A stretch of 64,000 nt of DNA from Planctomycetota bacterium. Its GTDB lineage: Bacteria > Planctomycetota > UBA1135 > GCA-002686595. The notes beneath the pieces were generated by a model. The model saw nothing but the letters and a program-made list of their open reading frames with translations, did no database searches and had not been told where the DNA came from. Both the position numbers and the translations under genes were made by a program. This document shows, piece after piece, positions 1 through 64,000 of the stretch (the first letter of the stretch is position 1; every line of letters starts with the position of its first letter). Location: the NCBI GenBank assembly GCA_044228955.1, contig JBGATY010000002.1, positions 10,160-74,159 of the forward strand. Direction: 5' to 3'.

Positions 1-1
1 C

Positions 2-439
2 AGTCCGTGGGGACTCTTCAGGCACTACTGGGTCGTGACCAAGTTGCTGCTGACGATCGGCGCGTTGGTCGTTCTGGTCTTCCACCTCGCGGCAGTGGAG
101 CGAATTGCGCACGTCGCACGAGAGGAGGCTCTGGTTCCTGGACAACTGACCGCGGAGCGTGTGCAGCTTGTGGTGCACGCGGTCGGGGGGATGTGCGTCG
201 TTCTCCTTGCCCTGGCACTTTCGATCTACAAGCCTTGGGGGCTCACCTCGTACGGCAAGCACAGACAGCATGAGTCCCGTGGGTCTATTCCGCCTCCTGC
301 TCGCGCGCGCGTTGCGCCCGAGGTCACTATGCCACCCCGCACGCCACGCTGGGCTCTCGTGGTCGGCTTCCATGCCGTCGGGCTCGTCGTCATCGCGCTC
401 GCCGTGCACGTCCTCGGGGGCGGCTTTCGTGGTCACTGA
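2..439 (+). CDS. membrane protein, 5'-partial (frame open to window edge)
   Basis: Frame is open from nt 2 (SPWGLFRHYWVVTKLLL...). Hydrophobic helices LLLTIGALVVLVFHL and WALVVGFHAVGLVVIALAV. Stop TGA 437-439. No family recognised. Confidence 0.45.
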   Translation, partial: SPWGLFRHYWVVTKLLLTIGALVVLVFHLAAVERIAHVAREEALVPGQLTAERVQLVVHAVGGMCVVLLALALSIYKPWGLTSYGKHRQHESRGSIPPPARARVAPEVTMPPRTPRWALVVGFHAVGLVVIALAVHVLGGGFRGH

Positions 440-476
440 GCCGCATCGAGCTGACCCACCGGTCCGCCCGCGGCAA

Positions 477-731
477 TCAGCGCGACAACTGCGCTGCGTC
501 CAGCATCGCGAGGATCGCCGAACTCAATGGCTGCGGGAGACTCAGCCAGGCTCCATCACGGATGGCAGGTTCCGGGTCCAGCCCAGAACGGGCTCCCCCC
601 TTGCGGAGCCCGTCCAAACGGTCCACCGTCGTCGGCCGTATGCCCGTGCATGCGGGTGAGGCTTGACGCCTACGAGACTTGACAGCCACCTGCCGATACC
701 ATAGGTCGCACTCGCCCATGCCCTCCGTCAC
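477..731 (-). CDS. small hypothetical protein with C-terminal AW..L..P...AILAML.AA motif (possibly mobile-element associated)
   Basis: The C-terminal ~26 aa (DGAWLSLPQPLSSAILAMLDAAQLSR) are homologous to the C-terminus of the minus-strand ORF at 7401-7622. Start is uncertain and it could be a gene remnant. Confidence 0.3.
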   Translation of the reverse strand: MTEGMGECDLWYRQVAVKSRRRQASPACTGIRPTTVDRLDGLRKGGARSGLDPEPAIRDGAWLSLPQPLSSAILAMLDAAQLSR

Positions 732-1140
732 CCGCTACTTCCGCATGTTGATGCTCGTCTTCGTGACGATCTTCACGGTCGTTCCGGGCGGGCTGGCGAT
801 GACCGTCTGTTTCTGCCCTGACGCTCCCACCTTGCCAGGTCAACGCGGCGGAAGCTGTGGGATGGTGTGTTGTGAGGTGGCTCACGAGCCCGCGCCTCAA
901 GATCCGCGTATCGCCAAGCCTACGCATAAGGATTGCGGGGCCTGCCGCACGCTCACAACCGGCAAGCGTGAGGCCTCGCTCTCCGCTCCGGCGGGCTTGG
1001 AGTTCTCGCATGTGGCCTTGCCGGCCGTGCATGCAACGCCTGTAGTTCCGCCCAGGGTCATCCTCTGTGAACGACCGTCGCGCCTGTGTGGCAGTCGCGG
1101 TCCACCGGGGAAATTCGCTAGCGTTCCGCTGCGCATCTAG
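718..1140 (+). CDS. Cys-rich membrane-anchored small protein upstream of the efflux adaptor
   Basis: ATG at 718. N-terminal TM segment YFRMLMLVFVTIFTVVPGGLAM, then CFCPD, CGMVCC and HKDCGAC clusters. Same strand as, and 78 nt upstream of, the cusB-like gene. No family recognised. Confidence 0.4.
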   Translation: MPSVTRYFRMLMLVFVTIFTVVPGGLAMTVCFCPDAPTLPGQRGGSCGMVCCEVAHEPAPQDPRIAKPTHKDCGACRTLTTGKREASLSAPAGLEFSHVALPAVHATPVVPPRVILCERPSRLCGSRGPPGKFASVPLRI

Positions 1141-1218
1141 CCGCAACTCCGTCGTCCTTGGCGCGGCGGAGCCCTTGTAGCTCCGCCCATTCCGAAGGCT
1201 TCTTCGTGCGGAGTTCAG

Positions 1219-2706
1219 ATGCGCTTTCTTCCTGTTTCCAGGCAACCAAAGTCTCGCCGCCGTGCGCGTCATGGCCGCAGCCTGCTAGCGGTCGCGCTCT
1301 TGATCTTGGGCGTCGTCCTCGGGACCGCTTCCGGCGTGGTCTGGCACGACTCCCTCACGCAACTGTTCCATCGAGCAGGTGCCCAGACAAGCAGCGAGCG
1401 CAAGGTCAAGTACTTCTGGGATCCGATGATGAATCCACCATTCATCTCGGACAAGCCTGGCAAGAGTCCAATGGGGATGGATCTCGTGCCCGTCTACGAA
1501 GACGAAGCACCGGAATCGAGTTCAACGAAGGTGCCAGCGGACGAGTCGGCGACGACCTACTACTGTCCGATGCACCCGAGCTTCCGCTCGGATCATCCCG
1601 GCGACTGCCCCGTCTGCAACATGAAGCTCATCCCGCTTCAGGAACGCGCGGAGATGAGCGACTCATCGGGGGTCGAGGGCCACGCAACCGTGACCATCAA
1701 GCCCGAGCGCCAGCAACTCATCGGCGTGCAAAGCTCCCTCGTCGAACGGAAGGCCGCGACGAGAACTATTCGCGCCATGGGACGGGTCGAGTACGACGAG
1801 CGAAAGCTCTCGTCCGTGAGCTTGAAGTTTGGAGGGTGGATCGAAGAGCTCTACGTGAAGTCGACTGGTGAATCGGTCGCCGCAGACGAGCGACTGCTTT
1901 CCATCTACAGCCCGGAACTCTACGAGGCGCAGAACTCCTATCTGCTCGCTCGCGCCGCATTCCCGGGCGCGCCGTGGAAACAGACTGCCGGGACTGACTC
2001 GCTCGTTAGTGAACTCGGCGAGAGCGCGCGTCAGAGACTGCTCCTTTGGGGCATGACCGAAGAACAGGTTCGTGACCTTGAGTCCAAAGGCCAAGCTGAC
2101 TTGCGGACCACGATCATGTCGAAGACGACTGGGGTGGTTACGCGCCGAGACGTTGTGACCGGCGCGCGTGTGGAGCCAGGCGCGCCTCTATATGAGCTCG
2201 CCGACCTCTCAACGGTATGGATCCACGCCGACATCTACGAGACCGAGATCCCCGCAGTGAAAGTGGGAGCTGAAGCGTCGATCGAGTTTGAGTCTTTGCC
2301 CGGCGAATCCATTACGGGGCGCGTTGTCTACATCTACCCATACCTCAACGAGACCACGCGCACGGCCCGGGTTCGCATCGAAGTCGACAACAGCGACGGT
2401 CGCCTGAAACCGGCGATGTACGCAACCGTGTCAGTCGGAGTCAATCTCGGAGAGCAACTCACAATCGACGACAACGCGATCCTTGACACCGGGCAGCGCA
2501 AGCTCGTGTTCGTTGACCTCGGCGGGGGCCGCTTCGAGCCACGCGAAGTGACGCTATCCTATCGGGGCGGAGGTCAGGCGGTCGTGACTTCGGGCCTGAA
2601 AGAAGGGGAGCATGTGATCACGAGCGGTAACTTCCTCGTGGACTCCGAGAGCCGACTAAAGGCAGCCATCTCGCAGCACACTGGCAGCGAACACGAGCAC
2701 CACTGA
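1219..2706 (+). CDS. cusB: efflux RND periplasmic adaptor (CusB/SilB-like) with inserted heavy-metal-binding CxxC domain
   Basis: YYCPMHPSFRSDHPGDCPVCNMKLIP motif, HlyD-type barrel-sandwich/beta-barrel region and His-rich tail HTGSEHEHH. Lies directly upstream of the RND pump. Confidence 0.9.
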   Translation: MRFLPVSRQPKSRRRARHGRSLLAVALLILGVVLGTASGVVWHDSLTQLFHRAGAQTSSERKVKYFWDPMMNPPFISDKPGKSPMGMDLVPVYEDEAPESSSTKVPADESATTYYCPMHPSFRSDHPGDCPVCNMKLIPLQERAEMSDSSGVEGHATVTIKPERQQLIGVQSSLVERKAATRTIRAMGRVEYDERKLSSVSLKFGGWIEELYVKSTGESVAADERLLSIYSPELYEAQNSYLLARAAFPGAPWKQTAGTDSLVSELGESARQRLLLWGMTEEQVRDLESKGQADLRTTIMSKTTGVVTRRDVVTGARVEPGAPLYELADLSTVWIHADIYETEIPAVKVGAEASIEFESLPGESITGRVVYIYPYLNETTRTARVRIEVDNSDGRLKPAMYATVSVGVNLGEQLTIDDNAILDTGQRKLVFVDLGGGRFEPREVTLSYRGGGQAVVTSGLKEGEHVITSGNFLVDSESRLKAAISQHTGSEHEHH

Positions 2707-2720
2707 GCAGGAAGGCTGCC

Positions 2721-5700
2721 ATGATCGAACGAATCATCGAGTGGTGTGCCAGGAACCGCTGGCTCGTCCTTGTCTTTGCTGCTGTGGCCGTGGTCGGCGG
2801 CATCTGGAGCGCGAATCACGTTCCGCTGGATGCGATCCCCGACCTCTCTGACACGCAGGTCATCGTCTATTCGCGTTGGGATCGTAGCCCCGACGTCATC
2901 GAAGATCAGGTCACGTATCCGATCGTATCGGCGATGCTCGGTGCGCCGAACGTCAAGGCCATCCGCGGCTTCTCGGACTTCGGCTTTTCCTACGTCTACA
3001 TCGTCTTCCAAGACGGGACGGACCTGTACTGGGCTCGCAGCCGCACTCTTGAATACCTGAGCAAGATCTTGCCCCGTCTACCCGAAGGGGTGAAGATCGA
3101 GCTTGGCCCCGATGCGACCGGTGTGGGTTGGGTGTTCCAATACGCTCTCCTCGACAAGAGCGGGAACAACAATCTCGCGGACCTGCGCTCCTTCCAAGAT
3201 TGGCGCTTGCGATACTGGCTACAGAGCGTTCCCGGAGTCGCCGAGGTAGCCACCTTCGGCGGGTTCCAGCGCCAGTACCAAGTGAATCTCGACCCTGTGA
3301 AGTTGCTTGGATACGGCATTCCGATTGCCAAGGTCGTGGACGCGGTACGCGCTGGTAATAACGATGTCGGTGGTCGGCTGGTCGAGCTTGCGGGGGCAGA
3401 GTACATGGTTCGCGGTCGTGGCTACGCCCGCTCCATCGAAGACATCGGAAGCATTGTGGTGGCCACGGATGAGCGCGGTACACCGGTACTAGTCAAGAAT
3501 CTCGGGACCGTAAGCATGGGCCCTGAGATTCGCCGGGGAATCGGCGATCTTGACGGACTGGGCGACGCTGTAGGCGGCATCGTAGTGATGCGTCACGGCG
3601 AGAACGCGCTTGCAGTTATCGAACGTGTCAAGCAGAAGCTCGAAGACATCAAGCAGTCGCTTCCGAAAGGCGTAGAGCTCGTCACGACGTACGACCGCTC
3701 CGAGCTGATCACTGAATCTATCGACACGCTGAAGCACGAGCTTCTCGCCGCGCTGATCGTCGTCAGCATGGTGATCTTGATTTTTCTATGGCACATCCCT
3801 TCGGCGGTCGTGCCGATCATCACCATCCCCGTCGCGATCTTGCTCGCCTTCATCCCCATGTACTTCCTGGGGGTTGGCTCGAACATCATGTCGATCTCGG
3901 GGATCACGATCTCGATCGGCGTCCTGGTCGACGGCGCGATAATCGAGGTGGAGAACGCCTACAAGAAACTTGAGCGATGGGTTGCTGGCGGGCGTGTGGG
4001 CGACTTCCACGAAGTACGTCTCTCGGCGTTGAAGGAGGTCGGACCATCGGTCTTCTTCTCGCTGCTCGTAATCGCCGTCGCCTTCCTACCGATCTTCGCG
4101 CTGGAGGAGCAGGAGGGAAGGCTCTTCAAGCCACTCGCTTACACGAAGAACCTCACCTTGGCGATGGCAGCGATCCTGGCGATCACGCTCGACCCGGCCG
4201 TGCGCATGCTCTTCACACGCATGGACTTCGTCCACTTTCGGCCCCGCTGGCTCTCGTGGTCCTTCAATCAAGTCACAGTCGGACGCTACGTGCCCGAGGA
4301 GAAGCATCCGATCAGCCGGATACTGTTCCGGCTATACGAAGGTCCTTGTCGATGGGTGATCCGGCATCGCGCGATCACGATCATTGGATCGTTGCTACTC
4401 GTGCTGACGACGATTCCGGTTTACCGCGCCCTCGGTTCAGAGTTCAAGCCACCACTCTGGGAAGGCGACCTGCTCTACATGCCGATCACCTTTCCGGGCA
4501 TTTCGGTGACGGAGGCACGGACACTTCTCCAGAACACGGATCAAGTCCTTATGAGCGTTCCGGAAGTCGAGCGCGTACACGGCAAGGCCGGGCGCGCTGA
4601 GACCTCCACGGATCCAGCGCCTTTTTCCATGCTGGAGACGGTCGTCAAGTTGAAGCCCGAATCACAGTGGCGGTCCAAAGCGCGCTTCTATTCGGACTGG
4701 CCGGACTGGATGAAGACCCCGCTGCGTCACGTGTGGCCCGACCACATCAGCAAGGAAGAGTTGCACGCGGACCTTCAACAAAGACTCCAGGTGCCGGGCA
4801 CGACCTATTCCATGCTGATGCCGATCTCGAACCGTATCGACATGCTGACAACGGGCGTGCGAACACCCATCGGCATCAAGGTGCTGGGGGACGACCTCAA
4901 GCGTATCGAGGAAGTGGCGGTCGAAGTCGAGAGCATCATCAAAGATGTTCCCGGCACATCGAGCGCCTTCGCCGAGCGTACTGCGGGCGGATACTTCGTC
5001 GACTTCAAACTCAAGCGCGAGAACCTGGCGCGTTACGGGCTCACTGTCGATGACGCAGAGATGGTGATCATGTCGGCGGTTGGAGGCGAGCCTGTCACGA
5101 CGAGCATCCACGGTCGCGAGCGCTACACCGTGAACGTGCGCTACGCGCGCGAGCTGCGCGACGATGTCGATGGATTGCGGCGCGTGCTCGTCCCGACCCC
5201 GTCCGGCGCGCAAATCCCGCTGGAAGAACTCGCTGAGCTCTCGCTGACTGAGGGGGCGTCGATGATCCGCGACGAGAACGGCCTGCTCGCGGGCTACGTA
5301 TACGTCACGACGTCTGATTCAGACTTGGGCGGGTACGTCGATCGCGCCAAGGCCGCCGTACGTCAGAGGCTTCAGGTCCCTGTCGGGTACTCGCTCACCT
5401 GGAGCGGTCAGTACGAAAACATTCTGCGCATCCAGGAGCGCATGAAACTTGTGCTGCCGATCACTGTCTTCCTGATCTTCGTGCTCTTGTTCATGAATAC
5501 GAAGTCGGCCGTGAAGGCGGGAATCGTAATGCTCGCGGTGCCTTTTTCAGCGATCGGCGCCTTCTGGCTCTTGTGGTTGCTCGACTACAACCTCTCGATC
5601 GCGGTATGGGTCGGCCTCATCGCTCTTATGGGCCTCGACGCGGAGACAGGCGTCTTCATGTTGCTTTTCCTCGACCTCTCCTTCTGGGAGCGGGTGCGCG

Positions 5701-6014
5701 AGGGCAAAATGAAAACCTTCGAAGATCTGACCGAAGCTATCGTTCACGGCGCGGTCAAGCGCATTCGTCCGAAGCTGATGACTGTCGCTTGCGCCTTTAT
5801 TGGCCTTGTTCCGGTTATGTGGTCGACAGGAACTGGTGCCGACATGATGAAGCGCGTCGCGGCACCGCTCATGGGCGGACTGGTGACGAGTTTCATCCTG
5901 GAGCTACTCGTCTACCCGGCCGTTTATGCAGTCTGGAAATGGCGCTTCGTCATGAAGCGCGGCACCGTCGATGTCTCCAAGCTCACCATGCCGCGACTTG
6001 GAGGCCACGCGTGA
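2721..6014 (+). CDS. cusA: CusA/CzcA-family heavy-metal efflux RND transporter (monovalent Cu/Ag type)
   Basis: 1097 aa with a 12-TM RND layout. The TM4 motif SIGVLVDGAIIEVENAYKKLERW resembles CusA AxGxxVDxAIVxxEN rather than the CzcA DFG type. Confidence 0.93.
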   Translation: MIERIIEWCARNRWLVLVFAAVAVVGGIWSANHVPLDAIPDLSDTQVIVYSRWDRSPDVIEDQVTYPIVSAMLGAPNVKAIRGFSDFGFSYVYIVFQDGTDLYWARSRTLEYLSKILPRLPEGVKIELGPDATGVGWVFQYALLDKSGNNNLADLRSFQDWRLRYWLQSVPGVAEVATFGGFQRQYQVNLDPVKLLGYGIPIAKVVDAVRAGNNDVGGRLVELAGAEYMVRGRGYARSIEDIGSIVVATDERGTPVLVKNLGTVSMGPEIRRGIGDLDGLGDAVGGIVVMRHGENALAVIERVKQKLEDIKQSLPKGVELVTTYDRSELITESIDTLKHELLAALIVVSMVILIFLWHIPSAVVPIITIPVAILLAFIPMYFLGVGSNIMSISGITISIGVLVDGAIIEVENAYKKLERWVAGGRVGDFHEVRLSALKEVGPSVFFSLLVIAVAFLPIFALEEQEGRLFKPLAYTKNLTLAMAAILAITLDPAVRMLFTRMDFVHFRPRWLSWSFNQVTVGRYVPEEKHPISRILFRLYEGPCRWVIRHRAITIIGSLLLVLTTIPVYRALGSEFKPPLWEGDLLYMPITFPGISVTEARTLLQNTDQVLMSVPEVERVHGKAGRAETSTDPAPFSMLETVVKLKPESQWRSKARFYSDWPDWMKTPLRHVWPDHISKEELHADLQQRLQVPGTTYSMLMPISNRIDMLTTGVRTPIGIKVLGDDLKRIEEVAVEVESIIKDVPGTSSAFAERTAGGYFVDFKLKRENLARYGLTVDDAEMVIMSAVGGEPVTTSIHGRERYTVNVRYARELRDDVDGLRRVLVPTPSGAQIPLEELAELSLTEGASMIRDENGLLAGYVYVTTSDSDLGGYVDRAKAAVRQRLQVPVGYSLTWSGQYENILRIQERMKLVLPITVFLIFVLLFMNTKSAVKAGIVMLAVPFSAIGAFWLLWLLDYNLSIAVWVGLIALMGLDAETGVFMLLFLDLSFWERVREGKMKTFEDLTEAIVHGAVKRIRPKLMTVACAFIGLVPVMWSTGTGADMMKRVAAPLMGGLVTSFILELLVYPAVYAVWKWRFVMKRGTVDVSKLTMPRLGGHA

Positions 6015-7363
6015 AGCTAATTCGCCGAACGACGGTCTGGGCAACGGCCGTGCTCGCTCTCTCAGCATGCGTGGCGCATCCGGCTGGCGAGCGCGAGGAG
6101 CGAGATCGTGCGCTGGCGGCAGGTCGGGAGTTCGACGAGCATCTTGAAGCTCCAAGCCTTCCCGAGAATCCAAGCGCTGACGATTACTTGCGAGCAGCGT
6201 TCCTTGCCAACGCCGAGCTGCGAGCTCGCTACTGGGAATGGCGAGCGGCGCTCGAACGCATCCCGCAGGATGCGAGCCCGCCAAACGCAGCGCTGAGTTT
6301 CTCTTATCTCTTGAGCGGTGGGAGCATGAAGGCATGGGACCGCACGACGCTTGGGATCTCGAATGACCCGATGACGAATATCCCGTTGCCTCCGAAGCTG
6401 GCCATTGCCGGTCGCAGGGCACTCGAAAATGCTCGGGCCACCGGCCTGCGCTTCGAAGCGGCCAAGTTTCGTCTCCAGGCGCAGGTCCTCGCGCTGTACT
6501 ACGACCTCGCTCTCCACGCCGAACAGATTCGCATTCAGCAGGAGACGATTGCCTTGCTGGCCGTAACGGCGGGCGAGGCCTCAGCTCGCCTGGCAACAAG
6601 TGCGGTGCCTCAGGAAGACGTACTTAGATCTGGCACGGAGCTGGATCTCGCACGCAATGACTTGGCAAACCTCCATGCTCAACTTCCTCCGATGGTGGCG
6701 CAGATGAATACGCTCCTCGGCCGAGCGCCGGATGCCCGTGTGCCATTGCCAGAGTCGCTGCCAGATCCAAGGCCGCTCCCTGCAACAGACGAGGAAATCG
6801 TCCACCTCGCGGCCGAGCGCAGCCCGGAGCTCTCGGCGTTGGCGCGCGATGTGGCCGGCCGGAAGGAGGGGCTCGATCTCGCGCGCAAGGCCCGTCTGCC
6901 CGACGTCAACCTCTCCTTCTCGATCACAGGGACGGTTTCGGAAGCGCTGGGAGGGATGGTGGTACTGCCTACTCGGAGGGAGGCGATCCAGGGAGGCATC
7001 GAACAGGCACGTGCCGACCTGCGCGCGGCAGAAGCGGCGCGGATTCAGTACTCCCGCGATCTCGCCGCGAGCTTGGTACTCGACCTCTACGTTCTGCACA
7101 ACGCGGAACGGCAGGCGACCCTCTTCCAGGACACGATCATTCCACGCGCCGACCTAGTCGCTCGCACTGCGCAGGCTTCACTCGCATCGGGCCGAATGCG
7201 GCTGATGGATGTGGTGGAAGCTCAGCGCGCGGCGCTCGACGCGCGCCTTACCCTCGCCATGCTCCGGGTCGAGCGCGAGAAGGCGTTGGTCGCGATCGAG
7301 AGTTGGTCGAAGGTCGACGTCGAAGCGCTGCACCCTGTGCGGAGCGGTACCTCGATGCGTTGA
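6011..7363 (+). CDS. cusC: outer-membrane efflux factor lipoprotein (CusC/TolC family)
   Basis: GTG at 6011 overlaps the cusA stop (GTGA). Lipoprotein signal VKLIRRTTVWATAVLALSAC. Two coiled-coil/TolC-like repeats. The 5573 start in the ORF track is an in-frame upstream extension inside cusA. Confidence 0.85.
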   Translation: MKLIRRTTVWATAVLALSACVAHPAGEREERDRALAAGREFDEHLEAPSLPENPSADDYLRAAFLANAELRARYWEWRAALERIPQDASPPNAALSFSYLLSGGSMKAWDRTTLGISNDPMTNIPLPPKLAIAGRRALENARATGLRFEAAKFRLQAQVLALYYDLALHAEQIRIQQETIALLAVTAGEASARLATSAVPQEDVLRSGTELDLARNDLANLHAQLPPMVAQMNTLLGRAPDARVPLPESLPDPRPLPATDEEIVHLAAERSPELSALARDVAGRKEGLDLARKARLPDVNLSFSITGTVSEALGGMVVLPTRREAIQGGIEQARADLRAAEAARIQYSRDLAASLVLDLYVLHNAERQATLFQDTIIPRADLVARTAQASLASGRMRLMDVVEAQRAALDARLTLAMLRVEREKALVAIESWSKVDVEALHPVRSGTSMR

Positions 7364-7400
7364 GACGTCCGGCGTCCTCCGATACCAAACGTCACTCAGA

Positions 7401-7622
7401 TCACGTCTCTGTTGCTTCATGCTGTGGTGGCGAGAACACCTGGACGGCTGCTGCCTTTAGCATCGCGAGGATCGCGGCCTTCATCGGCTCTTGCAGGGTT
7501 GGCCACGCTTCCGTGACGAGCACGAGTTCGTGGTCCAACGCACGCTCTTGCACAGGCTCGCACTGCTTTGCACCAGTTCGGTGTGCTGGGGATTCTGCTG
7601 GGGACGCGGACCCCGCGTTCAT
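7401..7622 (-). CDS. small hypothetical protein with C-terminal AWPTL.EP.KAAILAMLKAA motif
   Basis: ATG at 7622 (minus strand), 73 aa. Its C-terminus is homologous to the 477-731 ORF and the two share the 17-nt core AGCATCGCGAGGATCGC. The longer track ORF (to 7712) runs into the tRNA-like sequence. Confidence 0.3.
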   Translation of the reverse strand: MNAGSASPAESPAHRTGAKQCEPVQERALDHELVLVTEAWPTLQEPMKAAILAMLKAAAVQVFSPPQHEATET

Positions 7623-7627
7623 AACCT

Positions 7628-7708
7628 GCGTATTCCCGGGGGCTTCCGAGCCCGGCTTCCGGTTTCCTAAACCGCAGGTCGGCAGTTCGAACCTGCCCGG
7701 GCGCACCA
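7628..7708 (+). tRNA. tRNA-Arg(CCU)-derived sequence with a canonical 3' 49 nt and a degenerate 5' half (att-type remnant or pseudo-tRNA)
   Basis: 7659-7708 reads as anticodon stem CCGGT/ACCGC, loop TTCCTAA (anticodon CCT), variable AGGTC, T-arm GGCAG-TTCGAAC-CTGCC, acceptor CGGGCGC, then A-CCA. The required 5' acceptor GCGCCCG is present only as GCG-TATT-CCCG, and no normal D-arm is present. Confidence 0.5.
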
Positions 7709-7924
7709 GCACATGGGCCGCGCGTGGGACGGGGACCCGATGCTTCGTCGGCAGCGAACCTTTTTCCGGCGCAGTTGGTCGATCTCTCGACGTTCGCGTC
7801 GATGATTATCGAGTGGTCATCTCCCGCGGCTCGTTCGTGGGGAAGAGTTGAGGAGGGTAGTCCCCGGAGTTCGGACCCGGACATCGATCGGGTTTGCAAG
7901 CAGGGGACTCGCTCGAACAACACC

Positions 7925-8524
7925 ATGGTCGACGCATCTCGTCTTCCGCCCGAGCGGGGGAATGTCAGCTCCTCGAAGGCCGCAACACCGGCCGCGGCGA
8001 GCGCGACGACGGTCTCTGCGATCGTCCCCGATTGGTCGCGCGAGCGGGTCCGCTGTTTCTGGGACACGCAGCGACAACTGTTGCGACACATCCGCGGGTA
8101 CCAGGCGTGGAAGCGGCGCGGAGGACTGGTGTCGCAGGTCATGCGGCGCTGGCACGTGCTCGGGTATCGCTGGTGGTCGATCGTGACCGCTTCGCAGATC
8201 AACCTCGGAGTCGAGATTGGAGGCGGCCTGCAGATGCCGCATCCCAACGGCATCGTGATCCACCCCGAGGCCAAGATCGGGCCGAATTGTCTGATCTTTC
8301 AGCAGGTGGGCATCGGTCCCGGCGGCCCCAAGCCCGGAGTGCCCGTGCTGGCCGGCCACGTCGACGTGGGGGCGGGGGCCAAGATCCTGGGCGGCGTTGT
8401 GATCGGGGAGCACGCGCGCATCGGAGCGAACGCCGTCGTGATCGACGACGTCCCGGCCTACGCGACGGTGGTGGGCGTGCCGGCGAGGATCGTCAGGATC
8501 GGCGCGCTGCGTCGGCTCAGTTGA
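7925..8524 (+). CDS. serine O-acetyltransferase-like hexapeptide-repeat acyltransferase
   Basis: ATG at 7925. Left-handed beta-helix repeats: IHPEAKIGPNCLIFQQVGIG...AGHVDVGAGAKILGGVVIGEHARIGANAVVIDDVPAYATVVGVPAR. Confidence 0.8.
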   Translation: MVDASRLPPERGNVSSSKAATPAAASATTVSAIVPDWSRERVRCFWDTQRQLLRHIRGYQAWKRRGGLVSQVMRRWHVLGYRWWSIVTASQINLGVEIGGGLQMPHPNGIVIHPEAKIGPNCLIFQQVGIGPGGPKPGVPVLAGHVDVGAGAKILGGVVIGEHARIGANAVVIDDVPAYATVVGVPARIVRIGALRRLS

Positions 8525-8647
8525 GTCGGCCCTGAACGGATCGTTCCGCGGACGTCGCGCGACGCGGCGTCGTTTTGCACGGCGAGCACCTTCGACCTCA
8601 CGAACGGAGTGCGGGCGACCTGGCGGAGCCGTTCCGAGCGTGCCTGG

Positions 8648-9127
8648 TCAGTCGCGCGGTGGCTGCAGGCCGAGCTTGTGGCACGTGTTCGCCACGTGCG
8701 TTCCGCGCCAGAAGACGGTGCCGCAGCGCGGGCAGGTGAAGAATTGTTCGTGACGCTCGCGCACGCAGTCGGGCACGCGGGCGGCGGCCTCCTCGGCGCT
8801 GGCGGCGGCGAGCTCGACGTTGCAGCGGATGCAGCGCGTGAAGAGCCGCGCGGCACTGTCGAGCCCGAATGCGCTCACGACCTGGTGCAAGTGCTCGACC
8901 GGGTCGTTGCCCGCGAGCACGAGGCAGCGCCGGGGCGGGCGGATCTCCCCGCCGAGGCGCGAATTGCGAGTCAGGAGGATCCGCTCCTCGAGGTCGGCAC
9001 GGCGCGCCAGCGCGCGTGTGCCTTCGTGTTCGTGCCAGGTCGCGTCGTAGCCGAGACAGCGCAGGTACTTGCCGACCCGCACGGCCATGCCGTCGACGAG
9101 GAAGCGCGGTGCGGGATCAGCGTTCAC
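8648..9127 (-). CDS. Mut7-C RNase domain protein (PIN-like domain plus C-terminal zinc ribbon)
   Basis: RFLVDGMAVRVGKYLRCLGYD at the N-terminus. CxxC...CPRC ribbon (CIRCN...CPRCGTVFWRGTH). Confidence 0.8.
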   Translation of the reverse strand: MNADPAPRFLVDGMAVRVGKYLRCLGYDATWHEHEGTRALARRADLEERILLTRNSRLGGEIRPPRRCLVLAGNDPVEHLHQVVSAFGLDSAARLFTRCIRCNVELAAASAEEAAARVPDCVRERHEQFFTCPRCGTVFWRGTHVANTCHKLGLQPPRD

Positions 9128-9262
9128 GACACCATCTTGCCGCCTCGTGCTCGGCGGGGCTTCCTGACGAGTGCCGCCCTGGGATAGCAGCCGCTCCAGG
9201 TCGAAGGCCCCAGATTCACAGGCGAATTCCGCCTGTCGTGTTTAGGATGTCGCAAACGGGCG

Positions 9263-10468
9263 GTGCGCGTGGACTGGGTGCTTCGATCGCTGGGACTTCT
9301 GATCGTCGCTGTGGCGATCTTCTTCGACTCGCTGGGCACGGGTGGCGAGCCGGGGTTCGGCAACGGCCAGCGAGTGCTGCTCGCCGCCGGATCTTTCGTC
9401 GTCGTGCTCGGGTTCGTGCGAGGCAGGGCGCGGCGCATCGGTGTGCGTGTGGCGCTGGTCTGCGCATCGGCGTGCGTGATGTTGTTCCTGGCGGAGGCGA
9501 TCACCTACTTCTTCCTCACCCCGCACGCGACGCGCAACCCTTCCTTCTCGCTACGCGGGTACGTTCGACCGGCGGCTTGGGGCGGCTACGAGCTCACGCC
9601 CGGTTGGCACGGCCGCTTCGAGGACGGGATCCTCTCGATCGACGTCGCGATCAACGCGTTCGGAGACCGCGACGATCCGCCCGACGCCTCCGACGCGCGC
9701 GCCGAGCAGCGCGTCCTCTTGATCGGCGATTCATTCGCGTTCGGTTGGGGACTCGAGGCCAAGGACACCATCGACGCGCAGATCGAAGCTGTCTCGCAAG
9801 GCCGCGTGTCGAGCTACACGATAGGCGTGCCCGGCTACGGTCCGGCAGACACCCTCGAGCGCCTGCGTGAGAGCCGAGCCTGCGTGCCGACCACCACGAT
9901 TTTCGTGATGTGCGAGAACGACCTGCGCAGCGACAACCGCGACGAGTCGGTTCACACGGCCTTCGAGGGCATGATCGTCTCACGCCGCCGGTCGGACGGA
10001 TCTCCACGCGACCCCTCCGAGTGGCGCGCGGAGATCGCGTGCGCGGAGCGCATGGACAAGCCGGCTTGGCAGACGGAGTGGAGAGGATTCCTCGGCCTGA
10101 ACACCTTGCGACGACGCGTCGCCGGGCTGCTCGATCCCGCTGTCGCGCTCGCCGAGGGCCCCCCCGAGGACTACGACGCGACCTCGCTCGCATCCGCCGT
10201 GAAGAACACCGTCGCGATGCAGGCCCTCGCGCGCGAGCGGGGTGGAGCATTCGTCGTGGTGGTGATCCCCGGGCGCGGCGAGGCTGCGCGAGAGCAACAG
10301 TTCGCGCCGGTCGCGCGCTACGTCTCCGAGCTCGAGCGACTTTCGATTCCGGTCGTCGAAGTACGCGACCGCCTGAAGTACCACGACTATCTCGCGCACG
10401 ACGCGCACTTGTCTCGCAGCGGAGCCAAAGTCGTGGCGCAGGCGATCGTCGAGTACGTCCAGCGCTGA
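9263..10468 (+). CDS. membrane-anchored SGNH/GDSL-family hydrolase
   Basis: N-terminal TM helices. Block I LLIGDSFAFGWGL, block V-like HLSRSGAKVVAQAI. Confidence 0.7.
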   Translation: MRVDWVLRSLGLLIVAVAIFFDSLGTGGEPGFGNGQRVLLAAGSFVVVLGFVRGRARRIGVRVALVCASACVMLFLAEAITYFFLTPHATRNPSFSLRGYVRPAAWGGYELTPGWHGRFEDGILSIDVAINAFGDRDDPPDASDARAEQRVLLIGDSFAFGWGLEAKDTIDAQIEAVSQGRVSSYTIGVPGYGPADTLERLRESRACVPTTTIFVMCENDLRSDNRDESVHTAFEGMIVSRRRSDGSPRDPSEWRAEIACAERMDKPAWQTEWRGFLGLNTLRRRVAGLLDPAVALAEGPPEDYDATSLASAVKNTVAMQALARERGGAFVVVVIPGRGEAAREQQFAPVARYVSELERLSIPVVEVRDRLKYHDYLAHDAHLSRSGAKVVAQAIVEYVQR

Positions 10469-10531
10469 GCGAGACGATCCGGCCTCGCGCGCGGCGGCGA
10501 GCCGGGTCCGACCCGCGCGTCGACGGGACCG

Positions 10532-11008
10532 CTACTTCACCTCGAAGTGCGCGGTTTCCGCCAACCAGTCGTCGAGGCGCACTTCGATCGAGTACGTCCC
10601 GACGGGCAGACCTTTCGGGTCCGCGAACTCGAACAGCGTCGCGAGCGAACCGTTGTAGGTGACAAGGCGCATCTCGCTGCCGAGCACGTCGCCGCGCGCA
10701 TCGAGCCAGCGCACGCCGATGTTGGCCGTCTTCGCGGAACCGTCGGAGTAGACGGAGACGGCGATCGTGTCCTTCGGCGAGAAGACATGCTTCTCCACGG
10801 CGACGTGATCGTATTGACCGCGACCCGAGCCGACGTGCACACCGGTGATGGCGACGTCCTTGGGTTTCTCTGCGACCTTGGCCGGAGCGGTCACCGCGGG
10901 GGGAGTCGCGGGGGCGGCCGCGGCGGGAACGTGGTCCGTCTTGGCGCAGCCCGGAGCCCCGAGCGCGAGCAAGGCCGACAACGACGGGAAGAGCAGCGAT
11001 CGAAGCAT
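10532..11008 (-). CDS. lipoprotein of unknown function
   Basis: ATG at 11008. Signal plus lipobox MLRSLLFPSLSALLALGAPGC, then a Pro/Ala linker and a beta-rich domain. The track ORF start at 11272 is an upstream extension. Confidence 0.65.
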   Translation of the reverse strand: MLRSLLFPSLSALLALGAPGCAKTDHVPAAAAPATPPAVTAPAKVAEKPKDVAITGVHVGSGRGQYDHVAVEKHVFSPKDTIAVSVYSDGSAKTANIGVRWLDARGDVLGSEMRLVTYNGSLATLFEFADPKGLPVGTYSIEVRLDDWLAETAHFEVK

Positions 11009-11169
11009 GGTGGTCTCGAATTGGGCGCGGGACGGCGGCACTGTCACTCTCACGAGCCTAGCGTTTCCGGCGTAATCGGCCACGGGAACGGTATCGGCAG
11101 TAGGATGCGTCCGCCGCGGTCCGCGTTGCTGCGCCGCGCTTCCTTCTCCACTTCCCATCGGGTGCGACC

Positions 11170-13746
11170 ATGTGCTTCCCTGCCTCGATTCGCGGTGCCA
11201 TTCCGCTCCTCGCCCTCGTTGTTTCGTTCGCGTCCTGGCCAGCAAGCGCCGGCACGTCGCAATCACGACCACAAGGACTCGCCTCGTCCGATTGGGCGAC
11301 GATCCGTCGTCTGGTTGGGGCCGATCGATATGTCGCGCGAACCGAGGGCAACGACTTCATCGCGTACAACCCCTGCCAGCAGTGGGTGACTCGGTTCGAT
11401 CGCCGGGGCTTCACGATTCGGCCTGAACACGGCGAATGGACGTGGGGCCTCCAACTGGAACACTTCGGATTCGCAGGTTGCGAGAGACACGTGAACGACC
11501 CGTCGTCCGTGTGCAGCGCGGACTCGCGCGTGACCTACACATGGGATGAGACGCTGCAAGAGTCGTGGATCAACGACGCGCGCGGAATCGAGCACGGGTA
11601 CACGGTGCTCGAGCGGCCCGAGACCGAGATCTGCGGACCTCTCTCGATCACGCTCTCCATCCGCGGAGATTTGCTTCCCCGCGTGCTAGACGGCGGCCGG
11701 CTCATTCGATTCTCTTCGCAGCCGGGAGCTGCCGTCCTCGACTACATGGGCTTGACGGTCTTCGACGCGAAGGGGCGCGAGCTCGAAGCACGTTTCGTCG
11801 AAGCCGCGCCCGCGTCGATTCGGGTCGAGATCGAGGAGTCCGACGCGGCGTATCCCATCACGGTCGATCCCGTCGCCCAGCAGGCGTACCTGAAAGCCTC
11901 CAACACCGATTTCAGCGACTCGTTTGGAAGCGCCGTGGCCATCTCCGGCGACACCGTCGTCGTGGGAGCCCCTGGCGAGTCCAGCCAAGCCATCGGTGTG
12001 AACGGCAATCAAGCCGACAACTCGGCGAGCTACGCGGGAGCTGCCTACGTGTTCGTGCGCAATGGGTCGAGCTGGATGCAGCAGGCGTACCTCAAGGCCT
12101 CGAACACGAATGCCGTGGATCTCTTCGGGGCGTCGGTCGCGGTGTCAGGGGACATTCTCGTGGTCGGCGCTCCATTCGAGTCGAGTGCGGCTGTCGGCAT
12201 CAACGGCAATGAACTCGACAATTCGGCCAACCAGGCCGGCGCAGCGTACGTGTTCGTCCGCACGGGCACCGTATGGGTGCAGGAAGCCTACTTGAAAGCC
12301 TCGAACGCGAACGCGGACGATCAGTTCGGCTGGAGCGTCACGGTGGACGGGAACACGATCGTGGTCGGAGCGCCGAAGGAGGACAGCAGCTCGACTGTAG
12401 TGAATGGCAACGAGCTCGACGAAAACGCTCCGCAAGCAGGTGCCGCGTACGTGTTCGTGCGCAACGGAACGTCCTGGAGTCAGCAGGCCTATCTGAAGGC
12501 ATCCAATGCCACGCAGGGATTCGAGTTCGGCAACGCCGTCGCGCTGTCCGGCGACATCGCGGTCGTCGGGTCTCACCATGAATTCGGCGACTCGACGGGC
12601 GTCAATGGCAATCAGTCCCTGCAAAACACACCTTTGGCGGGTGCGGCGTACGCGTTCGCGCGGATGGGAGCGTCCTGGACGCAACAGGCCTATTTCAAGG
12701 CCTCGAACACGGAGGCGTACGACGCGTTCGGCAGCTCGGTCGCGGTAGAGGGTGATACCGTTTCCGTGGGGGCGCCCTACGAAGACAGCGCCGCGAGCGG
12801 CGTGAACGGCAATCAGGCAGACAACACCGCGGCCGATTCCGGTGCCGTCTACACATTCCACTGGAACGGGAGCACGTGGAGCCAACAGGCATACTTGAAA
12901 GCGTCGAACACGGGCGTTTCCGACCACTTCGGAAACGCCGTGTCGATTTCGGGCAACCTGCTCGTAGCCGGAGCCAGTTTCGAGGAGAGCTCGGCCACCG
13001 GCGTGAATGGCGATCAGAGCAGCAACCTCTCGAGTTCGTCCGGAGCGGCTTACGTTTTCGTCCGGACAGTCTCCGTCTGGAGCCAGATTGGGTACCTGAA
13101 GGCCTTCAACACGGGGGCGGGCGACAGTTTCGGTCAAGCCGCGTCCTTGTCCGGTGCGACGGCCCTGATCGGTGCTCCCAACGAAGACAGCAACGCCACC
13201 GGGGTCAACGGGAACGGTCTGAACAACACCGGTTTCGATTCGGGCGCCGCCTACGTGTTCACGCTCGACCCTGTTCCGGCGTCCTTCTGCCTCGGTGACG
13301 GCACCCAGTCTCCGTGTCCCTGCGGCAATCCGGGCGCTGCCGGGCGGGGCTGCGGAAGCAGCGCCTTCTCAGGTGGGGCGCTCCTCGCCGCATCGGGGAA
13401 TCCAGGCGCTTCAGTCGGAACCGACAGCCTCGTGCTGACCGCGACGGACATCCCCGGGCCAGGTCTGTTCTTCCAATCGATCGGCGTGGCGGCGGCCCCG
13501 ATTCCATTCGGGGACGGACTGCTTTGCGCATCTGTCGGAATCGTTCGACTGGGCGTCGTGTTCCCAGCCGCAGGCAGCGCGTCCTATCCGGGCGGACTCA
13601 CTCCGAATCCCATCCACGTAGCCGGAGCTCCCCTCACCGCGGGAAGCACAAGGCATTATCAATGCTGGTACCGCTCCCAGCCGGGACTCTGCAGCGCGAA
13701 CAACTTCGATTTGACACAGGGCTTGACCATCACATGGTGGCCATGA
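11170..13746 (+). CDS. secreted FG-GAP-type 7-blade beta-propeller protein with shared Cys-containing C-terminal domain
   Basis: Signal peptide. Seven repeats of the form AYLKASNT..D.FG.SVA.SGD..VVGAP.E.S...GVNGNQ.DNSA..AGAAYVF. The C-terminal 153 aa are homologous to the C-termini of the 34521 and 45055 proteins. Confidence 0.88.
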   Translation: MCFPASIRGAIPLLALVVSFASWPASAGTSQSRPQGLASSDWATIRRLVGADRYVARTEGNDFIAYNPCQQWVTRFDRRGFTIRPEHGEWTWGLQLEHFGFAGCERHVNDPSSVCSADSRVTYTWDETLQESWINDARGIEHGYTVLERPETEICGPLSITLSIRGDLLPRVLDGGRLIRFSSQPGAAVLDYMGLTVFDAKGRELEARFVEAAPASIRVEIEESDAAYPITVDPVAQQAYLKASNTDFSDSFGSAVAISGDTVVVGAPGESSQAIGVNGNQADNSASYAGAAYVFVRNGSSWMQQAYLKASNTNAVDLFGASVAVSGDILVVGAPFESSAAVGINGNELDNSANQAGAAYVFVRTGTVWVQEAYLKASNANADDQFGWSVTVDGNTIVVGAPKEDSSSTVVNGNELDENAPQAGAAYVFVRNGTSWSQQAYLKASNATQGFEFGNAVALSGDIAVVGSHHEFGDSTGVNGNQSLQNTPLAGAAYAFARMGASWTQQAYFKASNTEAYDAFGSSVAVEGDTVSVGAPYEDSAASGVNGNQADNTAADSGAVYTFHWNGSTWSQQAYLKASNTGVSDHFGNAVSISGNLLVAGASFEESSATGVNGDQSSNLSSSSGAAYVFVRTVSVWSQIGYLKAFNTGAGDSFGQAASLSGATALIGAPNEDSNATGVNGNGLNNTGFDSGAAYVFTLDPVPASFCLGDGTQSPCPCGNPGAAGRGCGSSAFSGGALLAASGNPGASVGTDSLVLTATDIPGPGLFFQSIGVAAAPIPFGDGLLCASVGIVRLGVVFPAAGSASYPGGLTPNPIHVAGAPLTAGSTRHYQCWYRSQPGLCSANNFDLTQGLTITWWP
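11878..13266 (+). repeat. seven tandem ~198-nt coding repeats (FG-GAP blades)
   Basis: Seven consecutive ~66-aa units, each starting Q(Q/E/I)(A/G)Y(L/F)KA(S/F)N and ending AGAAYVF-like. These are protein repeats, not CRISPR. Confidence 0.85.
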
Positions 13747-14208
13747 CTGCGAAAAAAGGCCTGTGGGCCGGGGAGCCCAACGTCGCGTCGTTCCGCGCGG
13801 GGTGCGGCTGAGACGCTGCATGCCAAAGCAGATCACCTTGCTCCATCTGGCGACGCGAGGTCACTCGCATGCGTCGGGCGCAGGCTGCGGTCGTCGGGGC
13901 CGCAGGGCCTTCATGCGCGAGGCGAGCGGCGTGGTTCTGACGCCGAGCAAGGCAGCGGCGCCGTCCATGCCGCATGTCTTCCCGCATCGGCACGTGGCAG
14001 GTCCGCGCGGGAAGGCCAACCTCAACCTCGCCCCAGAGATCCTCAAAGGACTCAACGCCGATTTCGCCGGCAGCCTGGCAAGGCTGAGAAGAACTGGCCC
14101 GGCCGCGTGAGAAAGCAAGTCCAGTGAGACCGGCGCAGCCTGGCCAGGGCGCGAGTTCCGGTCAGGCACAGGCTGTTCTTGGACCGCGCGAAAGAGACGC
14201 ACTCGACC

Positions 14209-14520
14209 ATGACCCTCGTCGCACTCGTCCCGCCCTTCGCGCTCGCGACAGCGCGCGCCAAGGTGCGCCTGGCCGAGGACACCTGGAACTCGCGCGATCC
14301 TGATCGTGTCGTGCATGGGTACACCGAGGATTGCGACGGGCGCAATCGCAGCAGGTTCCTGAACGGCCGCGAGGAACTGCACGCGTTCCTTCAAGGCAAG
14401 TGGAGACGTGAGCGTGATTACCGCCTGATCAAGTCGACCTGGGCTCTCGGCGATTTAGAGCCGACGGTGGATGCGCTGCGGAAGTGGATCGCGTTGCTCG
14501 AAGCGAACTCACTGCTGTGA
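14209..14520 (+). pseudogene. DUF1348 (NTF2-like) family gene, C-terminally truncated
   Basis: [34 protein letters not shown]...[14 protein letters not shown] matches the DUF1348 N-terminal ~80 aa. It then diverges and stops ~50 aa short. The conserved WRNR is replaced by DGRNR. Confidence 0.55.
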
Positions 14521-14619
14521 CGGGCCCGTGACCGTCCGGCGTTGGCCGCCCGCTCGGCGCGCCGACGCGCGGGAATGAGGACCTGGGCGGGCCCATTCCG
14601 AGCGAAATAGGGTGATTTC

Positions 14620-14645
14620 GTAACCGCACGGGCGCCGCGGTCGTT
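14620..14645 (+). promoter_or_regulatory. candidate ECF-type promoter (GTAACC-N16-CGTT) upstream of the sigma gene
   Basis: GTAACC at 14620-14625, a 16-nt spacer and CGTT at 14642-14645, ~35 nt upstream of the sigma start. Resembles the generic GGAAC-N16/17-CGT ECF architecture. Confidence 0.3.
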
Positions 14646-14680
14646 TCGGACTGCGTGGAAGAGCACCTACTCTGCACCGG

Positions 14681-15256
14681 ATGCCGCCCGTCACCGAAGC
14701 CGAACTGCTCGCACTCTGGAGAGCGGGGGACGACGACGCGGGGGCACAGCTGTGCAGGCGACACGTCCAGCTGGTCATGCGCATCGCGGCTGCGTACCGG
14801 CCGCGTTCGTGCGGCGTCGACGATCTGGTCCAGGAGGTGTTCTTGACCATGTTCGCGCGCAGCGAGCGGTACACGGAGCGCGACGGCGTGCCGTTCGAGC
14901 ACTGGTTGTCGCGGCTGGCGGTCAACGTGTGCCGCGACGAGCTGCGCAGCGAGAAACGCGAGCCGACCCATGGCACGCTCTCGCCGGACGGCGAGCGCGT
15001 GTTGGCGTGGCTCGCGAGCGGCGGGGAGGAAGCAGTCGGTGACGCTCACGCGGCACGCGAGGCCGTCGAGGCACTGCTCGCGCGGCTGCCGGCGGACGAC
15101 CGGATGATCCTCACGCTGCTCGACATCGAGGGTCGCTCGACGGTCGAGATCGCGGCACTCACGGGCTGGAGCCGTACGCTGGTGAAAGTGCGCGCGTTCC
15201 GGGCGCGCCGGAGGTTGCGCGCGGTGGCGGAACGGCTCGAGCGGAGGGATGGATGA
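14681..15256 (+). CDS. ECF-family RNA polymerase sigma factor
   Basis: Region 2 (DLVQEVFLTMF, FEHWLSRLAVNVCRDELR) and region 4 (ILTLLDIEGRSTVEIAALTGWSRTLVKVRAFRARRRL). Confidence 0.9.
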   Translation: MPPVTEAELLALWRAGDDDAGAQLCRRHVQLVMRIAAAYRPRSCGVDDLVQEVFLTMFARSERYTERDGVPFEHWLSRLAVNVCRDELRSEKREPTHGTLSPDGERVLAWLASGGEEAVGDAHAAREAVEALLARLPADDRMILTLLDIEGRSTVEIAALTGWSRTLVKVRAFRARRRLRAVAERLERRDG

Positions 15257-15594
15257 ACATCGACCAGCCGGGATTCGATCGTCGCTGGCTCGAGCTCGCG
15301 CGGACCGCGCGCACGGGGCCGCGAGCGGAGCCCTTCGCGCTCGAGATCGCGCGCCGGGCTCGACGGCGCGAGCCCGAGGCGTTGCCGCTCGTGTCCGCGC
15401 GCTCGGCGTGGTGGTGTGGCATTGCGGCGGCCGTCGTCACCTGTTTCCTCGCCCCGCTCGCGTTCGAGCGCGTCGAACTGCCGCCGACGGTCGTCGACCT
15501 CTCGCCGCCCGATCTGCCTCCGCCACCGTCCCTGGAATCGCCTTCCTACTATCTCGCCCGGGCCGGTGCGGCCTGGAAGGAACTCACGCCATGA
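15253..15594 (+). CDS. putative single-pass anti-sigma factor
   Basis: ATGA overlap with the sigma stop. One TM helix (WWCGIAAAVVTCFLAPLAF). Assigned by position. Confidence 0.6.
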   Translation: MNIDQPGFDRRWLELARTARTGPRAEPFALEIARRARRREPEALPLVSARSAWWCGIAAAVVTCFLAPLAFERVELPPTVVDLSPPDLPPPPSLESPSYYLARAGAAWKELTP

Positions 15595-16118
15595 TCCTGG
15601 CCGACATCCTGCAGTGGTTCTTGTTGATCCTCGGCGCCATTCTCACGCTCAACGCGCACTGGATGGGAGCTCACGCGTTGTTCCCCGACGTCGTTCGACG
15701 CGCGCGCGAGCGATACGTGACCTCGCCCGTGAAAGCGACGTTCGTCGGGCTCGCGATCCTGATCCCGAACGTCGTCGTGGCGACCGTCCTCGCCAAGACG
15801 ATCCCGCATCCTGCGGTCCAGTCACTCGCGGTGGGACTGTTGCTGATCGTCGGCCTCTTGGCCTTGGTCGGATCGGCGGGTCTCGTCGAACGCATCGGAC
15901 TCGGCATGCCGTCGCAGCGCGACGCCGAACAGCCGTGGCGGCGCGTCATGCGTGGCGGCATCGTGCTCGGCCTCGCGTTCCTGATGCCGTTCCTGGGTTG
16001 GTTCGTGTTGTTGCCGTGGACGTTGATCAGCGGCCTCGGCGCGTGGGCGCTCGCGGGGCGCGCGCCGCGTGCCGTCGTGCTGGCTTCGACGTCCGAGCCG
16101 CTGCGAGCGGCGGACTGA
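15591..16118 (+). CDS. polytopic membrane protein of unknown function
   Basis: ATGA overlap with the preceding stop. 4-5 hydrophobic helices. The track ORF start at 15249 is an upstream extension. Confidence 0.6.
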   Translation: MILADILQWFLLILGAILTLNAHWMGAHALFPDVVRRARERYVTSPVKATFVGLAILIPNVVVATVLAKTIPHPAVQSLAVGLLLIVGLLALVGSAGLVERIGLGMPSQRDAEQPWRRVMRGGIVLGLAFLMPFLGWFVLLPWTLISGLGAWALAGRAPRAVVLASTSEPLRAAD

Positions 16119-16123
16119 GAGCC

Positions 16124-17557
16124 GTGGCCGCCTCTCGACGAGAACTGCTCGCGTCCCTGCTCGGTGCGTGGGTCTTCGCGAGCCTGGGCGCCGCGCCCGC
16201 GGTCACGTGGCTGCGGCGCTCGCGCCAGGCGGCGCTGCCCTGGCCCGAGGGTGCGTGCAGCCCCGACCTCGAACACCTGCTCGCGCGTTGCGGTTTCGGT
16301 GCACGGCCGGGCGAGCGCGACACGGGCGACACCGCGGAGCAGTGGATCGAGCGGCAAATCGATTGCGAGGGCATCGAAGATCGGGTCTTCGAGTCACGCC
16401 TGCGGCGCTTCGACACGTGGTACATGGCGGTGGGCGAGCTGTACGAATTCCAGGAGCACGTCGTGCGAGGCGAGCTGCAGTCCGTCGTGCTCCTCGCCGC
16501 CACGCACAGCGAGCGACGCCTGCGCGAATCCGTGCTCGACCTGTGGCGCGACCATTTCAGTCTGAGCCTCGGCAAGGGCGAATGCGCATGGCTCGCCACG
16601 AGCTTCGAGAGGGACGCCTTGCGTCCGCACGCACTCGGGGCTTTCCGCGAGTTGCTGCGCGCCGTGCTCCTGCATCCGGCGATGCTGTGGTTCCTCGACG
16701 GTCGCATGAACCGCGCCGATAGCGGCTCGCCGAACGAGAACTACGCGCGCGAGCTGCTGGAATTGCACACGCTCGGGCTCGACGGCGGATACACGCAGGG
16801 GGACGTGCAGGAGGTCGCACGCGCACTCAGCGGCTGGTGCTCGCGCGGACTGGGCGAGAGGCAGAAAGCGCGCGTCTCGTTCGAGGCAAAACGCCACGAC
16901 GCGCGGTCGAAGCACGTGCTCGGGGTCGAGTTGCCCGAGGCCCTGGGCGAGGACGAAGTCGAACGCGTGCTCGACATCGTCTGCGCGCATCCGGCGACGT
17001 CGCGGCACGTCGCTCGCAAGCTGTGCGCGCGTTTCGTCTCCGACGATCCGCCGCGTAGCGTCGTCGAGGCGGTCGCGGCGAGCTTCGAACGCTCGAACGG
17101 CGACGTTCGGATCGCGCTCTTGACGCTGCTTTCCAGCGTGGAATTCCGTGCCGCCCGTGGGCTCAAGCTGAAGCGGCCGCTGCACTTCGTGGTCTCGGCC
17201 ATCCGCGCGTGCGACGCGACCTGCGAGCCGAGTGACGCGCTGCTCCAGCGGCTGGAGCGGCTGGGCCATGCGCCGTACCTGTGGCCCACGCCTGACGGCT
17301 ACCCCGACACGGCCGTGTTCTGGCGCGCCGGACTGCTCGGTCGCTGGCGCTTCGCCGACGAGTTGGCGCAGGGCCGTTTGCGGGGCGTGCACGTCGACGC
17401 CGCTGAGATAGTCAGCCGCGCCGGCGGACGAGCCCAAGTAGCGAAGTCGTGCCTCGGCCGCGAGCCGACGGCCTTGGAACTGGACGCGTTCACGAACGGC
17501 GACGACGCCGCGGGGCTCGCCGCGATCCTCGCGTGCCCGGGATTCCAGCGATGCTGA
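16124..17557 (+). CDS. DUF1800 family protein with Tat-like signal
   Basis: GTG at 16124. SRRELLASLLGAWVFASLGAAPA signal. Core DLWRDHFS...LLHPAMLWFLDG..N......NENYARELLELHTLG. Confidence 0.85.
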   Translation: MAASRRELLASLLGAWVFASLGAAPAVTWLRRSRQAALPWPEGACSPDLEHLLARCGFGARPGERDTGDTAEQWIERQIDCEGIEDRVFESRLRRFDTWYMAVGELYEFQEHVVRGELQSVVLLAATHSERRLRESVLDLWRDHFSLSLGKGECAWLATSFERDALRPHALGAFRELLRAVLLHPAMLWFLDGRMNRADSGSPNENYARELLELHTLGLDGGYTQGDVQEVARALSGWCSRGLGERQKARVSFEAKRHDARSKHVLGVELPEALGEDEVERVLDIVCAHPATSRHVARKLCARFVSDDPPRSVVEAVAASFERSNGDVRIALLTLLSSVEFRAARGLKLKRPLHFVVSAIRACDATCEPSDALLQRLERLGHAPYLWPTPDGYPDTAVFWRAGLLGRWRFADELAQGRLRGVHVDAAEIVSRAGGRAQVAKSCLGREPTALELDAFTNGDDAAGLAAILACPGFQRC

Positions 17558-18612
17558 ACGACACCCTGGTCACGGTCTTCTTGCGTGGCGCGGCCGACGG
17601 GCTCGCGCTCGTCCCGGCGGTGGGGGATCCGAACTACCGCCGTGCGCGTCCTTCGAGCGGAGTCAACGCGGGAACGGGCGTGAAGCTCGACGAGGTCTAC
17701 GCGCTCGCTCCGGAACTCTCCGCGCTCGAACCGCTCTGGCGCGAAGGACGCCTCGCCGTCGTGCAGGATGCTGCCAGCAGCGACGAGACGCGCTCCCATT
17801 TCTATGCGCAGCCGCTGCTCGAACGCGGCGGCGCGAACGCGGCGGGAGGCTGGATCGCGCGCTATGCGATGGCGCGCGGCGGAGCGGTGCCGGCGCTGGC
17901 GTTCGGCTCCGCGCTGCCCGAGAGCCTGCGCGGCGGTGCGCCCGCGACGGCGTTGCAGAGCTTGAGCGACCTCGATCCCGGACCTCGAGTCGCCCATTTG
18001 GCCGAAACGCTGTCCGTTCTTTACGCCGAGGACGATCTGCTCGCGACGCCCGCGGCGAGCACACGCGCCGCGTTGAAGCAACTGCGCGAGCTGGAGCTCG
18101 CGCCATATCGGCCGGCCGACGGCGTCGATTGGGAGCGCGACGAGTTCTCGCAACAGCTCGCGCAGACCGCGCGGCTCATCAAGCGCGGCGTGCGGCCTGC
18201 CGCCGTGTGCATCGATCTCTTCGGCTGGGATTCGCACGTGGCGCAGGCGCAGATCCTCGCGCCGCTCATGCGACAGCTCGCTCTTGGACTGGCGCATTTC
18301 GCCACGGACCTTGGCGAACTTCTCGACCGCACCTCGGTGGTCGTCTACACCGAGTTCGGCCGTCGCGTGGCCGAGAACTCCGGGCTGGGCACGGACCACG
18401 GACACGGCTTTGCGATGCTCGTCCTCGGCGGCGGCGTGAAAGGCGGCTTCCACACCGGCCTTCACGAACTCGAAGCCGACAACCTGATCGGGCCAGGCGA
18501 CCTGCCGGGGGCCATCGATTATCGCGCCGTGCTCGCACCGGTCGTCGCGCGGCACGGAGTTCCGGCGGACGCGGTCTTCGGCGCGCTGGAGCAGCCCCCG
18601 CTGCCCATTTGA
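17551..18612 (+). CDS. DUF1501 family protein (sulfatase/alkaline-phosphatase-like fold), no evident signal peptide
   Basis: ATG at 17551 overlaps the DUF1800 stop (ATGCTGA). LVTVFLRGAADGL..., WDSHV, TEFGRRVAENSGLGTDHGHG. Confidence 0.85.
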   Translation: MLNDTLVTVFLRGAADGLALVPAVGDPNYRRARPSSGVNAGTGVKLDEVYALAPELSALEPLWREGRLAVVQDAASSDETRSHFYAQPLLERGGANAAGGWIARYAMARGGAVPALAFGSALPESLRGGAPATALQSLSDLDPGPRVAHLAETLSVLYAEDDLLATPAASTRAALKQLRELELAPYRPADGVDWERDEFSQQLAQTARLIKRGVRPAAVCIDLFGWDSHVAQAQILAPLMRQLALGLAHFATDLGELLDRTSVVVYTEFGRRVAENSGLGTDHGHGFAMLVLGGGVKGGFHTGLHELEADNLIGPGDLPGAIDYRAVLAPVVARHGVPADAVFGALEQPPLPI

Positions 18613-18708
18613 AGCAGGCGCGGGCCGCGGTCGATCGGGACCTTGGATCTGGTGAGTCGTCCATGGCACGAGGACGCGCGTCGCGCACAATGCTCGCGGA
18701 AGGCCTGC

Positions 18709-19050
18709 ATGGACGCCGACGCATTCCGCGAACTCGCACTCGGCCTGCCCGAGGTGGTGGAGCAGTCGCACATGGGACACCCCGACTTCCGGGTCGGTGG
18801 CCGGATCTTCGCGACGCTCGGGCCGGACGGAGAGTGGGGCATGGCCAAGCTTCGGCCGGATCAGCAATCGCTCTTCGTGACGGCCCACCCGGGCGCGTTC
18901 GAACCCGCGAGCGGCGCCTGGGGTCGCGGCGGCTCGACGATCATCCGCCTCGCGACCGTGAAGAAGCACAGCGTGAGGGAGGCGTTGATCCTGGCCTGGC
19001 GCAACACGGCTCCGAAGAAGCTCGTCCAGGCCTTCGACGGCATCTCGTAG
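18709..19050 (+). CDS. MmcQ/YjbR-family protein
   Basis: MDADAFRELALGLPEVVEQSHMGHPDFRVGGRIFATL... is typical of the YjbR fold family. ATG at 18709. Confidence 0.7.
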   Translation: MDADAFRELALGLPEVVEQSHMGHPDFRVGGRIFATLGPDGEWGMAKLRPDQQSLFVTAHPGAFEPASGAWGRGGSTIIRLATVKKHSVREALILAWRNTAPKKLVQAFDGIS

Positions 19051-19098
19051 CCGCGAAACGCTGCTGCCTGGTGCCTGGCCCGGCGATACCGGACGAAA

Positions 19099-21723
19099 TC
19101 AGCGTTTGTCCTCGCGCACGTACTGGCGTGGATCGAGCTTCCAGGCGTGATCGAACCAGCCAGCGGCGAGGATGCCCGCGTCACCCAACGACAGCACGTC
19201 GCTCGAGAACAGCGCGTAGTCGGGATAGCCGACGCCGGAGGCGAAGGGACTCAACGTGTAGCCGAGGCGCGTGCCGCGCGCCCCTGAGTCCGCGAACACG
19301 CCGACCAGCGCGGTGGAACGATTCGGCTCCTGCCCGGGAGCGGGCCGCATCGGCGTCACGAACACGGCGCTCAGGTCGTCGCCCTTCCACTCGCGCTCGC
19401 CGAGCTTCAGGCTCCCGCGCGCCGCTCGAATCGGACATGCATCCGGCAGCACACTCTTCCACGCCGCGTTCGTGTCGGCGTTGCCGTACAGGATGACGTT
19501 GCGCCCGACGAATCCCTGGCGAGACCTCGAGTAGTCGACGTCGGAGACGAGCTCCGGCGTCCCGTTCGCGCGATACCACCAGGTCTCGAGGTCGGAGAGC
19601 GCGCGCTCGCGCAGTTCGCGGCACTCAGCCGGTGTCCCGATCGTCCCGTACACGAGCACGAAATCGTGATCGAACGCGCGTTTGAACGGTCCACTGCGCG
19701 CGGGGCTTTTCTCGTCCGCGGGCGGTTCGTCGACGCGCCAGCCGGCACCGTCGCGCAGCAGGTACACGCGCACGACGCTCGACAGTTCGAGCGTCGTGTC
19801 GTCGATCACGAGCTTCGATCCCTTCCATCCCGGCACGGCGTCGAGGATCAGCCCGCGCCGCACGTTCTCGGTCGAGACGCGCAGCGTTTCTCCCGCGTCC
19901 CCGAGGTGCGAACGCCAGCGGCACGGCTTGCCGTACTCGATCGGCTGCATGATCCACAGCCAATCGAAGCGCGGACTCACGCCGGGATCAGCGACCGTGA
20001 AGTCGACATCGGCGGACGATGTGCGCGGCGGAGTCTTTTGGAACAGAGCGAAGATCTCCGGCCAATCGACGCAGTCGGCGCCGGGTGCCGCGTCACCGTC
20101 CCACCAGTGGCCGGCGCCCTCCTGATAGTGGACCGCGGGCTTCGCTCCGGCTGCCTCGAGGGCCGCGACCATCGCCCGCGCTTCGCCCACGGGCACGTTG
20201 TCGTCCGCCGTTCCGTGCAGCACGTAGGCCGGAATTCGCGCGAGGTTGCCGATCAGATCGAGCGTGCGCGATGAGCCGTCGGCGCCGTGCCACAGATCAC
20301 GCAGCGCTCCTGCTGGTCGCGTGCCGTAGGTGTCGAAGCTGCACCAACCCGCGCTGGGAGCGATCGCCGTATAGCTCCACGGATCGTTGGCCGCGAGGTG
20401 CCAGGTGCCGTGTCCGCCCATCGAATGACCCGTCAGATACGTCGTCGGCGCGTCGGATCCGCGCCACAAGCGCAGACTTTCGAAAAGCGATTCGACCCGG
20501 ATCAGTGCCTGGCCCGCGTCGCGCCGGCCCCAGTCCTGCCAATCGAATCCGAATGGACGACGGTTGGTGGGACAGACGATCCAGAAGTCGTCCTTCGCCG
20601 AATACGAACGCGCCTGAGCGAGCGCGTCGACGCTGGCGCCGTGCAGGCTGAGCACGATCTTCGGCGGCTTGTTCCCCGGTCTTGCGGCCGGCAAGAGCGC
20701 GAAATACTGAGTCGACGCGTCGATGCTCGAATCGAACGTGACGCGTCGCGCCTCGGCCGGCGAGCGCACGTCGATCGACAGGGGAATCTGGCTTTCGATT
20801 GCATCGCCGCCGGAGAGCAGCATCACCGTGTCGAGTTTCCCCACCTGAGCCGCCACGTCCGACCTGGGTTCGATCATCAATCGCGCCTGTCGCGGCGCGA
20901 GCGGCGGCACCGTTCCGGACCATTCGCGAGCGGCGAACGGACCCGGATCGCCGTACGAGGGAATCCATTCGAGCCCCGTGAACACCGGCAGTCCGTGGAC
21001 GAGATCGAACAGGGGCGCGCGAGTCCATGTCATCGGGCCGTGGCCGACCCGCAAAGACGGGGAGAGAGGCGCGTCCGTCGCATTGAAGAGCACGATGCCG
21101 AGCGGCCCGACGATCTCGCCCGCCTTCGTTCCGGCGATCGCATCGGGGCGCGTGACGTCCCACGTCGCGGTCACGATCGGCCCTGCGGGTGCCGACAGCT
21201 CGAGCGAAAACGCGCCGCGGACACCGGTGACGTACAGATCGTTGCCGCCCTTTTGGAGCGGAATCGGCACGCCGCCGAAGCCGTAGCCGTACGAGTCGCC
21301 GGTGAAACCGGCGCCGTTCACGAACAGGCGCGCCGCGCCGTCGAGTCGAGCGAATACGACGCGTTCGACTTCGGAATCGATGCTCGCGTATGCCCAACCG
21401 ATTTCGCCCTCGACGCGTCCGTCGTCGCCGGCACGAAGCGTCTGCCAGCGCTTCTCGACGCGAAGCTCGCCTGTCAGCGCGTCCTCTACCTTCGGCGAGG
21501 CGGCCGCGCGATCCAGGAGGTAGCGCGCGAACACGGTGTCCGGGCGGAAGGGCCTGCGACCTGCGACTTCGAGCGACGCGATCACGAGCCATTCGCGGAC
21601 GATGGTCGTTTGGAACGGCGGAGGAGCGGACGCTTGCGAGACCGCGATCGGATCTCGCGCAGCCAGGGCGACCAACGCGGCGAACCACGCGACGTTCACG
21701 GATCGACCTCCACGCTCATGCAC
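19099..21723 (-). CDS. large secreted alpha/beta-hydrolase (S9 peptidase/esterase-like catalytic domain)
   Basis: Nucleophile elbow GHSMGGHG and LHGTADDNVP acid/His region in the middle of an 874-aa protein with an N-terminal signal-like segment. Confidence 0.75.
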   Translation of the reverse strand: MHERGGRSVNVAWFAALVALAARDPIAVSQASAPPPFQTTIVREWLVIASLEVAGRRPFRPDTVFARYLLDRAAASPKVEDALTGELRVEKRWQTLRAGDDGRVEGEIGWAYASIDSEVERVVFARLDGAARLFVNGAGFTGDSYGYGFGGVPIPLQKGGNDLYVTGVRGAFSLELSAPAGPIVTATWDVTRPDAIAGTKAGEIVGPLGIVLFNATDAPLSPSLRVGHGPMTWTRAPLFDLVHGLPVFTGLEWIPSYGDPGPFAAREWSGTVPPLAPRQARLMIEPRSDVAAQVGKLDTVMLLSGGDAIESQIPLSIDVRSPAEARRVTFDSSIDASTQYFALLPAARPGNKPPKIVLSLHGASVDALAQARSYSAKDDFWIVCPTNRRPFGFDWQDWGRRDAGQALIRVESLFESLRLWRGSDAPTTYLTGHSMGGHGTWHLAANDPWSYTAIAPSAGWCSFDTYGTRPAGALRDLWHGADGSSRTLDLIGNLARIPAYVLHGTADDNVPVGEARAMVAALEAAGAKPAVHYQEGAGHWWDGDAAPGADCVDWPEIFALFQKTPPRTSSADVDFTVADPGVSPRFDWLWIMQPIEYGKPCRWRSHLGDAGETLRVSTENVRRGLILDAVPGWKGSKLVIDDTTLELSSVVRVYLLRDGAGWRVDEPPADEKSPARSGPFKRAFDHDFVLVYGTIGTPAECRELRERALSDLETWWYRANGTPELVSDVDYSRSRQGFVGRNVILYGNADTNAAWKSVLPDACPIRAARGSLKLGEREWKGDDLSAVFVTPMRPAPGQEPNRSTALVGVFADSGARGTRLGYTLSPFASGVGYPDYALFSSDVLSLGDAGILAAGWFDHAWKLDPRQYVREDKR

Positions 21724-21804
21724 TCGTTCATGCGGAGCGCACTCCAGATCCGCGCCGTGTACGCGACGGACCAGGGAATCGCCTGTCCAGCGGGGCCGGT
21801 GCCA

Positions 21805-23268
21805 TCAGGCGATCAAGTCGTGCTGCACCACGCCGGCCACGTCGGTCAAACGGAAATCGCGGCCGGAGTAGTGGTAGGTGAGCTTCGTGTGGTCGATGCC
21901 GAGCAGGTAGAGGATCGTCGCGTGCAGGTCGTTCACGTGCACCGGCTTGTCGACGGCCTTGAAGCCGAAGTCGTCGGTCGAGCCGTGCGCGATGCCGCCC
22001 TTGATGCCGCCGCCGGCGAGCCACATCGTGAAGCCGAAGGGATTGTGATCGCGGCCGTTGCGCGCCGAACCGCCGCCGGTTCCGGTCTCGACGACGGGCG
22101 TGCGACCGAATTCGGAGCCGCACACGACGAGCGTCTTGTCGAAGAGGCCGCGTGATTTGAGGTCCTTGATGACCGCCGCGAACGGTTGGTCCGAGTCACG
22201 CGCGGTGTCGCGGTGCATGAGGATGTCGCCGTGGTGATCCCACGGATCGTGGTTGGCGTAGTAGACCTGCACCATGCGCACGCCCTTCTCGACGAGGCGC
22301 ACGGCCATCAGGCAGCCGCGCGCGGTGCTGCCGCGGCCGTAGAGCTCGAGCGTGGCCTTGCTCTCCTTGCGGATGTCGAAGACTTCGAGCGCTTCCGTCT
22401 GCATGCGGTAGGCGGTCTCCATCGATTCGATCGCCGCGTCGAGCTGCGGGTCCCGCAGGCGTTCGCGTTCTCGACGCTGACGCTCGAGTTCGACGAGCAG
22501 GTCGAGTTCGCGGCGCTGCTCGGCGAGCGAGAACTTGTCGTTGCGCAGGAACTGCACCAGCTTCTTGGGGTCGAACTCCTTGCCCACGAGCTCCGCTTCG
22601 GTCTGGCGCTCGGTCTTGTCGGAGATGAACGTGCCCTGATGCACCGCGGGCAGGAAGGCGTTGTTCCACAGACCCGGCCCGACCGTCGTCGGCATGTCGG
22701 GACACAGCACGACGAACCCGGGCAGGTTCTTGTTCGCGGTGCCGAGCCCGTAGGTGAGCCACGAACCCATCGAGGGCCGGCCCGCCTGCGTGTGTCCGGT
22801 GTTCATCATCAGGAGCGACGGCTCGTGGTTCGGGATGTCCGTGTGCATCGAGTGCACGAACGCGATGTCGTCGGCGCACGAACCCACGTGAGGGAAGATC
22901 TCGCTCACCTCGCGGCCGCACTCACCGTATTTCTGGAAGGTGAAGGGCGAGCGCATCAGCGCGCCGGTCTTGCGCTCGGTCGCGATCTGGCCGCCGGGCA
23001 GCGGCTGGCCGTGGAACTTGTCGAGCATCGGCTTCTTGTCGAAGCTGTCGACCTGCGACAGGCCGCCGTTCATCATCAGGAAGATCACCGACGTCGCTCT
23101 GGGCGGATGATCGAAAGGCCGCGGGGAAGTGTCGTCGTCCAGGCGCGTGGTGGCGCGCGCGATCGACTCGTTCAACAGGCTCGCGAAGGCCAGCATTCCG
23201 AACCCCGAGCCGATGCGCACGAGCGCATCCCGGCGCGTCAGGGGTCGTCGGGTGAACGGCTGGAACAT
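21805..23268 (-). CDS. DUF1501 family protein with Tat signal
   Basis: RRDALVRIGSGFGMLAFASLL twin-arginine signal. CGSEFGRTPV...GRDHNPFGFTMWLAGGGIKGG. Confidence 0.9.
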   Translation of the reverse strand: MFQPFTRRPLTRRDALVRIGSGFGMLAFASLLNESIARATTRLDDDTSPRPFDHPPRATSVIFLMMNGGLSQVDSFDKKPMLDKFHGQPLPGGQIATERKTGALMRSPFTFQKYGECGREVSEIFPHVGSCADDIAFVHSMHTDIPNHEPSLLMMNTGHTQAGRPSMGSWLTYGLGTANKNLPGFVVLCPDMPTTVGPGLWNNAFLPAVHQGTFISDKTERQTEAELVGKEFDPKKLVQFLRNDKFSLAEQRRELDLLVELERQRRERERLRDPQLDAAIESMETAYRMQTEALEVFDIRKESKATLELYGRGSTARGCLMAVRLVEKGVRMVQVYYANHDPWDHHGDILMHRDTARDSDQPFAAVIKDLKSRGLFDKTLVVCGSEFGRTPVVETGTGGGSARNGRDHNPFGFTMWLAGGGIKGGIAHGSTDDFGFKAVDKPVHVNDLHATILYLLGIDHTKLTYHYSGRDFRLTDVAGVVQHDLIA

Positions 23269-23282
23269 GATGGTCCTCGCGA

Positions 23283-26200
23283 TCAGCGCACGAACAGGAA
23301 CTCGTGCGAGGAGAGCAGCACCTTCGCATAGCGGCCGAGCACGGTCGTCGGGCGCTGCTCCTTGTTCTTCTTCCTCGGATCGTCGTCCTTCACGCCGGCC
23401 ATCATGCCCGGAACCGGCGCCGGCGACATCTCCGCGTCCTCGTCGTCGCCCTCGTCCTTCGGCTTGAGGGCCTCCTTCTTCGCGGCGGCGGCTGCTGCAG
23501 CCATCACCTTCGCCTTCGCCGGATCGGCGGCGGCTTCCGCGGCCTCCTTCTCGCGCGCGGCCTTGCGCTCCTCGTACTCCTTCATCGGTTCGGCCGCGAG
23601 GTAGGCGAGACCGACTTCGATCTCCGGCTCGGTCGCTTCACGCCCGAACGCGAGGACGTAGAGCTTCTTGATCTTCGCTGCGTCGCCGGTCTCGCTCGCC
23701 ACCCGCTCCGCGAGCAACTCGGCTTGCTGCTGCATGAAGTCGCTGTTCATCAGGAACAGACGCTGGAGCGGGACTTGAGTCGTGAAGCGGCGTTCGCTCG
23801 TCGTGCTGGGCGAGGGATAGTCGAACAGTGCGAGGAACTCGTCGAGCCGATAGCGGCTGATGTGGCCATACAACGTGCGTCGTGTGGCGTACGGAGTGAG
23901 CTTCTCGGAAGGACCGCCCATGCGCAGATCGAGCGCTCCGCTGACCGAGAGCGCGGAGTCGCGCACCTCCTCCGCGGTCAACCGGCGCGGTGTCGCGCGC
24001 CAGTACAGGCGATTCGCGGGATCCACCGCTTGGCCTTTCTCACTGACCGTGTCGCTGAGCTGGTACGTCGCGCTGAGCAGGATCGCGCGGTGCAGTTTCT
24101 TCAGCGACAGGCCGCCCTCGACGAACAGATTCGCCAGGTAGTCGAGGAGCTCCGGATTCGTGGGCCGCTCGCCGCTCATCCCGAAATTGCCGGGCGTGTC
24201 GACGATGCCGGTCCCGAAGTGGCCTTTCCACACGCGATTGACGATGACGCGCAGCGTCAGCGGGTGCGCGACGATCGCCTCGGCCAGCTCCAGGCGCCCG
24301 CTGCCCCGCGTGAACGCGTGGCGGTCCTCGGTGTCGAGGACGGCCGGGAAGCGCGCGGGCACTTCGACGCCGAGGCGGAAGGGGCTGCCGCGCACGTGCA
24401 CCTGGATCGGCGTCGGTTTCGGCACGTCCGCCACGCCGTGCACGTACGGGTACTTCTTCCCGAGCTCCTTGCGCGCCTTCTTGACGTCGTCGCGCAACGA
24501 CTGGATCTGCGCCTTGCGCCGCTCGCCCAGCCAGCGCTCGAGATCGTTGCCCATGAACGCGAGCACGCCCGGCTTGAACGAGTCTCCGGACTCGTTCGTG
24601 AGCTCGAGCTCGGTGTCGAGATCGCGCTCGAACACGTCGGTCCACAGCGCGACCTTCTCGTCGGCCATGCTCTTCAGCTCGAGGCCGCAGCCAGGACAGA
24701 AGTCGTCGTTGGTCACGAACTCGTTGGGCAGGTTCGCGCGCTTCTTGGGCTTCGTCGTCGGCAGAGCCTTGGCGCGGATGATCTCGTTCTCCTCATCGAC
24801 CGCGTTGTGCTCGAGCACGACGTCGACGAGTTGACCCTGGAATTCGTCGGCCAGCTTCTCCGCCTCCTCGCTCGTGCCGCCGCTCGCGATCATGGCCTGC
24901 CACTTGTCGAGATAGTGGTAGTGCTTCGGCGGCTTCGCGAGGAACGCGATCCAGCGCGCGAAGAGCTCCGGATCGAGCTTGTCCTCGTCGACCACCGCGT
25001 GAGCCTTCCTCTTCGGCTCGCCGGTCACCTTCCACGCGGCACGCAGATAGCGAGCGGTCTCGAAGGCGAGCGACCAGGAAAGCTGCTCGCGGCCCGCGCG
25101 CTGGATCTTTCCGAGCAGCTTCTCCTTCGCTTCGAGCCGATCTTCGGCAACCTTGTATTCGTCGACGATTCCCTGCGGGACCTGCGGGTACTCCTTGTAG
25201 ACGGTGTTCTTGAACACGCTCGCCATCGAGTAGTAGTCGGCAGTGGGCAGCGGGTCGTACTTGTGGTCGTGACAACGCGCGCAAGCGAGCGTCAGACCCA
25301 TGAACCCGCGCGAGACGGCGTCGACGCGTTCGTGGCGTTCGTCGGCGCGCGTGACCTCCACCGATCCGTTGTCGTACAGCCACGGGCCGAGGCCCAGGAA
25401 TCCGAGTGCCGGCAGGAGCGACACGCGCTCACCCTCGTCCATCAGGTCCGCGGCGATTTGCGCCTTCACGAAACGGTCGTAGGGCATGTCGTCGTTGAAC
25501 GCCTGCACGACCCAATCGCGGTACAGGTACGCGTTCGGATACGGGTTGTAGCCGCGGCCCATCGGATCGAGGCTGCGCGGGTCGTCCTCGCCGTACCGCG
25601 CGACGTCGAGCCACATGCGTCCCCACGCTTCGCCGTAGTGGGGCGAGGCGAGCAGCCGGTCGACGACCTTCTCGTACGCGTCGGGCTCGCAGTCGGCGAC
25701 GAACGCCGAGACTTCCTCGGGCGTCGGCGGCAATCCGGTCAGATCGAGCGTCACGCGCCTGATCAGCGCCGGCCGTTCCGCCGGGCCGACCGGCGCCAGG
25801 TCCTCGCGCTCCATGCGGGCGAGCACGAAGCGATCGATGTCGCACCTGGCGAAGCTCGAGTCCTTCGTCTTCGGCACGGCAGGATGCGCGAGCGGCACGA
25901 AGGACCAGAACGATCGTTGCTCGGGCCCGATCGGCGTGCTTCCGGGCTCGCGCGCCGGTGCGTCGTCCGGCCAGAAGGCGCCGCTTCGCACCCATTCCTC
26001 GAGCGCCGCGATCTCCTCGTCGGGGAGCTTCGCGCGCTTCTTCGGCATCTTGAGCGTCGCGTGCGTGTGTCGCACGGCCTGGATCAACAGGCTCGCATCC
26101 GGATCGCCGACCACGATCGCTCGACCCGACTCGCCGCCCTTCATCAGCTCGTCGCGCTTGTCCAAGCGCAGGCCGCCGTCAGCCGTGTCGGCGTGGCACT

Positions 26201-26336
26201 CCTCGCAACGGTTGACGAGGATCGGCCGCACTTTCGTCTCGAATTGGAGCGCGAGCGGATTGTCCTTCGATTCCTGCGCCGTGACCGCAGAGACAAAGGC
26301 CACGAGAGCGAGTCCGATGACGGGCAGGAGTTTCAA
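23283..26336 (-). CDS. PSCyt / DUF1549 / DUF1553 multidomain protein (planctomycete cytochrome-c-domain family)
   Basis: N-terminal CEECH haem-c motif, CARCHDHKYDP (DUF1549) and HPLTLRVIVNRVWKGHFGTGIVDTPGNFG (DUF1553). Forms an operon pair with the downstream DUF1501 gene. Confidence 0.9.
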   Translation of the reverse strand: MKLLPVIGLALVAFVSAVTAQESKDNPLALQFETKVRPILVNRCEECHADTADGGLRLDKRDELMKGGESGRAIVVGDPDASLLIQAVRHTHATLKMPKKRAKLPDEEIAALEEWVRSGAFWPDDAPAREPGSTPIGPEQRSFWSFVPLAHPAVPKTKDSSFARCDIDRFVLARMEREDLAPVGPAERPALIRRVTLDLTGLPPTPEEVSAFVADCEPDAYEKVVDRLLASPHYGEAWGRMWLDVARYGEDDPRSLDPMGRGYNPYPNAYLYRDWVVQAFNDDMPYDRFVKAQIAADLMDEGERVSLLPALGFLGLGPWLYDNGSVEVTRADERHERVDAVSRGFMGLTLACARCHDHKYDPLPTADYYSMASVFKNTVYKEYPQVPQGIVDEYKVAEDRLEAKEKLLGKIQRAGREQLSWSLAFETARYLRAAWKVTGEPKRKAHAVVDEDKLDPELFARWIAFLAKPPKHYHYLDKWQAMIASGGTSEEAEKLADEFQGQLVDVVLEHNAVDEENEIIRAKALPTTKPKKRANLPNEFVTNDDFCPGCGLELKSMADEKVALWTDVFERDLDTELELTNESGDSFKPGVLAFMGNDLERWLGERRKAQIQSLRDDVKKARKELGKKYPYVHGVADVPKPTPIQVHVRGSPFRLGVEVPARFPAVLDTEDRHAFTRGSGRLELAEAIVAHPLTLRVIVNRVWKGHFGTGIVDTPGNFGMSGERPTNPELLDYLANLFVEGGLSLKKLHRAILLSATYQLSDTVSEKGQAVDPANRLYWRATPRRLTAEEVRDSALSVSGALDLRMGGPSEKLTPYATRRTLYGHISRYRLDEFLALFDYPSPSTTSERRFTTQVPLQRLFLMNSDFMQQQAELLAERVASETGDAAKIKKLYVLAFGREATEPEIEVGLAYLAAEPMKEYEERKAAREKEAAEAAADPAKAKVMAAAAAAAKKEALKPKDEGDDEDAEMSPAPVPGMMAGVKDDDPRKKNKEQRPTTVLGRYAKVLLSSHEFLFVR

Positions 26337-26401
26337 GCGAATGCGTCGGTGAGGGGGCCAGTGTGCAGACGAGACGCGCGAGTCTAGAGTGTACGGCCCC
26401 G

Positions 26402-27397
26402 ATGAGAACCTGTGGAATCGTGCTCACCATGCTCGCGCTGTGTCCTTCCTGCGTCACCGCTCAGGAGGCACCGCGACCGAAAAAACCCGGCGTGACTGCT
26501 CCCAACGTGCGCATCCGAATCGAGAAACTCGTCCCTGACGCGATCTTCGAAGTTCCGGGCACGCCCGACTGGCTCGCGATCGACGAGCAGGTCTGGGTAT
26601 CGAGCGCGCCGAAGGACCTCGTCGGACGTCTCGATCCGAAGACGAACACGGTCGTGGAGCTCGTCACCGTCGGCAAGGAGCCGGGCTCTGGCCTCGCGGC
26701 GGGCTTCGGCAGCCTGTGGGTGCCCAACTGCGGGGACTCGACTCTCTCGCGCATCGATCTCTCGACGGGCAAGGTGAGCGCGACCGTACCGATGACATTC
26801 GCGGATTCCGAAGGCGGCATCGCGACCGGCGCGGGCAGCGTGTGGGTCGTCACGGACCAGAAAAGCACGCTCGCGCGCATCGACCCGGCGACGAACAAGA
26901 TCGTCGCCGAGATGCGCGTCGCGCCCGGATCCTGCGCGGTCGCGTTCGGCGAGAAATCGCTGTTCGTCACGAGCTCGCAGGAGAACCTGCTCACGCGCAT
27001 CGATCCCAAGACGAATCTCGTCGTCGAGACGATCAAGGTCGGGCCCACGCCGCGCTTCCTCGCGATCGGCGAAGGTTCGGTGTGGACGCTGAACCAGGGC
27101 GACGGTTCGATCACGCGCGTCGATCTCGCGACCAACAAGGTCGTGGCGACGATCCAGGCCGGAATCCCCGGAGGTGGTGGGGAGATCGCGGTTGGCGAAG
27201 GATCGGTGTGGGCGACGTCGTTCGGCTACCCGATCACGCGCATCGATCCCAAGAAGAACGCGGTGGTGCAGCAGTTCCACGGTCCGGGCGGCGACGCGAT
27301 CCGCGTGGGGCACGGCTCGGTGTGGCTGTCCAACCTGCGCGCGGGCAACGTCTGGCGCCTTGATCCGCGGCGCATCGAAGCCACGCGCCCGGATTGA
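26402..27397 (+). CDS. secreted 7-blade beta-propeller repeat protein (YncE/NHL-like)
   Basis: ATG at 26402 and a signal peptide. Seven repeats of the form G.GS(V/L)WV......L(T/S)RIDP.TN.VV..I.V. Confidence 0.7.
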   Translation: MRTCGIVLTMLALCPSCVTAQEAPRPKKPGVTAPNVRIRIEKLVPDAIFEVPGTPDWLAIDEQVWVSSAPKDLVGRLDPKTNTVVELVTVGKEPGSGLAAGFGSLWVPNCGDSTLSRIDLSTGKVSATVPMTFADSEGGIATGAGSVWVVTDQKSTLARIDPATNKIVAEMRVAPGSCAVAFGEKSLFVTSSQENLLTRIDPKTNLVVETIKVGPTPRFLAIGEGSVWTLNQGDGSITRVDLATNKVVATIQAGIPGGGGEIAVGEGSVWATSFGYPITRIDPKKNAVVQQFHGPGGDAIRVGHGSVWLSNLRAGNVWRLDPRRIEATRPD

Positions 27398-27556
27398 GCG
27401 GTGCGCCGTTCGGGCGCCCCTTCCGGTCGACAGGTTCCTCGTCGGTTTAGGAGCGCGGTTTCCGCCTCGCGCCGTGGGCCGCGTTTCGCCCCCGCCTCGA
27501 GCGCCGGCGCCCGCACGGCGCCTCGGGGTTCAGTCCCGAAACCCGCGACGGACCCC

Positions 27557-27604
27557 TTGAGACGCATGCCAGGTGGGGGTATATTCATACATACCCCACC
27601 CAGG
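27557..27604 (+). promoter_or_regulatory. sigma70-like promoter overlapped by a CsoR-type inverted repeat
   Basis: -35 TTGAGA (27557-62), 17-nt spacer, -10 TATATT (27580-85). Inverted repeat GGGGTAT (27576-82) / ATACCCC (27591-97), extended as CCAGGTGGGGGTAT...ATACCCCACCCAGG. It lies 33 nt upstream of copZ. Confidence 0.6.
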
Positions 27605-27636
27605 TATGTGTCCATTCTCAACGGAAGGGCCCTGAA

Positions 27637-27882
27637 GTGAAAACCACGAACCTCGCGATCGAAGGCATGTCCTGCAGCCACTGCGTGCGGCAGGTTTCGA
27701 AGGCTCTCCAATCGATTCCCGGCGTGATCATCGAGTCCGTCGCCGTCGGCGGCGCTCGGATCCAAGTCGACGACGACGACCTGCTCGAGGCTGCCGTCGC
27801 GGCCATCGGGGAGGCTGGATACGAGGCCACTGTCGCTCCCGACCAGTCGACCGCCTCACGGCGTGGCGGCTGCTGCGGTTGA
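27637..27882 (+). CDS. copZ: HMA-domain copper chaperone CopZ with C-terminal GGCCG tail
   Basis: GTG start. GMSCSHC metal-binding loop and a ferredoxin-like fold length. Extra tail ...STASRRGGCCG. Confidence 0.88.
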   Translation: MKTTNLAIEGMSCSHCVRQVSKALQSIPGVIIESVAVGGARIQVDDDDLLEAAVAAIGEAGYEATVAPDQSTASRRGGCCG

Positions 27883-27901
27883 CGGAACACCCGAGGCACA
27901 C

Positions 27902-28270
27902 ATGTCCCGCAAAACCACCGCAAGCAAGAAGCCCGCTGCCAAGGCCAAGTCGCACGACCACCACGACCCCGGCGGCACTGCCCGCAAAGCCGCCGGCGTC
28001 GAGCCCGATCTCAAGGCGTCGAACCTGACTCGCCTGCGTCGAGCCGAAGGGCAGGTCCGCGGCATTTCCCGCATGGTCGAGGAGGATCGCTACTGCGCCG
28101 ACGTGATCACCCAGATTGCCGCAGCCCAGGAGTCGCTGCGGGCCGTTGCCAAGGCATTGCTCAAGAATCACCTCAAGCACTGCGCCACGGCAGCCCTGAA
28201 GCGTGGAGCCACCGATGCAGAAGAGATGTACGACGAGTTGCTCGACATGATGTCGAAGATGGCGCGGTGA
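27902..28270 (+). CDS. csoR: CsoR-family copper-sensing repressor
   Basis: RLRRAEGQVRGISRMVEEDRYCADVITQIAAAQESLRAVAKALLKNHLKHC carries the x-C-H-C ligand pattern. ATG at 27902 is preferred over 27863, which overlaps copZ. Confidence 0.88.
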   Translation: MSRKTTASKKPAAKAKSHDHHDPGGTARKAAGVEPDLKASNLTRLRRAEGQVRGISRMVEEDRYCADVITQIAAAQESLRAVAKALLKNHLKHCATAALKRGATDAEEMYDELLDMMSKMAR

Positions 28271-28273
28271 TCC

Positions 28274-30670
28274 ATGAACGCGGATGACGACTCGGTCCAT
28301 GAATCTCTCGAGCATGCGCCGCACGCCGCGAGGTCGGCGGTCGGCGAGCCCAAGAACGTCGAGAAGACCTCGCGCGTGGACTTGCCGCTGAAGGGCATGA
28401 CGTGCGCCGCGTGCGCGAGGACGATCGAGAAGGCCCTGTCCAAGTCGGCTGGCGTAGCCTCGGCCTCGGTGAACTTCGCCACGAAGACCGCGACGGTCAA
28501 CTACGACCCGGCTGCCACGCGCCCCGAAACGCTGGTCACGGTCGTCCAGGAGGCCGGTTACGACGCCGAGGCCCCGGCCATGCACCATGGCGCGAGCGCG
28601 CGGATCTCGGATCCTCAATCCGACGGGGATCACGCCGCGCACACGAGGGTGTCCGCGGACGAAGAGGCGGTGCTCGTGCTGAAACTCGTCGTCGGCACGA
28701 TCCTGGCGCTGCCCGTGCTCGTCATCGCCATGTCCCACGGGCGGATAGCGGCGTTCGAGCAACCGTGGATCAACTGGCTGCAACTCGGTCTCACGACCCC
28801 GGTCGTGTTCTGGTGCGGCTCGCAGTTCTTCCGTTCCGCCTGGAAGGGACTGAAGCACATGCGCGCGAACATGGACTCGCTCGTCGCGCTCGGCACTGGA
28901 ACAGCGTACGTCTACTCGCTCGCGGCGACGCTCACGCCCGGGTTCTTCGCCGCGGCGCGAGGCGCAAGCCTGGACGGCATGAGCATGGTTCCCGTCTACT
29001 ACGAGGCAGCGGCGGTCATCATCGTGCTGGTGCTGTTCGGCAAGCTCCTCGAGGCTCGTGCCACGAAGCGGACCGGGGCCGCGATTCGGCGGCTCCTCGA
29101 CCTGCAGCCCAAGACGGCGCGTGTGCTGCGCGCGGGAAGCGAGGCGGACATCCCCGTCGCGGACGTGGTCGTCGGCGACATCGTGATCGTCCGGCCCGGC
29201 GAGAGCATTTCCGTGGACGGCTCGATCGAACGCGGCGGATCGTCGATCGACGAATCGATGCTCACCGGGGAGAGCCTGCCCGTGGAGAAGAAACCCGGCG
29301 ATCCTGTCTATGGGGGAACGCTCAACACGACAGGCGCCTTCCAATTCAAGGCGACCAGGATCGGCGCGGACACGGCTCTGCAGCTGATCGTCCGCCTCGT
29401 GCAGGAAGCACAGGGGAGCAAGGCACCCATTGCGCGCCTCGCCGACACGATCAGCGGGTACTTCACGCCGGCGGTGCTGGCGATCGCACTCGTCGCCTTC
29501 GCGGTGTGGTTCCTCGTCGCGCCGCTCGAGTCGCGGACGAGCATGGCTCTCGTCGCGTTCGTGTCCGTACTGATCATCGCGTGCCCGTGCGCGCTCGGAC
29601 TCGCGACGCCGACCGCGATCATGGTCGGCACGGGACGCGGGGCGGAGCACGGGATCCTGATCAAGAGCGGCGTGGCGCTGGAAAAGGCCAACGAGCTCAC
29701 GGCGATCGTGCTCGACAAGACGGGCACCATTACGACGGGAAAACCGGTGTTGACGGACGTGCGCGCGCTGCCAGGCGTCGTGGAGTCCGAACTCGTGCGA
29801 CTGGCCGCGTCGGCGGAATCCCGCAGCGAACACCCGCTCGCTTTTGCGATCGTCGCGGGCGCGAGGGCGCGCGGCATGCAGCTCGCGGAGCCCGACTCGT
29901 TCCATGCCGTCGCCGGTCACGGGATCGAGGCCAGGATCGAGGGCCGCTCCGTTCTCGTCGGCAAGCGCGCGCTCCTTCGCGCCAACGGCATCGAATCGGC
30001 GGAACTCGACGCGCATGCCGCGGAACTCGCTGCAGGGGGCAAGACACCGATGTACGTGGCGCTTGGGGGGAAGGCGGCGGGTGTCGTCGCCGTTGCCGAC
30101 AGCATCAAGCCCGAGTCGAAGGAAGCCGTCGCGCGGATGAAGCAGCTCGGCCTGCGCGTGGCGATGATCACCGGCGACAACCAGCAGACCGCATCGGCCG
30201 TGGCGCAGGCGGTGGGGATCGAACCGCAGTTCGTGTTCGCCGAGGTCCTGCCGGAGGACAAGGTCGAGCACGTCAAGCGCCTCCAGCGCGAGGGCTTCGT
30301 GGTCGGGATGGTCGGCGACGGCATCAACGACGCGCCCGCCCTCGCCCAGGCCGACATCGGCCTAGCGATCGGCACGGGCACCGACGTCGCGATCGAAGCG
30401 GCGGACATCACGCTGTTGCGCGGCGACCTGCGCTCGGTCGCGAGCGCCGTCGCGCTTTCGCGCGCGACGATGAGGACCATCAGACAGAACCTGTTCTGGG
30501 CCTTCGCCTACAACGTGCTCGGCATCCCGATCGCCGCGGGAGTGCTGTACCCGTTCACGGGCTGGCTGCTCTCACCGATCATCGCCAGCGGGGCGATGGC
30601 GTTCTCGAGCGTGTCCGTCGTGGCGAACAGCCTTCGTCTGCGCTCGGTTCGGCTCGAGGGAATTCAGTAG
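28274..30670 (+). CDS. copA: copper-translocating P1B-type ATPase
   Basis: N-terminal [11 protein letters not shown] domain, CPC ([11 protein letters not shown]), DKTGTIT and GDGINDAP. Confidence 0.95.
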
Positions 30671-30727
30671 TTCCAGCAATCGTCGTCCGGCGGCTACTCT
30701 CTCGCCCGCCCACGGCGGGCACGTCGC

Positions 30728-31426
30728 ATGTACCGCACACTCGACTCGGACAAGATCGTCGCGACGATCGCTACCCTGCACGCTCGCATCGTCGCGCGCT
30801 TTCCGGCGTCCGGCCTGGCGCGCGTGTGCGCGGAGCTCGAGCTCATCGCGCGCGCGAACACGGAGCGCGCGCGGAGGCTGGCGCTGCCGAACTGGCGTCT
30901 GCGCTTCGGCATCGGGGCGCTGCTCGTGTCCGGCGCCGTCCTGCTCTTGTTCGTGGCGCGCGCGATCGTGACGACCGAGGCCACGAAGGACCTGTTCGGC
31001 CGGCTGCAGGGAATCGAGGCCGTGTTCAACATCACCGTGCTCGTGGGCGCCGGCGTGCTGTTCCTCGTCACGATCGAAGGCCGAGCGAAGCGCACCCGCG
31101 CGCTGGCCGACATGCACGAGCTGCGTTCGATCGTGCATGTGATCGACATGCACCAGTTGACCAAGGACCCGACCGTGATTCCCGGTGATGTGCCGCTCAC
31201 GCCGGCCTCCCCGAGCCACGATCTCGGACCGTTCGAGCTCTCGCGTTACCTGGACTACTGTTCGGAGATGCTGTCCTTGACCGCCAAGGTCGCGGCGCTC
31301 TACGCGCAGAGTTCCTCGGATCCGATCGTGATCGACGCAGTCAATGATCTCGAGCGCCTGACGACGAACTTGCGGCAAGGCATCTGGCAGAAGATCACGC
31401 TGATCCGCGCAGAGCCCGCGGATTGA
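30728..31426 (+). CDS. conserved hypothetical membrane protein
   Basis: Two central TM helices (FGIGALLVSGAVLLLFVA and VFNITVLVGAGVLFLV). Good GC3 codon bias. No family named. Confidence 0.6.
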   Translation: MYRTLDSDKIVATIATLHARIVARFPASGLARVCAELELIARANTERARRLALPNWRLRFGIGALLVSGAVLLLFVARAIVTTEATKDLFGRLQGIEAVFNITVLVGAGVLFLVTIEGRAKRTRALADMHELRSIVHVIDMHQLTKDPTVIPGDVPLTPASPSHDLGPFELSRYLDYCSEMLSLTAKVAALYAQSSSDPIVIDAVNDLERLTTNLRQGIWQKITLIRAEPAD

Positions 31427-31707
31427 ACCGCAGTGCGGGCGAAGCCCGGTGTCAACGCTCGAGCGGAGGCAACTCGACGTCCTTGTTCTCAAGCTGGTCG
31501 ACGCCGCCGCCGATTTGAATCTGGGCGGTTTTGGCAGCGGGCTCCTGGCGCGGCGCCGCCGCGACGAGGCCGACGAATCCCAGACCGGCGCTGGCCGAAC
31601 GGATTCCGCGGGGAGGCCTGTGCAGCGATTCTCCGGCTGCAAGAAACCCCACCAGACCACGCCGTTTCGCGTGGCCAAGGCTGCGATGCGCGAACTGCCA
31701 TCCGCTT

Positions 31708-32595
31708 TCACCAGCGCTCGAACGTCGGATCGCGGAGCGGCGCCCAGATGCGCCCCTCGAGACGGTCCACGGCCGTGCGCATCCGACGGGTGAGTCGCGC
31801 GAAGTCCCGCCCAAACCGCTGCATGCAGGCAGCCGACACGGCCGCGTCGAAGGCGTCCTCCGATCCGCCGGCGAGATCGTGCATCTCCCGGGATTCTCCG
31901 GCGTGGCGCGCCTGCAGGTAGAGCGCGCGCGCGATCGCGCTGGACTTGTGAACGGGACCGGTGAGGTCGCGCGGATAGATCTCGACCACGAGCGGGAATC
32001 GCGGCGCGTCGAACGGCCAGATCGAGAAGCCCGCGTCCTGGAGATCGCGCAGGAAGGGCATACCACGCAGGGATCCAGTACCGACGCTTCCCGCACCGCC
32101 GATCTGGAAGATCGACTTCGGACCGATGCCGCTGACAGGCACGTGCTCGTTCTCGGTGACGCGCCACGGGCTCTGTCCCTCGACCGGCGAAGGACGTGGA
32201 ACGAACGGCTTGCCCCAGAACGGATGCGGACAGTGCTCGAGCCAGCCCTCGCCGTCGCGCGCGACGATATCCCACACCTCGCGCGCGGTCCTGGCTCCGA
32301 GTTCGTCGATGAACCAGCGCGGAAAAGAGAACGCGAAATCGAGTCCGACGACGAGGCTCGCGTCGCGCTCGGCGCGTTCGATCAGGTGACGGACGAGCTC
32401 GGCGCGATCGAAACCGCGCTCGATCCGCATGAGCCCTCCTTCCCGCGCCTCGGCCAGCCACAGGCGCGAACGCACGGCCGATACGGAGCCCGACCAGTCG
32501 ACCGCGATGCACGCCTCGACGCGCTGCTGTTGCCCGCGTCGGCGCAGGCTCGGCGCGGGCGGTACGGAAGGGCGAACTCCGCGATCAGCGTCCAC
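31708..32595 (-). CDS. DUF429-like predicted RNase-H-fold protein
   Basis: CIAVDWSGS near the N-terminus, VVGLDFAFSFP, and SEDAFDAAVSA near the C-terminus fit the DUF429 pattern. The family call is from memory and the start is uncertain. Confidence 0.45.
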   Translation of the reverse strand: MDADRGVRPSVPPAPSLRRRGQQQRVEACIAVDWSGSVSAVRSRLWLAEAREGGLMRIERGFDRAELVRHLIERAERDASLVVGLDFAFSFPRWFIDELGARTAREVWDIVARDGEGWLEHCPHPFWGKPFVPRPSPVEGQSPWRVTENEHVPVSGIGPKSIFQIGGAGSVGTGSLRGMPFLRDLQDAGFSIWPFDAPRFPLVVEIYPRDLTGPVHKSSAIARALYLQARHAGESREMHDLAGGSEDAFDAAVSAACMQRFGRDFARLTRRMRTAVDRLEGRIWAPLRDPTFERW

Positions 32596-32937
32596 CGCGG
32601 AATCCTAGCAGCAGCCGCCGTGCCGCGCGTGGCGCCGAGGCCGAAGTCGACGACCTACAAATTCTGCGTCTGCCGCCTGCGCGGCCGGCGGGGGACGACC
32701 GAGCGCCGCGCTGATCGATCGGCTGGGAACGACCGTGGTGCCGCACGACCGGATGCGGCCGCGACTCGGAGCCCGAGACGCTGTGCATCCATGCGGTCGC
32801 GGTCCGGTGCTACGCACTCGTGAGCGCATGGCATCCGCCCTTCACCGGAGGGCGGTAGTGGAGCGCACCCACGAGACTGACCGCGACGCAGCTTACGACC
32901 CCATTTCGGGCGCACGACCCCGACAGAAGACGAATTC

Positions 32938-33429
32938 ATGATTCACGAAGTTGCCGGCGACCTCCTTTTGAGCAGGGCGCAGGCGATCGCGCACGGCGTC
33001 GCCCCCAATGACCACTTCGACAATGGACTGGCGCTGGCGCTGCGGGAAAAGTGGCCCTCGCTGGCCAAGGACTTCCGGCACTACGCCCATCAGACGCATC
33101 CCAAGCCGGGCGAGCTCTGGTTCTGGGGCGGAGCGGGTGGAGTTCGCATCTTCAGCCTGCTCACGCAGGAGGGCCTGCACGAGAACGGCGCGAAGCCCGG
33201 TCGCGCGACGCTCGCCAACGTGAGTCATTGTCTGAAGCGCCTGCGGCACGAAGTCGAAACGGTCCAATTGAAGAGCCTCGCCATGCCGAAGCTGGCGACG
33301 GGCGTGGGGGGCTTGAACTGGGCGGACGTGCACCCGCTCGTCGTGAAGCACCTGGGCGATCTGCCCATCCCGGTCTACGTCTACACGACGTACTCGAAGG
33401 GTCAGCAGGCGAGCGAACCCGGCGTTTGA
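32938..33429 (+). CDS. macro domain (ADP-ribose binding/hydrolase) protein
   Basis: MIHEVAGDLLLSRAQAIAHGVAPND..NGLALALREKWP...SLAMPKLATGVGGLNW is typical of stand-alone macro domains. Confidence 0.6.
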   Translation: MIHEVAGDLLLSRAQAIAHGVAPNDHFDNGLALALREKWPSLAKDFRHYAHQTHPKPGELWFWGGAGGVRIFSLLTQEGLHENGAKPGRATLANVSHCLKRLRHEVETVQLKSLAMPKLATGVGGLNWADVHPLVVKHLGDLPIPVYVYTTYSKGQQASEPGV

Positions 33430-33613
33430 CGCGGGGAGGAGGTGTCCGGGCCGAATCGGACACCCTGAGCGCGCGACGGAGCACTCCGTCGAATTGCGTG
33501 CGTCCAAGAGACTCGGCCGAGCGAATGCCCCTTCGTCGAGATGCTCGGATGCGGCGGTCCGCTGTCTACATCCGCCAAGCCGTCCACTCACTTCCCGCAC
33601 GCGGATCGCCCTC

Positions 33614-33961
33614 ATGCTCAGTGCTTCCAACTTCGCCCAGCTCGTGATCGCCGTTTCGGTCCTCTACGTCTGGACCCTTCGCTTCGACAACATCGTGAAG
33701 GAGTTTCGGGAGTACCGGCTTTCCGACTCGTTCCGAAGCATGGTCGGTGCGGCGAAAATCGCGGCCTCGACGTTGCTGATCGTCGGGGTCTGGTACCCGG
33801 AGCTGGTGCTCGTTCCCGCGCTCGTCATGGCCGTGCTGATGGCGGGCGCGCAGGCCTCGCACCTCAAGGTCCGGCATCGCTTCGCGGCGTTCGTGCCCTC
33901 GGCGGTCCTGCTGCTCTTGTCCCTCTTCGTCGCGGGCGTGCACGCAGGATTGATCCGGTAG
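33614..33961 (+). CDS. DoxX-like small membrane protein
   Basis: ATG at 33614. 115 aa with four hydrophobic helices. Paralogous architecture to the next gene. Confidence 0.6.
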   Translation: MLSASNFAQLVIAVSVLYVWTLRFDNIVKEFREYRLSDSFRSMVGAAKIAASTLLIVGVWYPELVLVPALVMAVLMAGAQASHLKVRHRFAAFVPSAVLLLLSLFVAGVHAGLIR

Positions 33962-34309
33962 GTGGACCTGCGCACGGTTCTGGTCCTCGGCTCCAGCCTC
34001 TCGTTCCTCTTCTATGGCGTGTATTGCCTGACGTCGCAGGCGATGCAGGGAGAGTTCGAGCGCTACGGACTCGCGCACCTGCGGGTTCTGACCGGCTGGC
34101 TGGAGATCTGCGGCGGAACGGGATTGATCGTCGGCCTGTGGTGGCCGCTCGCGCTGCGATTCTCCGCGGCGGGACTGTCGCTCCTGATGCTGTTCGCGCT
34201 GGTGGCGCGGCTTCGGGTGCGCGATCCCGTGTGGCTGTGGCTGCCCGCGATCGCCCTGTTGTCGATCAACGCGCTCATCCTGGTGCGCTCGCTGCGTGAG
34301 CGCGGTTGA
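33962..34309 (+). CDS. DoxX-like small membrane protein
   Basis: GTG immediately after the preceding stop. 115 aa, four helices. GEFERYGL...LEICGGTGLIVGLWWP is typical of the DoxX-like family. Confidence 0.65.
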   Translation: MDLRTVLVLGSSLSFLFYGVYCLTSQAMQGEFERYGLAHLRVLTGWLEICGGTGLIVGLWWPLALRFSAAGLSLLMLFALVARLRVRDPVWLWLPAIALLSINALILVRSLRERG

Positions 34310-34520
34310 CTCCGGTCTGTCCAGATCCTGACGCGCCGTCCAGGCGTTGGAAGGCTGGGGGCACGAACGCGAACCTCGTGTGGGGGTGATGCGACCTGTG
34401 TCCGGCCCTGTCTGCGCACAGGTTCGAACCGGCGCGGCACTTTCGTCGTGCGAGCATGGTTGTTGCTCCACATCTCACGCGCCCGCGTGAAATCGTTCCG
34501 CGGCGCCAAGGACAAGGAAC

Positions 34521-37190
34521 ATGAAACCAGGGCTCTCTCTCATCGCAGGATTCTGCTTCGCTTCGCTGAGCGTCTGCGCCTCGGCACAGGTGCCGCAACT
34601 GACCCCGCCTGCCTGGCTGAGCGGTGACACCGTCATCGGTGCGGCCGCGGGCGAGCAGATCGCCCCCCGACTCGCGGCCGGCGGCAGCGGATTCCTCGCC
34701 GTCTGGTCCGACTCTCGATCGCTCCTCGCGGGCGGCGAGTCGACGACCGACTACGACGTTTACGCCATGCGCCTCGACGCGAACGGCTCGCCGATCGACG
34801 CGACTCCGATCCCCGTGGCGACGCGCTACGGCTACCAGCGCAATCCACAGGTCGCCTGGAACGGCGAGAACTGGCTCGTCGTGTTCGAATCACAGGACCC
34901 GGCCTTCAGCTACTACGCGGACTATCTGCGCGGCGTGCGCATCTCGCCCGCGGGCGCCGTGCTGGATCCGCAGTCGATCCTGATCCGATCCAGCACGAGT
35001 TCCAGTTCGATCTGGTCCATGTGCGCGAACGGATCGGAATGGATCGTCGCGGCCGAGGGCACGTCGGGTGGCGACAACGACCTCGTCGGCATCCGTGTAG
35101 CGGCAAACGGAACGCTCGTGAGCGCGATGCCGACCATCCTGCAGCCGGCCGAGTACTTCCTGCATTTCAACATCCGCGTCGTCGCGGCGCAGGGACAGGT
35201 GCTGGTCTCCTGGAGCGGCGTCAACAACCCCGTGGCGCGACGCTTCAGTTCGTCCCTCGCGCCGCTCGCACCCGTGTTCGACACGGCCACGACGAACATC
35301 GGCTCGAACGGCCTCTCGTACTACGCGGCCTGGTTCGACGCGACGTCCAACGTCGTCGGTTCTCCGCTCGCGCTCGACGGCACGCGGCAGTTCCCCGCCG
35401 GCGTGCCGATCATGTCCTCCTTCGGCGTGACGGCTCTGGCCGAGCCGAGTTGGGACGGGACGCAGTGGTGGGTGGCCGTGCAGCACGCGACGCAGGGCAT
35501 CCTCGCCGCGCGCATCGCCGCGAACGGCACGGTCGTCACGCAGGGCGGCAGCGGCGTGCAGGCGCTGTCGGGCAGCACGTTCGCCAGCGTGCGTGTGTGT
35601 GGCGGGACCGCCGGCGGGGCACAGTTCTCGTGGTCCTCGTTCGGAACTGGCTCGGCCGCCTCGAACGAAGTCCTGGGCAGGCACGCGACATCGACGTTTG
35701 CGCTCGGCGCGACGACGCTGGTGAGCACGTCGGTGACCGCGCAGTTGCGGCCGGCGATCTGCGCCGGACCGGACGGCTGGGCCGTCGTCTACGAGAGCGC
35801 TCTGGGATCGACGCGCCGCGTGCTCGTGCAGCGCTTCGACGTGCACGGCAATCAGGTCGGTGCCGAGCCGATCCAGGCCGGAACGACGCCCTCTGCGGGA
35901 GCGGGCATCGCCTGGAACGGCTCGCTCTACTGCATCGTGTGGAACGACGGCCTGAACGTGGTCGCGCGGCGCATGCTCGTCGACGGCACGTTCCTCGACG
36001 CCGATCCGATCACGGTCATGCCCGGCTCATCGGCGGACGTCGACGCGGTCGGTGACGTGTTCCTGATCGTCACGACCAGCACTACGAGCTTCTATCCGGA
36101 GTTCCGCTCGACTTTCGTGCGGCGTCTGAGCGGCACGAGCGGAGCGTTCCTCGACGCGGGTCCGCTCAACATCGGTGGTGGATTCTCGCAACTCGCGCGC
36201 GTGTCGACGGTCGATGGGCGCTGGCTCGTCACGTACCAGACCAACGATTCACACGACAGCCCGCAGGCGAGCATCGTCGCGCAGTTCGTGAATCCCGACG
36301 GAACGCTCGGCGTGGGCACGGGCGTCGGTTACCCCGGCGGCTCACCCGACGTGGCCGACGGCGACGGCGCCGCGCTCCTCGTGTGGCGCCACCTGAGCCC
36401 CTCGAACGCGAACAACGACGTCGTGTGTCGGCGCATGGCCTACGACGGTTCGCTCGGGCCCATCGTGACGATCAGCGCGGCTTTGGGCCGGCAGATGAAC
36501 CCCAAGGTCACGTGGGACGGCACGCAGTGGCTCGTGGCGTGGGAGGACCAGCGCAATCAAGTCACCTTCTACGACAAGCGCACCGATGCGTACGGCGCGC
36601 GCGTCTCGGCCGGCGGGACCGTCCTCGATCCGTCGAGCTTTGCCTGGCTCGACTCCGAGCAACCGGTCACGTGGCCTGTGCTGGCGACCTACGGCGCACG
36701 GACGATGTTCGTTGCGGCGCAAATGCGGCCCGAGTTGGGCCTCGGGGCCTATCGACTCGTCGTCGAACGCACCGTCGGCGATTGCGCCAGCCCCGCGCGC
36801 TTCTGCTCCGCGGGTCCGAACACGAGCGGTGCGGCAGCGCGCATCGATGCGACCGGCACTTCGAGCCTCTCGGCGAACAACCTCGTCCTGGCGGCGACGA
36901 ACCTGCCGGCCGGAACGTTCGGACTCTTCTTCCAGGGCAATCGCGCAGTGCAACCAGGCGGCGTGTTCGGCAACGGACTGCGTTGCATCGGGGGCACGCT
37001 GCAACGTCTCGGCGTGGTCCCGGCCACCGCTGGTGGCAGCGCGTCGATGGCGCAGGACTTCAACTCGGCCGGCTGGGCCGGCGTGAATGCGAACGACGTG
37101 CGCTACGTGCAGTTCTGGTTCCGCGACCCGCTCGCAGGCGGCGCAGGATTCGACTTGACCGACGCGCTCGAGCTCTCGTTCTGTCCGTGA
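34521..37190 (+). CDS. large secreted beta-rich repeat protein with shared C-terminal domain
   Basis: Signal peptide MKPGLSLIAGFCFASLSVCASAQ. Recurrent P.V(A/T)W(N/D)G..WLV(V/A)(F/W)E(S/D)(Q/R) ... YG(A/M)R(V/L)...G.(V/P)LD units. The C-terminal 129 aa are homologous to the 11170 and 45055 protein tails. Confidence 0.85.
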   Translation: MKPGLSLIAGFCFASLSVCASAQVPQLTPPAWLSGDTVIGAAAGEQIAPRLAAGGSGFLAVWSDSRSLLAGGESTTDYDVYAMRLDANGSPIDATPIPVATRYGYQRNPQVAWNGENWLVVFESQDPAFSYYADYLRGVRISPAGAVLDPQSILIRSSTSSSSIWSMCANGSEWIVAAEGTSGGDNDLVGIRVAANGTLVSAMPTILQPAEYFLHFNIRVVAAQGQVLVSWSGVNNPVARRFSSSLAPLAPVFDTATTNIGSNGLSYYAAWFDATSNVVGSPLALDGTRQFPAGVPIMSSFGVTALAEPSWDGTQWWVAVQHATQGILAARIAANGTVVTQGGSGVQALSGSTFASVRVCGGTAGGAQFSWSSFGTGSAASNEVLGRHATSTFALGATTLVSTSVTAQLRPAICAGPDGWAVVYESALGSTRRVLVQRFDVHGNQVGAEPIQAGTTPSAGAGIAWNGSLYCIVWNDGLNVVARRMLVDGTFLDADPITVMPGSSADVDAVGDVFLIVTTSTTSFYPEFRSTFVRRLSGTSGAFLDAGPLNIGGGFSQLARVSTVDGRWLVTYQTNDSHDSPQASIVAQFVNPDGTLGVGTGVGYPGGSPDVADGDGAALLVWRHLSPSNANNDVVCRRMAYDGSLGPIVTISAALGRQMNPKVTWDGTQWLVAWEDQRNQVTFYDKRTDAYGARVSAGGTVLDPSSFAWLDSEQPVTWPVLATYGARTMFVAAQMRPELGLGAYRLVVERTVGDCASPARFCSAGPNTSGAAARIDATGTSSLSANNLVLAATNLPAGTFGLFFQGNRAVQPGGVFGNGLRCIGGTLQRLGVVPATAGGSASMAQDFNSAGWAGVNANDVRYVQFWFRDPLAGGAGFDLTDALELSFCP

Positions 37191-37635
37191 GCATCTCGCG
37201 GTGAAACGAGCGACGGCGGGCGCCCTCGGCCGGGCGCTCGCTGTCCCGGCGCACGTTTCGTCGTCCGTGCCGGGGAAGGACACGTCGAGATCCACGCTTC
37301 GTCGCTTCCGACCCCCGCCCGGTCCGGTCAGCCTCAAGCTGCGAAAACCCGCGGATCCTCTAAGATCGTGCGCAGCCGGTGATCACCGCTGCGCTGGATC
37401 GTTTCAGGCTGGCCAAGTCGTCCCTCGCGCGGCAACTCCTCCTCTCGCAGGCCCTCCGCGTACCCGGGGACCGCCGACAACGGCACCCGGGTTTCCTGGC
37501 TCATGCTCGTGAGGAACTCACTACTCGCACGGCCGTCGCCTCAGTGCGCACCCAGGCACGTTCGAGCACCTCGACATGACGGCGAATGGAGCTCGCGGTG
37601 AGGAGGGTGCGGTCCACTATCCGTACATTGGAGGG

Positions 37636-38691
37636 ATGATCTGGCTCCAGTTGATTGGCGGTCTCCTCCTCCTCGTGGGTGGGGGTGAACTTCTCGTGCG
37701 CGGTGCGTCGTCGCTGGCGGCGCGGCTCGGGCTCTCCTCGCTCGTGATCGGACTCACGGTCGTCGCGTTCGGCACGAGCGCGCCGGAGGTGGCGGTCAGC
37801 GTCGGGGCGACGCTCGACGGACGGGGAGCCCTCGCGGTCGGGAACGTCATAGGCAGCAACGTCTTCAACGTGCTGTTCATCCTCGGCGGCTCCGCATTGA
37901 TCGCGCCGCTCGTGGTCTCGCGGCAGATCCTGCGCGTGGACGTGCCGGTACTCCTGTGCGTCTCGCTGCTCGGACTGGTCATGTCGCTCGACGGGCGCAT
38001 CGGCATCGGAGACGGCGTGATCCTGATGCTCGTGTTCCTGGCCTATCTCGTGTTCACCCTGCGCGAAGGGCGCAAGCAGGCAGCGGCGGACAAGCCCGCA
38101 ACGCCGCGCGCATCGGCCGTGCTCTCGATCGGCCTCGTGCTCGCCGGCCTCGCGCTCCTGGTGCTCGGCGCCCACTACTTCGTGTCTGGAGCGGTCGACG
38201 TCGCGCGGCTCCTCGGCATGAGCGAAACGGTCATCGGTCTCACGATCGTCGCGGCCGGGACGTCGTTGCCAGAAGTGGCGACCTCGCTGACCGCGGCGTG
38301 GCGCGGCGAACGCGACATCGCCGTCGGGAACGTCGTCGGGAGCAACATTTTCAACCTGTTGTTCATCCTGGGCGTCTCCGCGTTCGTCGGGCGCGGTGAA
38401 CTCGAGGTCCCCGCCGCGATCCTGCGCTTCGATCTGCCCGTGATGGTGGCCGCCGCGGTCGCGCTCGTTCCGATCGCCATGGCGCGCGGCTACCTCGCGC
38501 GTTGGGAGGGGGTGTTCTTCCTCGCGGCATACGCGGCCTACGTCGGCTACCTCGTGCTCGACTCGACCGGACATGACGCGCTCCCGGCATACAGTCGCAC
38601 GATGATGGAGTTCGTGCTGCCACTCGTCGTCGTCACGCTCGGCGTCTTGATGGTGCAGGGTCTGCGGCGCAAGGAGGGCGGCGGGAACTAG
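37636..38691 (+). CDS. Ca2+/Na+ antiporter (CaCA/YrbG family)
   Basis: ATG at 37636 preceded by GGAGGG. Two alpha-repeats, GLTVVAFGTSAPEVAVS and GLTIVAAGTSLPEVATS. Confidence 0.88.
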   Translation: MIWLQLIGGLLLLVGGGELLVRGASSLAARLGLSSLVIGLTVVAFGTSAPEVAVSVGATLDGRGALAVGNVIGSNVFNVLFILGGSALIAPLVVSRQILRVDVPVLLCVSLLGLVMSLDGRIGIGDGVILMLVFLAYLVFTLREGRKQAAADKPATPRASAVLSIGLVLAGLALLVLGAHYFVSGAVDVARLLGMSETVIGLTIVAAGTSLPEVATSLTAAWRGERDIAVGNVVGSNIFNLLFILGVSAFVGRGELEVPAAILRFDLPVMVAAAVALVPIAMARGYLARWEGVFFLAAYAAYVGYLVLDSTGHDALPAYSRTMMEFVLPLVVVTLGVLMVQGLRRKEGGGN

Positions 38692-38856
38692 CCGGGAGTA
38701 TCGACTTGACTGCGCCGCGCTGGCCTTCCGAATGGACGCGCGCTGTTCCGACTACGGAACTTCTCGAGGGATCGTCCGCACATGAGCGGATGGGGGACCA
38801 CAGGCAAGTGCCGGTACATAGGTCGCACACCCCCTCACCCCCCCCCAGCAGCAGAC

Positions 38857-39738
38857 ATGCTCTCGAACCAAGTCGTACTCGTACTTCCTCTCGCCCTCGG
38901 TCTGGCCGCCTGCGAGACCACCTCGAACCCCGACGCGCGCGGCTCGCATGACAGGCAGTACTGGTCGAGCCGACTTCCAGATCCCGTGAGCGCCGGGACG
39001 ACGTTCGAGAGCCCCGTCATCGAGACCAACCTGGAGGCGCACGCCATCCACCAGACTCTGCCGAAGGACTCGATCTTCGGTGGTGGCGACTTCAACGTCT
39101 ACGCGATCCAGGGACGTTACGCGATCAACGACCAGTGGGCGCTCATCGCCACGAAGGACGGGTACATCGACTTCAACCCCAAGGTCGGCAAGGACGAGAA
39201 CGGTTGGGCGGACGTCGCGGCCGGCTTCAAGACGATGGTCTACGAAAACCGCGAGGACGGCGTGATCGTCACGCCCGGGCTGATCCTCGAGACCGATGTC
39301 GGAAACGGCGAGGTGTTCCAGGGCAACGGCGACGGACTGCTGCGGCCCTTCGTGAGCGCTGCCTGGGACGACAACGAGTTCAACCTGATCGGCTGCCTGG
39401 GCTACAACCAGCCGTTCGACAGCAACGCCGAGAGCACGTCGATCGACTACCACGCGCACTTCAGTTACGAATTCACCAAGGACCTGCTCGGGCTCGTCGA
39501 GTTCAACGGCATCACGTACACGAAGAGCGGTGAGGCTCTGCCCGTGAACTTCGAGGGCGGCGATTTGATCAATCTGGGATCGAGCGACGTGGCCGGGAAC
39601 AGCGTGTTCTCGGCCGCGATCGGCGCCGCCTACAGGCTCGGCTCGCAAGCTCAAATCGGCCTGACGTACGAACAGCCGGTCGGCGGGCGCGATGACCTGC
39701 TCGACGATCGGATATGGGTGGCCCTGCTCATGCGGTGC
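38857..39738 (+). CDS. outer-membrane beta-barrel-like lipoprotein (MetA-pathway/transporter-like), 3' end undefined
   Basis: ATG at 38857. Lipobox LALGLAAC. Alternating beta-strand pattern ending ...DDRIWVALLMR. There is no in-frame stop before 41964, so the end coordinate is my estimate of the last barrel strand. Confidence 0.5.
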
Positions 39739-39792
39739 GGCGCGCGGACCGGGCGCGCCGAAGCCGCGACGGGTCGATCGGTGTGCGCAGCC

Positions 39793-39834
39793 GCGCGGAG
39801 CTGGTTCGTCGCGAACCGGCTCCGCGCTCGTTTT
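39793..39834 (+). terminator. intrinsic terminator hairpin (16-bp stem, 3-nt loop, T-tract)
   Basis: GCGCGGAGCTGGTTCG-TCG-CGAACCGGCTCCGCGC with one G-U pair, followed by TCGTTTT. Confidence 0.7.
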
Positions 39835-39880
39835 GGGCTCTACGCACTCGGACCCGGCCGATTTCGCACTCGGGCTCTTG

Positions 39881-39908
39881 TTGGATCATTCATATATAGT
39901 TATATAGT
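39881..39908 (+). promoter_or_regulatory. AT-rich promoter/operator with tandem TATATAGT TATATAGT, -10 only 7 nt from the ATG
   Basis: TTGGAT (39881-86), 16-nt spacer, TATAGT (39903-08), ATG at 39916. A perfect 8-nt direct repeat at 39893-39908 in an otherwise ~68% GC context. No Shine-Dalgarno sequence. Confidence 0.5.
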
Positions 39909-39915
39909 GGTCAAT

Positions 39916-41964
39916 ATGAGCACCACATCACGAAGGAGGACCCTGCAACCGACCACCCTCGCGGCCTTTGCATGTGCTGCCGTGCTCGCCACGGCCGGTG
40001 CCCAGGACGCCGAACGCGCGACGCACGGGAACGAGGCGGCCACGCCGCAACTCGTCTACGAGCGCACGGCGGGGGAGGTCACGGTGCGCCAATACCAGCT
40101 TGGATGCCTGAGTCAGCTCACCTACCTCGTCGTGAGCCGCGGCCACGCTCTCGTGGTCGATCCGCAACGCGACGTCGATCACTACGTCCGCGACGCGCGA
40201 GCGCTCCACGCACGCATCGACTACGTGGCGTTGACCCATACGAACGCGGACTTCGTCGCGGGGCATACCGAGCTCGCGAAGCGCGAGGAGGCGCGCATCC
40301 TGATCTCGGCCGAGTCGGGGTCGCAGTTCGAGCACCAGGGCATGCGGGATGGCGATTCCGTCGACCTGGGCGCAGCGCGCATCGAGTTCATCGCCACGCC
40401 GGGTCACACGCTCGATTCGATGACCGTTCTCGTGCACGTTCCGAAGGGCCCGGACGTCGAGGCCGATCCGATGTGGATCATGACGGGCGACGCGCTCTTC
40501 ATCGGTTCGATCGGACGGCCGGATCTCGCCCAGGGCACGATCAGCCCGATGGCGCTCGCCAATCACGCCTACGATTCGGTCCAGAGGCTGCGCGCGCTTC
40601 CCGAAGCGACGATCGTGCTGCCCGCCCACGGCGCGGGTTCCCTGTGCGGCGCGCACCTGTCGCCGGACACGACCTCGACGATCGGTCGCGAGAAGACGCG
40701 GAATCCCTACTTCCAGATCGCGAGCCGCGCGGCATTCGTCGCACGCGACGTGTCCGGACTGCCGCCAGCGCCGCAGTATTTCGCCTACAACGTCGCGATC
40801 AATCGCCAGGGACCTCCGGTCGTCGACTGGACCGAAGAAGTGCCTCCCGAGCTGGAGCCGGCTCTTGTCCGCGACCTCGTGAAGCGCGGCGCGTGGATCG
40901 TGGACCTGCGCGACGGGCGCGAGTACGCGACCGGGCACGTCGAGGGATCGATCAACGTGTCCGTCCGCGGGCGACTCGATACGTGGACGGGAATCGTGAT
41001 CCCGTTCGACGCGCCGCTCGTTCTCGTGGGGTCGAACGACGAGTCGCGCGAGGCTGCGTTCCGCTTCAAACGCATCGGCATCGACCGCGTCGTCGGTCGT
41101 CTCGCTCCGGACCTCGAAAAAGCGCGGCGAGCGGGCCTCGTCGTGCGCTCGACGGAGCTCGTGCGTCCCGAGGATCTCGCGGATCGCATCGCGCGACACG
41201 TTGAACCGATCGTGGTCGACGTGCGCACGAGCGAGGAACGGGCCGAACTGTCGCTCGGCGACTATGCGCACATCGAGCTCACCGATTGGCAACGCTTCGG
41301 CGAGGTGCTCGACAAGCAGGCGCCGGTCCTGTTCGTGTGCAATTCCTCCTATCGGAGCAGCATGGCGGTCGGGCTCGCCGAACGCCTCGGCTTCGAGCAC
41401 GTCGGGAGTCTCGACGGCGGTCTGGACGCCTGGATCGGCGCGGGACAGCCCGTCCACGGGACGGCGAGCGTCTCCGCGAGCGCGCCGGCGGACGCAAGCG
41501 CGGCTCGCCCCGTCGCGGCCAATGGACTTGCGGGCACGGTGGACCTGCCCGAACCTCTCGAGCCGTCCCAGCTCGCCGCGCTGCTGGTCGACCAGCCGCG
41601 CAATTACGCGGTGATCGATCTCCGGCCCGCGTGGCAGTTCCGCGAGTACCACGTGCCCGGTGCCGAGAGCGTCGAGCCCGATGGGGTGGGCGCACGCCTG
41701 GCCGCGTTGCCGAAGAACACGCGCGTCGTGCTCGTCGATCGAGACGGAACCACGGCGTTCGCGGTCGCGGGGGCCGTTTCGAACGCGAGCGGCGAATTCG
41801 CGCGGCCCCTGCGCGTCCTTTCCGGCGGAACGGCGCGTTTCTGGCGCGAGATCGGCGTGCGGGGGAGAGCGAGCGCGCCTTCTGCAAAGGAGCCCGCTCC
41901 CGCCGTGACGCCGGCACCCGCGGCGCCCAAACCCGAAGCCAAGAAGCGCAGCGCCGGCTGCTAG
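39916..41964 (+). CDS. exported MBL-fold persulfide-dioxygenase-like / triple rhodanese fusion protein (Blh/PRF-like)
   Basis: Tat-like signal SRRRTLQPTTLAAFACAAVLATAGA. MBL motifs THTNADFVAGH, ATPGHT, TGDALFIGSIGRPD and LPAHG. Three rhodanese modules, one with active-site CNSSYRS. Pro/Ala tail ending ...KKRSAGC. Confidence 0.85.
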   Translation: MSTTSRRRTLQPTTLAAFACAAVLATAGAQDAERATHGNEAATPQLVYERTAGEVTVRQYQLGCLSQLTYLVVSRGHALVVDPQRDVDHYVRDARALHARIDYVALTHTNADFVAGHTELAKREEARILISAESGSQFEHQGMRDGDSVDLGAARIEFIATPGHTLDSMTVLVHVPKGPDVEADPMWIMTGDALFIGSIGRPDLAQGTISPMALANHAYDSVQRLRALPEATIVLPAHGAGSLCGAHLSPDTTSTIGREKTRNPYFQIASRAAFVARDVSGLPPAPQYFAYNVAINRQGPPVVDWTEEVPPELEPALVRDLVKRGAWIVDLRDGREYATGHVEGSINVSVRGRLDTWTGIVIPFDAPLVLVGSNDESREAAFRFKRIGIDRVVGRLAPDLEKARRAGLVVRSTELVRPEDLADRIARHVEPIVVDVRTSEERAELSLGDYAHIELTDWQRFGEVLDKQAPVLFVCNSSYRSSMAVGLAERLGFEHVGSLDGGLDAWIGAGQPVHGTASVSASAPADASAARPVAANGLAGTVDLPEPLEPSQLAALLVDQPRNYAVIDLRPAWQFREYHVPGAESVEPDGVGARLAALPKNTRVVLVDRDGTTAFAVAGAVSNASGEFARPLRVLSGGTARFWREIGVRGRASAPSAKEPAPAVTPAPAAPKPEAKKRSAGC

Positions 41965-41974
41965 AGAGTCGCAC

Positions 41975-42514
41975 ATGGACACGACCATCCAACCCACATC
42001 CCCGAACGCCGGGCGATACTGGAACCCCTACATCGCGGGTCTGGGGCTCGGTCTCACGCTGCTCGTTTCATTCGTCGCGCTCGGTGTCGGGCTCGGCGCG
42101 TCCGGCAGCACGGCTCGCATCGCGGCGAGCGCGGCCCACGCGGTAGCGCCGACCGCCGTCGAAGCCAACGGGTACGTCGGCCCCTGGTTCCAGAACGGGT
42201 CGGCGCTCGCGAACTACCTCGTGTTCATGTCGCTCGGCACGCTGCTCGGCGGTTTCGTCTCGGCATTGTTCGCGCGGCGACTGGCCGTCGGAGTCGAGCG
42301 TGGAAGCCGCGTCACGGCGCGCACCCGCCTCGTCCTCGCGATCACCGGAGGACTGCTCGTCGGCTTCGCGAGCCGCATGGCCGGCGGTTGCACGTCAGGA
42401 CAAGCTCTCACCGGTGGGGCGCTCCTGCTCGGAGGCAGTTGGGCATTCCTCGTCGCGGTGTTCGCCGGCGGATTCCTCGTCGCGCCGTTCGTGAAGAAGG
42501 AGTGGCAGCCGTGA
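41975..42514 (+). CDS. YeeE/YedE-family sulfur-compound transport protein (half-size)
   Basis: GLGLGLTLL...GASG and FASRMAGGCTSGQALTGG motifs. Confidence 0.85.
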   Translation: MDTTIQPTSPNAGRYWNPYIAGLGLGLTLLVSFVALGVGLGASGSTARIAASAAHAVAPTAVEANGYVGPWFQNGSALANYLVFMSLGTLLGGFVSALFARRLAVGVERGSRVTARTRLVLAITGGLLVGFASRMAGGCTSGQALTGGALLLGGSWAFLVAVFAGGFLVAPFVKKEWQP

Positions 42515-43104
42515 ACCTCTTCGACCAAGGCTTGCTCGACACGCCGTTCGGCTGGTCCATCGCGTTGCTCGTCGGTATCGCGTTCGGTTTCTGGCTCGAG
42601 CGCGCGGGCTTCGGTTCGAGCCGCAAGCTGGCGGCGATCTTCTATCTGCGCGACTTCGCGGTGGTGCAGGTCATGTTCACGGCCGTCGTCACCGCGGCGG
42701 TGGGGCTCGTCGTCCTCGATTCACTCGGCGTGTTCGACGCTTCGAGCGTGTACCGCATGGAGACGCTGCTCGCACCGCAGATCGTCGGCGGACTCGTCTT
42801 CGGCGCCGGATTCGTGACCGGCGGCTGGTGTCCGGGCACGGCGCTCGTCGGCGCCGCGTCGGGCAAGCTCGACGCGCTCGCGTTCCTCGTGGCCACGATG
42901 CTCGGCAGCCTCGTGTACGCAGCCAATTGGGGCGCGCTCGCTCCGCTGCAGCGGGTCGGCGCGTGCGGGGTCGTGACGCTGCCCGAAGTCCTGCACGTGT
43001 CGGCCGGAACGGTCGCAGCGGGCCTCACGGCATTCGCGCTCGTCGCGTTCTATGCGATCCGACGCTTCAACCAACACCAGGAGACTGGGAGGAAATCGTC
43101 ATGA
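42511..43104 (+). CDS. YeeE/YedE-family sulfur-compound transport protein (second half)
   Basis: GTG at 42511 overlaps the previous stop (GTGA). FGFWLERAGFGSSRKL and GGWCPGTALVGAASG motifs. Confidence 0.85.
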   Translation: MNLFDQGLLDTPFGWSIALLVGIAFGFWLERAGFGSSRKLAAIFYLRDFAVVQVMFTAVVTAAVGLVVLDSLGVFDASSVYRMETLLAPQIVGGLVFGAGFVTGGWCPGTALVGAASGKLDALAFLVATMLGSLVYAANWGALAPLQRVGACGVVTLPEVLHVSAGTVAAGLTAFALVAFYAIRRFNQHQETGRKSS

Positions 43105-44564
43105 CCTCATCCACACTCGCCCCGATCACGGCCCTCGGAACCATGGGGCTGGCTCTCGTCGTGGCTCTCGTCGCCAAGCCGCGAGAAGCGGCGGCCTCCA
43201 CCTCGAATTGGCCGGCAGTCGTCGAAGCAGGCGCGGACCATATCACGCCGCGCGACCTGGCCGAGGCCATGCTCCGCGATCCGAGATCCGTGCTGCTTGT
43301 CGACGTGCGGCCGTCTGCCGAGTTCGAGCAGTTCCACCTCGCCGGCGCGACGAACCTGGACCTCGAGGACCTGCTCGGAGCGCGCGGCGAGCGGCTCTTC
43401 GCGGAGAACACCGGTCGGACGATCGTGTTGTGCTCGAATGGCATGACGCATCCTGGTCAAGCGTGGGTCGAACTGACCCGGCGCGGACGGAGCGACGTGC
43501 GCGTGCTGGAAGACGGCATCGAAGGCTTCGTGCGTGATGTCCTGACGCCGCCCTCGCTCGACGGGATCACGAGCGAGCAGGACGCCCGAGCGGCACACGC
43601 GGAGTTCGTTCGCGCGAGTGCTGCTTTCCTCGCGGGTGCCGGGCAGGTTCCCGTACCGCCCGCCGAGCCGAAGGCAGAGGCGACCAAGCAGGAGAAGCCC
43701 GCGTTCGCGCGACTTGCCACGGACCCCGCGACGCTCACGCAGCCCACGATCGTCTCGGCCTCCTGGACCGCGAAGCGCGGCGCGTCGATCGTCGTGCTCG
43801 ACGCGCGCGAGAAGCCCGAGGACTACGCCGCTGGGCACGTCGCCGGCGCGTTGCACGTGCCGATCAAGGTACTGCGCGAGGAACGCCAGGGAGTGCCGGA
43901 CGAACTTCTCGCGCCGGAGAGTCTGGCGGCGCTCTTCGGCCGGCTCGGCATCGACGGAGACTCGGAAATCGTCGTGTACGCCGAAGCGAAGTTGCAGGAC
44001 CCCACTCACCTCGCGCTCGCGCTGATCAGCGTCGGACTCGAGAAGGTCGCGATCCTCGAGGGCGGAATCGCGGCATGGAAGGCCGGCGGGCACGCGCTCT
44101 CGACCGCCGTGCCGGTGCCGAAACCAAAGACCTGCGTCGTGCGCAAGTCGGACGCCCTGCGCAGGGTCCTGCTCGACGACGTGAAGAGGGCCAGCAACGA
44201 CACGAAGACGCGCATCCTCGACGTGCGCCCCGCCGACGCGTTCGCCGGAACGACCTCGACCGAGGCGCGTGCCGGACACATCCCCGGGTCCTCGAATCGT
44301 CCCTACACGATTGACGTCGCGACGACCGATGCAGGTCCATTCTGGCGTCCAGTCGAGGATCTCCGCCGCGAATACGAAGCGCTCGGACTGCGTCGCGACA
44401 CGCCTGTGATCGTCACCTGCCGCACGGGGCACCAGGCCTCTCAAACCTGGTTCACGCTGCGGTACCTGCTCGGCTACGAGGACGTGCGGTGGTACGACGG
44501 CTCGTGGAAGGAATGGGCCGCTCATCCCGAACTGCCCGCGGAAACGGGAGCCGGACGCAAGTGA
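43101..44564 (+). CDS. membrane-anchored/exported multi-rhodanese sulfurtransferase
   Basis: ATGA overlap with the previous stop. N-terminal hydrophobic anchor. Three rhodanese modules. C-terminal active-site loop CRTGHQ with DGSWKEW. Confidence 0.85.
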   Translation: MTSSTLAPITALGTMGLALVVALVAKPREAAASTSNWPAVVEAGADHITPRDLAEAMLRDPRSVLLVDVRPSAEFEQFHLAGATNLDLEDLLGARGERLFAENTGRTIVLCSNGMTHPGQAWVELTRRGRSDVRVLEDGIEGFVRDVLTPPSLDGITSEQDARAAHAEFVRASAAFLAGAGQVPVPPAEPKAEATKQEKPAFARLATDPATLTQPTIVSASWTAKRGASIVVLDAREKPEDYAAGHVAGALHVPIKVLREERQGVPDELLAPESLAALFGRLGIDGDSEIVVYAEAKLQDPTHLALALISVGLEKVAILEGGIAAWKAGGHALSTAVPVPKPKTCVVRKSDALRRVLLDDVKRASNDTKTRILDVRPADAFAGTTSTEARAGHIPGSSNRPYTIDVATTDAGPFWRPVEDLRREYEALGLRRDTPVIVTCRTGHQASQTWFTLRYLLGYEDVRWYDGSWKEWAAHPELPAETGAGRK

Positions 44565-44584
44565 CCACGCGCAAGCACAAGCCG

Positions 44585-44902
44585 ATGTCCGAACCGATGC
44601 TCGACGCGGTCGCGCTGCGGTTCCGGGCCCTCGCGGAACCGGCGCGACTCAGGATCCTCCAGCATCTCATGGTGGGCGAGCGCTCGGTGAGCGAACTCAC
44701 CGAGGCGTCGGGTCTGTCGCAGGCCAACACCTCGAAGCACCTCGCGATCCTCCACGCCGCGGGGCTCCTCGACCGCCGCAAGGAGGGAACGACCGTCTAT
44801 CACGCGATCGCGGATCCGCTGGTCCACGAGTTGTGCGATCTCGTGTGCTCGCACGTTTCGAAACGGGCACGCGCGGGAGCACGCGCCTACGATTCACCCT
44901 GA
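44585..44902 (+). CDS. ArsR/SmtB-family transcriptional regulator (BigR/SqrR-like by context)
   Basis: FRALAEPARLRILQHL...SVSELTEASGLSQANTSKHLAILHAAGLL wHTH. Last gene of the sulfur operon. An alternative GTG start at 44561 overlaps the rhodanese stop. Confidence 0.85.
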   Translation: MSEPMLDAVALRFRALAEPARLRILQHLMVGERSVSELTEASGLSQANTSKHLAILHAAGLLDRRKEGTTVYHAIADPLVHELCDLVCSHVSKRARAGARAYDSP

Positions 44903-45054
44903 CCGGGACCACCCATGGCGGCTGCACCGCGGTCGCGTGCCCCGGTCGTAGCGTGGCTCTCGCGGCGGTCCTGGGGGGGGGCGGAGCAGGGTGCCGGACG
45001 ACCCGAGGCGGATTCGTCCCTCGCAGGGTAGGATTCAGCGCTCTGCCGAAAGCC

Positions 45055-46485
45055 ATGCGCCTCCGTCTCCTCTCTCTCGCGTTGTGCGCGGCGGCCTCCA
45101 CCGCCTCCGCTCAGGTCCCGACCTTCGACGACGTCATCGTGGGGCAGGTCCCGCTCGACGCGGGAGGCACGGTGCCGCTCTTCACGGACATCTACCTGCC
45201 GAGCGGCTCGAGCGGGCCGACTCCGTGCGTCGTGTGGATTCACGGCGGAGGATGGGCGTCGGGTTCGCACGACGGCATGCCGACCGCCATCCTGCGTCTC
45301 CTCGACTCGGGCGTCGCCCTGGCGAGCGCGGGCTATCGACTCAGTGATCAGGCGATCTTTCCTGCGCAACTGCACGACGTGAAGGGGGTCATTCGGCACC
45401 TGCGCGCGAATGCAGCTCAGTACAACATCGACCCGACGCTCATCGCGGCCTGGGGAGCGAGCGCCGGCGGTCACCTCGCGGCACTGCTCGCGACGACCGC
45501 TGACGAGTCGGGATTCGAAGGCGATTCCGGCGGCAACACGCAGCATTCGAGTCGGATCGTCGCGGCGGTCGACTACTTCGGTCCGACCGACCTCTTGATG
45601 GCGAATCCGGACATCACCTATCCGCCGGGCAGCTACCTCGATCACGACGCGCCTTCCTCCTACATGTCACACCTCATCGGGTTCGACGGACCGGGTCAGG
45701 GAATCGGCGTGCTGCGCGGCAACCTGTTCAGTACGACGTCGCCGTTCCCCGAGAAGTTGGAGTTGGCGAGAGAAGCGAACCCGATCACGCACCTCTCGCA
45801 GTTCGATGCGCCGATCTTCATCGCGCACGGCCTCCTCGACACCATCATCCCAGTGGGCCAGAGCCGCCGCCTGCACCAGGCCTCCATCGCGGCGGGCTGC
45901 GAGTCCGTGCTGAAGATCGACCCGATCAGCGGACACGGCTCGCTCAGTTCGTCGACGTACGCGGCGTCGCGCGCTTTCCTGCTCTCCCACTTCGAATCAG
46001 GGTCGCAAGCGGCGGGCGTGGCGTACTGCTTCGGAGACCTGAGCAGTGCAGCTTGCCCCTGCGGGAACTACAGCGCCGCGAATGCCTACGAGGGTTGCGC
46101 CAACTCGAGTTCGCTTGGTGGACGCCTGCGTGCCCTGGGCAGCACGAGCCTCGCCAACGAGACGGTCACGCTCGTTGCTTCACGGATGACGGGCTCGACC
46201 TCCATCTACATCGGCAGCCTCGGCATGGAATCGGATGGCGCCGGAGCGGCTCTGAGCGATGGCTTGCGCTGCATTTCCGGCACGATCGTGCGCTACGGCA
46301 CGAAGGCGAACACGGGCGGCGCTTCGCAGTACCCAAACGCCGGCGACCTGCATCTCTCGCTGGTCGGCGGGATCGCCCCGGGCACGACGCACTACTTCCA
46401 AGCCCTCTACCGCGATAATTTCGAGTTCTGCCGGGAGTTGTCGTTCAACCTGACGAACGGCGTCGCGGTGACCTTCAGGCCCTGA
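45055..46485 (+). CDS. secreted alpha/beta-hydrolase (carboxylesterase-like) with shared C-terminal domain
   Basis: ATG at 45055 and a signal peptide. VWIHGGGW oxyanion motif and GASAGGH nucleophile elbow. The C-terminal 153 aa are homologous to the tails of the 11170 and 34521 proteins. Confidence 0.85.
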   Translation: MRLRLLSLALCAAASTASAQVPTFDDVIVGQVPLDAGGTVPLFTDIYLPSGSSGPTPCVVWIHGGGWASGSHDGMPTAILRLLDSGVALASAGYRLSDQAIFPAQLHDVKGVIRHLRANAAQYNIDPTLIAAWGASAGGHLAALLATTADESGFEGDSGGNTQHSSRIVAAVDYFGPTDLLMANPDITYPPGSYLDHDAPSSYMSHLIGFDGPGQGIGVLRGNLFSTTSPFPEKLELAREANPITHLSQFDAPIFIAHGLLDTIIPVGQSRRLHQASIAAGCESVLKIDPISGHGSLSSSTYAASRAFLLSHFESGSQAAGVAYCFGDLSSAACPCGNYSAANAYEGCANSSSLGGRLRALGSTSLANETVTLVASRMTGSTSIYIGSLGMESDGAGAALSDGLRCISGTIVRYGTKANTGGASQYPNAGDLHLSLVGGIAPGTTHYFQALYRDNFEFCRELSFNLTNGVAVTFRP

Positions 46486-46500
46486 TTCGAAGCAGCGAGA

Positions 46501-47175
46501 TCAGTTCGGCTCGTCCCAGCTCGCCCGGCCATCGCCGGTGATCGCGATCGACGGACCGAGCACGCGCGGGTCGGGTTCGAGGAGGCCGGCCTGCACGAAG
46601 GCCTTGGCGCGCGCTCCGATCTCACGCAGTTCGAACCAGTCGCTCGCGACGTAGCTGCGGCGATCGCAGGGCGCGCCTTCGACGTCGATGCCGAGCGCAG
46701 TGGCGGTGTAGAGCGCGCGCGGAAGGTGGAAACCCTGCGTGACGACGATCGCGCGCCCGACGCCGAAGATGCGCTTGGCGCGGGCCATCGTGTCGTACGT
46801 CGTGAAGCCGGCGTGGTCGCAGAACAGATCCTGTGGCGGCACGCCGCGATCGAGCAGCCAGCGGCGCATCGTGTTCGTCTCGTCGTAGTCGACCCGGCCG
46901 TGGTCGCCCGACAGCAGGATCTTCTCGATCCTGCGTTCGAGGTGCAGTTCCAGGGCTTGCTGAAGGCGATCCTGCAAGGCGTCCGAAGGCGTCCCGTCGG
47001 CCTTCACCGATGCGCCGAGGACGATCGCGACCGGGGCGACTCGGAGAGCGGCGATCGACGCGCGCTCACGGGTCCCTCCGAGGCGGAGCACCCACGCGTT
47101 CGCTCCGGCCACGCAGCACAGGGGCAGGACGAGGGCGAGGCCGGCCCATTTCAAGCGTCGTCGCAGCACGGTCAT
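46501..47175 (-). CDS. SanA/YdcF (DUF218) family protein
   Basis: N-terminal TM segment. ILGASVKADGTPSDALQDRL...LLSGDHG...YDETNTMRRWL. Confidence 0.8.
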   Translation of the reverse strand: MTVLRRRLKWAGLALVLPLCCVAGANAWVLRLGGTRERASIAALRVAPVAIVLGASVKADGTPSDALQDRLQQALELHLERRIEKILLSGDHGRVDYDETNTMRRWLLDRGVPPQDLFCDHAGFTTYDTMARAKRIFGVGRAIVVTQGFHLPRALYTATALGIDVEGAPCDRRSYVASDWFELREIGARAKAFVQAGLLEPDPRVLGPSIAITGDGRASWDEPN

Positions 47176-47269
47176 GGCGGTGAGGCGGAGCCTACTCCCG
47201 CCTGCTCGTGCGAAACATCACGAAATGGCCGTGGACGACCTTGGATTCCGTAGCTATGGTGGTTGCGCA

Positions 47270-47692
47270 ATGGCCTCCAACACCCGCTTTGCCGTAGCCG
47301 TCCACCTGCTGGTCGCGCTCGCCTTCCGCGGCGAAGCGGGCGCGACCAGCGAGGAACTCTCGCGCAGCGTCACGACCAACGCGGTCGTCGTGCGCCGGAT
47401 GCTCGGGCTCCTGAAGAAGGCCGGTCTCGTCAGCGGACGGGGGGGACGGAGCGGCGGCTACGCCCTGGCCCGCAAGCCAGAGCGCATCACCCTCGAGCAC
47501 GTTTTCCGCGCCGTCGAGCCGGAAGGCGTGCTGGCGTTGCACGAGAACCCGACGAACCAGGCCTGCGTCGTCAGTTGCCAGATCAAGGATCTCCTCGGCT
47601 CGGTCTTCGCCGATGCGCAGAAAGCGCTGGAGGCACGCTTGAAGAAGACGAGCGTCGCGGACCTCCTCGCCGAGACGCGGTCCCAGGCCTGA
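47270..47692 (+). CDS. Rrf2-family transcriptional regulator
   Basis: ATG at 47270. FAVAVHLLVALAFRGEAGATSEELSRSVTTNAVVVRRMLGLLKKAGLV wHTH. Confidence 0.85.
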   Translation: MASNTRFAVAVHLLVALAFRGEAGATSEELSRSVTTNAVVVRRMLGLLKKAGLVSGRGGRSGGYALARKPERITLEHVFRAVEPEGVLALHENPTNQACVVSCQIKDLLGSVFADAQKALEARLKKTSVADLLAETRSQA

Positions 47693-47772
47693 GGCCGCAT
47701 CCACCCTGAACCCCGTGTGTGGACGGTCGTTTATGTAACCAGAATAGTTGCGTAAAAGAGTCGATCATCCAC

Positions 47773-47904
47773 ATGTCCAAGCAAGTCACCCAGCGTCGTT
47801 TCCAAGGCAAGACCGCGGACGTCGTGCTGTACCTGACGAGCGATGATTCGTCCTACGTCCACGGAGCCTCGCTGCTCGTCGACGGCGGGATGAGCCGCCC
47901 GTGA
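47773..47904 (+). pseudogene. short-chain dehydrogenase remnant (in-frame internal collapse)
   Basis: 43 aa. An SDR N-terminus (F.GKTA) is joined directly to an SDR C-terminus (DVVLYLTSDDSSYVHGASLLVDGGM). About 200 aa of the Rossmann core are missing. Confidence 0.6.
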
Positions 47905-47955
47905 CCGGGAAGAAGAGCGCGGCGGCGTCGACGGACTCGACGGCGTCGCGCTCGC

Positions 47956-50160
47956 TCATTCGTTCGGGTAGCCGTCGGCGATCCAGGTGGGCAAGTGACT
48001 CAACGTCCTCGCCACGGATGCGTCGACGGGCACGTTCCAGAGCGCGAACCACGGCGTGAGATCGCGACCGGCGAGGCGCGACAGGCGCGTCAGCCACTGC
48101 GTGCGCTTGGCCATGTCCGAGCGCGGTCGCTCGGCAGCGGCCAGGCCCGCTTCCTCGGCGAAAAACGCCTGAAACGGCTTCCAGCCGAACGCGCGTTTCA
48201 TCTCGAGGAAGAAGCCCAGGGCGAGGAACGGATCGCGCTTCCAATCCTCGTACTTCGCTCCTGCCTTCTTGTACGCGTCGAAGCGCTTGCGGCACTCGGC
48301 GACGGAAGTGCGCTCATCCTCGGCCTTCACGACCGTGTCGAGCACGTAGACGGCGAACAGGTTGTTCGTGACCTCGCCGGTGCCTTCGAACGTCCACTCG
48401 CTCTCCTGATGGTTGTGACCCATCTCGTGGTAGAAGCCCCAGCCGCACCCGCCCTCGTTCTTCCTGAGCTTCCCGAGATCGACGAACGTCGCCGCGACGT
48501 CGAGGTGCGTCATGATCGGGTAGCCGGAGTGCATGTAGCCCGCGCTGATCTGCTCGTCGGCAACGTAGCGCTCCGGCCGCGGCCGATCGTGCGCGAGGCC
48601 GCCGAGATCGGCGCAGGCGTCGAGCACCCGATCCCAGAACTCCATCAGCGCCGCCGGATCGTCGAGCTCGCGCACGACGCTCGAGGGCAGCGTCAGGATC
48701 ACCTTGCGCGTTTCGAGTTCCGCCCACGGCGCGGGCAGCGAGCGAATCCTGGTCTTCCATTCAGCCGCGTCGGTGGAACCAAGTACGAAGCGAGGAGCCT
48801 CGACGGCATTTTTCACCGTGAGCTCGAGCCGCTCGGGCTTCTTCTCGTCTCCGCTCGGCACGACGACGTACACGAGCCCGCCGAAAGGGGAGGCGACGCG
48901 CGTCCTCGGCACGGCGAAGGGAGCCCCGACGACGACGCGCGGGCAGCGTTTCCACTCGTTCGCGTCGGTCAAATCGTCGGTATGCGCGCCGATCTGGATC
49001 GCGAAGCCTCCTGCCAAGGCGTTCACCTGGGACTCGACCTCGAGCACCTCCCCGGGTGCCGCGTACAGGCCGGTCGAGTGCCAGCCGGGGACACGCGTGT
49101 CGATCGACACGGTCCTCGTCACGCGGCGAACGCCCCTTGGGACCGGGCCGGGGAACACTTCGCCGGCCGGATGCGCGCGACACGCGTCCGGTTCGGCCGC
49201 CAGGGCGTCCTCGAGTTCGATGGCCAGGGCGAGACGAGCGAGCGTTCCATCGTCCTTCACCGGCGCCTTCGCGCTCGGCACGACGGCTTTCGCCTTCGCG
49301 CACAGCTTCGCGAGCCGGGGACGCAGTCGCTCGTCGTCTTTGGGCAAGACCGTCAGAGGCGCGAGGATGCTCCAGCGCGCCTGCGCCGCCCGCGCCCGCG
49401 GCCATTTCGCGGTTTCGGGCTCCTGCAGCAGCAGGTCGAGGGCGCGGGAGGCGTGCGCGAGTTCGGACACGTCCGTCACGACGAACGCACCCTTCGCCGT
49501 CTCGTCCAGCGTGCCGTCGACCCAAGCGATCCCGGCCTTCGCGAGCAGCGCGTTTCCCGCACCTCCGCCCGAGAGAGCCTGTCCCGGATGCAATTGCAGC
49601 CAGCCCCACGGCGTCTCGGCGACGAGGAGCCCGCCGCCGCGCTCGACGAATTCCACTACATTTGCCTCGTCGCCGGCGTTGCCTCGGTCGCACTCGAACC
49701 AGAAAAGCACGTCGACGCCGGCGAGATCGCCCACCGATTTCGCGGAACGCGCCTCGAAGCCCTGCTCGCCCAGGAACGACGTGAAGTCTTCCGGGCCGCC
49801 GGCGACGCGCACCCGTAGTGCTCGCTTCGGCTCCCGCGCCGACCAACGCACGCAGTTCGAGACGAAGCGCGGGCCGTCGAGCTTCGAGAGCACCTCGCGC
49901 GAGAAGTACCCGCTGTGCGCGAACGCGACGATGCGGCCCGACCCGAGTTCGGCAGCCGCGACGAGCGGAGCCTGGACGTCCTTCGCCACCCCGCCGACCA
50001 CGACCGGGAACGCGTTGTCGCCGAACACCGCGACGATTCCAGGCGTCCCGGCCCGGGCGATCGAATGCACGCCGTCGACGAGCGCTGCACGCGGATTCTC
50101 TCCGGCGAAGGCGGGGGAGGAGAGCAGGGCCAGGAACAGGATGCGAGCAAGGGGCAGCAT
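47956..50160 (-). CDS. secreted M60-like (enhancin/TCAF-like) zinc metallopeptidase
   Basis: ATG at 50160 with signal MLPLARILFLALLSSPAFA. HEMGHNHQ...E zincin motif in the C-terminal half. The track ORF start at 50430 is an upstream extension. Confidence 0.75.
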   Translation of the reverse strand: MLPLARILFLALLSSPAFAGENPRAALVDGVHSIARAGTPGIVAVFGDNAFPVVVGGVAKDVQAPLVAAAELGSGRIVAFAHSGYFSREVLSKLDGPRFVSNCVRWSAREPKRALRVRVAGGPEDFTSFLGEQGFEARSAKSVGDLAGVDVLFWFECDRGNAGDEANVVEFVERGGGLLVAETPWGWLQLHPGQALSGGGAGNALLAKAGIAWVDGTLDETAKGAFVVTDVSELAHASRALDLLLQEPETAKWPRARAAQARWSILAPLTVLPKDDERLRPRLAKLCAKAKAVVPSAKAPVKDDGTLARLALAIELEDALAAEPDACRAHPAGEVFPGPVPRGVRRVTRTVSIDTRVPGWHSTGLYAAPGEVLEVESQVNALAGGFAIQIGAHTDDLTDANEWKRCPRVVVGAPFAVPRTRVASPFGGLVYVVVPSGDEKKPERLELTVKNAVEAPRFVLGSTDAAEWKTRIRSLPAPWAELETRKVILTLPSSVVRELDDPAALMEFWDRVLDACADLGGLAHDRPRPERYVADEQISAGYMHSGYPIMTHLDVAATFVDLGKLRKNEGGCGWGFYHEMGHNHQESEWTFEGTGEVTNNLFAVYVLDTVVKAEDERTSVAECRKRFDAYKKAGAKYEDWKRDPFLALGFFLEMKRAFGWKPFQAFFAEEAGLAAAERPRSDMAKRTQWLTRLSRLAGRDLTPWFALWNVPVDASVARTLSHLPTWIADGYPNE

Positions 50161-50572
50161 GCCCTGCTTATACCCAGGGTCGGGAAAGCAAGCCGCGCGG
50201 AACTCCCTCCGCGCGGCCGACTCCCTCGACTCTCTCTCGGTCGCTCTCTCGCGAATCGGGCGACACGAGCTTCTCCTGGCCGTCGTGTCGCGCGCCCACT
50301 CGGAGGCGACCGCGGACGAGACGCCACGGGGACGGAGGAGGCGAGCTCTCCGACATGACGAAGCGAGGTCGACCGGGGTCGCGATTCGGGCAGGGACCCG
50401 GCTCCACGCGCGATTCGAGGCGAATGGCACGTACAGACGGGCTCAGGGGCGTCATGTCCGCCGGCTGCGCCAGGTGGACAGGAATCCCGGACTTTTCCGA
50501 GTTTCCCCGAGCGCCCACCACGGCTTGAATCCACGCTCACTCACCCGGCGAATGCTCACCGGGGAACCAACC

Positions 50573-51625
50573 ATGATCGCAGCGCAGATTCTCGCCTGGA
50601 CCGCCCTTCTCGGTGCTTCGACCGGGATCGCCATGGAGCCGCGCCGCGTCGAGTGGACCGACGTCGACGCTCGAGTCTTCCCGGCCAAGTGGATTCTGCC
50701 GCCCGAACTGTGGCGTCCGTCCGATCCGGCTTCGAACCTGCCCGAACTCTGGCGCGAGAGGGTGGAGGCACGCTTCGACGCCCCCGAGGACGCGCGTTGG
50801 ATGGCAAGCGTGGGAGACATCGCGCTCGAACACCGTCGGCGTGGCGGCACTCGTGCCGCGCTTGACGGGATGCTCGCGCAGTTGAAGTCTCTACGGCCGA
50901 AGACCCACGAGCTCGTCGCGGGCGTGTTGTCGGAAGTGCTCGTCTCCGACGCCCTGCGCGGCAAGAAGTGGGAACCCGAGGACGACTTGCGGGACGACGG
51001 CGTGTTCTTCGGTCCCTTCCTCGAGCGCAACAAGACGAACGTACAGCCGTGGGCCGATCAGAAAGGCACCACGCACTTCCATCAGGCGATCACGTTCGTG
51101 CACGCCGATCTCGACGCCATCGTCGAGGCGCTGCACGACTACGCCGCGACGATCGAGGACCCCGGGACGAGCTACGAGAAGCTGGCGCCGCGCGCCGATT
51201 CGATCGTGTTCGGGGACGACGAGGGGCGCGGACCCTTCGCCGCGCTGCGCCTCTCGATTCGATCGGATCTGCCCTTTCCGTTCAGCCACTACGATCTCGA
51301 CCTCGGCATCCTGCACCGTCTCGACGAGCGGAAGCACCTGCAGACGTTCGTCTTCAGTCCGAGCAACGACTTCTATTGGCTCGCCGGCCAGGACTTCCAC
51401 TACCCGGTGCGCGCGTCGACGGGCGAGTGGGTCGGGACGCTGATCGTCCGGCTCTCGGGATTCGATCTGCGCGGTGTTCCCGACGACGACGACGCGCGCA
51501 AGTCGGGGACGCGCGGCGCGCTCGGCAACATCCGCCGTCGAGCCGAAGCCGCCTTCGCCGCCTCCGGTGGGAAAGAGCGCACGGTGGACGGATCGATCCA
51601 GAAGTTGCGGGTGACGGCGAAGTGA
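50573..51625 (+). CDS. secreted hypothetical protein
   Basis: ATG at 50573 and a signal-like N-terminus. Strong GC3 bias. Only the last 350 codons of the 973-aa track ORF are credible; the rest is antisense to the M60 gene. Confidence 0.55.
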   Translation: MIAAQILAWTALLGASTGIAMEPRRVEWTDVDARVFPAKWILPPELWRPSDPASNLPELWRERVEARFDAPEDARWMASVGDIALEHRRRGGTRAALDGMLAQLKSLRPKTHELVAGVLSEVLVSDALRGKKWEPEDDLRDDGVFFGPFLERNKTNVQPWADQKGTTHFHQAITFVHADLDAIVEALHDYAATIEDPGTSYEKLAPRADSIVFGDDEGRGPFAALRLSIRSDLPFPFSHYDLDLGILHRLDERKHLQTFVFSPSNDFYWLAGQDFHYPVRASTGEWVGTLIVRLSGFDLRGVPDDDDARKSGTRGALGNIRRRAEAAFAASGGKERTVDGSIQKLRVTAK

Positions 51626-51639
51626 ACGCCCGCGGCAAG

Positions 51640-52401
51640 ATGCCCGTGATCTTCGCGGCTCACGGAGCGCCGATCCTGCTCGACGACGCGGTCTGGATGA
51701 AGCAGCTCGCGGATTGGGCGCAAGCGCTGCCGAAGCCGCGCAGCGTGCTCGTGGTCTCCGCGCACTGGGAGGAGCGGCCGACGACGCTCGGCGCCGTGCG
51801 CACGGTCCCGCTCGTGTACGACTTCCACGGTTTTCCCGAGCGCTACTACCAGACCCAGTACCGTTCGCCCGGCGCGCCGGAGTTGGCGCGAGCCGTGCGT
51901 ACCGCCCTGGACTCGGTCGGCATCGCCCACCGCGACGATCCCGACCGCGGCCTCGATCACGGCGCATACGTTCCGCTCGTGGCCATGTATCCGAACGCCG
52001 ACGTGCCCGTCCTGCAGATCTCGATGCCCGTGCTCGACGAGCGCGAGCTGTCCGAACTGGGGCGTGCGCTCGCGCCGCTGCGTGAGGAGGGCGTGCTCTT
52101 GTTCGGGAGCGGTTTCCTGACCCACAACATGCGCTACGCGTTCCGGCCTGGAATTCCCGCTTGGGCGCGTGAGTTCGACCAGTGGGCCAAGGACGCGCTC
52201 GACCGTTTCGACGTGGACGAGCTGATGGACTTTCGCTCGAAGGCGCCAGCGGCGGAGATCGCGCTGCCGACCTGGGAGCACTACGCGCCCGTCCTGTTCG
52301 CAGCGGGCGCAGCGTCGACGTCCAAGCCCCGCGTGACGTTCCCCATCGAGGGCTACTGGATGGACGGCGCGTTCACGAAGAGATCGGTGCAGTTCGACTG
52401 A
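51640..52401 (+). CDS. class III extradiol dioxygenase (LigB/YgiD, 4,5-DOPA-dioxygenase-like)
   Basis: PVIFAAHGAPILL, LVVSAHWE, VYDFHGFPERYY, GLDHGAYVPL and DVPVLQISM motifs. Confidence 0.85.
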   Translation: MPVIFAAHGAPILLDDAVWMKQLADWAQALPKPRSVLVVSAHWEERPTTLGAVRTVPLVYDFHGFPERYYQTQYRSPGAPELARAVRTALDSVGIAHRDDPDRGLDHGAYVPLVAMYPNADVPVLQISMPVLDERELSELGRALAPLREEGVLLFGSGFLTHNMRYAFRPGIPAWAREFDQWAKDALDRFDVDELMDFRSKAPAAEIALPTWEHYAPVLFAAGAASTSKPRVTFPIEGYWMDGAFTKRSVQFD

Positions 52402-52687
52402 TTCGGCGACCGTCGAATCACGAAGCCAGCGCAATTTCATCACGGCTGCCCACTGTGTCCCGGAATCCGGCAACTAAAGCCTCACGGGGATGACGTCGCT
52501 TTGCGCCCCAGTTGGTCTGGCAGGCGGGACGCGCGCTCGAACGACGCGGGGCTGCCGGGTGGTGACACGAGCACGCTGTGTGGCGCTCGAAGGAGACTCT
52601 ATACTCGCCGATTCACGCTCGCCTCCGCGGTGCGCGCCGGCCTGCGGTCGGTTCAGCCAGGAACCGCGGGCGACTCGCACCCCCGCA

Positions 52688-53917
52688 ATGCCCGAGCCTT
52701 CGAAACTTGCAGAGCGACTGGGCAGGATCAGCGAGATCGCCGATCTGCACGCCTACTTGAAGGAACTGCGCACCAACGAGCCGGTGGCGTGGTGCGCGGC
52801 GCGCCAATGCTGGGTCGTCACCAGCCACGCGCTCGTGCAGGCCGCGCTCGAGGATGAGCGCCTCAGCAACCGCAGGACGGCGGTCATCGTCCGCTCGCAA
52901 CTGCCCGAGGACCGTTGGGCGCTCGCCGCCGATTTCGAGCGCATCATGAGCAGCATGATGCTCATGCACGATGGCGAGGCGCATCATCGCCTCCGCTCAC
53001 ATGGCAACCGGGGCCTTGCGCCACACACCCTGGAACGCATGCGCGGCACCGTCGAACAGATCGCGAAGGAGCTGCTCGACAAGTGCATCGAACAGGGCGA
53101 ATTCGACTTCGTGGCCGAGTTCACGCAGCCCTTTCCAGCGCGTGTGATCGCCGCCCTGTTCCATCTGCCGCGGGATGATCGAGACGTGTTCCAAGCGCCC
53201 TCGGAGGCGATCGCGCGCTTCTTCGGCGGCACGCTTCGCGACCCCGTGGCCGACGCCTCCGCGGCGAACCGCGCGGCGCTCGAGTTGGAGGCGTTTTTCC
53301 ACGAGCTGCTGTCACAGCGCAAGGTCCACCCCGGCGACGATCTGATGAGCCTGTTCCTGAATGCCCAGCGCGAACACCAGCTCACGGATGCCGAGATCTG
53401 CGCTCAGTGCATCGTGCTCCTGGCCGGTGGGCACGTCACGACCAAGAACCAGCTCGCCAACGCCGTCCACGCGCTCTTGTCCACCCCAGGTTCCTACCCA
53501 CGGCTCTGCGCTCAGCCGGATCTGGCGGAACGAGCGACTGCGGAGAGCCTGCGGTTCGACAGTTCCGTGCCCTTCGTCTTCCGCTTGGCCGCCGTGGACC
53601 TCGAACTCGGAGGCCAGCACGTGCGCGCGGGCCAGCTGGTGCTCCTCGGGTTGACCGCGGCCAATCGCGATCCCGCCGTGTTCAAAGACCCCGACCAGTT
53701 CGACCTTGGCCGGCCCGCGAGCCAACGCCACCTGAGCTTCGGTCAAGGTCCGCATTACTGCATCGGAGCGGGCCTGGCGCGCATGGAACTCGAGGTGGCG
53801 CTCTCCGCGCTCGCTCGCGGCATGCCGGGCTTGCGTCTCGATCCAGCGCGTCCGTCCCGGCGCTGGTGCGAGAGCCTGGTCTTCCGCGGGTTCGAGTCCC
53901 TGCCGCTACTATGCTGA
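52688..53917 (+). CDS. cytochrome P450
   Basis: ATG at 52688. ExxR (ESLRF) and haem loop FGQGPHYCIGAGLAR. Confidence 0.9.
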   Translation: MPEPSKLAERLGRISEIADLHAYLKELRTNEPVAWCAARQCWVVTSHALVQAALEDERLSNRRTAVIVRSQLPEDRWALAADFERIMSSMMLMHDGEAHHRLRSHGNRGLAPHTLERMRGTVEQIAKELLDKCIEQGEFDFVAEFTQPFPARVIAALFHLPRDDRDVFQAPSEAIARFFGGTLRDPVADASAANRAALELEAFFHELLSQRKVHPGDDLMSLFLNAQREHQLTDAEICAQCIVLLAGGHVTTKNQLANAVHALLSTPGSYPRLCAQPDLAERATAESLRFDSSVPFVFRLAAVDLELGGQHVRAGQLVLLGLTAANRDPAVFKDPDQFDLGRPASQRHLSFGQGPHYCIGAGLARMELEVALSALARGMPGLRLDPARPSRRWCESLVFRGFESLPLLC

Positions 53918-53963
53918 GGTCGGCCTGCCGAGCGTCGGCCTCGAACTGGATCTCTCTTGCGGT

Positions 53964-55196
53964 GTGACGAGGAACATGGCGCCGACCAGTGAACTGCATT
54001 CGCGCGGGAATCTGCACCGGCTGCTGGCGGTCGCGGCGGTGGCACAGATTCTGCCGCTCTCCCTGTTCGCCAAGCACGCGCTGGAGAGCGGTGCAGGCAA
54101 CCTTCTGGCGGTCAGTGTCGTGTCCATCGTCCTGGCGCTGCTGGGCGCGTGGGCGGCCTGGAAGTGCTGCGCGTGGGCGGGTTGGCCGGTCCTGACCTCC
54201 GCAAGCTGGACCGGCACCGTCGGGTTCTTTGGCGCCACCGCCGACCACAGCCCCGCGTGGTGGTCGGTCGTCCTGCTCGCGACACTTGTCCTCGTGCTGG
54301 GCGTTCTGGCACCAGCGCCGAGGCTCGCGCGGATCACATGGCCGATTCGAATCTTCTGCGCGTCGGTCGTCTTGCTCACGCGCTACGTTGCCTTCTGGGG
54401 TCTCCTCTTCCCTGGCGGGTTGGGCATCGAGTTGCCGGGGTTCGCCAAGGGGTTCAACGACGCGATGCCCTTCGTGCCCGTGATCCCGCTGTTGCACGCC
54501 CGCTTCATCGGCGCGCTGTATCTGGGCGCGACCGTGATCTGTGTCTGGCACGTGTTCGCGCGGAGCTGGGCGGTGGCGCGATTGCTCCAGATGCTGATCT
54601 TCCTGTGGACGTTTTGCCTGCTCATCGTCACACTCCTGCACCTCGACGCCTTCGATTGGGAGAGGTCGAGCACCTGGCTCTGGTTCGTGGCCTACCTGGC
54701 GTTCCCGACGATCTCCATCTGGATCTGGAGACGCGTGGACCTCGAACCCGATGCGGATCCGACTGCGCTGCCGGCCTTTGGGCGAGCCGTGCTGTATGCA
54801 CAGGGCGTGGGACTCCTGCTGCTCTCGCTGCTCGGGCTCCTCGCCGTGCAAGTCCTGACCCGCATCTGGCCCTGGTCGCTTCCGGATCTGCTCGCGCAGA
54901 TCTACAGCGCGCCTTTCGCCGCCTTCGGTATCGGGAGTTGCCTCGCGGCGAGTTGCCGCGGCACGAGGCGTCGCGCGGTCGTGCCCTTCTGTGCGGCCAC
55001 GTTCGCGATGGCAGCGGGTTCACTGGTCGCCTCGCTGATCCACCGCGACAAGTTCGCGCCGGGCAGCACGAGCAGCTCGGTCTGGTTCGTCGGCCTGGGC
55101 CTGGTCGCCGTGGCGAGCCTGGCCTTGATCGGTTTTCTCTTCGTCCGCTTCCGCGCTGATTCGGAGCGTCCACGCTCCGGTCACGTGCATCCGTGA
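53964..55196 (+). CDS. polytopic membrane protein of unknown function
   Basis: ~10 hydrophobic helices. 47 nt downstream of the P450 on the same strand. No family recognised. Confidence 0.6.
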   Translation: MTRNMAPTSELHSRGNLHRLLAVAAVAQILPLSLFAKHALESGAGNLLAVSVVSIVLALLGAWAAWKCCAWAGWPVLTSASWTGTVGFFGATADHSPAWWSVVLLATLVLVLGVLAPAPRLARITWPIRIFCASVVLLTRYVAFWGLLFPGGLGIELPGFAKGFNDAMPFVPVIPLLHARFIGALYLGATVICVWHVFARSWAVARLLQMLIFLWTFCLLIVTLLHLDAFDWERSSTWLWFVAYLAFPTISIWIWRRVDLEPDADPTALPAFGRAVLYAQGVGLLLLSLLGLLAVQVLTRIWPWSLPDLLAQIYSAPFAAFGIGSCLAASCRGTRRRAVVPFCAATFAMAAGSLVASLIHRDKFAPGSTSSSVWFVGLGLVAVASLALIGFLFVRFRADSERPRSGHVHP

Positions 55197-55639
55197 GCCA
55201 CTCCGCCATGAACGACACACGCGATCGCCGGTTTTTCCGCCATGGCCTGTTCCTCATCGTCACGGGGCTGGTCGCCGGACTGTTGATGCAGCGGATGCCG
55301 CACCCCCGTCTGGGTCTGGCAACGCATCTCGAGGCCCTGCTGCTGGGGATGTTGTTGCTCCTCTTGGGGCTCCTGTGGGGGCGCTTCTCGCTGCCCGCAT
55401 GGGCTCGAGCGCTGCTCGGGTGGTTGCCGATCCTCGGCGCGTACACCTCGGTCGGCGTCCACCTGTTCACAGCCCTGTTTCCCGCGGGCGAGTACTGGAT
55501 GCCGATCGCCGCCGCGGGCTCCACAGGGACGCCCTGGCAGGAGCGGATCGTCACAGCCGCCATGATCGTCATCGGCGTGACCATGCTGCCCGCCATGCTC
55601 ATCGCACTGTGGGGGATGCTCCGAGCGGAGGAAAGGTGA
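55193..55639 (+). CDS. small polytopic membrane protein of unknown function
   Basis: GTGA overlap with the previous stop (alternative ATG at 55208). Four hydrophobic helices. Confidence 0.55.
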   Translation: MSHSAMNDTRDRRFFRHGLFLIVTGLVAGLLMQRMPHPRLGLATHLEALLLGMLLLLLGLLWGRFSLPAWARALLGWLPILGAYTSVGVHLFTALFPAGEYWMPIAAAGSTGTPWQERIVTAAMIVIGVTMLPAMLIALWGMLRAEER

Positions 55640-55901
55640 GCCGGGCGCCGAACGGCGGGATTGCGTCCTGTTTCGATGCCGCTGCGGGGCGAACCCGAGA
55701 CCGGGAGCCGCTCGAGGGTGCTACCCGCAGAGCTGCTCGATGCGTACATCAAGGAGCACGGCCCGGTCGGCTGCGTGCGCGCTCGCAAGAGATCTGGAGG
55801 AATCGACGACGCGCGAGTCCGAATCAGGATGCTGGAGAGGCGCGCTCGGAGCCGGTTGATCAAAAAGACGAGTCATGAGATCTGCCACCGCGGAATAGAG
55901 T

Positions 55902-57422
55902 GTGCGCTCGATGTCGAACGAGAACGTGGGTGAGTTGGGTTGGCGCGACCATCCGCGGCTGCGTTTCCTCGTCGACGCGCCGGCGCGGATCGACGGTGAC
56001 CACGTCCTGTACTGGATGACGTCGGCGCGGCGCGCGCGCTGGAATTTCGGCCTGCAGCGTGCGGTGCGGTGGGCGAGCGAACTGGGGAAGCCGCTCGTGG
56101 TGCTCGAGGCGTTGCGTGCCGACTACCCTCACGCGAGCGATCGGCTGCACCGTTTCGTCCTCGACGGCATGCGCGCGAACGAGAGGGCGTTCGAGGGCAA
56201 GGACGTGCTGTACTGGCCGTTCGTCGAGCGCGAAGCGGGCGAGGGAAAGGGGCTCCTGGCAGCGCTCGCCAAGGACGCTTGTGTCGTCATCACGGACGAC
56301 TACCCGTGTTTCTTCCTGCCGCGCATGATCGAACGCGCGAGCGGCATCGTGAAAGCGCGTTTCGAGGCCGTCGATTCCAATGGGCTCCTTCCGCTGCGTG
56401 CAGCGGGCAAGTCTTTCGGCCGGGCCTTCGATTTCAGGCGGTTTCTGCAGCGCGAATTGCGTCCCCACCTCGCGCTCGCGCCGAAGAAGGACCCGCTCTC
56501 GCGGGCGAATCTGCCGAAGCTCGCGAAGTTGCCCGCCGAGGTCACGCGGCGATGGCCGCGCGCGGACACGAAACTGCTCGAGGGCTCGCCGGCTGCGCTT
56601 TCCAAGCTGCCGATCGATCACACGGTCGGCTCGACCGAAATCGAGGGTGGCGCGGAAGCGGGAGAGCGGGTGCTGAAGCGCTTCGTCGAGTCGAGGCTCG
56701 CCCGCTACGCCGAGGAGCGCAACGACGTCGAACTCGAAGCGACGAGCGGCCTGTCGCCCTATCTCCATTTCGGTCACGTCGGCGCGCACCAGGTGTTCGA
56801 GCGCGTCGTCGCGAGCGAGGGCTGGTCTCCAGACGTCCTCGGCGACAAGTCCACCGGTTCGCGCGAGGGTTGGTGGAAGATGAGCGCCCCCGCCGAGGCG
56901 TTCCTCGACCAGCTCGTCACGTGGCGCGAGCTCGGCTTCAACGCGTGCAGCCACGTCGAGGGCTTCGACACGTACGAATCGCTGCCCGACTGGGCGCGGA
57001 AGACGCTGGAGGAGCACGCCGGCGACGAGCGCAAGGAACGCTACACGCAGGCGCAGTTCGAGCGCGCGGAAACGCACGACGAACTCTGGAACGCCGCTCA
57101 GAACCAGTTGCGGCGTTCGGGCGCGATGCACAACTACCTGCGCATGCTGTGGGGCAAGAAGATCCTGCACTGGAGCAAGAGCCCCCGCGCCGCGCTCGCG
57201 ACCATGATCGAGTTGAACGACAAGTACGCCCTCGACGGGCGCGATCCCAACTCCTACAGCGGAATCCTGTGGACGCTGGGCAAGTACGATCGCCCGTGGG
57301 GGCCGGTGAGACCGATCTTCGGGACCGTCCGCTACATGTCGAGTGACAGCACACGCCGCAAGATGAAGGTCGACGCGTACATCGAGCGCTGGAACGAGAA
57401 AGGGACGCTGTTCGAGCCGTGA
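55902..57422 (+). CDS. class II CPD deoxyribodipyrimidine photolyase
   Basis: [20 protein letters not shown]...[30 protein letters not shown]...FGTVRYMS is the class II signature. Confidence 0.9.
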
Positions 57423-57477
57423 AGCGACTCCGCGCCGTATGGACCTGGATGCCGCTCGGCCCGTGGCCGCGGAGCGT

Positions 57478-57945
57478 TCAGCCTCCGAAGATCCTGGACA
57501 TCTGTTCCGTGCGGTAGTCGAAGATGCGTTCGACGTCGCGTCTCACAAGCAGGCGGTCGACGATCGAACCTCCGAGCACGGAGTAGCGCACGACGTCCTT
57601 GCAGCGCGTCCTCGCGCCCAGGTCCTCGAAGGAATGGTGGTGCAGCCACGATCGATAGGGGCCGCGCAACTGCTCGTCGGCGAAACCGTAGGGCGGATTC
57701 CAGTCGCGGATTCGGCTCCGCCAGCGCAGCGGGATCCCGTGCAGCTTGAGCCTGTAGTCGATCAGCGTCCCCGGACCGATCGTGGGTGTCGAGCAAGCGA
57801 CGATGTGGAAGTGCAGCCACGGCGGAGTCAGCTCGTTCAAGTTCTGCGGGTCCGCGAAGAACTCGAAGACCTCACGGATCCCACGCGACACGACGATGTC
57901 GCGTTCGATGAGGAACCCGCCGTTCTGGGCAGTCTTCATGCGCAA
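57478..57945 (-). CDS. SRPBCC-superfamily (polyketide-cyclase/START-like) protein
   Basis: 155 aa. [18 protein letters not shown]...[13 protein letters not shown] is typical of the SRPBCC family that co-occurs with photolyase and CFA-synthase genes. Confidence 0.75.
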
Positions 57946-58137
57946 GCGCGGTTCGTTTCCAAGCGGCGTTCAGATGCAACATCCAGGCGGAATCAGGCCC
58001 ATCGAGGCGGATATTCAGCGGAAATGGCGGCGAGGTCCTTTTCCGACTCCATTCACGAGTCGCCTGCATCCGTGTCCGGAAACGGTGCGAAGCCTCTGAC
58101 ACTTGCGCCCCGCAACTCGACCGAAAGGACCTCAGTC

Positions 58138-59064
58138 ATGTTCACTTACGCAGCTTCCATTCTCTTCGTTTCCGCCGCGGCCCTCGCACCCCTGGCCGGT
58201 GATCAATGCTCCGGCTCGGCGGCCGTAGCCTCGCGTCCCGGTGACACGAAGGACATCATCGACACGGCCGTCGGGGCCGGGTCGTTCAAGACTCTCGCCG
58301 CCGCGATCGGCGCCGCGGGCCTCGTGCAGGACCTGAAGGGCAAGGGCCCCTTCACCGTGTTCGCGCCGACCGACGAGGCCTTCGCGAAGCTGCCGAAGGG
58401 CACGCTGGAGAAGCTCCTCGAGCCGAAGAACAAGTCCATGCTCCAGTCGATCCTCGCCTACCACGTCGTGTCCGGCGACGTCGGATCCGCGCAGGTCGTC
58501 AAGCTCTCGAACGCCGCGACCCTCGGAGGCCAGCGCGTCGACGTGCGCGTCACGGACGGCGGTGTGTTCATCGACAACGCGAAGGTCACGACGACTGACA
58601 TCCGCTGCTCGAACGGAGTCATACACGTCATCGACACCGTGCTGATGCCGAACACCGACGACGTCGTCGCGACCGCCGTCAGCGCGGGCTCGTTCAAGAC
58701 GCTCACGGCTGCGATCGAAGCCGCGGCCCTCGTGGAGGCGCTCAAGGGAGACGGTCCTTTCACCGTGTTCGCTCCGACCGACGAGGCGTTCGCCGCTCTT
58801 CCGAAGGGCACCGTCGAAAACCTCCTGAAGCCCGAGAACAAGGCCAAGCTCGCGAGCCTCTTGAAGTATCACGTCGTCTCGGGCCGCGTATTCTCCGACG
58901 TCGCCGCCAAGGGCGTGACCGCGGCTACGCTCCAGGGTCACGAAATCAAGACGCGCACGGTCGATGGGCAGGTGTTCGTCAACGACGCCCGGGTCGTCAA
59001 GGCCGACATCGACGCGAAGAACGGCGTCATCCATGTGATCGACCGCGTGCTCGCGTTCGAGTGA
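58138..59064 (+). CDS. secreted protein with two fasciclin (FAS1) domains
   Basis: ATG at 58138 and a signal peptide. Two copies of [36 protein letters not shown]...[10 protein letters not shown]. Confidence 0.9.
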
Positions 59065-59184
59065 ATCGTGTCTTGCGCGCTCGTGTGCTGTGGTACCGAG
59101 CGGGCCCGTGTTGCTAGAGTACGTCGTCGTCCCGCTCGCGGGGCGGCGACGCTCGACTTCACGAGTTCGTGCCGACTGGACCGA

Positions 59185-59748
59185 ATGAAGGACAAGGAGA
59201 TCGAACAAGACCTGCTCCTGCCGCGCGTGGCGCGCGGAGAGGCGGACGCCGTACAGGCGTGCATCGCTCGGTACGGACCGCTCGTGTGGTCGCTCTCGAA
59301 GCGCCTGACGCGCGACACGAGCGCCCTCGAGGATCTCGTGCAGGAGATCTTCATCGCGATCTGGAAGAACGCCGGCAGCTACGACTCCAAGTTGGGTTCC
59401 GAGTCCACGTTCATCGCCACCATCGCGCGACGCAAGGTCATTGACCGTCATCGCCGGACGCAGCGCAGCCCGAAGACGGAAGTCCTCGAGGAATCGTCGA
59501 TGACGGGCGAGGAAGCGGGCTTCGAGAGCGTCGACGTGGGTGACGACGCTCGCCGTGCCAACGAAGTGCTCGGCCAGCTCCGGCCCGAACAACGAAAGCT
59601 CATCTTGATGTCGGTCGTGCAGGGTCTCACGCACCACGAGATCGCCGCGGCGACCGGAATTCCCTTGGGCACGATCAAGAGCCACATCCGGCGAGGACTG
59701 GAGCGCGCCGCGCAGGTGCTGCGTTCGTCCGATGGAGGTGCTCCTTGA
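59185..59748 (+). CDS. ECF sigma factor (SigK-like by context)
   Basis: ATG at 59185. DLVQEIFIAIWKNAGSYD (region 2) and LILMSVVQGLTHHEIAAATGIPLGTIKSHIRRGL (region 4). Confidence 0.9.
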   Translation: MKDKEIEQDLLLPRVARGEADAVQACIARYGPLVWSLSKRLTRDTSALEDLVQEIFIAIWKNAGSYDSKLGSESTFIATIARRKVIDRHRRTQRSPKTEVLEESSMTGEEAGFESVDVGDDARRANEVLGQLRPEQRKLILMSVVQGLTHHEIAAATGIPLGTIKSHIRRGLERAAQVLRSSDGGAP

Positions 59749-60506
59749 ACCAGCTCCAGCACGAATCTTGGGACGAGCGCACGTTCGACCTCGCGATCGA
59801 GGAAGTCACGTGCGGACTCGCGCCGGCCGAGCTGGCCGAGCTGTTGTCGCGTGTCGATCGACGTGAACTGGCGCAGCTCGAGCGTGCCGCCGCGGCGTTG
59901 ACCATCGCCGGCCTGGGTCGGCTCGAGCAGCCGCCCGCCGCGCTCACGGCACGACTGCAGAAGCAGGCGCGTTCGCAGTCCGCCGCGATGGCGCCGGCGC
60001 TTCCAGCCTCGCGCTCGAAGCCGAATTGGGTTGCATGGACCGGGTGGCTCGCGGCGGCGGCCGTGTTGATCGCGTTCCTCTCGCGCGGAGTCTTCGAACG
60101 CGCACGGAGTGCGGCCGAGCAGCGCGAACTGCTCGTGGCGAGCGCAGGCGACGTGTCTCGCGCCTCGTGGAAGGCGACCGCTGATCCGCTCGCCGGCTCG
60201 ATCAGCGGCGACGTCGTGTGGAGCAAGGCGCGCCAGGAAGGCTACATGCGCTTCCTAGACCTCCCTGCGAACGACCCGAAGAAGAGCCAGTACCAACTGT
60301 GGATCTTCGACGCGTCACGCGCGGAGTGGGACGCCAAGCCCGTCGATGGCGGCGTGTTCGACATCGGGCCCGGCGGCGAAGTCGTCGTGCCGATCCGCGC
60401 GAAGCTCGAGGTGCGCGACGCGAAGCTGTTCGGCGTGACCCTCGAAGCCCCCGGCGGGGTCGTGGTCTCGAAACGCGAGCACCTGCTCGCGACTGCGTCG
60501 CTCTGA
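59745..60506 (+). CDS. anti-sigma factor with RskA-type C-terminal domain
   Basis: TTG start overlaps the sigma stop, with GGAGGTG 5 nt upstream. Central TM helix WLAAAAVLIAFL. C-terminal YQLWIFDA...KPVDGGVF...AKLFGVTLEAPGG matches the anti-sigma-K RskA domain pattern. Confidence 0.8.
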   Translation: MNQLQHESWDERTFDLAIEEVTCGLAPAELAELLSRVDRRELAQLERAAAALTIAGLGRLEQPPAALTARLQKQARSQSAAMAPALPASRSKPNWVAWTGWLAAAAVLIAFLSRGVFERARSAAEQRELLVASAGDVSRASWKATADPLAGSISGDVVWSKARQEGYMRFLDLPANDPKKSQYQLWIFDASRAEWDAKPVDGGVFDIGPGGEVVVPIRAKLEVRDAKLFGVTLEAPGGVVVSKREHLLATASL

Positions 60507-60509
60507 TCC

Positions 60510-61319
60510 TCAGCTCGCGAGCAATCGACTCGCGACTTCGATCGCCTCGCGCGGCGAGTTCGCGAATGCGTCGGCTCCGGCGCGCTTCCAGGTCTTCTCC
60601 TGGGCCGCGAACGCCGATCCGCCGACGATGATCCGCTCGACGCGGGGAGCGCGGGCCAGGATGCGTTCGATCAGTCGACGCGTGACGCCGGTCGCGAAGT
60701 GCTCGTCAGCGATGCTGATCTGCCCGCGGTGCCACATGCGTCCGAGTTCGCGTTGCGCAGGCACGATCACCGCCTCGAGCGCGTCGCGCACCGAGAGGCA
60801 GCCGTTTCCGATGGCTTCGAGGACGACGGCGAGCGCGCGCGGTTCGTCGTACGCGAGCATGGCGGCGAGGTGATCCGCAGCGATTTGGCCGCGAGGATCG
60901 TTCGTGTCGATGCCGTCGTCCAGGGGAGCGGCCACGAGCGAAAGCTCGCCGCGGGCGCGCTCGAAGTACGGCGGCAGCATCGACCACGCGTCGGTCGGGA
61001 GCGATTCTTCCAAGACCTCGCGCAGGCAGGCGAGCGCGTCCTTCAACGTCTCGGTCGAGACGCCCCTCGCGACGAATGCGTCGCGCGACCACGCATTGCG
61101 CGCCGCGAAACCGGCGGGAGCATCGTCCTCCAGCGCGGCGGCCAATCCGGCGAGCAGGTTCCGTTCGTATGTGCGCCAGCCCTCGATGCTGTCCATACTG
61201 GACGCCGCTGGCGAGCGTGCCACCAGGCGACTCGCCGCCAGACCCGCGAAGCCCTCCTGGCTCGCCCGAAGCAATGCGGCCGTGAACGCGGTCGAGATCA
61301 TGCTGCTCATCTGTACCAA
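60510..61319 (-). CDS. sensor-like protein with CarH-type B12-cap helical bundle (W-x9-EH) but no intact B12 Rossmann domain
   Basis: VIVPAQRELGRMWHRGQISIADEHFATG is the B12-binding_2 cap motif. It is followed after ~20 aa by IIVGGSAF...GADAFANSPREA (the end of a B12 Rossmann domain). The D/ExHxxG segment is absent. Confidence 0.6.
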   Translation of the reverse strand: MVQMSSMISTAFTAALLRASQEGFAGLAASRLVARSPAASSMDSIEGWRTYERNLLAGLAAALEDDAPAGFAARNAWSRDAFVARGVSTETLKDALACLREVLEESLPTDAWSMLPPYFERARGELSLVAAPLDDGIDTNDPRGQIAADHLAAMLAYDEPRALAVVLEAIGNGCLSVRDALEAVIVPAQRELGRMWHRGQISIADEHFATGVTRRLIERILARAPRVERIIVGGSAFAAQEKTWKRAGADAFANSPREAIEVASRLLAS

Positions 61320-61417
61320 CCCTTACGCACGGCAATGAAGCCGTCAACAGACTTGTCGCCGTCTTTCTTTCCGCCAGACGAGCGCATCCAACGCGCTCGT
61401 GGAGCGAACACCAGAGC

Positions 61418-62248
61418 GTGTCGTCCGCAAACCTGATCCTCCCGCTGATCGGCCTCGCCGTGCTCTCCCTTGGGATGCTCGTCGGCTGGCTGGTGCAGCG
61501 CCGCAGGCGCAACGCGGGCATCGTGGACCTCCTGTGGACGGTCGGGCTCGGCGGGCTGGCGATCGGCTACGCCGTTTTCGCCTCCGGATGGGCGCCACGC
61601 CGCATCCTCATCGGGTGCCTGGCGGGCATCTGGGCCGCGCGCCTCGCTCTCCACCTCGGAAAGCGCATCGCCTCGGAGAAGGAAGACGGGCGTTATGCGG
61701 CGATGCGCGTGAAGCTCGGGGCGCGCTTCGACGGGGCGATGTTCGCGTTCTTCCAGGCGCAGGCGCTGCTCGCCGTGCTGCTCTCGTTCGCCTACCTCGT
61801 GCCCAGCGCCGCGGACGAGCCGGGCTTCGGAATCCGCGACGTCGCGGCGGTCGTTGTCTGGATGGTCGCCCTCGTCGGTGAGGGTGTAGCCGACCGCCAG
61901 TTGGCCGCGTGGCGCGCGAACCCCGCGAACAAGGGGCGCACGTGCCGCGCCGGGCTGTGGAAGTACTCGCGCCACCCGAACTACTTCTTCGAGTGGATGC
62001 ACTGGCTCGCCTATCCCATCGCCGCCATCGGTCTGCCCCTCGGCTGGATCGGCTGGTTCGCGCCGCTCCTGATGCTCGTCCTGGTCGTCAAAGTCACGGG
62101 TATTCCGCCCACGGAAGAACAGGCCGTGCGGAGTCGAGGTGACGACTACCGCGAATATCAGCGCACCACCAACGCGTTCTTCCCCGGGACCTCGCGGGCG
62201 AGCCGCGGAACAGGGAAGAACCTCGAGAACGTCACCAAATCGGCATGA
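61418..62248 (+). CDS. DUF1295 (steroid-5-alpha-reductase/ICMT-like) membrane protein
   Basis: WKYSRHPNYFFEWMHWLAY motif and a polytopic membrane layout. Confidence 0.85.
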   Translation: MSSANLILPLIGLAVLSLGMLVGWLVQRRRRNAGIVDLLWTVGLGGLAIGYAVFASGWAPRRILIGCLAGIWAARLALHLGKRIASEKEDGRYAAMRVKLGARFDGAMFAFFQAQALLAVLLSFAYLVPSAADEPGFGIRDVAAVVVWMVALVGEGVADRQLAAWRANPANKGRTCRAGLWKYSRHPNYFFEWMHWLAYPIAAIGLPLGWIGWFAPLLMLVLVVKVTGIPPTEEQAVRSRGDDYREYQRTTNAFFPGTSRASRGTGKNLENVTKSA

Positions 62249-63297
62249 AGACCGCACTGAAGCTCGTCGAGAACGGGTACGTCCCGAAACCGCTCCTGCG
62301 CACGGGGATCCGCGGCCTGTTGCGTGACCGCTTGCGCGAACAGGCGCGCATCTTCGGCCTGGACCGCGAACGCGCGCTCGAGGCCTGGATGGCGTCGATG
62401 CGCGGCGATTCGATCGCGCTGGTGCCCGAGAAGGCCAACGAGCAGCACTACGAGGTGCCGCCGCGCTTCTTCGAACTGACGCTCGGCCGACGGCTGAAGT
62501 ACAGCAGCGGCTTCTATTCCTCGCGGAACACCACGCTCGACGAGGCCGAGGAGGCGATGCTGGAGCTGACCACGGAGCGCGCGCGACTCGAGGACGGCCA
62601 GGATGTCCTCGAACTCGGCTGCGGCTGGGGTTCGCTCACGCTGTGGATGGGCGAGCACTTCCCAGGCTCGCGCATCACGGGCGTGTCGAACTCGGCGCCT
62701 CAGCGCGCCCACATCGAGCACGAAGCCCGCCGGCGCGGCCTGAAAAACGTGACCATCGTGACCCGCGACATGAACTCGTTCGAGGCCGGCGCGCGCTTCG
62801 ACCGCGTCGTCTCGGTCGAGATGTTCGAGCACATGCGGAACTGGGAAGCGCTCCTGGCTCGCGTGGCGAACTGGTTGCGCCCCGATGGCCGGCTGTTCCT
62901 GCATGTCTTCGCGCACAAGACCTTCGCGTACCCGTTCGACGTCCGAGACGACACGGATTGGATGAGCCGGTTCTTCTTCAGCGGCGGGATGATGCCGAGC
63001 CACGACCTCGCGGCGCGCGTGTCGTCGCCATTCGAGAGCGAGGCGGACTGGATCGTGCCGGGGACACACTATGCGCGCACCTCCGAGGACTGGCTCTCCA
63101 AACTCGAGGCGCACAAGAGCGAGGTGCTCGAACTGTTTCGGTCGACGTACGGCACCGACGACGCGGGCATCTGGTATCAGCGCTGGCGCCTGTTCTACCT
63201 CGCTTGCGCGGAGCTGTTCGCCTACCGGGACGGCACCGAATGGGTCGTCTCGCACCGGCTGCTGCGCCTGAAAACGGCGAGATCGGCTCGAGCGTGA
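62245..63297 (+). CDS. cyclopropane-fatty-acyl-phospholipid synthase-family SAM methyltransferase
   Basis: ATGA overlap with the previous stop. HYEVPPRFFELTLG, VLELGCGWGSL and MFEHM motifs. Confidence 0.9.
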   Translation: MKTALKLVENGYVPKPLLRTGIRGLLRDRLREQARIFGLDRERALEAWMASMRGDSIALVPEKANEQHYEVPPRFFELTLGRRLKYSSGFYSSRNTTLDEAEEAMLELTTERARLEDGQDVLELGCGWGSLTLWMGEHFPGSRITGVSNSAPQRAHIEHEARRRGLKNVTIVTRDMNSFEAGARFDRVVSVEMFEHMRNWEALLARVANWLRPDGRLFLHVFAHKTFAYPFDVRDDTDWMSRFFFSGGMMPSHDLAARVSSPFESEADWIVPGTHYARTSEDWLSKLEAHKSEVLELFRSTYGTDDAGIWYQRWRLFYLACAELFAYRDGTEWVVSHRLLRLKTARSARA

Positions 63298-64000
63298 AGA
63301 TCGCCGTCGTCGGAACCGGGATCGCGGGCATGGTCGTCGCGCGCAGGCTGCACCGCGAGCACGAAATCACCGTGTTCGAGGCGGACGAGCGCATCGGCGG
63401 GCACACGAACACCGTCGACGTCGAGGTCGCGGGGGCGACTCTGCCGGTCGACACCGGGTTCATCGTGTTCAACGAGAAGACCTACCCGAACTTCTGCGCC
63501 CTGCTGCGCGAGCTCGGCGTGCCGTGGCAGGCGAGCGAGATGAGTTTCTCGGTGCGCTGCGATGCAAGCGGACTCGAATACAACGGCACGTCGATCGACG
63601 GGCTCCTCGCGCAGCGGACGAATGCCCTCCGTCCGTCGTTCTGGCGGATGGTGCGCGACATCCTGCGGTTCTATCGCGAAGCGCCACACCTGCTCGCAGC
63701 GGGCGACGACGATCTCACGCTCGGCGAGTTCCTGGACCGCGGTGGCTACTCGGACATGTTCGTGCACAAGCACATCCTGCCGATGGGTGCCGCGATCTGG
63801 TCTGCGCGGCTCGAGAACATGCGCACCTTCCCGATGCGCTTCCTCGTGCAGTTCTTCCACAACCACGGATTCATGCAAGTCGACGGCCGGCCACAGTGGC
63901 TGACGATCCGCGGCGGTTCGCGCGCCTATGCGCAGGAACTCGTAGCTCCCTTCCGTGATCGCATCCGTCTGCGGACGCCGGTCACGAGCGTTCGCCGCGT
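63294..64000 (+). CDS. FAD-dependent amine-oxidase-like oxidoreductase, 3'-partial
   Basis: GTGA overlap with the previous stop. My translation is VKIAVVGTGIAGMVVARRL...VFEADERIGGHTNTV...DTGFIVFNEKTYPNF. The frame is open to the window end. Confidence 0.85.
   Translation, partial: MKIAVVGTGIAGMVVARRLHREHEITVFEADERIGGHTNTVDVEVAGATLPVDTGFIVFNEKTYPNFCALLRELGVPWQASEMSFSVRCDASGLEYNGTSIDGLLAQRTNALRPSFWRMVRDILRFYREAPHLLAAGDDDLTLGEFLDRGGYSDMFVHKHILPMGAAIWSARLENMRTFPMRFLVQFFHNHGFMQVDGRPQWLTIRGGSRAYAQELVAPFRDRIRLRTPVTSVRR

What the first reader, a model, noticed from the sequence alone, without database searches (positions are those of the whole stretch)
13285..13746. A ~130-153 aa Cys-containing C-terminal domain is shared by three unrelated secreted proteins: candidate unrecognised sorting or anchoring tag
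The last 153 aa of the FG-GAP propeller (13285-13746), the last 153 aa of the esterase (46024-46485) and the last 129 aa of the 889-aa repeat protein (36801-37190) align. The shared pattern is (F/Y)C.GD.....CPCGN......GC..S...G..L.A.G..S.....L.L.A...P, then F(F)Q(G/S), then FG(D/N)GL(L/R)C..G...R.G, then (R/T)(H/Y)Y(Q/V)..(W/L)(Y/F)R(D/S), then F(D/N)LT....(I/V/L).(F/W).P-stop. All three proteins have signal peptides and different N-terminal cargo domains, and the domain is always at the extreme C-terminus. That architecture is the hallmark of secretion or attachment tags such as T9SS CTDs and PEP-CTERM-type sorting signals. This domain does not match any of those as far as I can recognise.
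Basis: seen in the sequence. Interest (0 to 1): 0.7.

Follow-up and report, generated by a model that had tools for sequence, protein, structure and literature searches.

The report
Undescribed C-terminal tag domain in Planctomycetota
Three unrelated exported proteins in this planctomycete window end in the same roughly 150-residue, cysteine-rich beta-sandwich domain; it belongs to a very large, uncatalogued family that always sits at the extreme C-terminus and most likely tells the cell where to put these proteins.

Summary
The three tails match pairwise (BLASTP E 4e-21 to 1e-11), and their cargo parts share nothing (best E 0.8).

- **Family size and curation:** the domain has no Pfam, NCBIfam or PDB match. 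It defines at least 11,758 clusters (50% identity). Every organism name seen is an uncultured Planctomycetota MAG, with many copies per genome.
- **Position:** in 265 of 265 proteins it occurs once and ends 0-1 residues before the stop. Across 114 genomic copies I found one internal case.
- **Cargo:** most carriers have signal peptides. Cargo is diverse: FG-GAP and Kelch propellers, lectins, esterase, nuclease, peptidases, and several "choice-of-anchor" families.
- **Structure:** AlphaFold gives a confident all-beta, sandwich-like model (pLDDT 92) with no close solved relative. Six cysteines are conserved.
- **Key evidence:** homologues of the 889-aa protein's cargo in other lineages end in a T9SS type A sorting domain, a dockerin or SLH repeats at the same position.

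I conclude it is an undescribed C-terminal localisation (sorting or anchoring) domain. The machinery or receptor is unknown, and no function was tested. Distant variants exist, including a cysteine-free one in cultured Engelhardtia mirabilis.

The parts
11170..13746 (+). Gene for an 858-aa exported FG-GAP_2 repeat protein that carries the C-terminal domain
   Evidence: ORF. PF14312 FG-GAP_2, 7 stretches, E 2.3e-73. The exact sequence is in public collections. The NCBI gene call (751 aa) starts at V108 and so omits the signal peptide.
11170..11250 (+). Predicted Sec signal peptide of the FG-GAP protein (MCFPASIRGAIPLLALVVSFASWPASA|G)
   Evidence: Read from the translation. Inferred by eye; no predictor was available.
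13285..13743 (+). Canonical C-terminal domain copy 1 (153 aa, Cys at 2, 11, 13, 23, 81, 136 plus one extra at 127), ending ...TITWWP-stop
   Evidence: Family HMM i-E 7.5e-65, ending on the last residue. AlphaFold2 pLDDT 92.4, pTM 0.88, all-beta. Cys positions.
45055..46485 (+). Gene for a 476-aa exported BD-FAE-type esterase that carries the domain (the ORF is open from 44833; the likely start is the ATG at 45055)
   Evidence: PF20434 BD-FAE E 9.1e-54, residues 119-349 of the long ORF. Internal ATG followed by the signal-peptide-like MRLRLLSLALCAAASTASA|QVP.
46024..46482 (+). Canonical C-terminal domain copy 2 (153 aa, 6 Cys), ending ...VTFRP-stop
   Evidence: Family HMM i-E 7.2e-61. BLASTP vs copy 1 E 4.5e-21.
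34521..37190 (+). Gene for an 889-aa exported repeat protein (delta-60-repeat-like propeller cargo) that carries a variant of the domain
   Evidence: ORF. No Pfam hit and only a weak TIGR02608 hit. Signal-peptide-like N-terminus MKPGLSLIAGFCFASLSVCASA|QVP. Cargo homologues carry other C-terminal anchors.
36780..37187 (+). Variant C-terminal domain copy 3 (136 aa, 4 Cys, shortened Cys loop), ending ...ELSFCP-stop
   Evidence: Family HMM i-E 1.9e-31 over HMM positions 80-219. AlphaFold2 pLDDT 85.3, all-beta.
8558..8626 (+). Relic of a fourth copy: only the last 23 residues of the domain (RDAASFCTASTFDLTNGVRATW), with no upstream part
   Evidence: Family HMM positions 196-218, i-E 1.8e-7 in the six-frame translation of the window. 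It lies directly after the stop of a hexapeptide-transferase ORF, 7724-8524.

Best explanation
The shared tail is an undescribed, lineage-restricted C-terminal localisation domain: a sorting and/or anchoring tag for exported proteins of a group of mostly uncultured Planctomycetota.

Proposed mechanism:
1. The proteins cross the cytoplasmic membrane through Sec, using signal-peptidase-I-type signal peptides (read from sequence).
2. The roughly 150-aa tail folds outside the cytoplasm into a beta-sandwich carrying an N-terminal Cys-rich loop. The six conserved Cys probably form three disulfides (inferred).
3. This common module, rather than the varied cargo, is recognised by a shared partner. The partner could be an outer-membrane export or attachment machinery, or a cell-envelope polymer or scaffold. 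Either way, the many different cargoes (propeller and lectin-type binders, esterase, nuclease, peptidases) end up held at the cell surface or envelope (inferred by analogy).

The invariant free C-terminus (T-W-x-P-COOH) is probably part of what is recognised. Whether the tag is cleaved is unknown.
For: - **Strictly terminal, single copy.** 265 of 265 proteins have one copy ending 0-1 residues from the end. In 80 genomic loci, 111 of 114 copies end 0-1 codons before the stop. The last residue is Pro in 173 of 262 proteins, within a TWxP motif.
- **Many copies per genome.** The window holds 3 intact copies and 1 relic in 64 kb. The 80 best loci hold 114 copies from 17 MAGs, up to 15 per MAG in this partial sample. 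At least 567 stretches were confirmed from a single peptide pattern.
- **Large family.** 11,758 representatives at E <= 1e-3 and 3,331 at E <= 1e-30.
- **Exported carriers.** Signal-peptide-like N-termini in 106 of 122 Met-started proteins.
- **Unrelated cargo.** FG-GAP, Kelch, propellers, C-type lectin, endonuclease I, M23, S8 and GBD_T9SS_assoc. NCBIfam choice-of-anchor C, E, J, Q and NxxGxxAF families are also present; that name refers to surface proteins that use alternative anchors (10.1101/2023.03.06.531300). The window cargoes share no similarity with each other.
- **Same slot, known tags elsewhere.** Homologues of the 889-aa protein's cargo (about 27-40% identity over 71-100% of it for those outside its own close group, nearly full length in most) end in known localisation modules. 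These are TIGR04183 T9SS type A sorting domains above cut-off (P0284, P0317, P0375, P0389), a GC-type dockerin (P0283) and triple SLH repeats (P0328, P0349).
- **Sorting-signal criteria.** Five of Haft's seven published criteria for C-terminal sorting signals are met.
- **No fixed neighbour.** There is no conserved neighbouring gene, as expected for dispersed clients of a shared system.
- **Real folded domain.** The AlphaFold2 model is confident (pLDDT 92.4).
Against: - No partner, machinery or receptor was identified, and co-occurrence could not be tested.
- There is no experimental evidence of location, cleavage or attachment.
- The domain is larger (about 150 aa, 11 strands) than T9SS CTDs and has conserved cysteines. 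That suits a persistent extracellular binding module as well as it suits a signal.
- Beta-sandwiches are also typical of lectins and CBMs.
- One internal copy exists (L015).
- The signal-peptide count rests on a crude heuristic.
- T9SS is reported as confined to Bacteroidota (PMC10515386), so any export machinery would have to be something else.
Confidence: 0.6

Rival explanations
1. It is a general ligand-binding module (lectin- or CBM-like adhesion domain). It gives many secreted proteins one shared binding specificity for an external target such as a polysaccharide, a particle or a prey surface. No dedicated sorting role or cell-envelope receptor is involved.
For: The fold is an Ig/FN3/macroglobulin-like beta-sandwich stabilised by conserved cysteines. 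The weak fold neighbours are binding or adhesin domains: LPMO-like X325, adhesin Ig repeats and complement MG domains, TM 0.38-0.55. Much of the cargo is itself adhesive or binding (FG-GAP, Kelch, lectins).
Against: From general knowledge, binding modules usually occur at variable positions and often in tandem. Here there is exactly one copy, ending 0-1 residues from the C-terminus, in 265 of 265 proteins. The extreme C-terminus is conserved. No CBM or lectin family matches, even weakly. The equivalent slot in cargo homologues holds sorting or anchoring modules (T9SS CTD, dockerin, SLH), although PKD domains also occur there.
Confidence: 0.22
2. It is a true export signal for a not-yet-recognised outer-membrane secretion and attachment system of Planctomycetota. 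It would work like the T9SS C-terminal domain: recognised in the periplasm, translocated, and possibly cleaved with covalent attachment of the cargo.
For: The architecture matches T9SS cargo point by point: Sec signal peptide, diverse cargo, a single beta-sandwich at the extreme C-terminus, and a conserved C-terminal motif. In T9SS that motif is functionally required (PMC11285876). Eighteen cargo homologues carry a precomputed FlgD_ig (PF13860) annotation. In the four re-scanned here, it is a T9SS type A tail in the same slot. Five of 100 carriers have GBD_T9SS_assoc cargo domains. A T9SS-like CTD and a 'comparable system' have been suggested for Akkermansia, another PVC bacterium (PMC13524802).
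Against: No machinery was found. There is no sequence or fold match to T9SS CTDs. Conserved disulfides and the larger size are unlike T9SS CTDs. No cleavage motif is evident beyond a loosely conserved G-T-P/S before the first Cys.
Confidence: 0.13
3. It is a C-terminal pro-domain or intramolecular chaperone (as PPC-type extensions are thought to be) that helps folding or keeps enzymes inactive, and is then removed.
For: It is terminal and single-copy. Some cargo are hydrolases (esterase, S8, M23, endonuclease I).
Against: Most cargo are non-enzymatic repeat or propeller proteins with unrelated folds, and one chaperone domain would not plausibly fit all of them. PPC (PF04151) does not match the domain.
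Confidence: 0.04
4. The resemblance is chance or compositional (a high-GC, Gly/Ala-rich sequence) and not a real domain.
For: The genome is 67% G+C and the tails are rich in G, A, S and T.
Against: Pairwise E-values reach 4.5e-21. There are thousands of relatives with invariant Cys, Trp, Tyr and Arg positions. The structure prediction is confident.
Confidence: 0.01

Closest known systems
T9SS type A C-terminal sorting domain (TIGR04183 / PF18962 Por_Secre_tail) of Bacteroidota and relatives
   Same: Both are a single beta-sandwich at the extreme C-terminus of Sec-exported proteins with very diverse cargo. Both occur in many dispersed copies per genome and have a conserved C-terminal end (PMC11285876). 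They occupy the same slot on homologous cargo.
   Different: There is no sequence match even at E <= 5, and no T9SS CTD structure appears among the 50 listed fold matches of either model. This domain is about twice the size (about 150 aa and 11 strands, against a 7-strand 3+4 sandwich). It has six conserved Cys and a Cys-rich N-terminal loop. Its host phylum has no known T9SS (PMC10515386). No machinery is known.
Dockerin modules (type I; GC-type dockerin NF041540), which bind cohesin scaffolds
   Same: Both are typically C-terminal, single-copy tags on many unrelated secreted proteins of one organism. A Phycisphaerae homologue of the 889-aa protein's cargo ends in a GC-type dockerin in the same slot.
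   Different: There is no HMM match. The fold here is a beta-sandwich, not the small Ca-binding helical dockerin fold (general knowledge). No cohesin-like partner has been identified.
SLH (S-layer homology) repeats and other non-covalent envelope anchors
   Same: Both are terminal modules that hold diverse exported proteins on the cell envelope. SLH triplets occupy the same slot in some cargo homologues (P0328, P0349).
   Different: There is no homology. This domain is a single copy rather than a triplet of repeats. The binding target is unknown.
Tripartite C-terminal sorting signals (LPXTG, PEP-CTERM, MYXO-CTERM, GlyGly-CTERM) and their sortases, exosortases or myxosortases
   Same: It meets the genomic criteria used to discover those signals: C-terminal location, multiple copies per genome, signal peptides, and clients unrelated elsewhere (10.1101/2023.06.07.544157).
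   Different: Those signals are short (motif, transmembrane helix, Arg cluster). This is a 150-aa globular domain with no terminal hydrophobic helix and no basic cluster.
Distant variants of the same superfamily found here: a 4-Cys 'YCTAK...QWWMRDP...LSNAL.V..CP' form and a Cys-free form (Engelhardtia mirabilis P0288)
   Same: They sit at the same position on the same cargo family and end in the same ...P-stop. hhalign links them: 4-Cys form vs the canonical family, probability 98%, E 3e-13; Cys-free form vs 4-Cys form, probability 97.8%, E 1.1e-12.
   Different: They lack the Cys-rich N-terminal loop. The Cys-free form matches the canonical profile only weakly when compared directly (probability 33%, E 4.5e-4). 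They are also uncatalogued.

Membership tests
T9SS type A C-terminal sorting domain (TIGR04183 / PF18962) | Match to the family HMM at or above its cut-off | tested here: not met
   No hit for the three full window proteins at E <= 1, nor for the tails or any of 123 family members at E <= 5. Positive control: cargo homologues P0284, P0317, P0375 and P0389 do hit TIGR04183 above its cut-off.
T9SS type A C-terminal sorting domain (TIGR04183 / PF18962) | Compact Ig-like 3+4 beta-sandwich of seven strands (PMC11285876) | tested here: inconclusive
   The AlphaFold2 models are all-beta and sandwich-like, but have about 11 strands plus a 32-residue Cys-rich coil. Foldseek finds only generic Ig/FN3/MG-like neighbours (TM <= 0.55, none at E <= 1e-3). 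No T9SS CTD entry appears among the 50 matches listed for either model.
T9SS type A C-terminal sorting domain (TIGR04183 / PF18962) | Extreme C-terminal position on Sec-exported, diverse cargo | tested here: met
T9SS type A C-terminal sorting domain (TIGR04183 / PF18962) | T9SS machinery (SprA/Sov, PorV, PorU and others) encoded in the same genome | not testable with these tools
   Only a 64-kb window and flanks of up to 10 kb around related genes were readable. None of the window ORFs scanned against Pfam matched a secretion-machinery family. T9SS is reported as exclusive to Bacteroidetes (PMC10515386).
Tripartite C-terminal sorting signals (LPXTG, PEP-CTERM, MYXO-CTERM and similar; criteria in 10.1101/2023.06.07.544157) | Located at the C-terminus, multiple copies per genome, N-terminal signal peptide, clients unrelated outside the tag | tested here: met
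Tripartite C-terminal sorting signals (LPXTG, PEP-CTERM, MYXO-CTERM and similar; criteria in 10.1101/2023.06.07.544157) | Hydrophobic transmembrane segment followed by a basic (Arg) cluster at the very end | tested here: not met
   The last 12 residues are DLTQGLTITWWP, NLTNGVAVTFRP and DLTDALELSFCP, with 0-1 Arg/Lys in the last 8. The whole tail is predicted as a folded beta domain.
Dockerin (PF00404, NF041540) | Match to dockerin HMMs (duplicated Ca-binding segment) | tested here: not met
   No hit at E <= 5 in 123 members. Positive control: P0283 hits both models and P0337 hits PF00404.
Dockerin (PF00404, NF041540) | Cognate cohesin-bearing scaffold protein in the genome | not testable with these tools
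   No whole genomes were accessible.
SLH domain (PF00395) | Match to the SLH HMM, usually as three repeats | tested here: not met
   No hit. Positive controls: P0328 and P0349.
Carbohydrate-binding modules, lectins and the PPC domain | Match to any curated CBM, lectin or PPC model on the tail itself, or a clear fold match | tested here: not met
   No family covers the tail. The PPC, Lectin_C and GBD matches were seen only in a few members that carry N-terminal cargo sequence, and the bare window tail has no hit; their positions were not reported. The PDB profile search found nothing below E 0.12. Foldseek found no match at E <= 1e-3.
The uncatalogued planctomycete C-terminal domain family defined here | Six conserved Cys (C-x8-C-x-C-x9/11-C ... 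C ... C), FGDG-L-R-C, YQ-x-WYR, FNLTNG, and a T-W-x-P end at the protein's C-terminus | tested here: met
   Met in full by the FG-GAP and esterase tails. The 889-aa protein's tail is a 4-Cys variant that keeps the core motifs from the LFFQG strand onward (FGNGLRC, YVQFWFRD, FDLTDA...FCP-stop).

The most novel reading that the evidence does not exclude
The domain is the client tag of a previously unrecognised outer-membrane secretion and surface-attachment pathway. The pathway would be specific to a large, mostly uncultured branch of Planctomycetota, functionally analogous to type IX secretion but not homologous to it, and would serve tens to possibly hundreds of proteins per genome. The Cys-free and 4-Cys variants would mark older or parallel versions of the same system, including in the cultured Engelhardtia mirabilis.
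Probability: 0.2. Interest if true: 0.9.

Novelty: new variant of a known kind. Interest (0 to 1): 0.68.

Why it matters
How Planctomycetota move proteins to their unusual cell surface is largely unknown, and most of the lineages that carry this domain are uncultured.

- **A way to read the surface proteome.** A single recognisable tag on thousands of exported proteins would predict the surface or secreted proteome of these organisms directly from sequence: adhesins, propellers, lectins and hydrolases.
- **A route to the machinery.** The tag gives a concrete handle for many-to-one phylogenetic profiling to find the machinery or receptor. That is the method that uncovered exosortases, rhombosortase and myxosortases.
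- **Annotation.** The family is large enough (at least 11,758 clusters at 50% identity) to deserve a curated model. At present every member seen is labelled 'hypothetical protein'.
- **A way into experiments.** The Cys-free relative in Engelhardtia mirabilis offers a cultured starting point.

Tried and rejected
- **Curated families.** Pfam and NCBIfam scans found nothing on the domain, in the three proteins and in 123 family members at E <= 5.
- **Solved structures.** The PDB sequence-profile search found nothing. Foldseek of two confident models against PDB and BFVD returned only generic Ig/FN3/LPMO/macroglobulin-like sandwiches, TM <= 0.55 and none at E <= 1e-3.
- **Conserved neighbours.** I clustered flanking ORFs of 80 loci and read three 20-kb annotated neighbourhoods. 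No recurrent non-carrier family and no secretion genes appeared.
- **Window context.** Pfam annotation of most of the larger window ORFs shows ordinary planctomycete genes (PSCyt/PSD, DUF1501, DUF1800, efflux pump, P-type ATPase, rhodaneses, ECF sigma factors) and no candidate machinery. There are no Rfam or tRNA hits.
- **Wasted search.** Searching the divergent 889-aa tail alone in the word-indexed database returned nothing.
- **Plasmids.** tblastn against plasmids found no match.
- **Literature.** Four searches (planctomycete plus C-terminal, sorting, T9SS, FG-GAP or cell surface) found no description of this domain.
- **N-glycosylation sequon.** I considered that the conserved F-N-L-T motif might be an N-glycosylation sequon and rejected it, because the Asn is replaced by Asp in two of the three window copies.
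- **Source organism.** Attempts to name it gave only 'Planctomycetota bacterium' MAG labels.
Full report
**Observation**

The three ORFs exist as described: 11170-13746 (858 aa), 34521-37190 (889 aa) and 44833-46485. The first has seven FG-GAP_2 repeats. The third is a BD-FAE esterase. The second has no Pfam domain.

Their tails (13285-13743, 46024-46482, 36801-37187) align at 32-35% identity. Pairwise BLASTP E-values are 4.5e-21, 1.9e-12 and 1.1e-11. The N-terminal cargo parts show no similarity to each other (best E 0.8).

All three begin with signal-peptide-like sequences ending in A-x-A. For the esterase this requires the internal ATG at 45055. These were judged by eye.

The 889-aa protein carries a variant. 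It lacks the CPCGN Cys loop and has 4 rather than 6 cysteines. The window comes from a Planctomycetota genome, shown by PSCyt1/PSCyt2/PSD1, DUF1501 and DUF1800 genes. It is 62-70% G+C.

**Is it a described domain?**

No. Pfam-A and NCBIfam (June 2026) give no hit on the tails, and none for any of 123 family members even at E <= 5. A profile search of all PDB sequences finds nothing below E 0.12.

AlphaFold2 with a 123-sequence alignment gives a confident model: pLDDT 92.4, pTM 0.88. It has a 32-residue Cys-rich coil followed by about 11 beta-strands. The variant tail also folds as an all-beta domain (pLDDT 85.3).

Foldseek against PDB and BFVD returns only generic Ig/FN3/LPMO/macroglobulin-like sandwiches. 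TM is at most 0.55, nothing reaches E <= 1e-3, and no T9SS CTD appears among the 50 matches listed for either PDB search. Four literature searches found no description.

**Size and distribution of the family**

An exhaustive HMMER search of 1.84 billion cluster representatives gives 11,758 proteins at E <= 1e-3, 7,881 at E <= 1e-10 and 3,331 at E <= 1e-30. Every source name seen is an uncultured Planctomycetota or Planctomycetes MAG.

A scan of one genome per GTDB species with a single peptide pattern confirmed at least 567 loci. The best 80 lie in 17 Planctomycetota MAGs. Those 80 loci contain 114 copies, up to 15 per MAG in this partial sample. Thirty loci have two or three carrier genes within 6.4 kb. 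The window itself has three intact copies and one relic in 64 kb.

**Architecture**

- In 265 of 265 proteins (262 from databases plus the three window tails) there is exactly one copy, and it ends 0 or 1 residues from the C-terminus.
- In genomic DNA, 111 of 114 copies end 0-1 codons before the stop. Two of the exceptions are partial copies.
- One copy (L015) is truly internal. It is followed by at least 466 more codons with coding-like GC3. The codon after the final Pro is TGT, one change from TGA, which suggests a stop-loss fusion.
- The end motif is T-W-x-P, and Pro is the last residue in 173 of 262 proteins. Six Cys are conserved.
- Of 122 representatives starting with Met, 106 pass a crude signal-peptide heuristic. 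Several of the failures are visibly signal peptides or truncated gene calls.

**Cargo**

Cargo is diverse. It includes FG-GAP and Kelch repeats, various propellers, GBD_T9SS_assoc, C-type lectin, endonuclease I, and M23 and S8 peptidases. It also includes delta-60 and HAF repeats and the NCBIfam choice-of-anchor families C, E, J, Q and NxxGxxAF. That name denotes surface proteins found with alternative anchors: LPXTG, PEP-CTERM or T9SS (10.1101/2023.03.06.531300).

No non-carrier gene family recurs next to carrier genes.

**The most informative test**

I searched the cargo of the 889-aa window protein without its tail (34593-36779) and found 161 homologues. Close relatives keep this domain: 13 of the 120 listed by HMM, always terminal. 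More distant homologues cover most of the cargo at about 27-40% identity (coverage 71-100%, nearly full length in most) and end instead in known localisation modules:

| C-terminal module | Examples (position / protein length) |
|---|---|
| T9SS type A sorting domain, above the TIGR04183 cut-off | P0284 807-886/890; P0317 764-846/848 (Gemmatimonadetes); P0375 820-899/901 (Eisenbacteria); P0389 939-1012/1016 |
| GC-type dockerin | P0283 770-818/819 (Phycisphaerae) |
| Triple SLH repeats | P0328, P0349 |

PKD domains also occur there. In this cargo family, then, the C-terminal slot is where lineages place their own sorting or anchoring module, and in this planctomycete group that slot holds the new domain.

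**A wider superfamily**

The same search exposed two further tail variants on the same cargo.

- A 4-Cys form (YCTAK...QWWMRDP...LSNAL.V..CP) matches the canonical profile by hhalign at probability 98%, E 3e-13.
- A Cys-free form matches the 4-Cys form at probability 97.8%, E 1.1e-12. It matches the canonical profile directly only weakly (probability 33%, E 4.5e-4).
- The Cys-free form occurs in the cultured Engelhardtia mirabilis (P0288, on a 6.9-Mb contig), a member of the Saltatorellus group (10.1101/817700).
- The beta-sandwich core therefore looks older than the Cys-rich loop. The link to the Cys-free form is transitive and needs confirmation.

**Interpretation**

- *Shown:* a real, very large, uncatalogued, strictly C-terminal, single-copy domain. 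It sits on exported proteins with unrelated cargo, occurs in many copies per genome, has so far been seen only in Planctomycetota, and is positionally interchangeable with known sorting or anchoring modules.
- *Inferred:* it is a localisation tag. My best reading (0.6) is Sec export, followed by oxidative folding of the tag, followed by recognition by a shared partner that keeps or places the cargo at the cell surface or envelope.
- *Not resolved:* whether the partner is a dedicated outer-membrane export and attachment machine (T9SS-like; listed separately at 0.13, and as the novel case at 0.2) or a polymer or scaffold receptor (SLH- or dockerin-like).
- *Main rival (0.22):* an ordinary binding module aimed at an external ligand. 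The fold and the disulfides fit this. The invariant terminal single-copy position and the anchor-slot evidence argue against it.

**Membership**

It meets Haft's genomic criteria for C-terminal sorting signals except the transmembrane helix and the Arg cluster. It is therefore not a sortase- or exosortase-type signal.

It fails the HMM tests for T9SS CTD, dockerin, SLH, PPC and CBM or lectin families, so it is not a member of any of them. The fold comparison with T9SS CTDs is inconclusive: both are beta-sandwiches, but they differ in size and strand count. The presence of T9SS machinery or a cohesin-like partner could not be tested.

**Verdict**

The domain is a new variant of a known kind (C-terminal localisation domains), with an unknown partner. 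It is worth a curated model and a phylogenetic-profiling study.

Noticed in passing
window 8558-8626 (+), with context 7724-8524 and 1-8000: A 23-codon relic of the 3' end of a fourth copy of the domain (RDAASFCTASTFDLTNGVRATW) lies directly after the stop of a hexapeptide-transferase ORF and has no upstream part. The first 8 kb of the window, which includes an AcrB-type pump at 2721-6014, has lower G+C (0.62 against 0.66-0.70). This suggests an insertion or rearrangement that destroyed a carrier gene.
   Followed up: partly
window 11170-11490: The public NCBI gene call for the FG-GAP protein is 751 aa and starts at V108 of the ORF, so it omits the signal peptide. The JGI/Logan call is the full 858 aa. 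Short calls of this kind would hide the exported nature of carriers in database surveys.
   Followed up: yes
L015 4575-5069 and downstream to 6467: This is the only internal copy seen. The domain is followed in frame by at least 466 Gly-rich codons with coding-like GC3. The codon after the final Pro is TGT, one substitution from TGA. It is probably a stop-loss fusion or a sequencing error.
   Followed up: partly
L085 19178-19426: An 83-codon fragment matches the last 81 positions of the domain (E 3.7e-38). It lies between a 2,936-aa carrier gene and the next gene, and looks like another decayed or frameshifted copy.
   Followed up: no
P0024, P0025, P0078, P0081, P0109, P0120 (database proteins of about 250 aa): A conserved minimal architecture recurs across several MAGs: signal peptide, then a small Cys-rich domain of about 75 aa (weak DUF5818 match in 7 of 123 members), then the C-terminal domain. 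It is the shortest full-length carrier and a convenient model for experiments.
   Followed up: partly
P0288 (Engelhardtia mirabilis) and P0286, P0291, P0295, P0343, P0379, P0392: A Cys-free C-terminal domain (…PF.GG.LVP…TDA.G…QAW.LDP…ASNA…P-stop) sits on the same cargo. It is uncatalogued and is linked to the new family only through an intermediate 4-Cys variant. It may be a much larger sister family in cultured planctomycetes.
   Followed up: partly
window 15416-18612 and 21805-26336: There are two copies of typical planctomycete gene pairs: DUF1800 (15416-17557) with a DUF1501-like ORF (17449-18612), and PSCyt1/PSCyt2/PSD1 (23283-26336, minus strand) with DUF1501 (21805-23268, minus strand).
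   Followed up: no
window 38782-44902: A cluster of multi-rhodanese proteins (1,060 aa with a metallo-beta-lactamase domain; 578 aa with three rhodanese domains) is followed by a small ORF (44489-44902) that looks by eye like an ArsR/SmtB-type regulator. That ORF overlaps the upstream extension of the esterase ORF. This may be a sulfur-handling locus.
   Followed up: no
window 47956-50430 (-), 57439-59064 (+), 26363-27397 (+): Other apparently exported proteins in the window lack the domain: an M60-like peptidase, a double fasciclin protein and a beta-propeller. The tag therefore marks only a subset of exported proteins.
   Followed up: no
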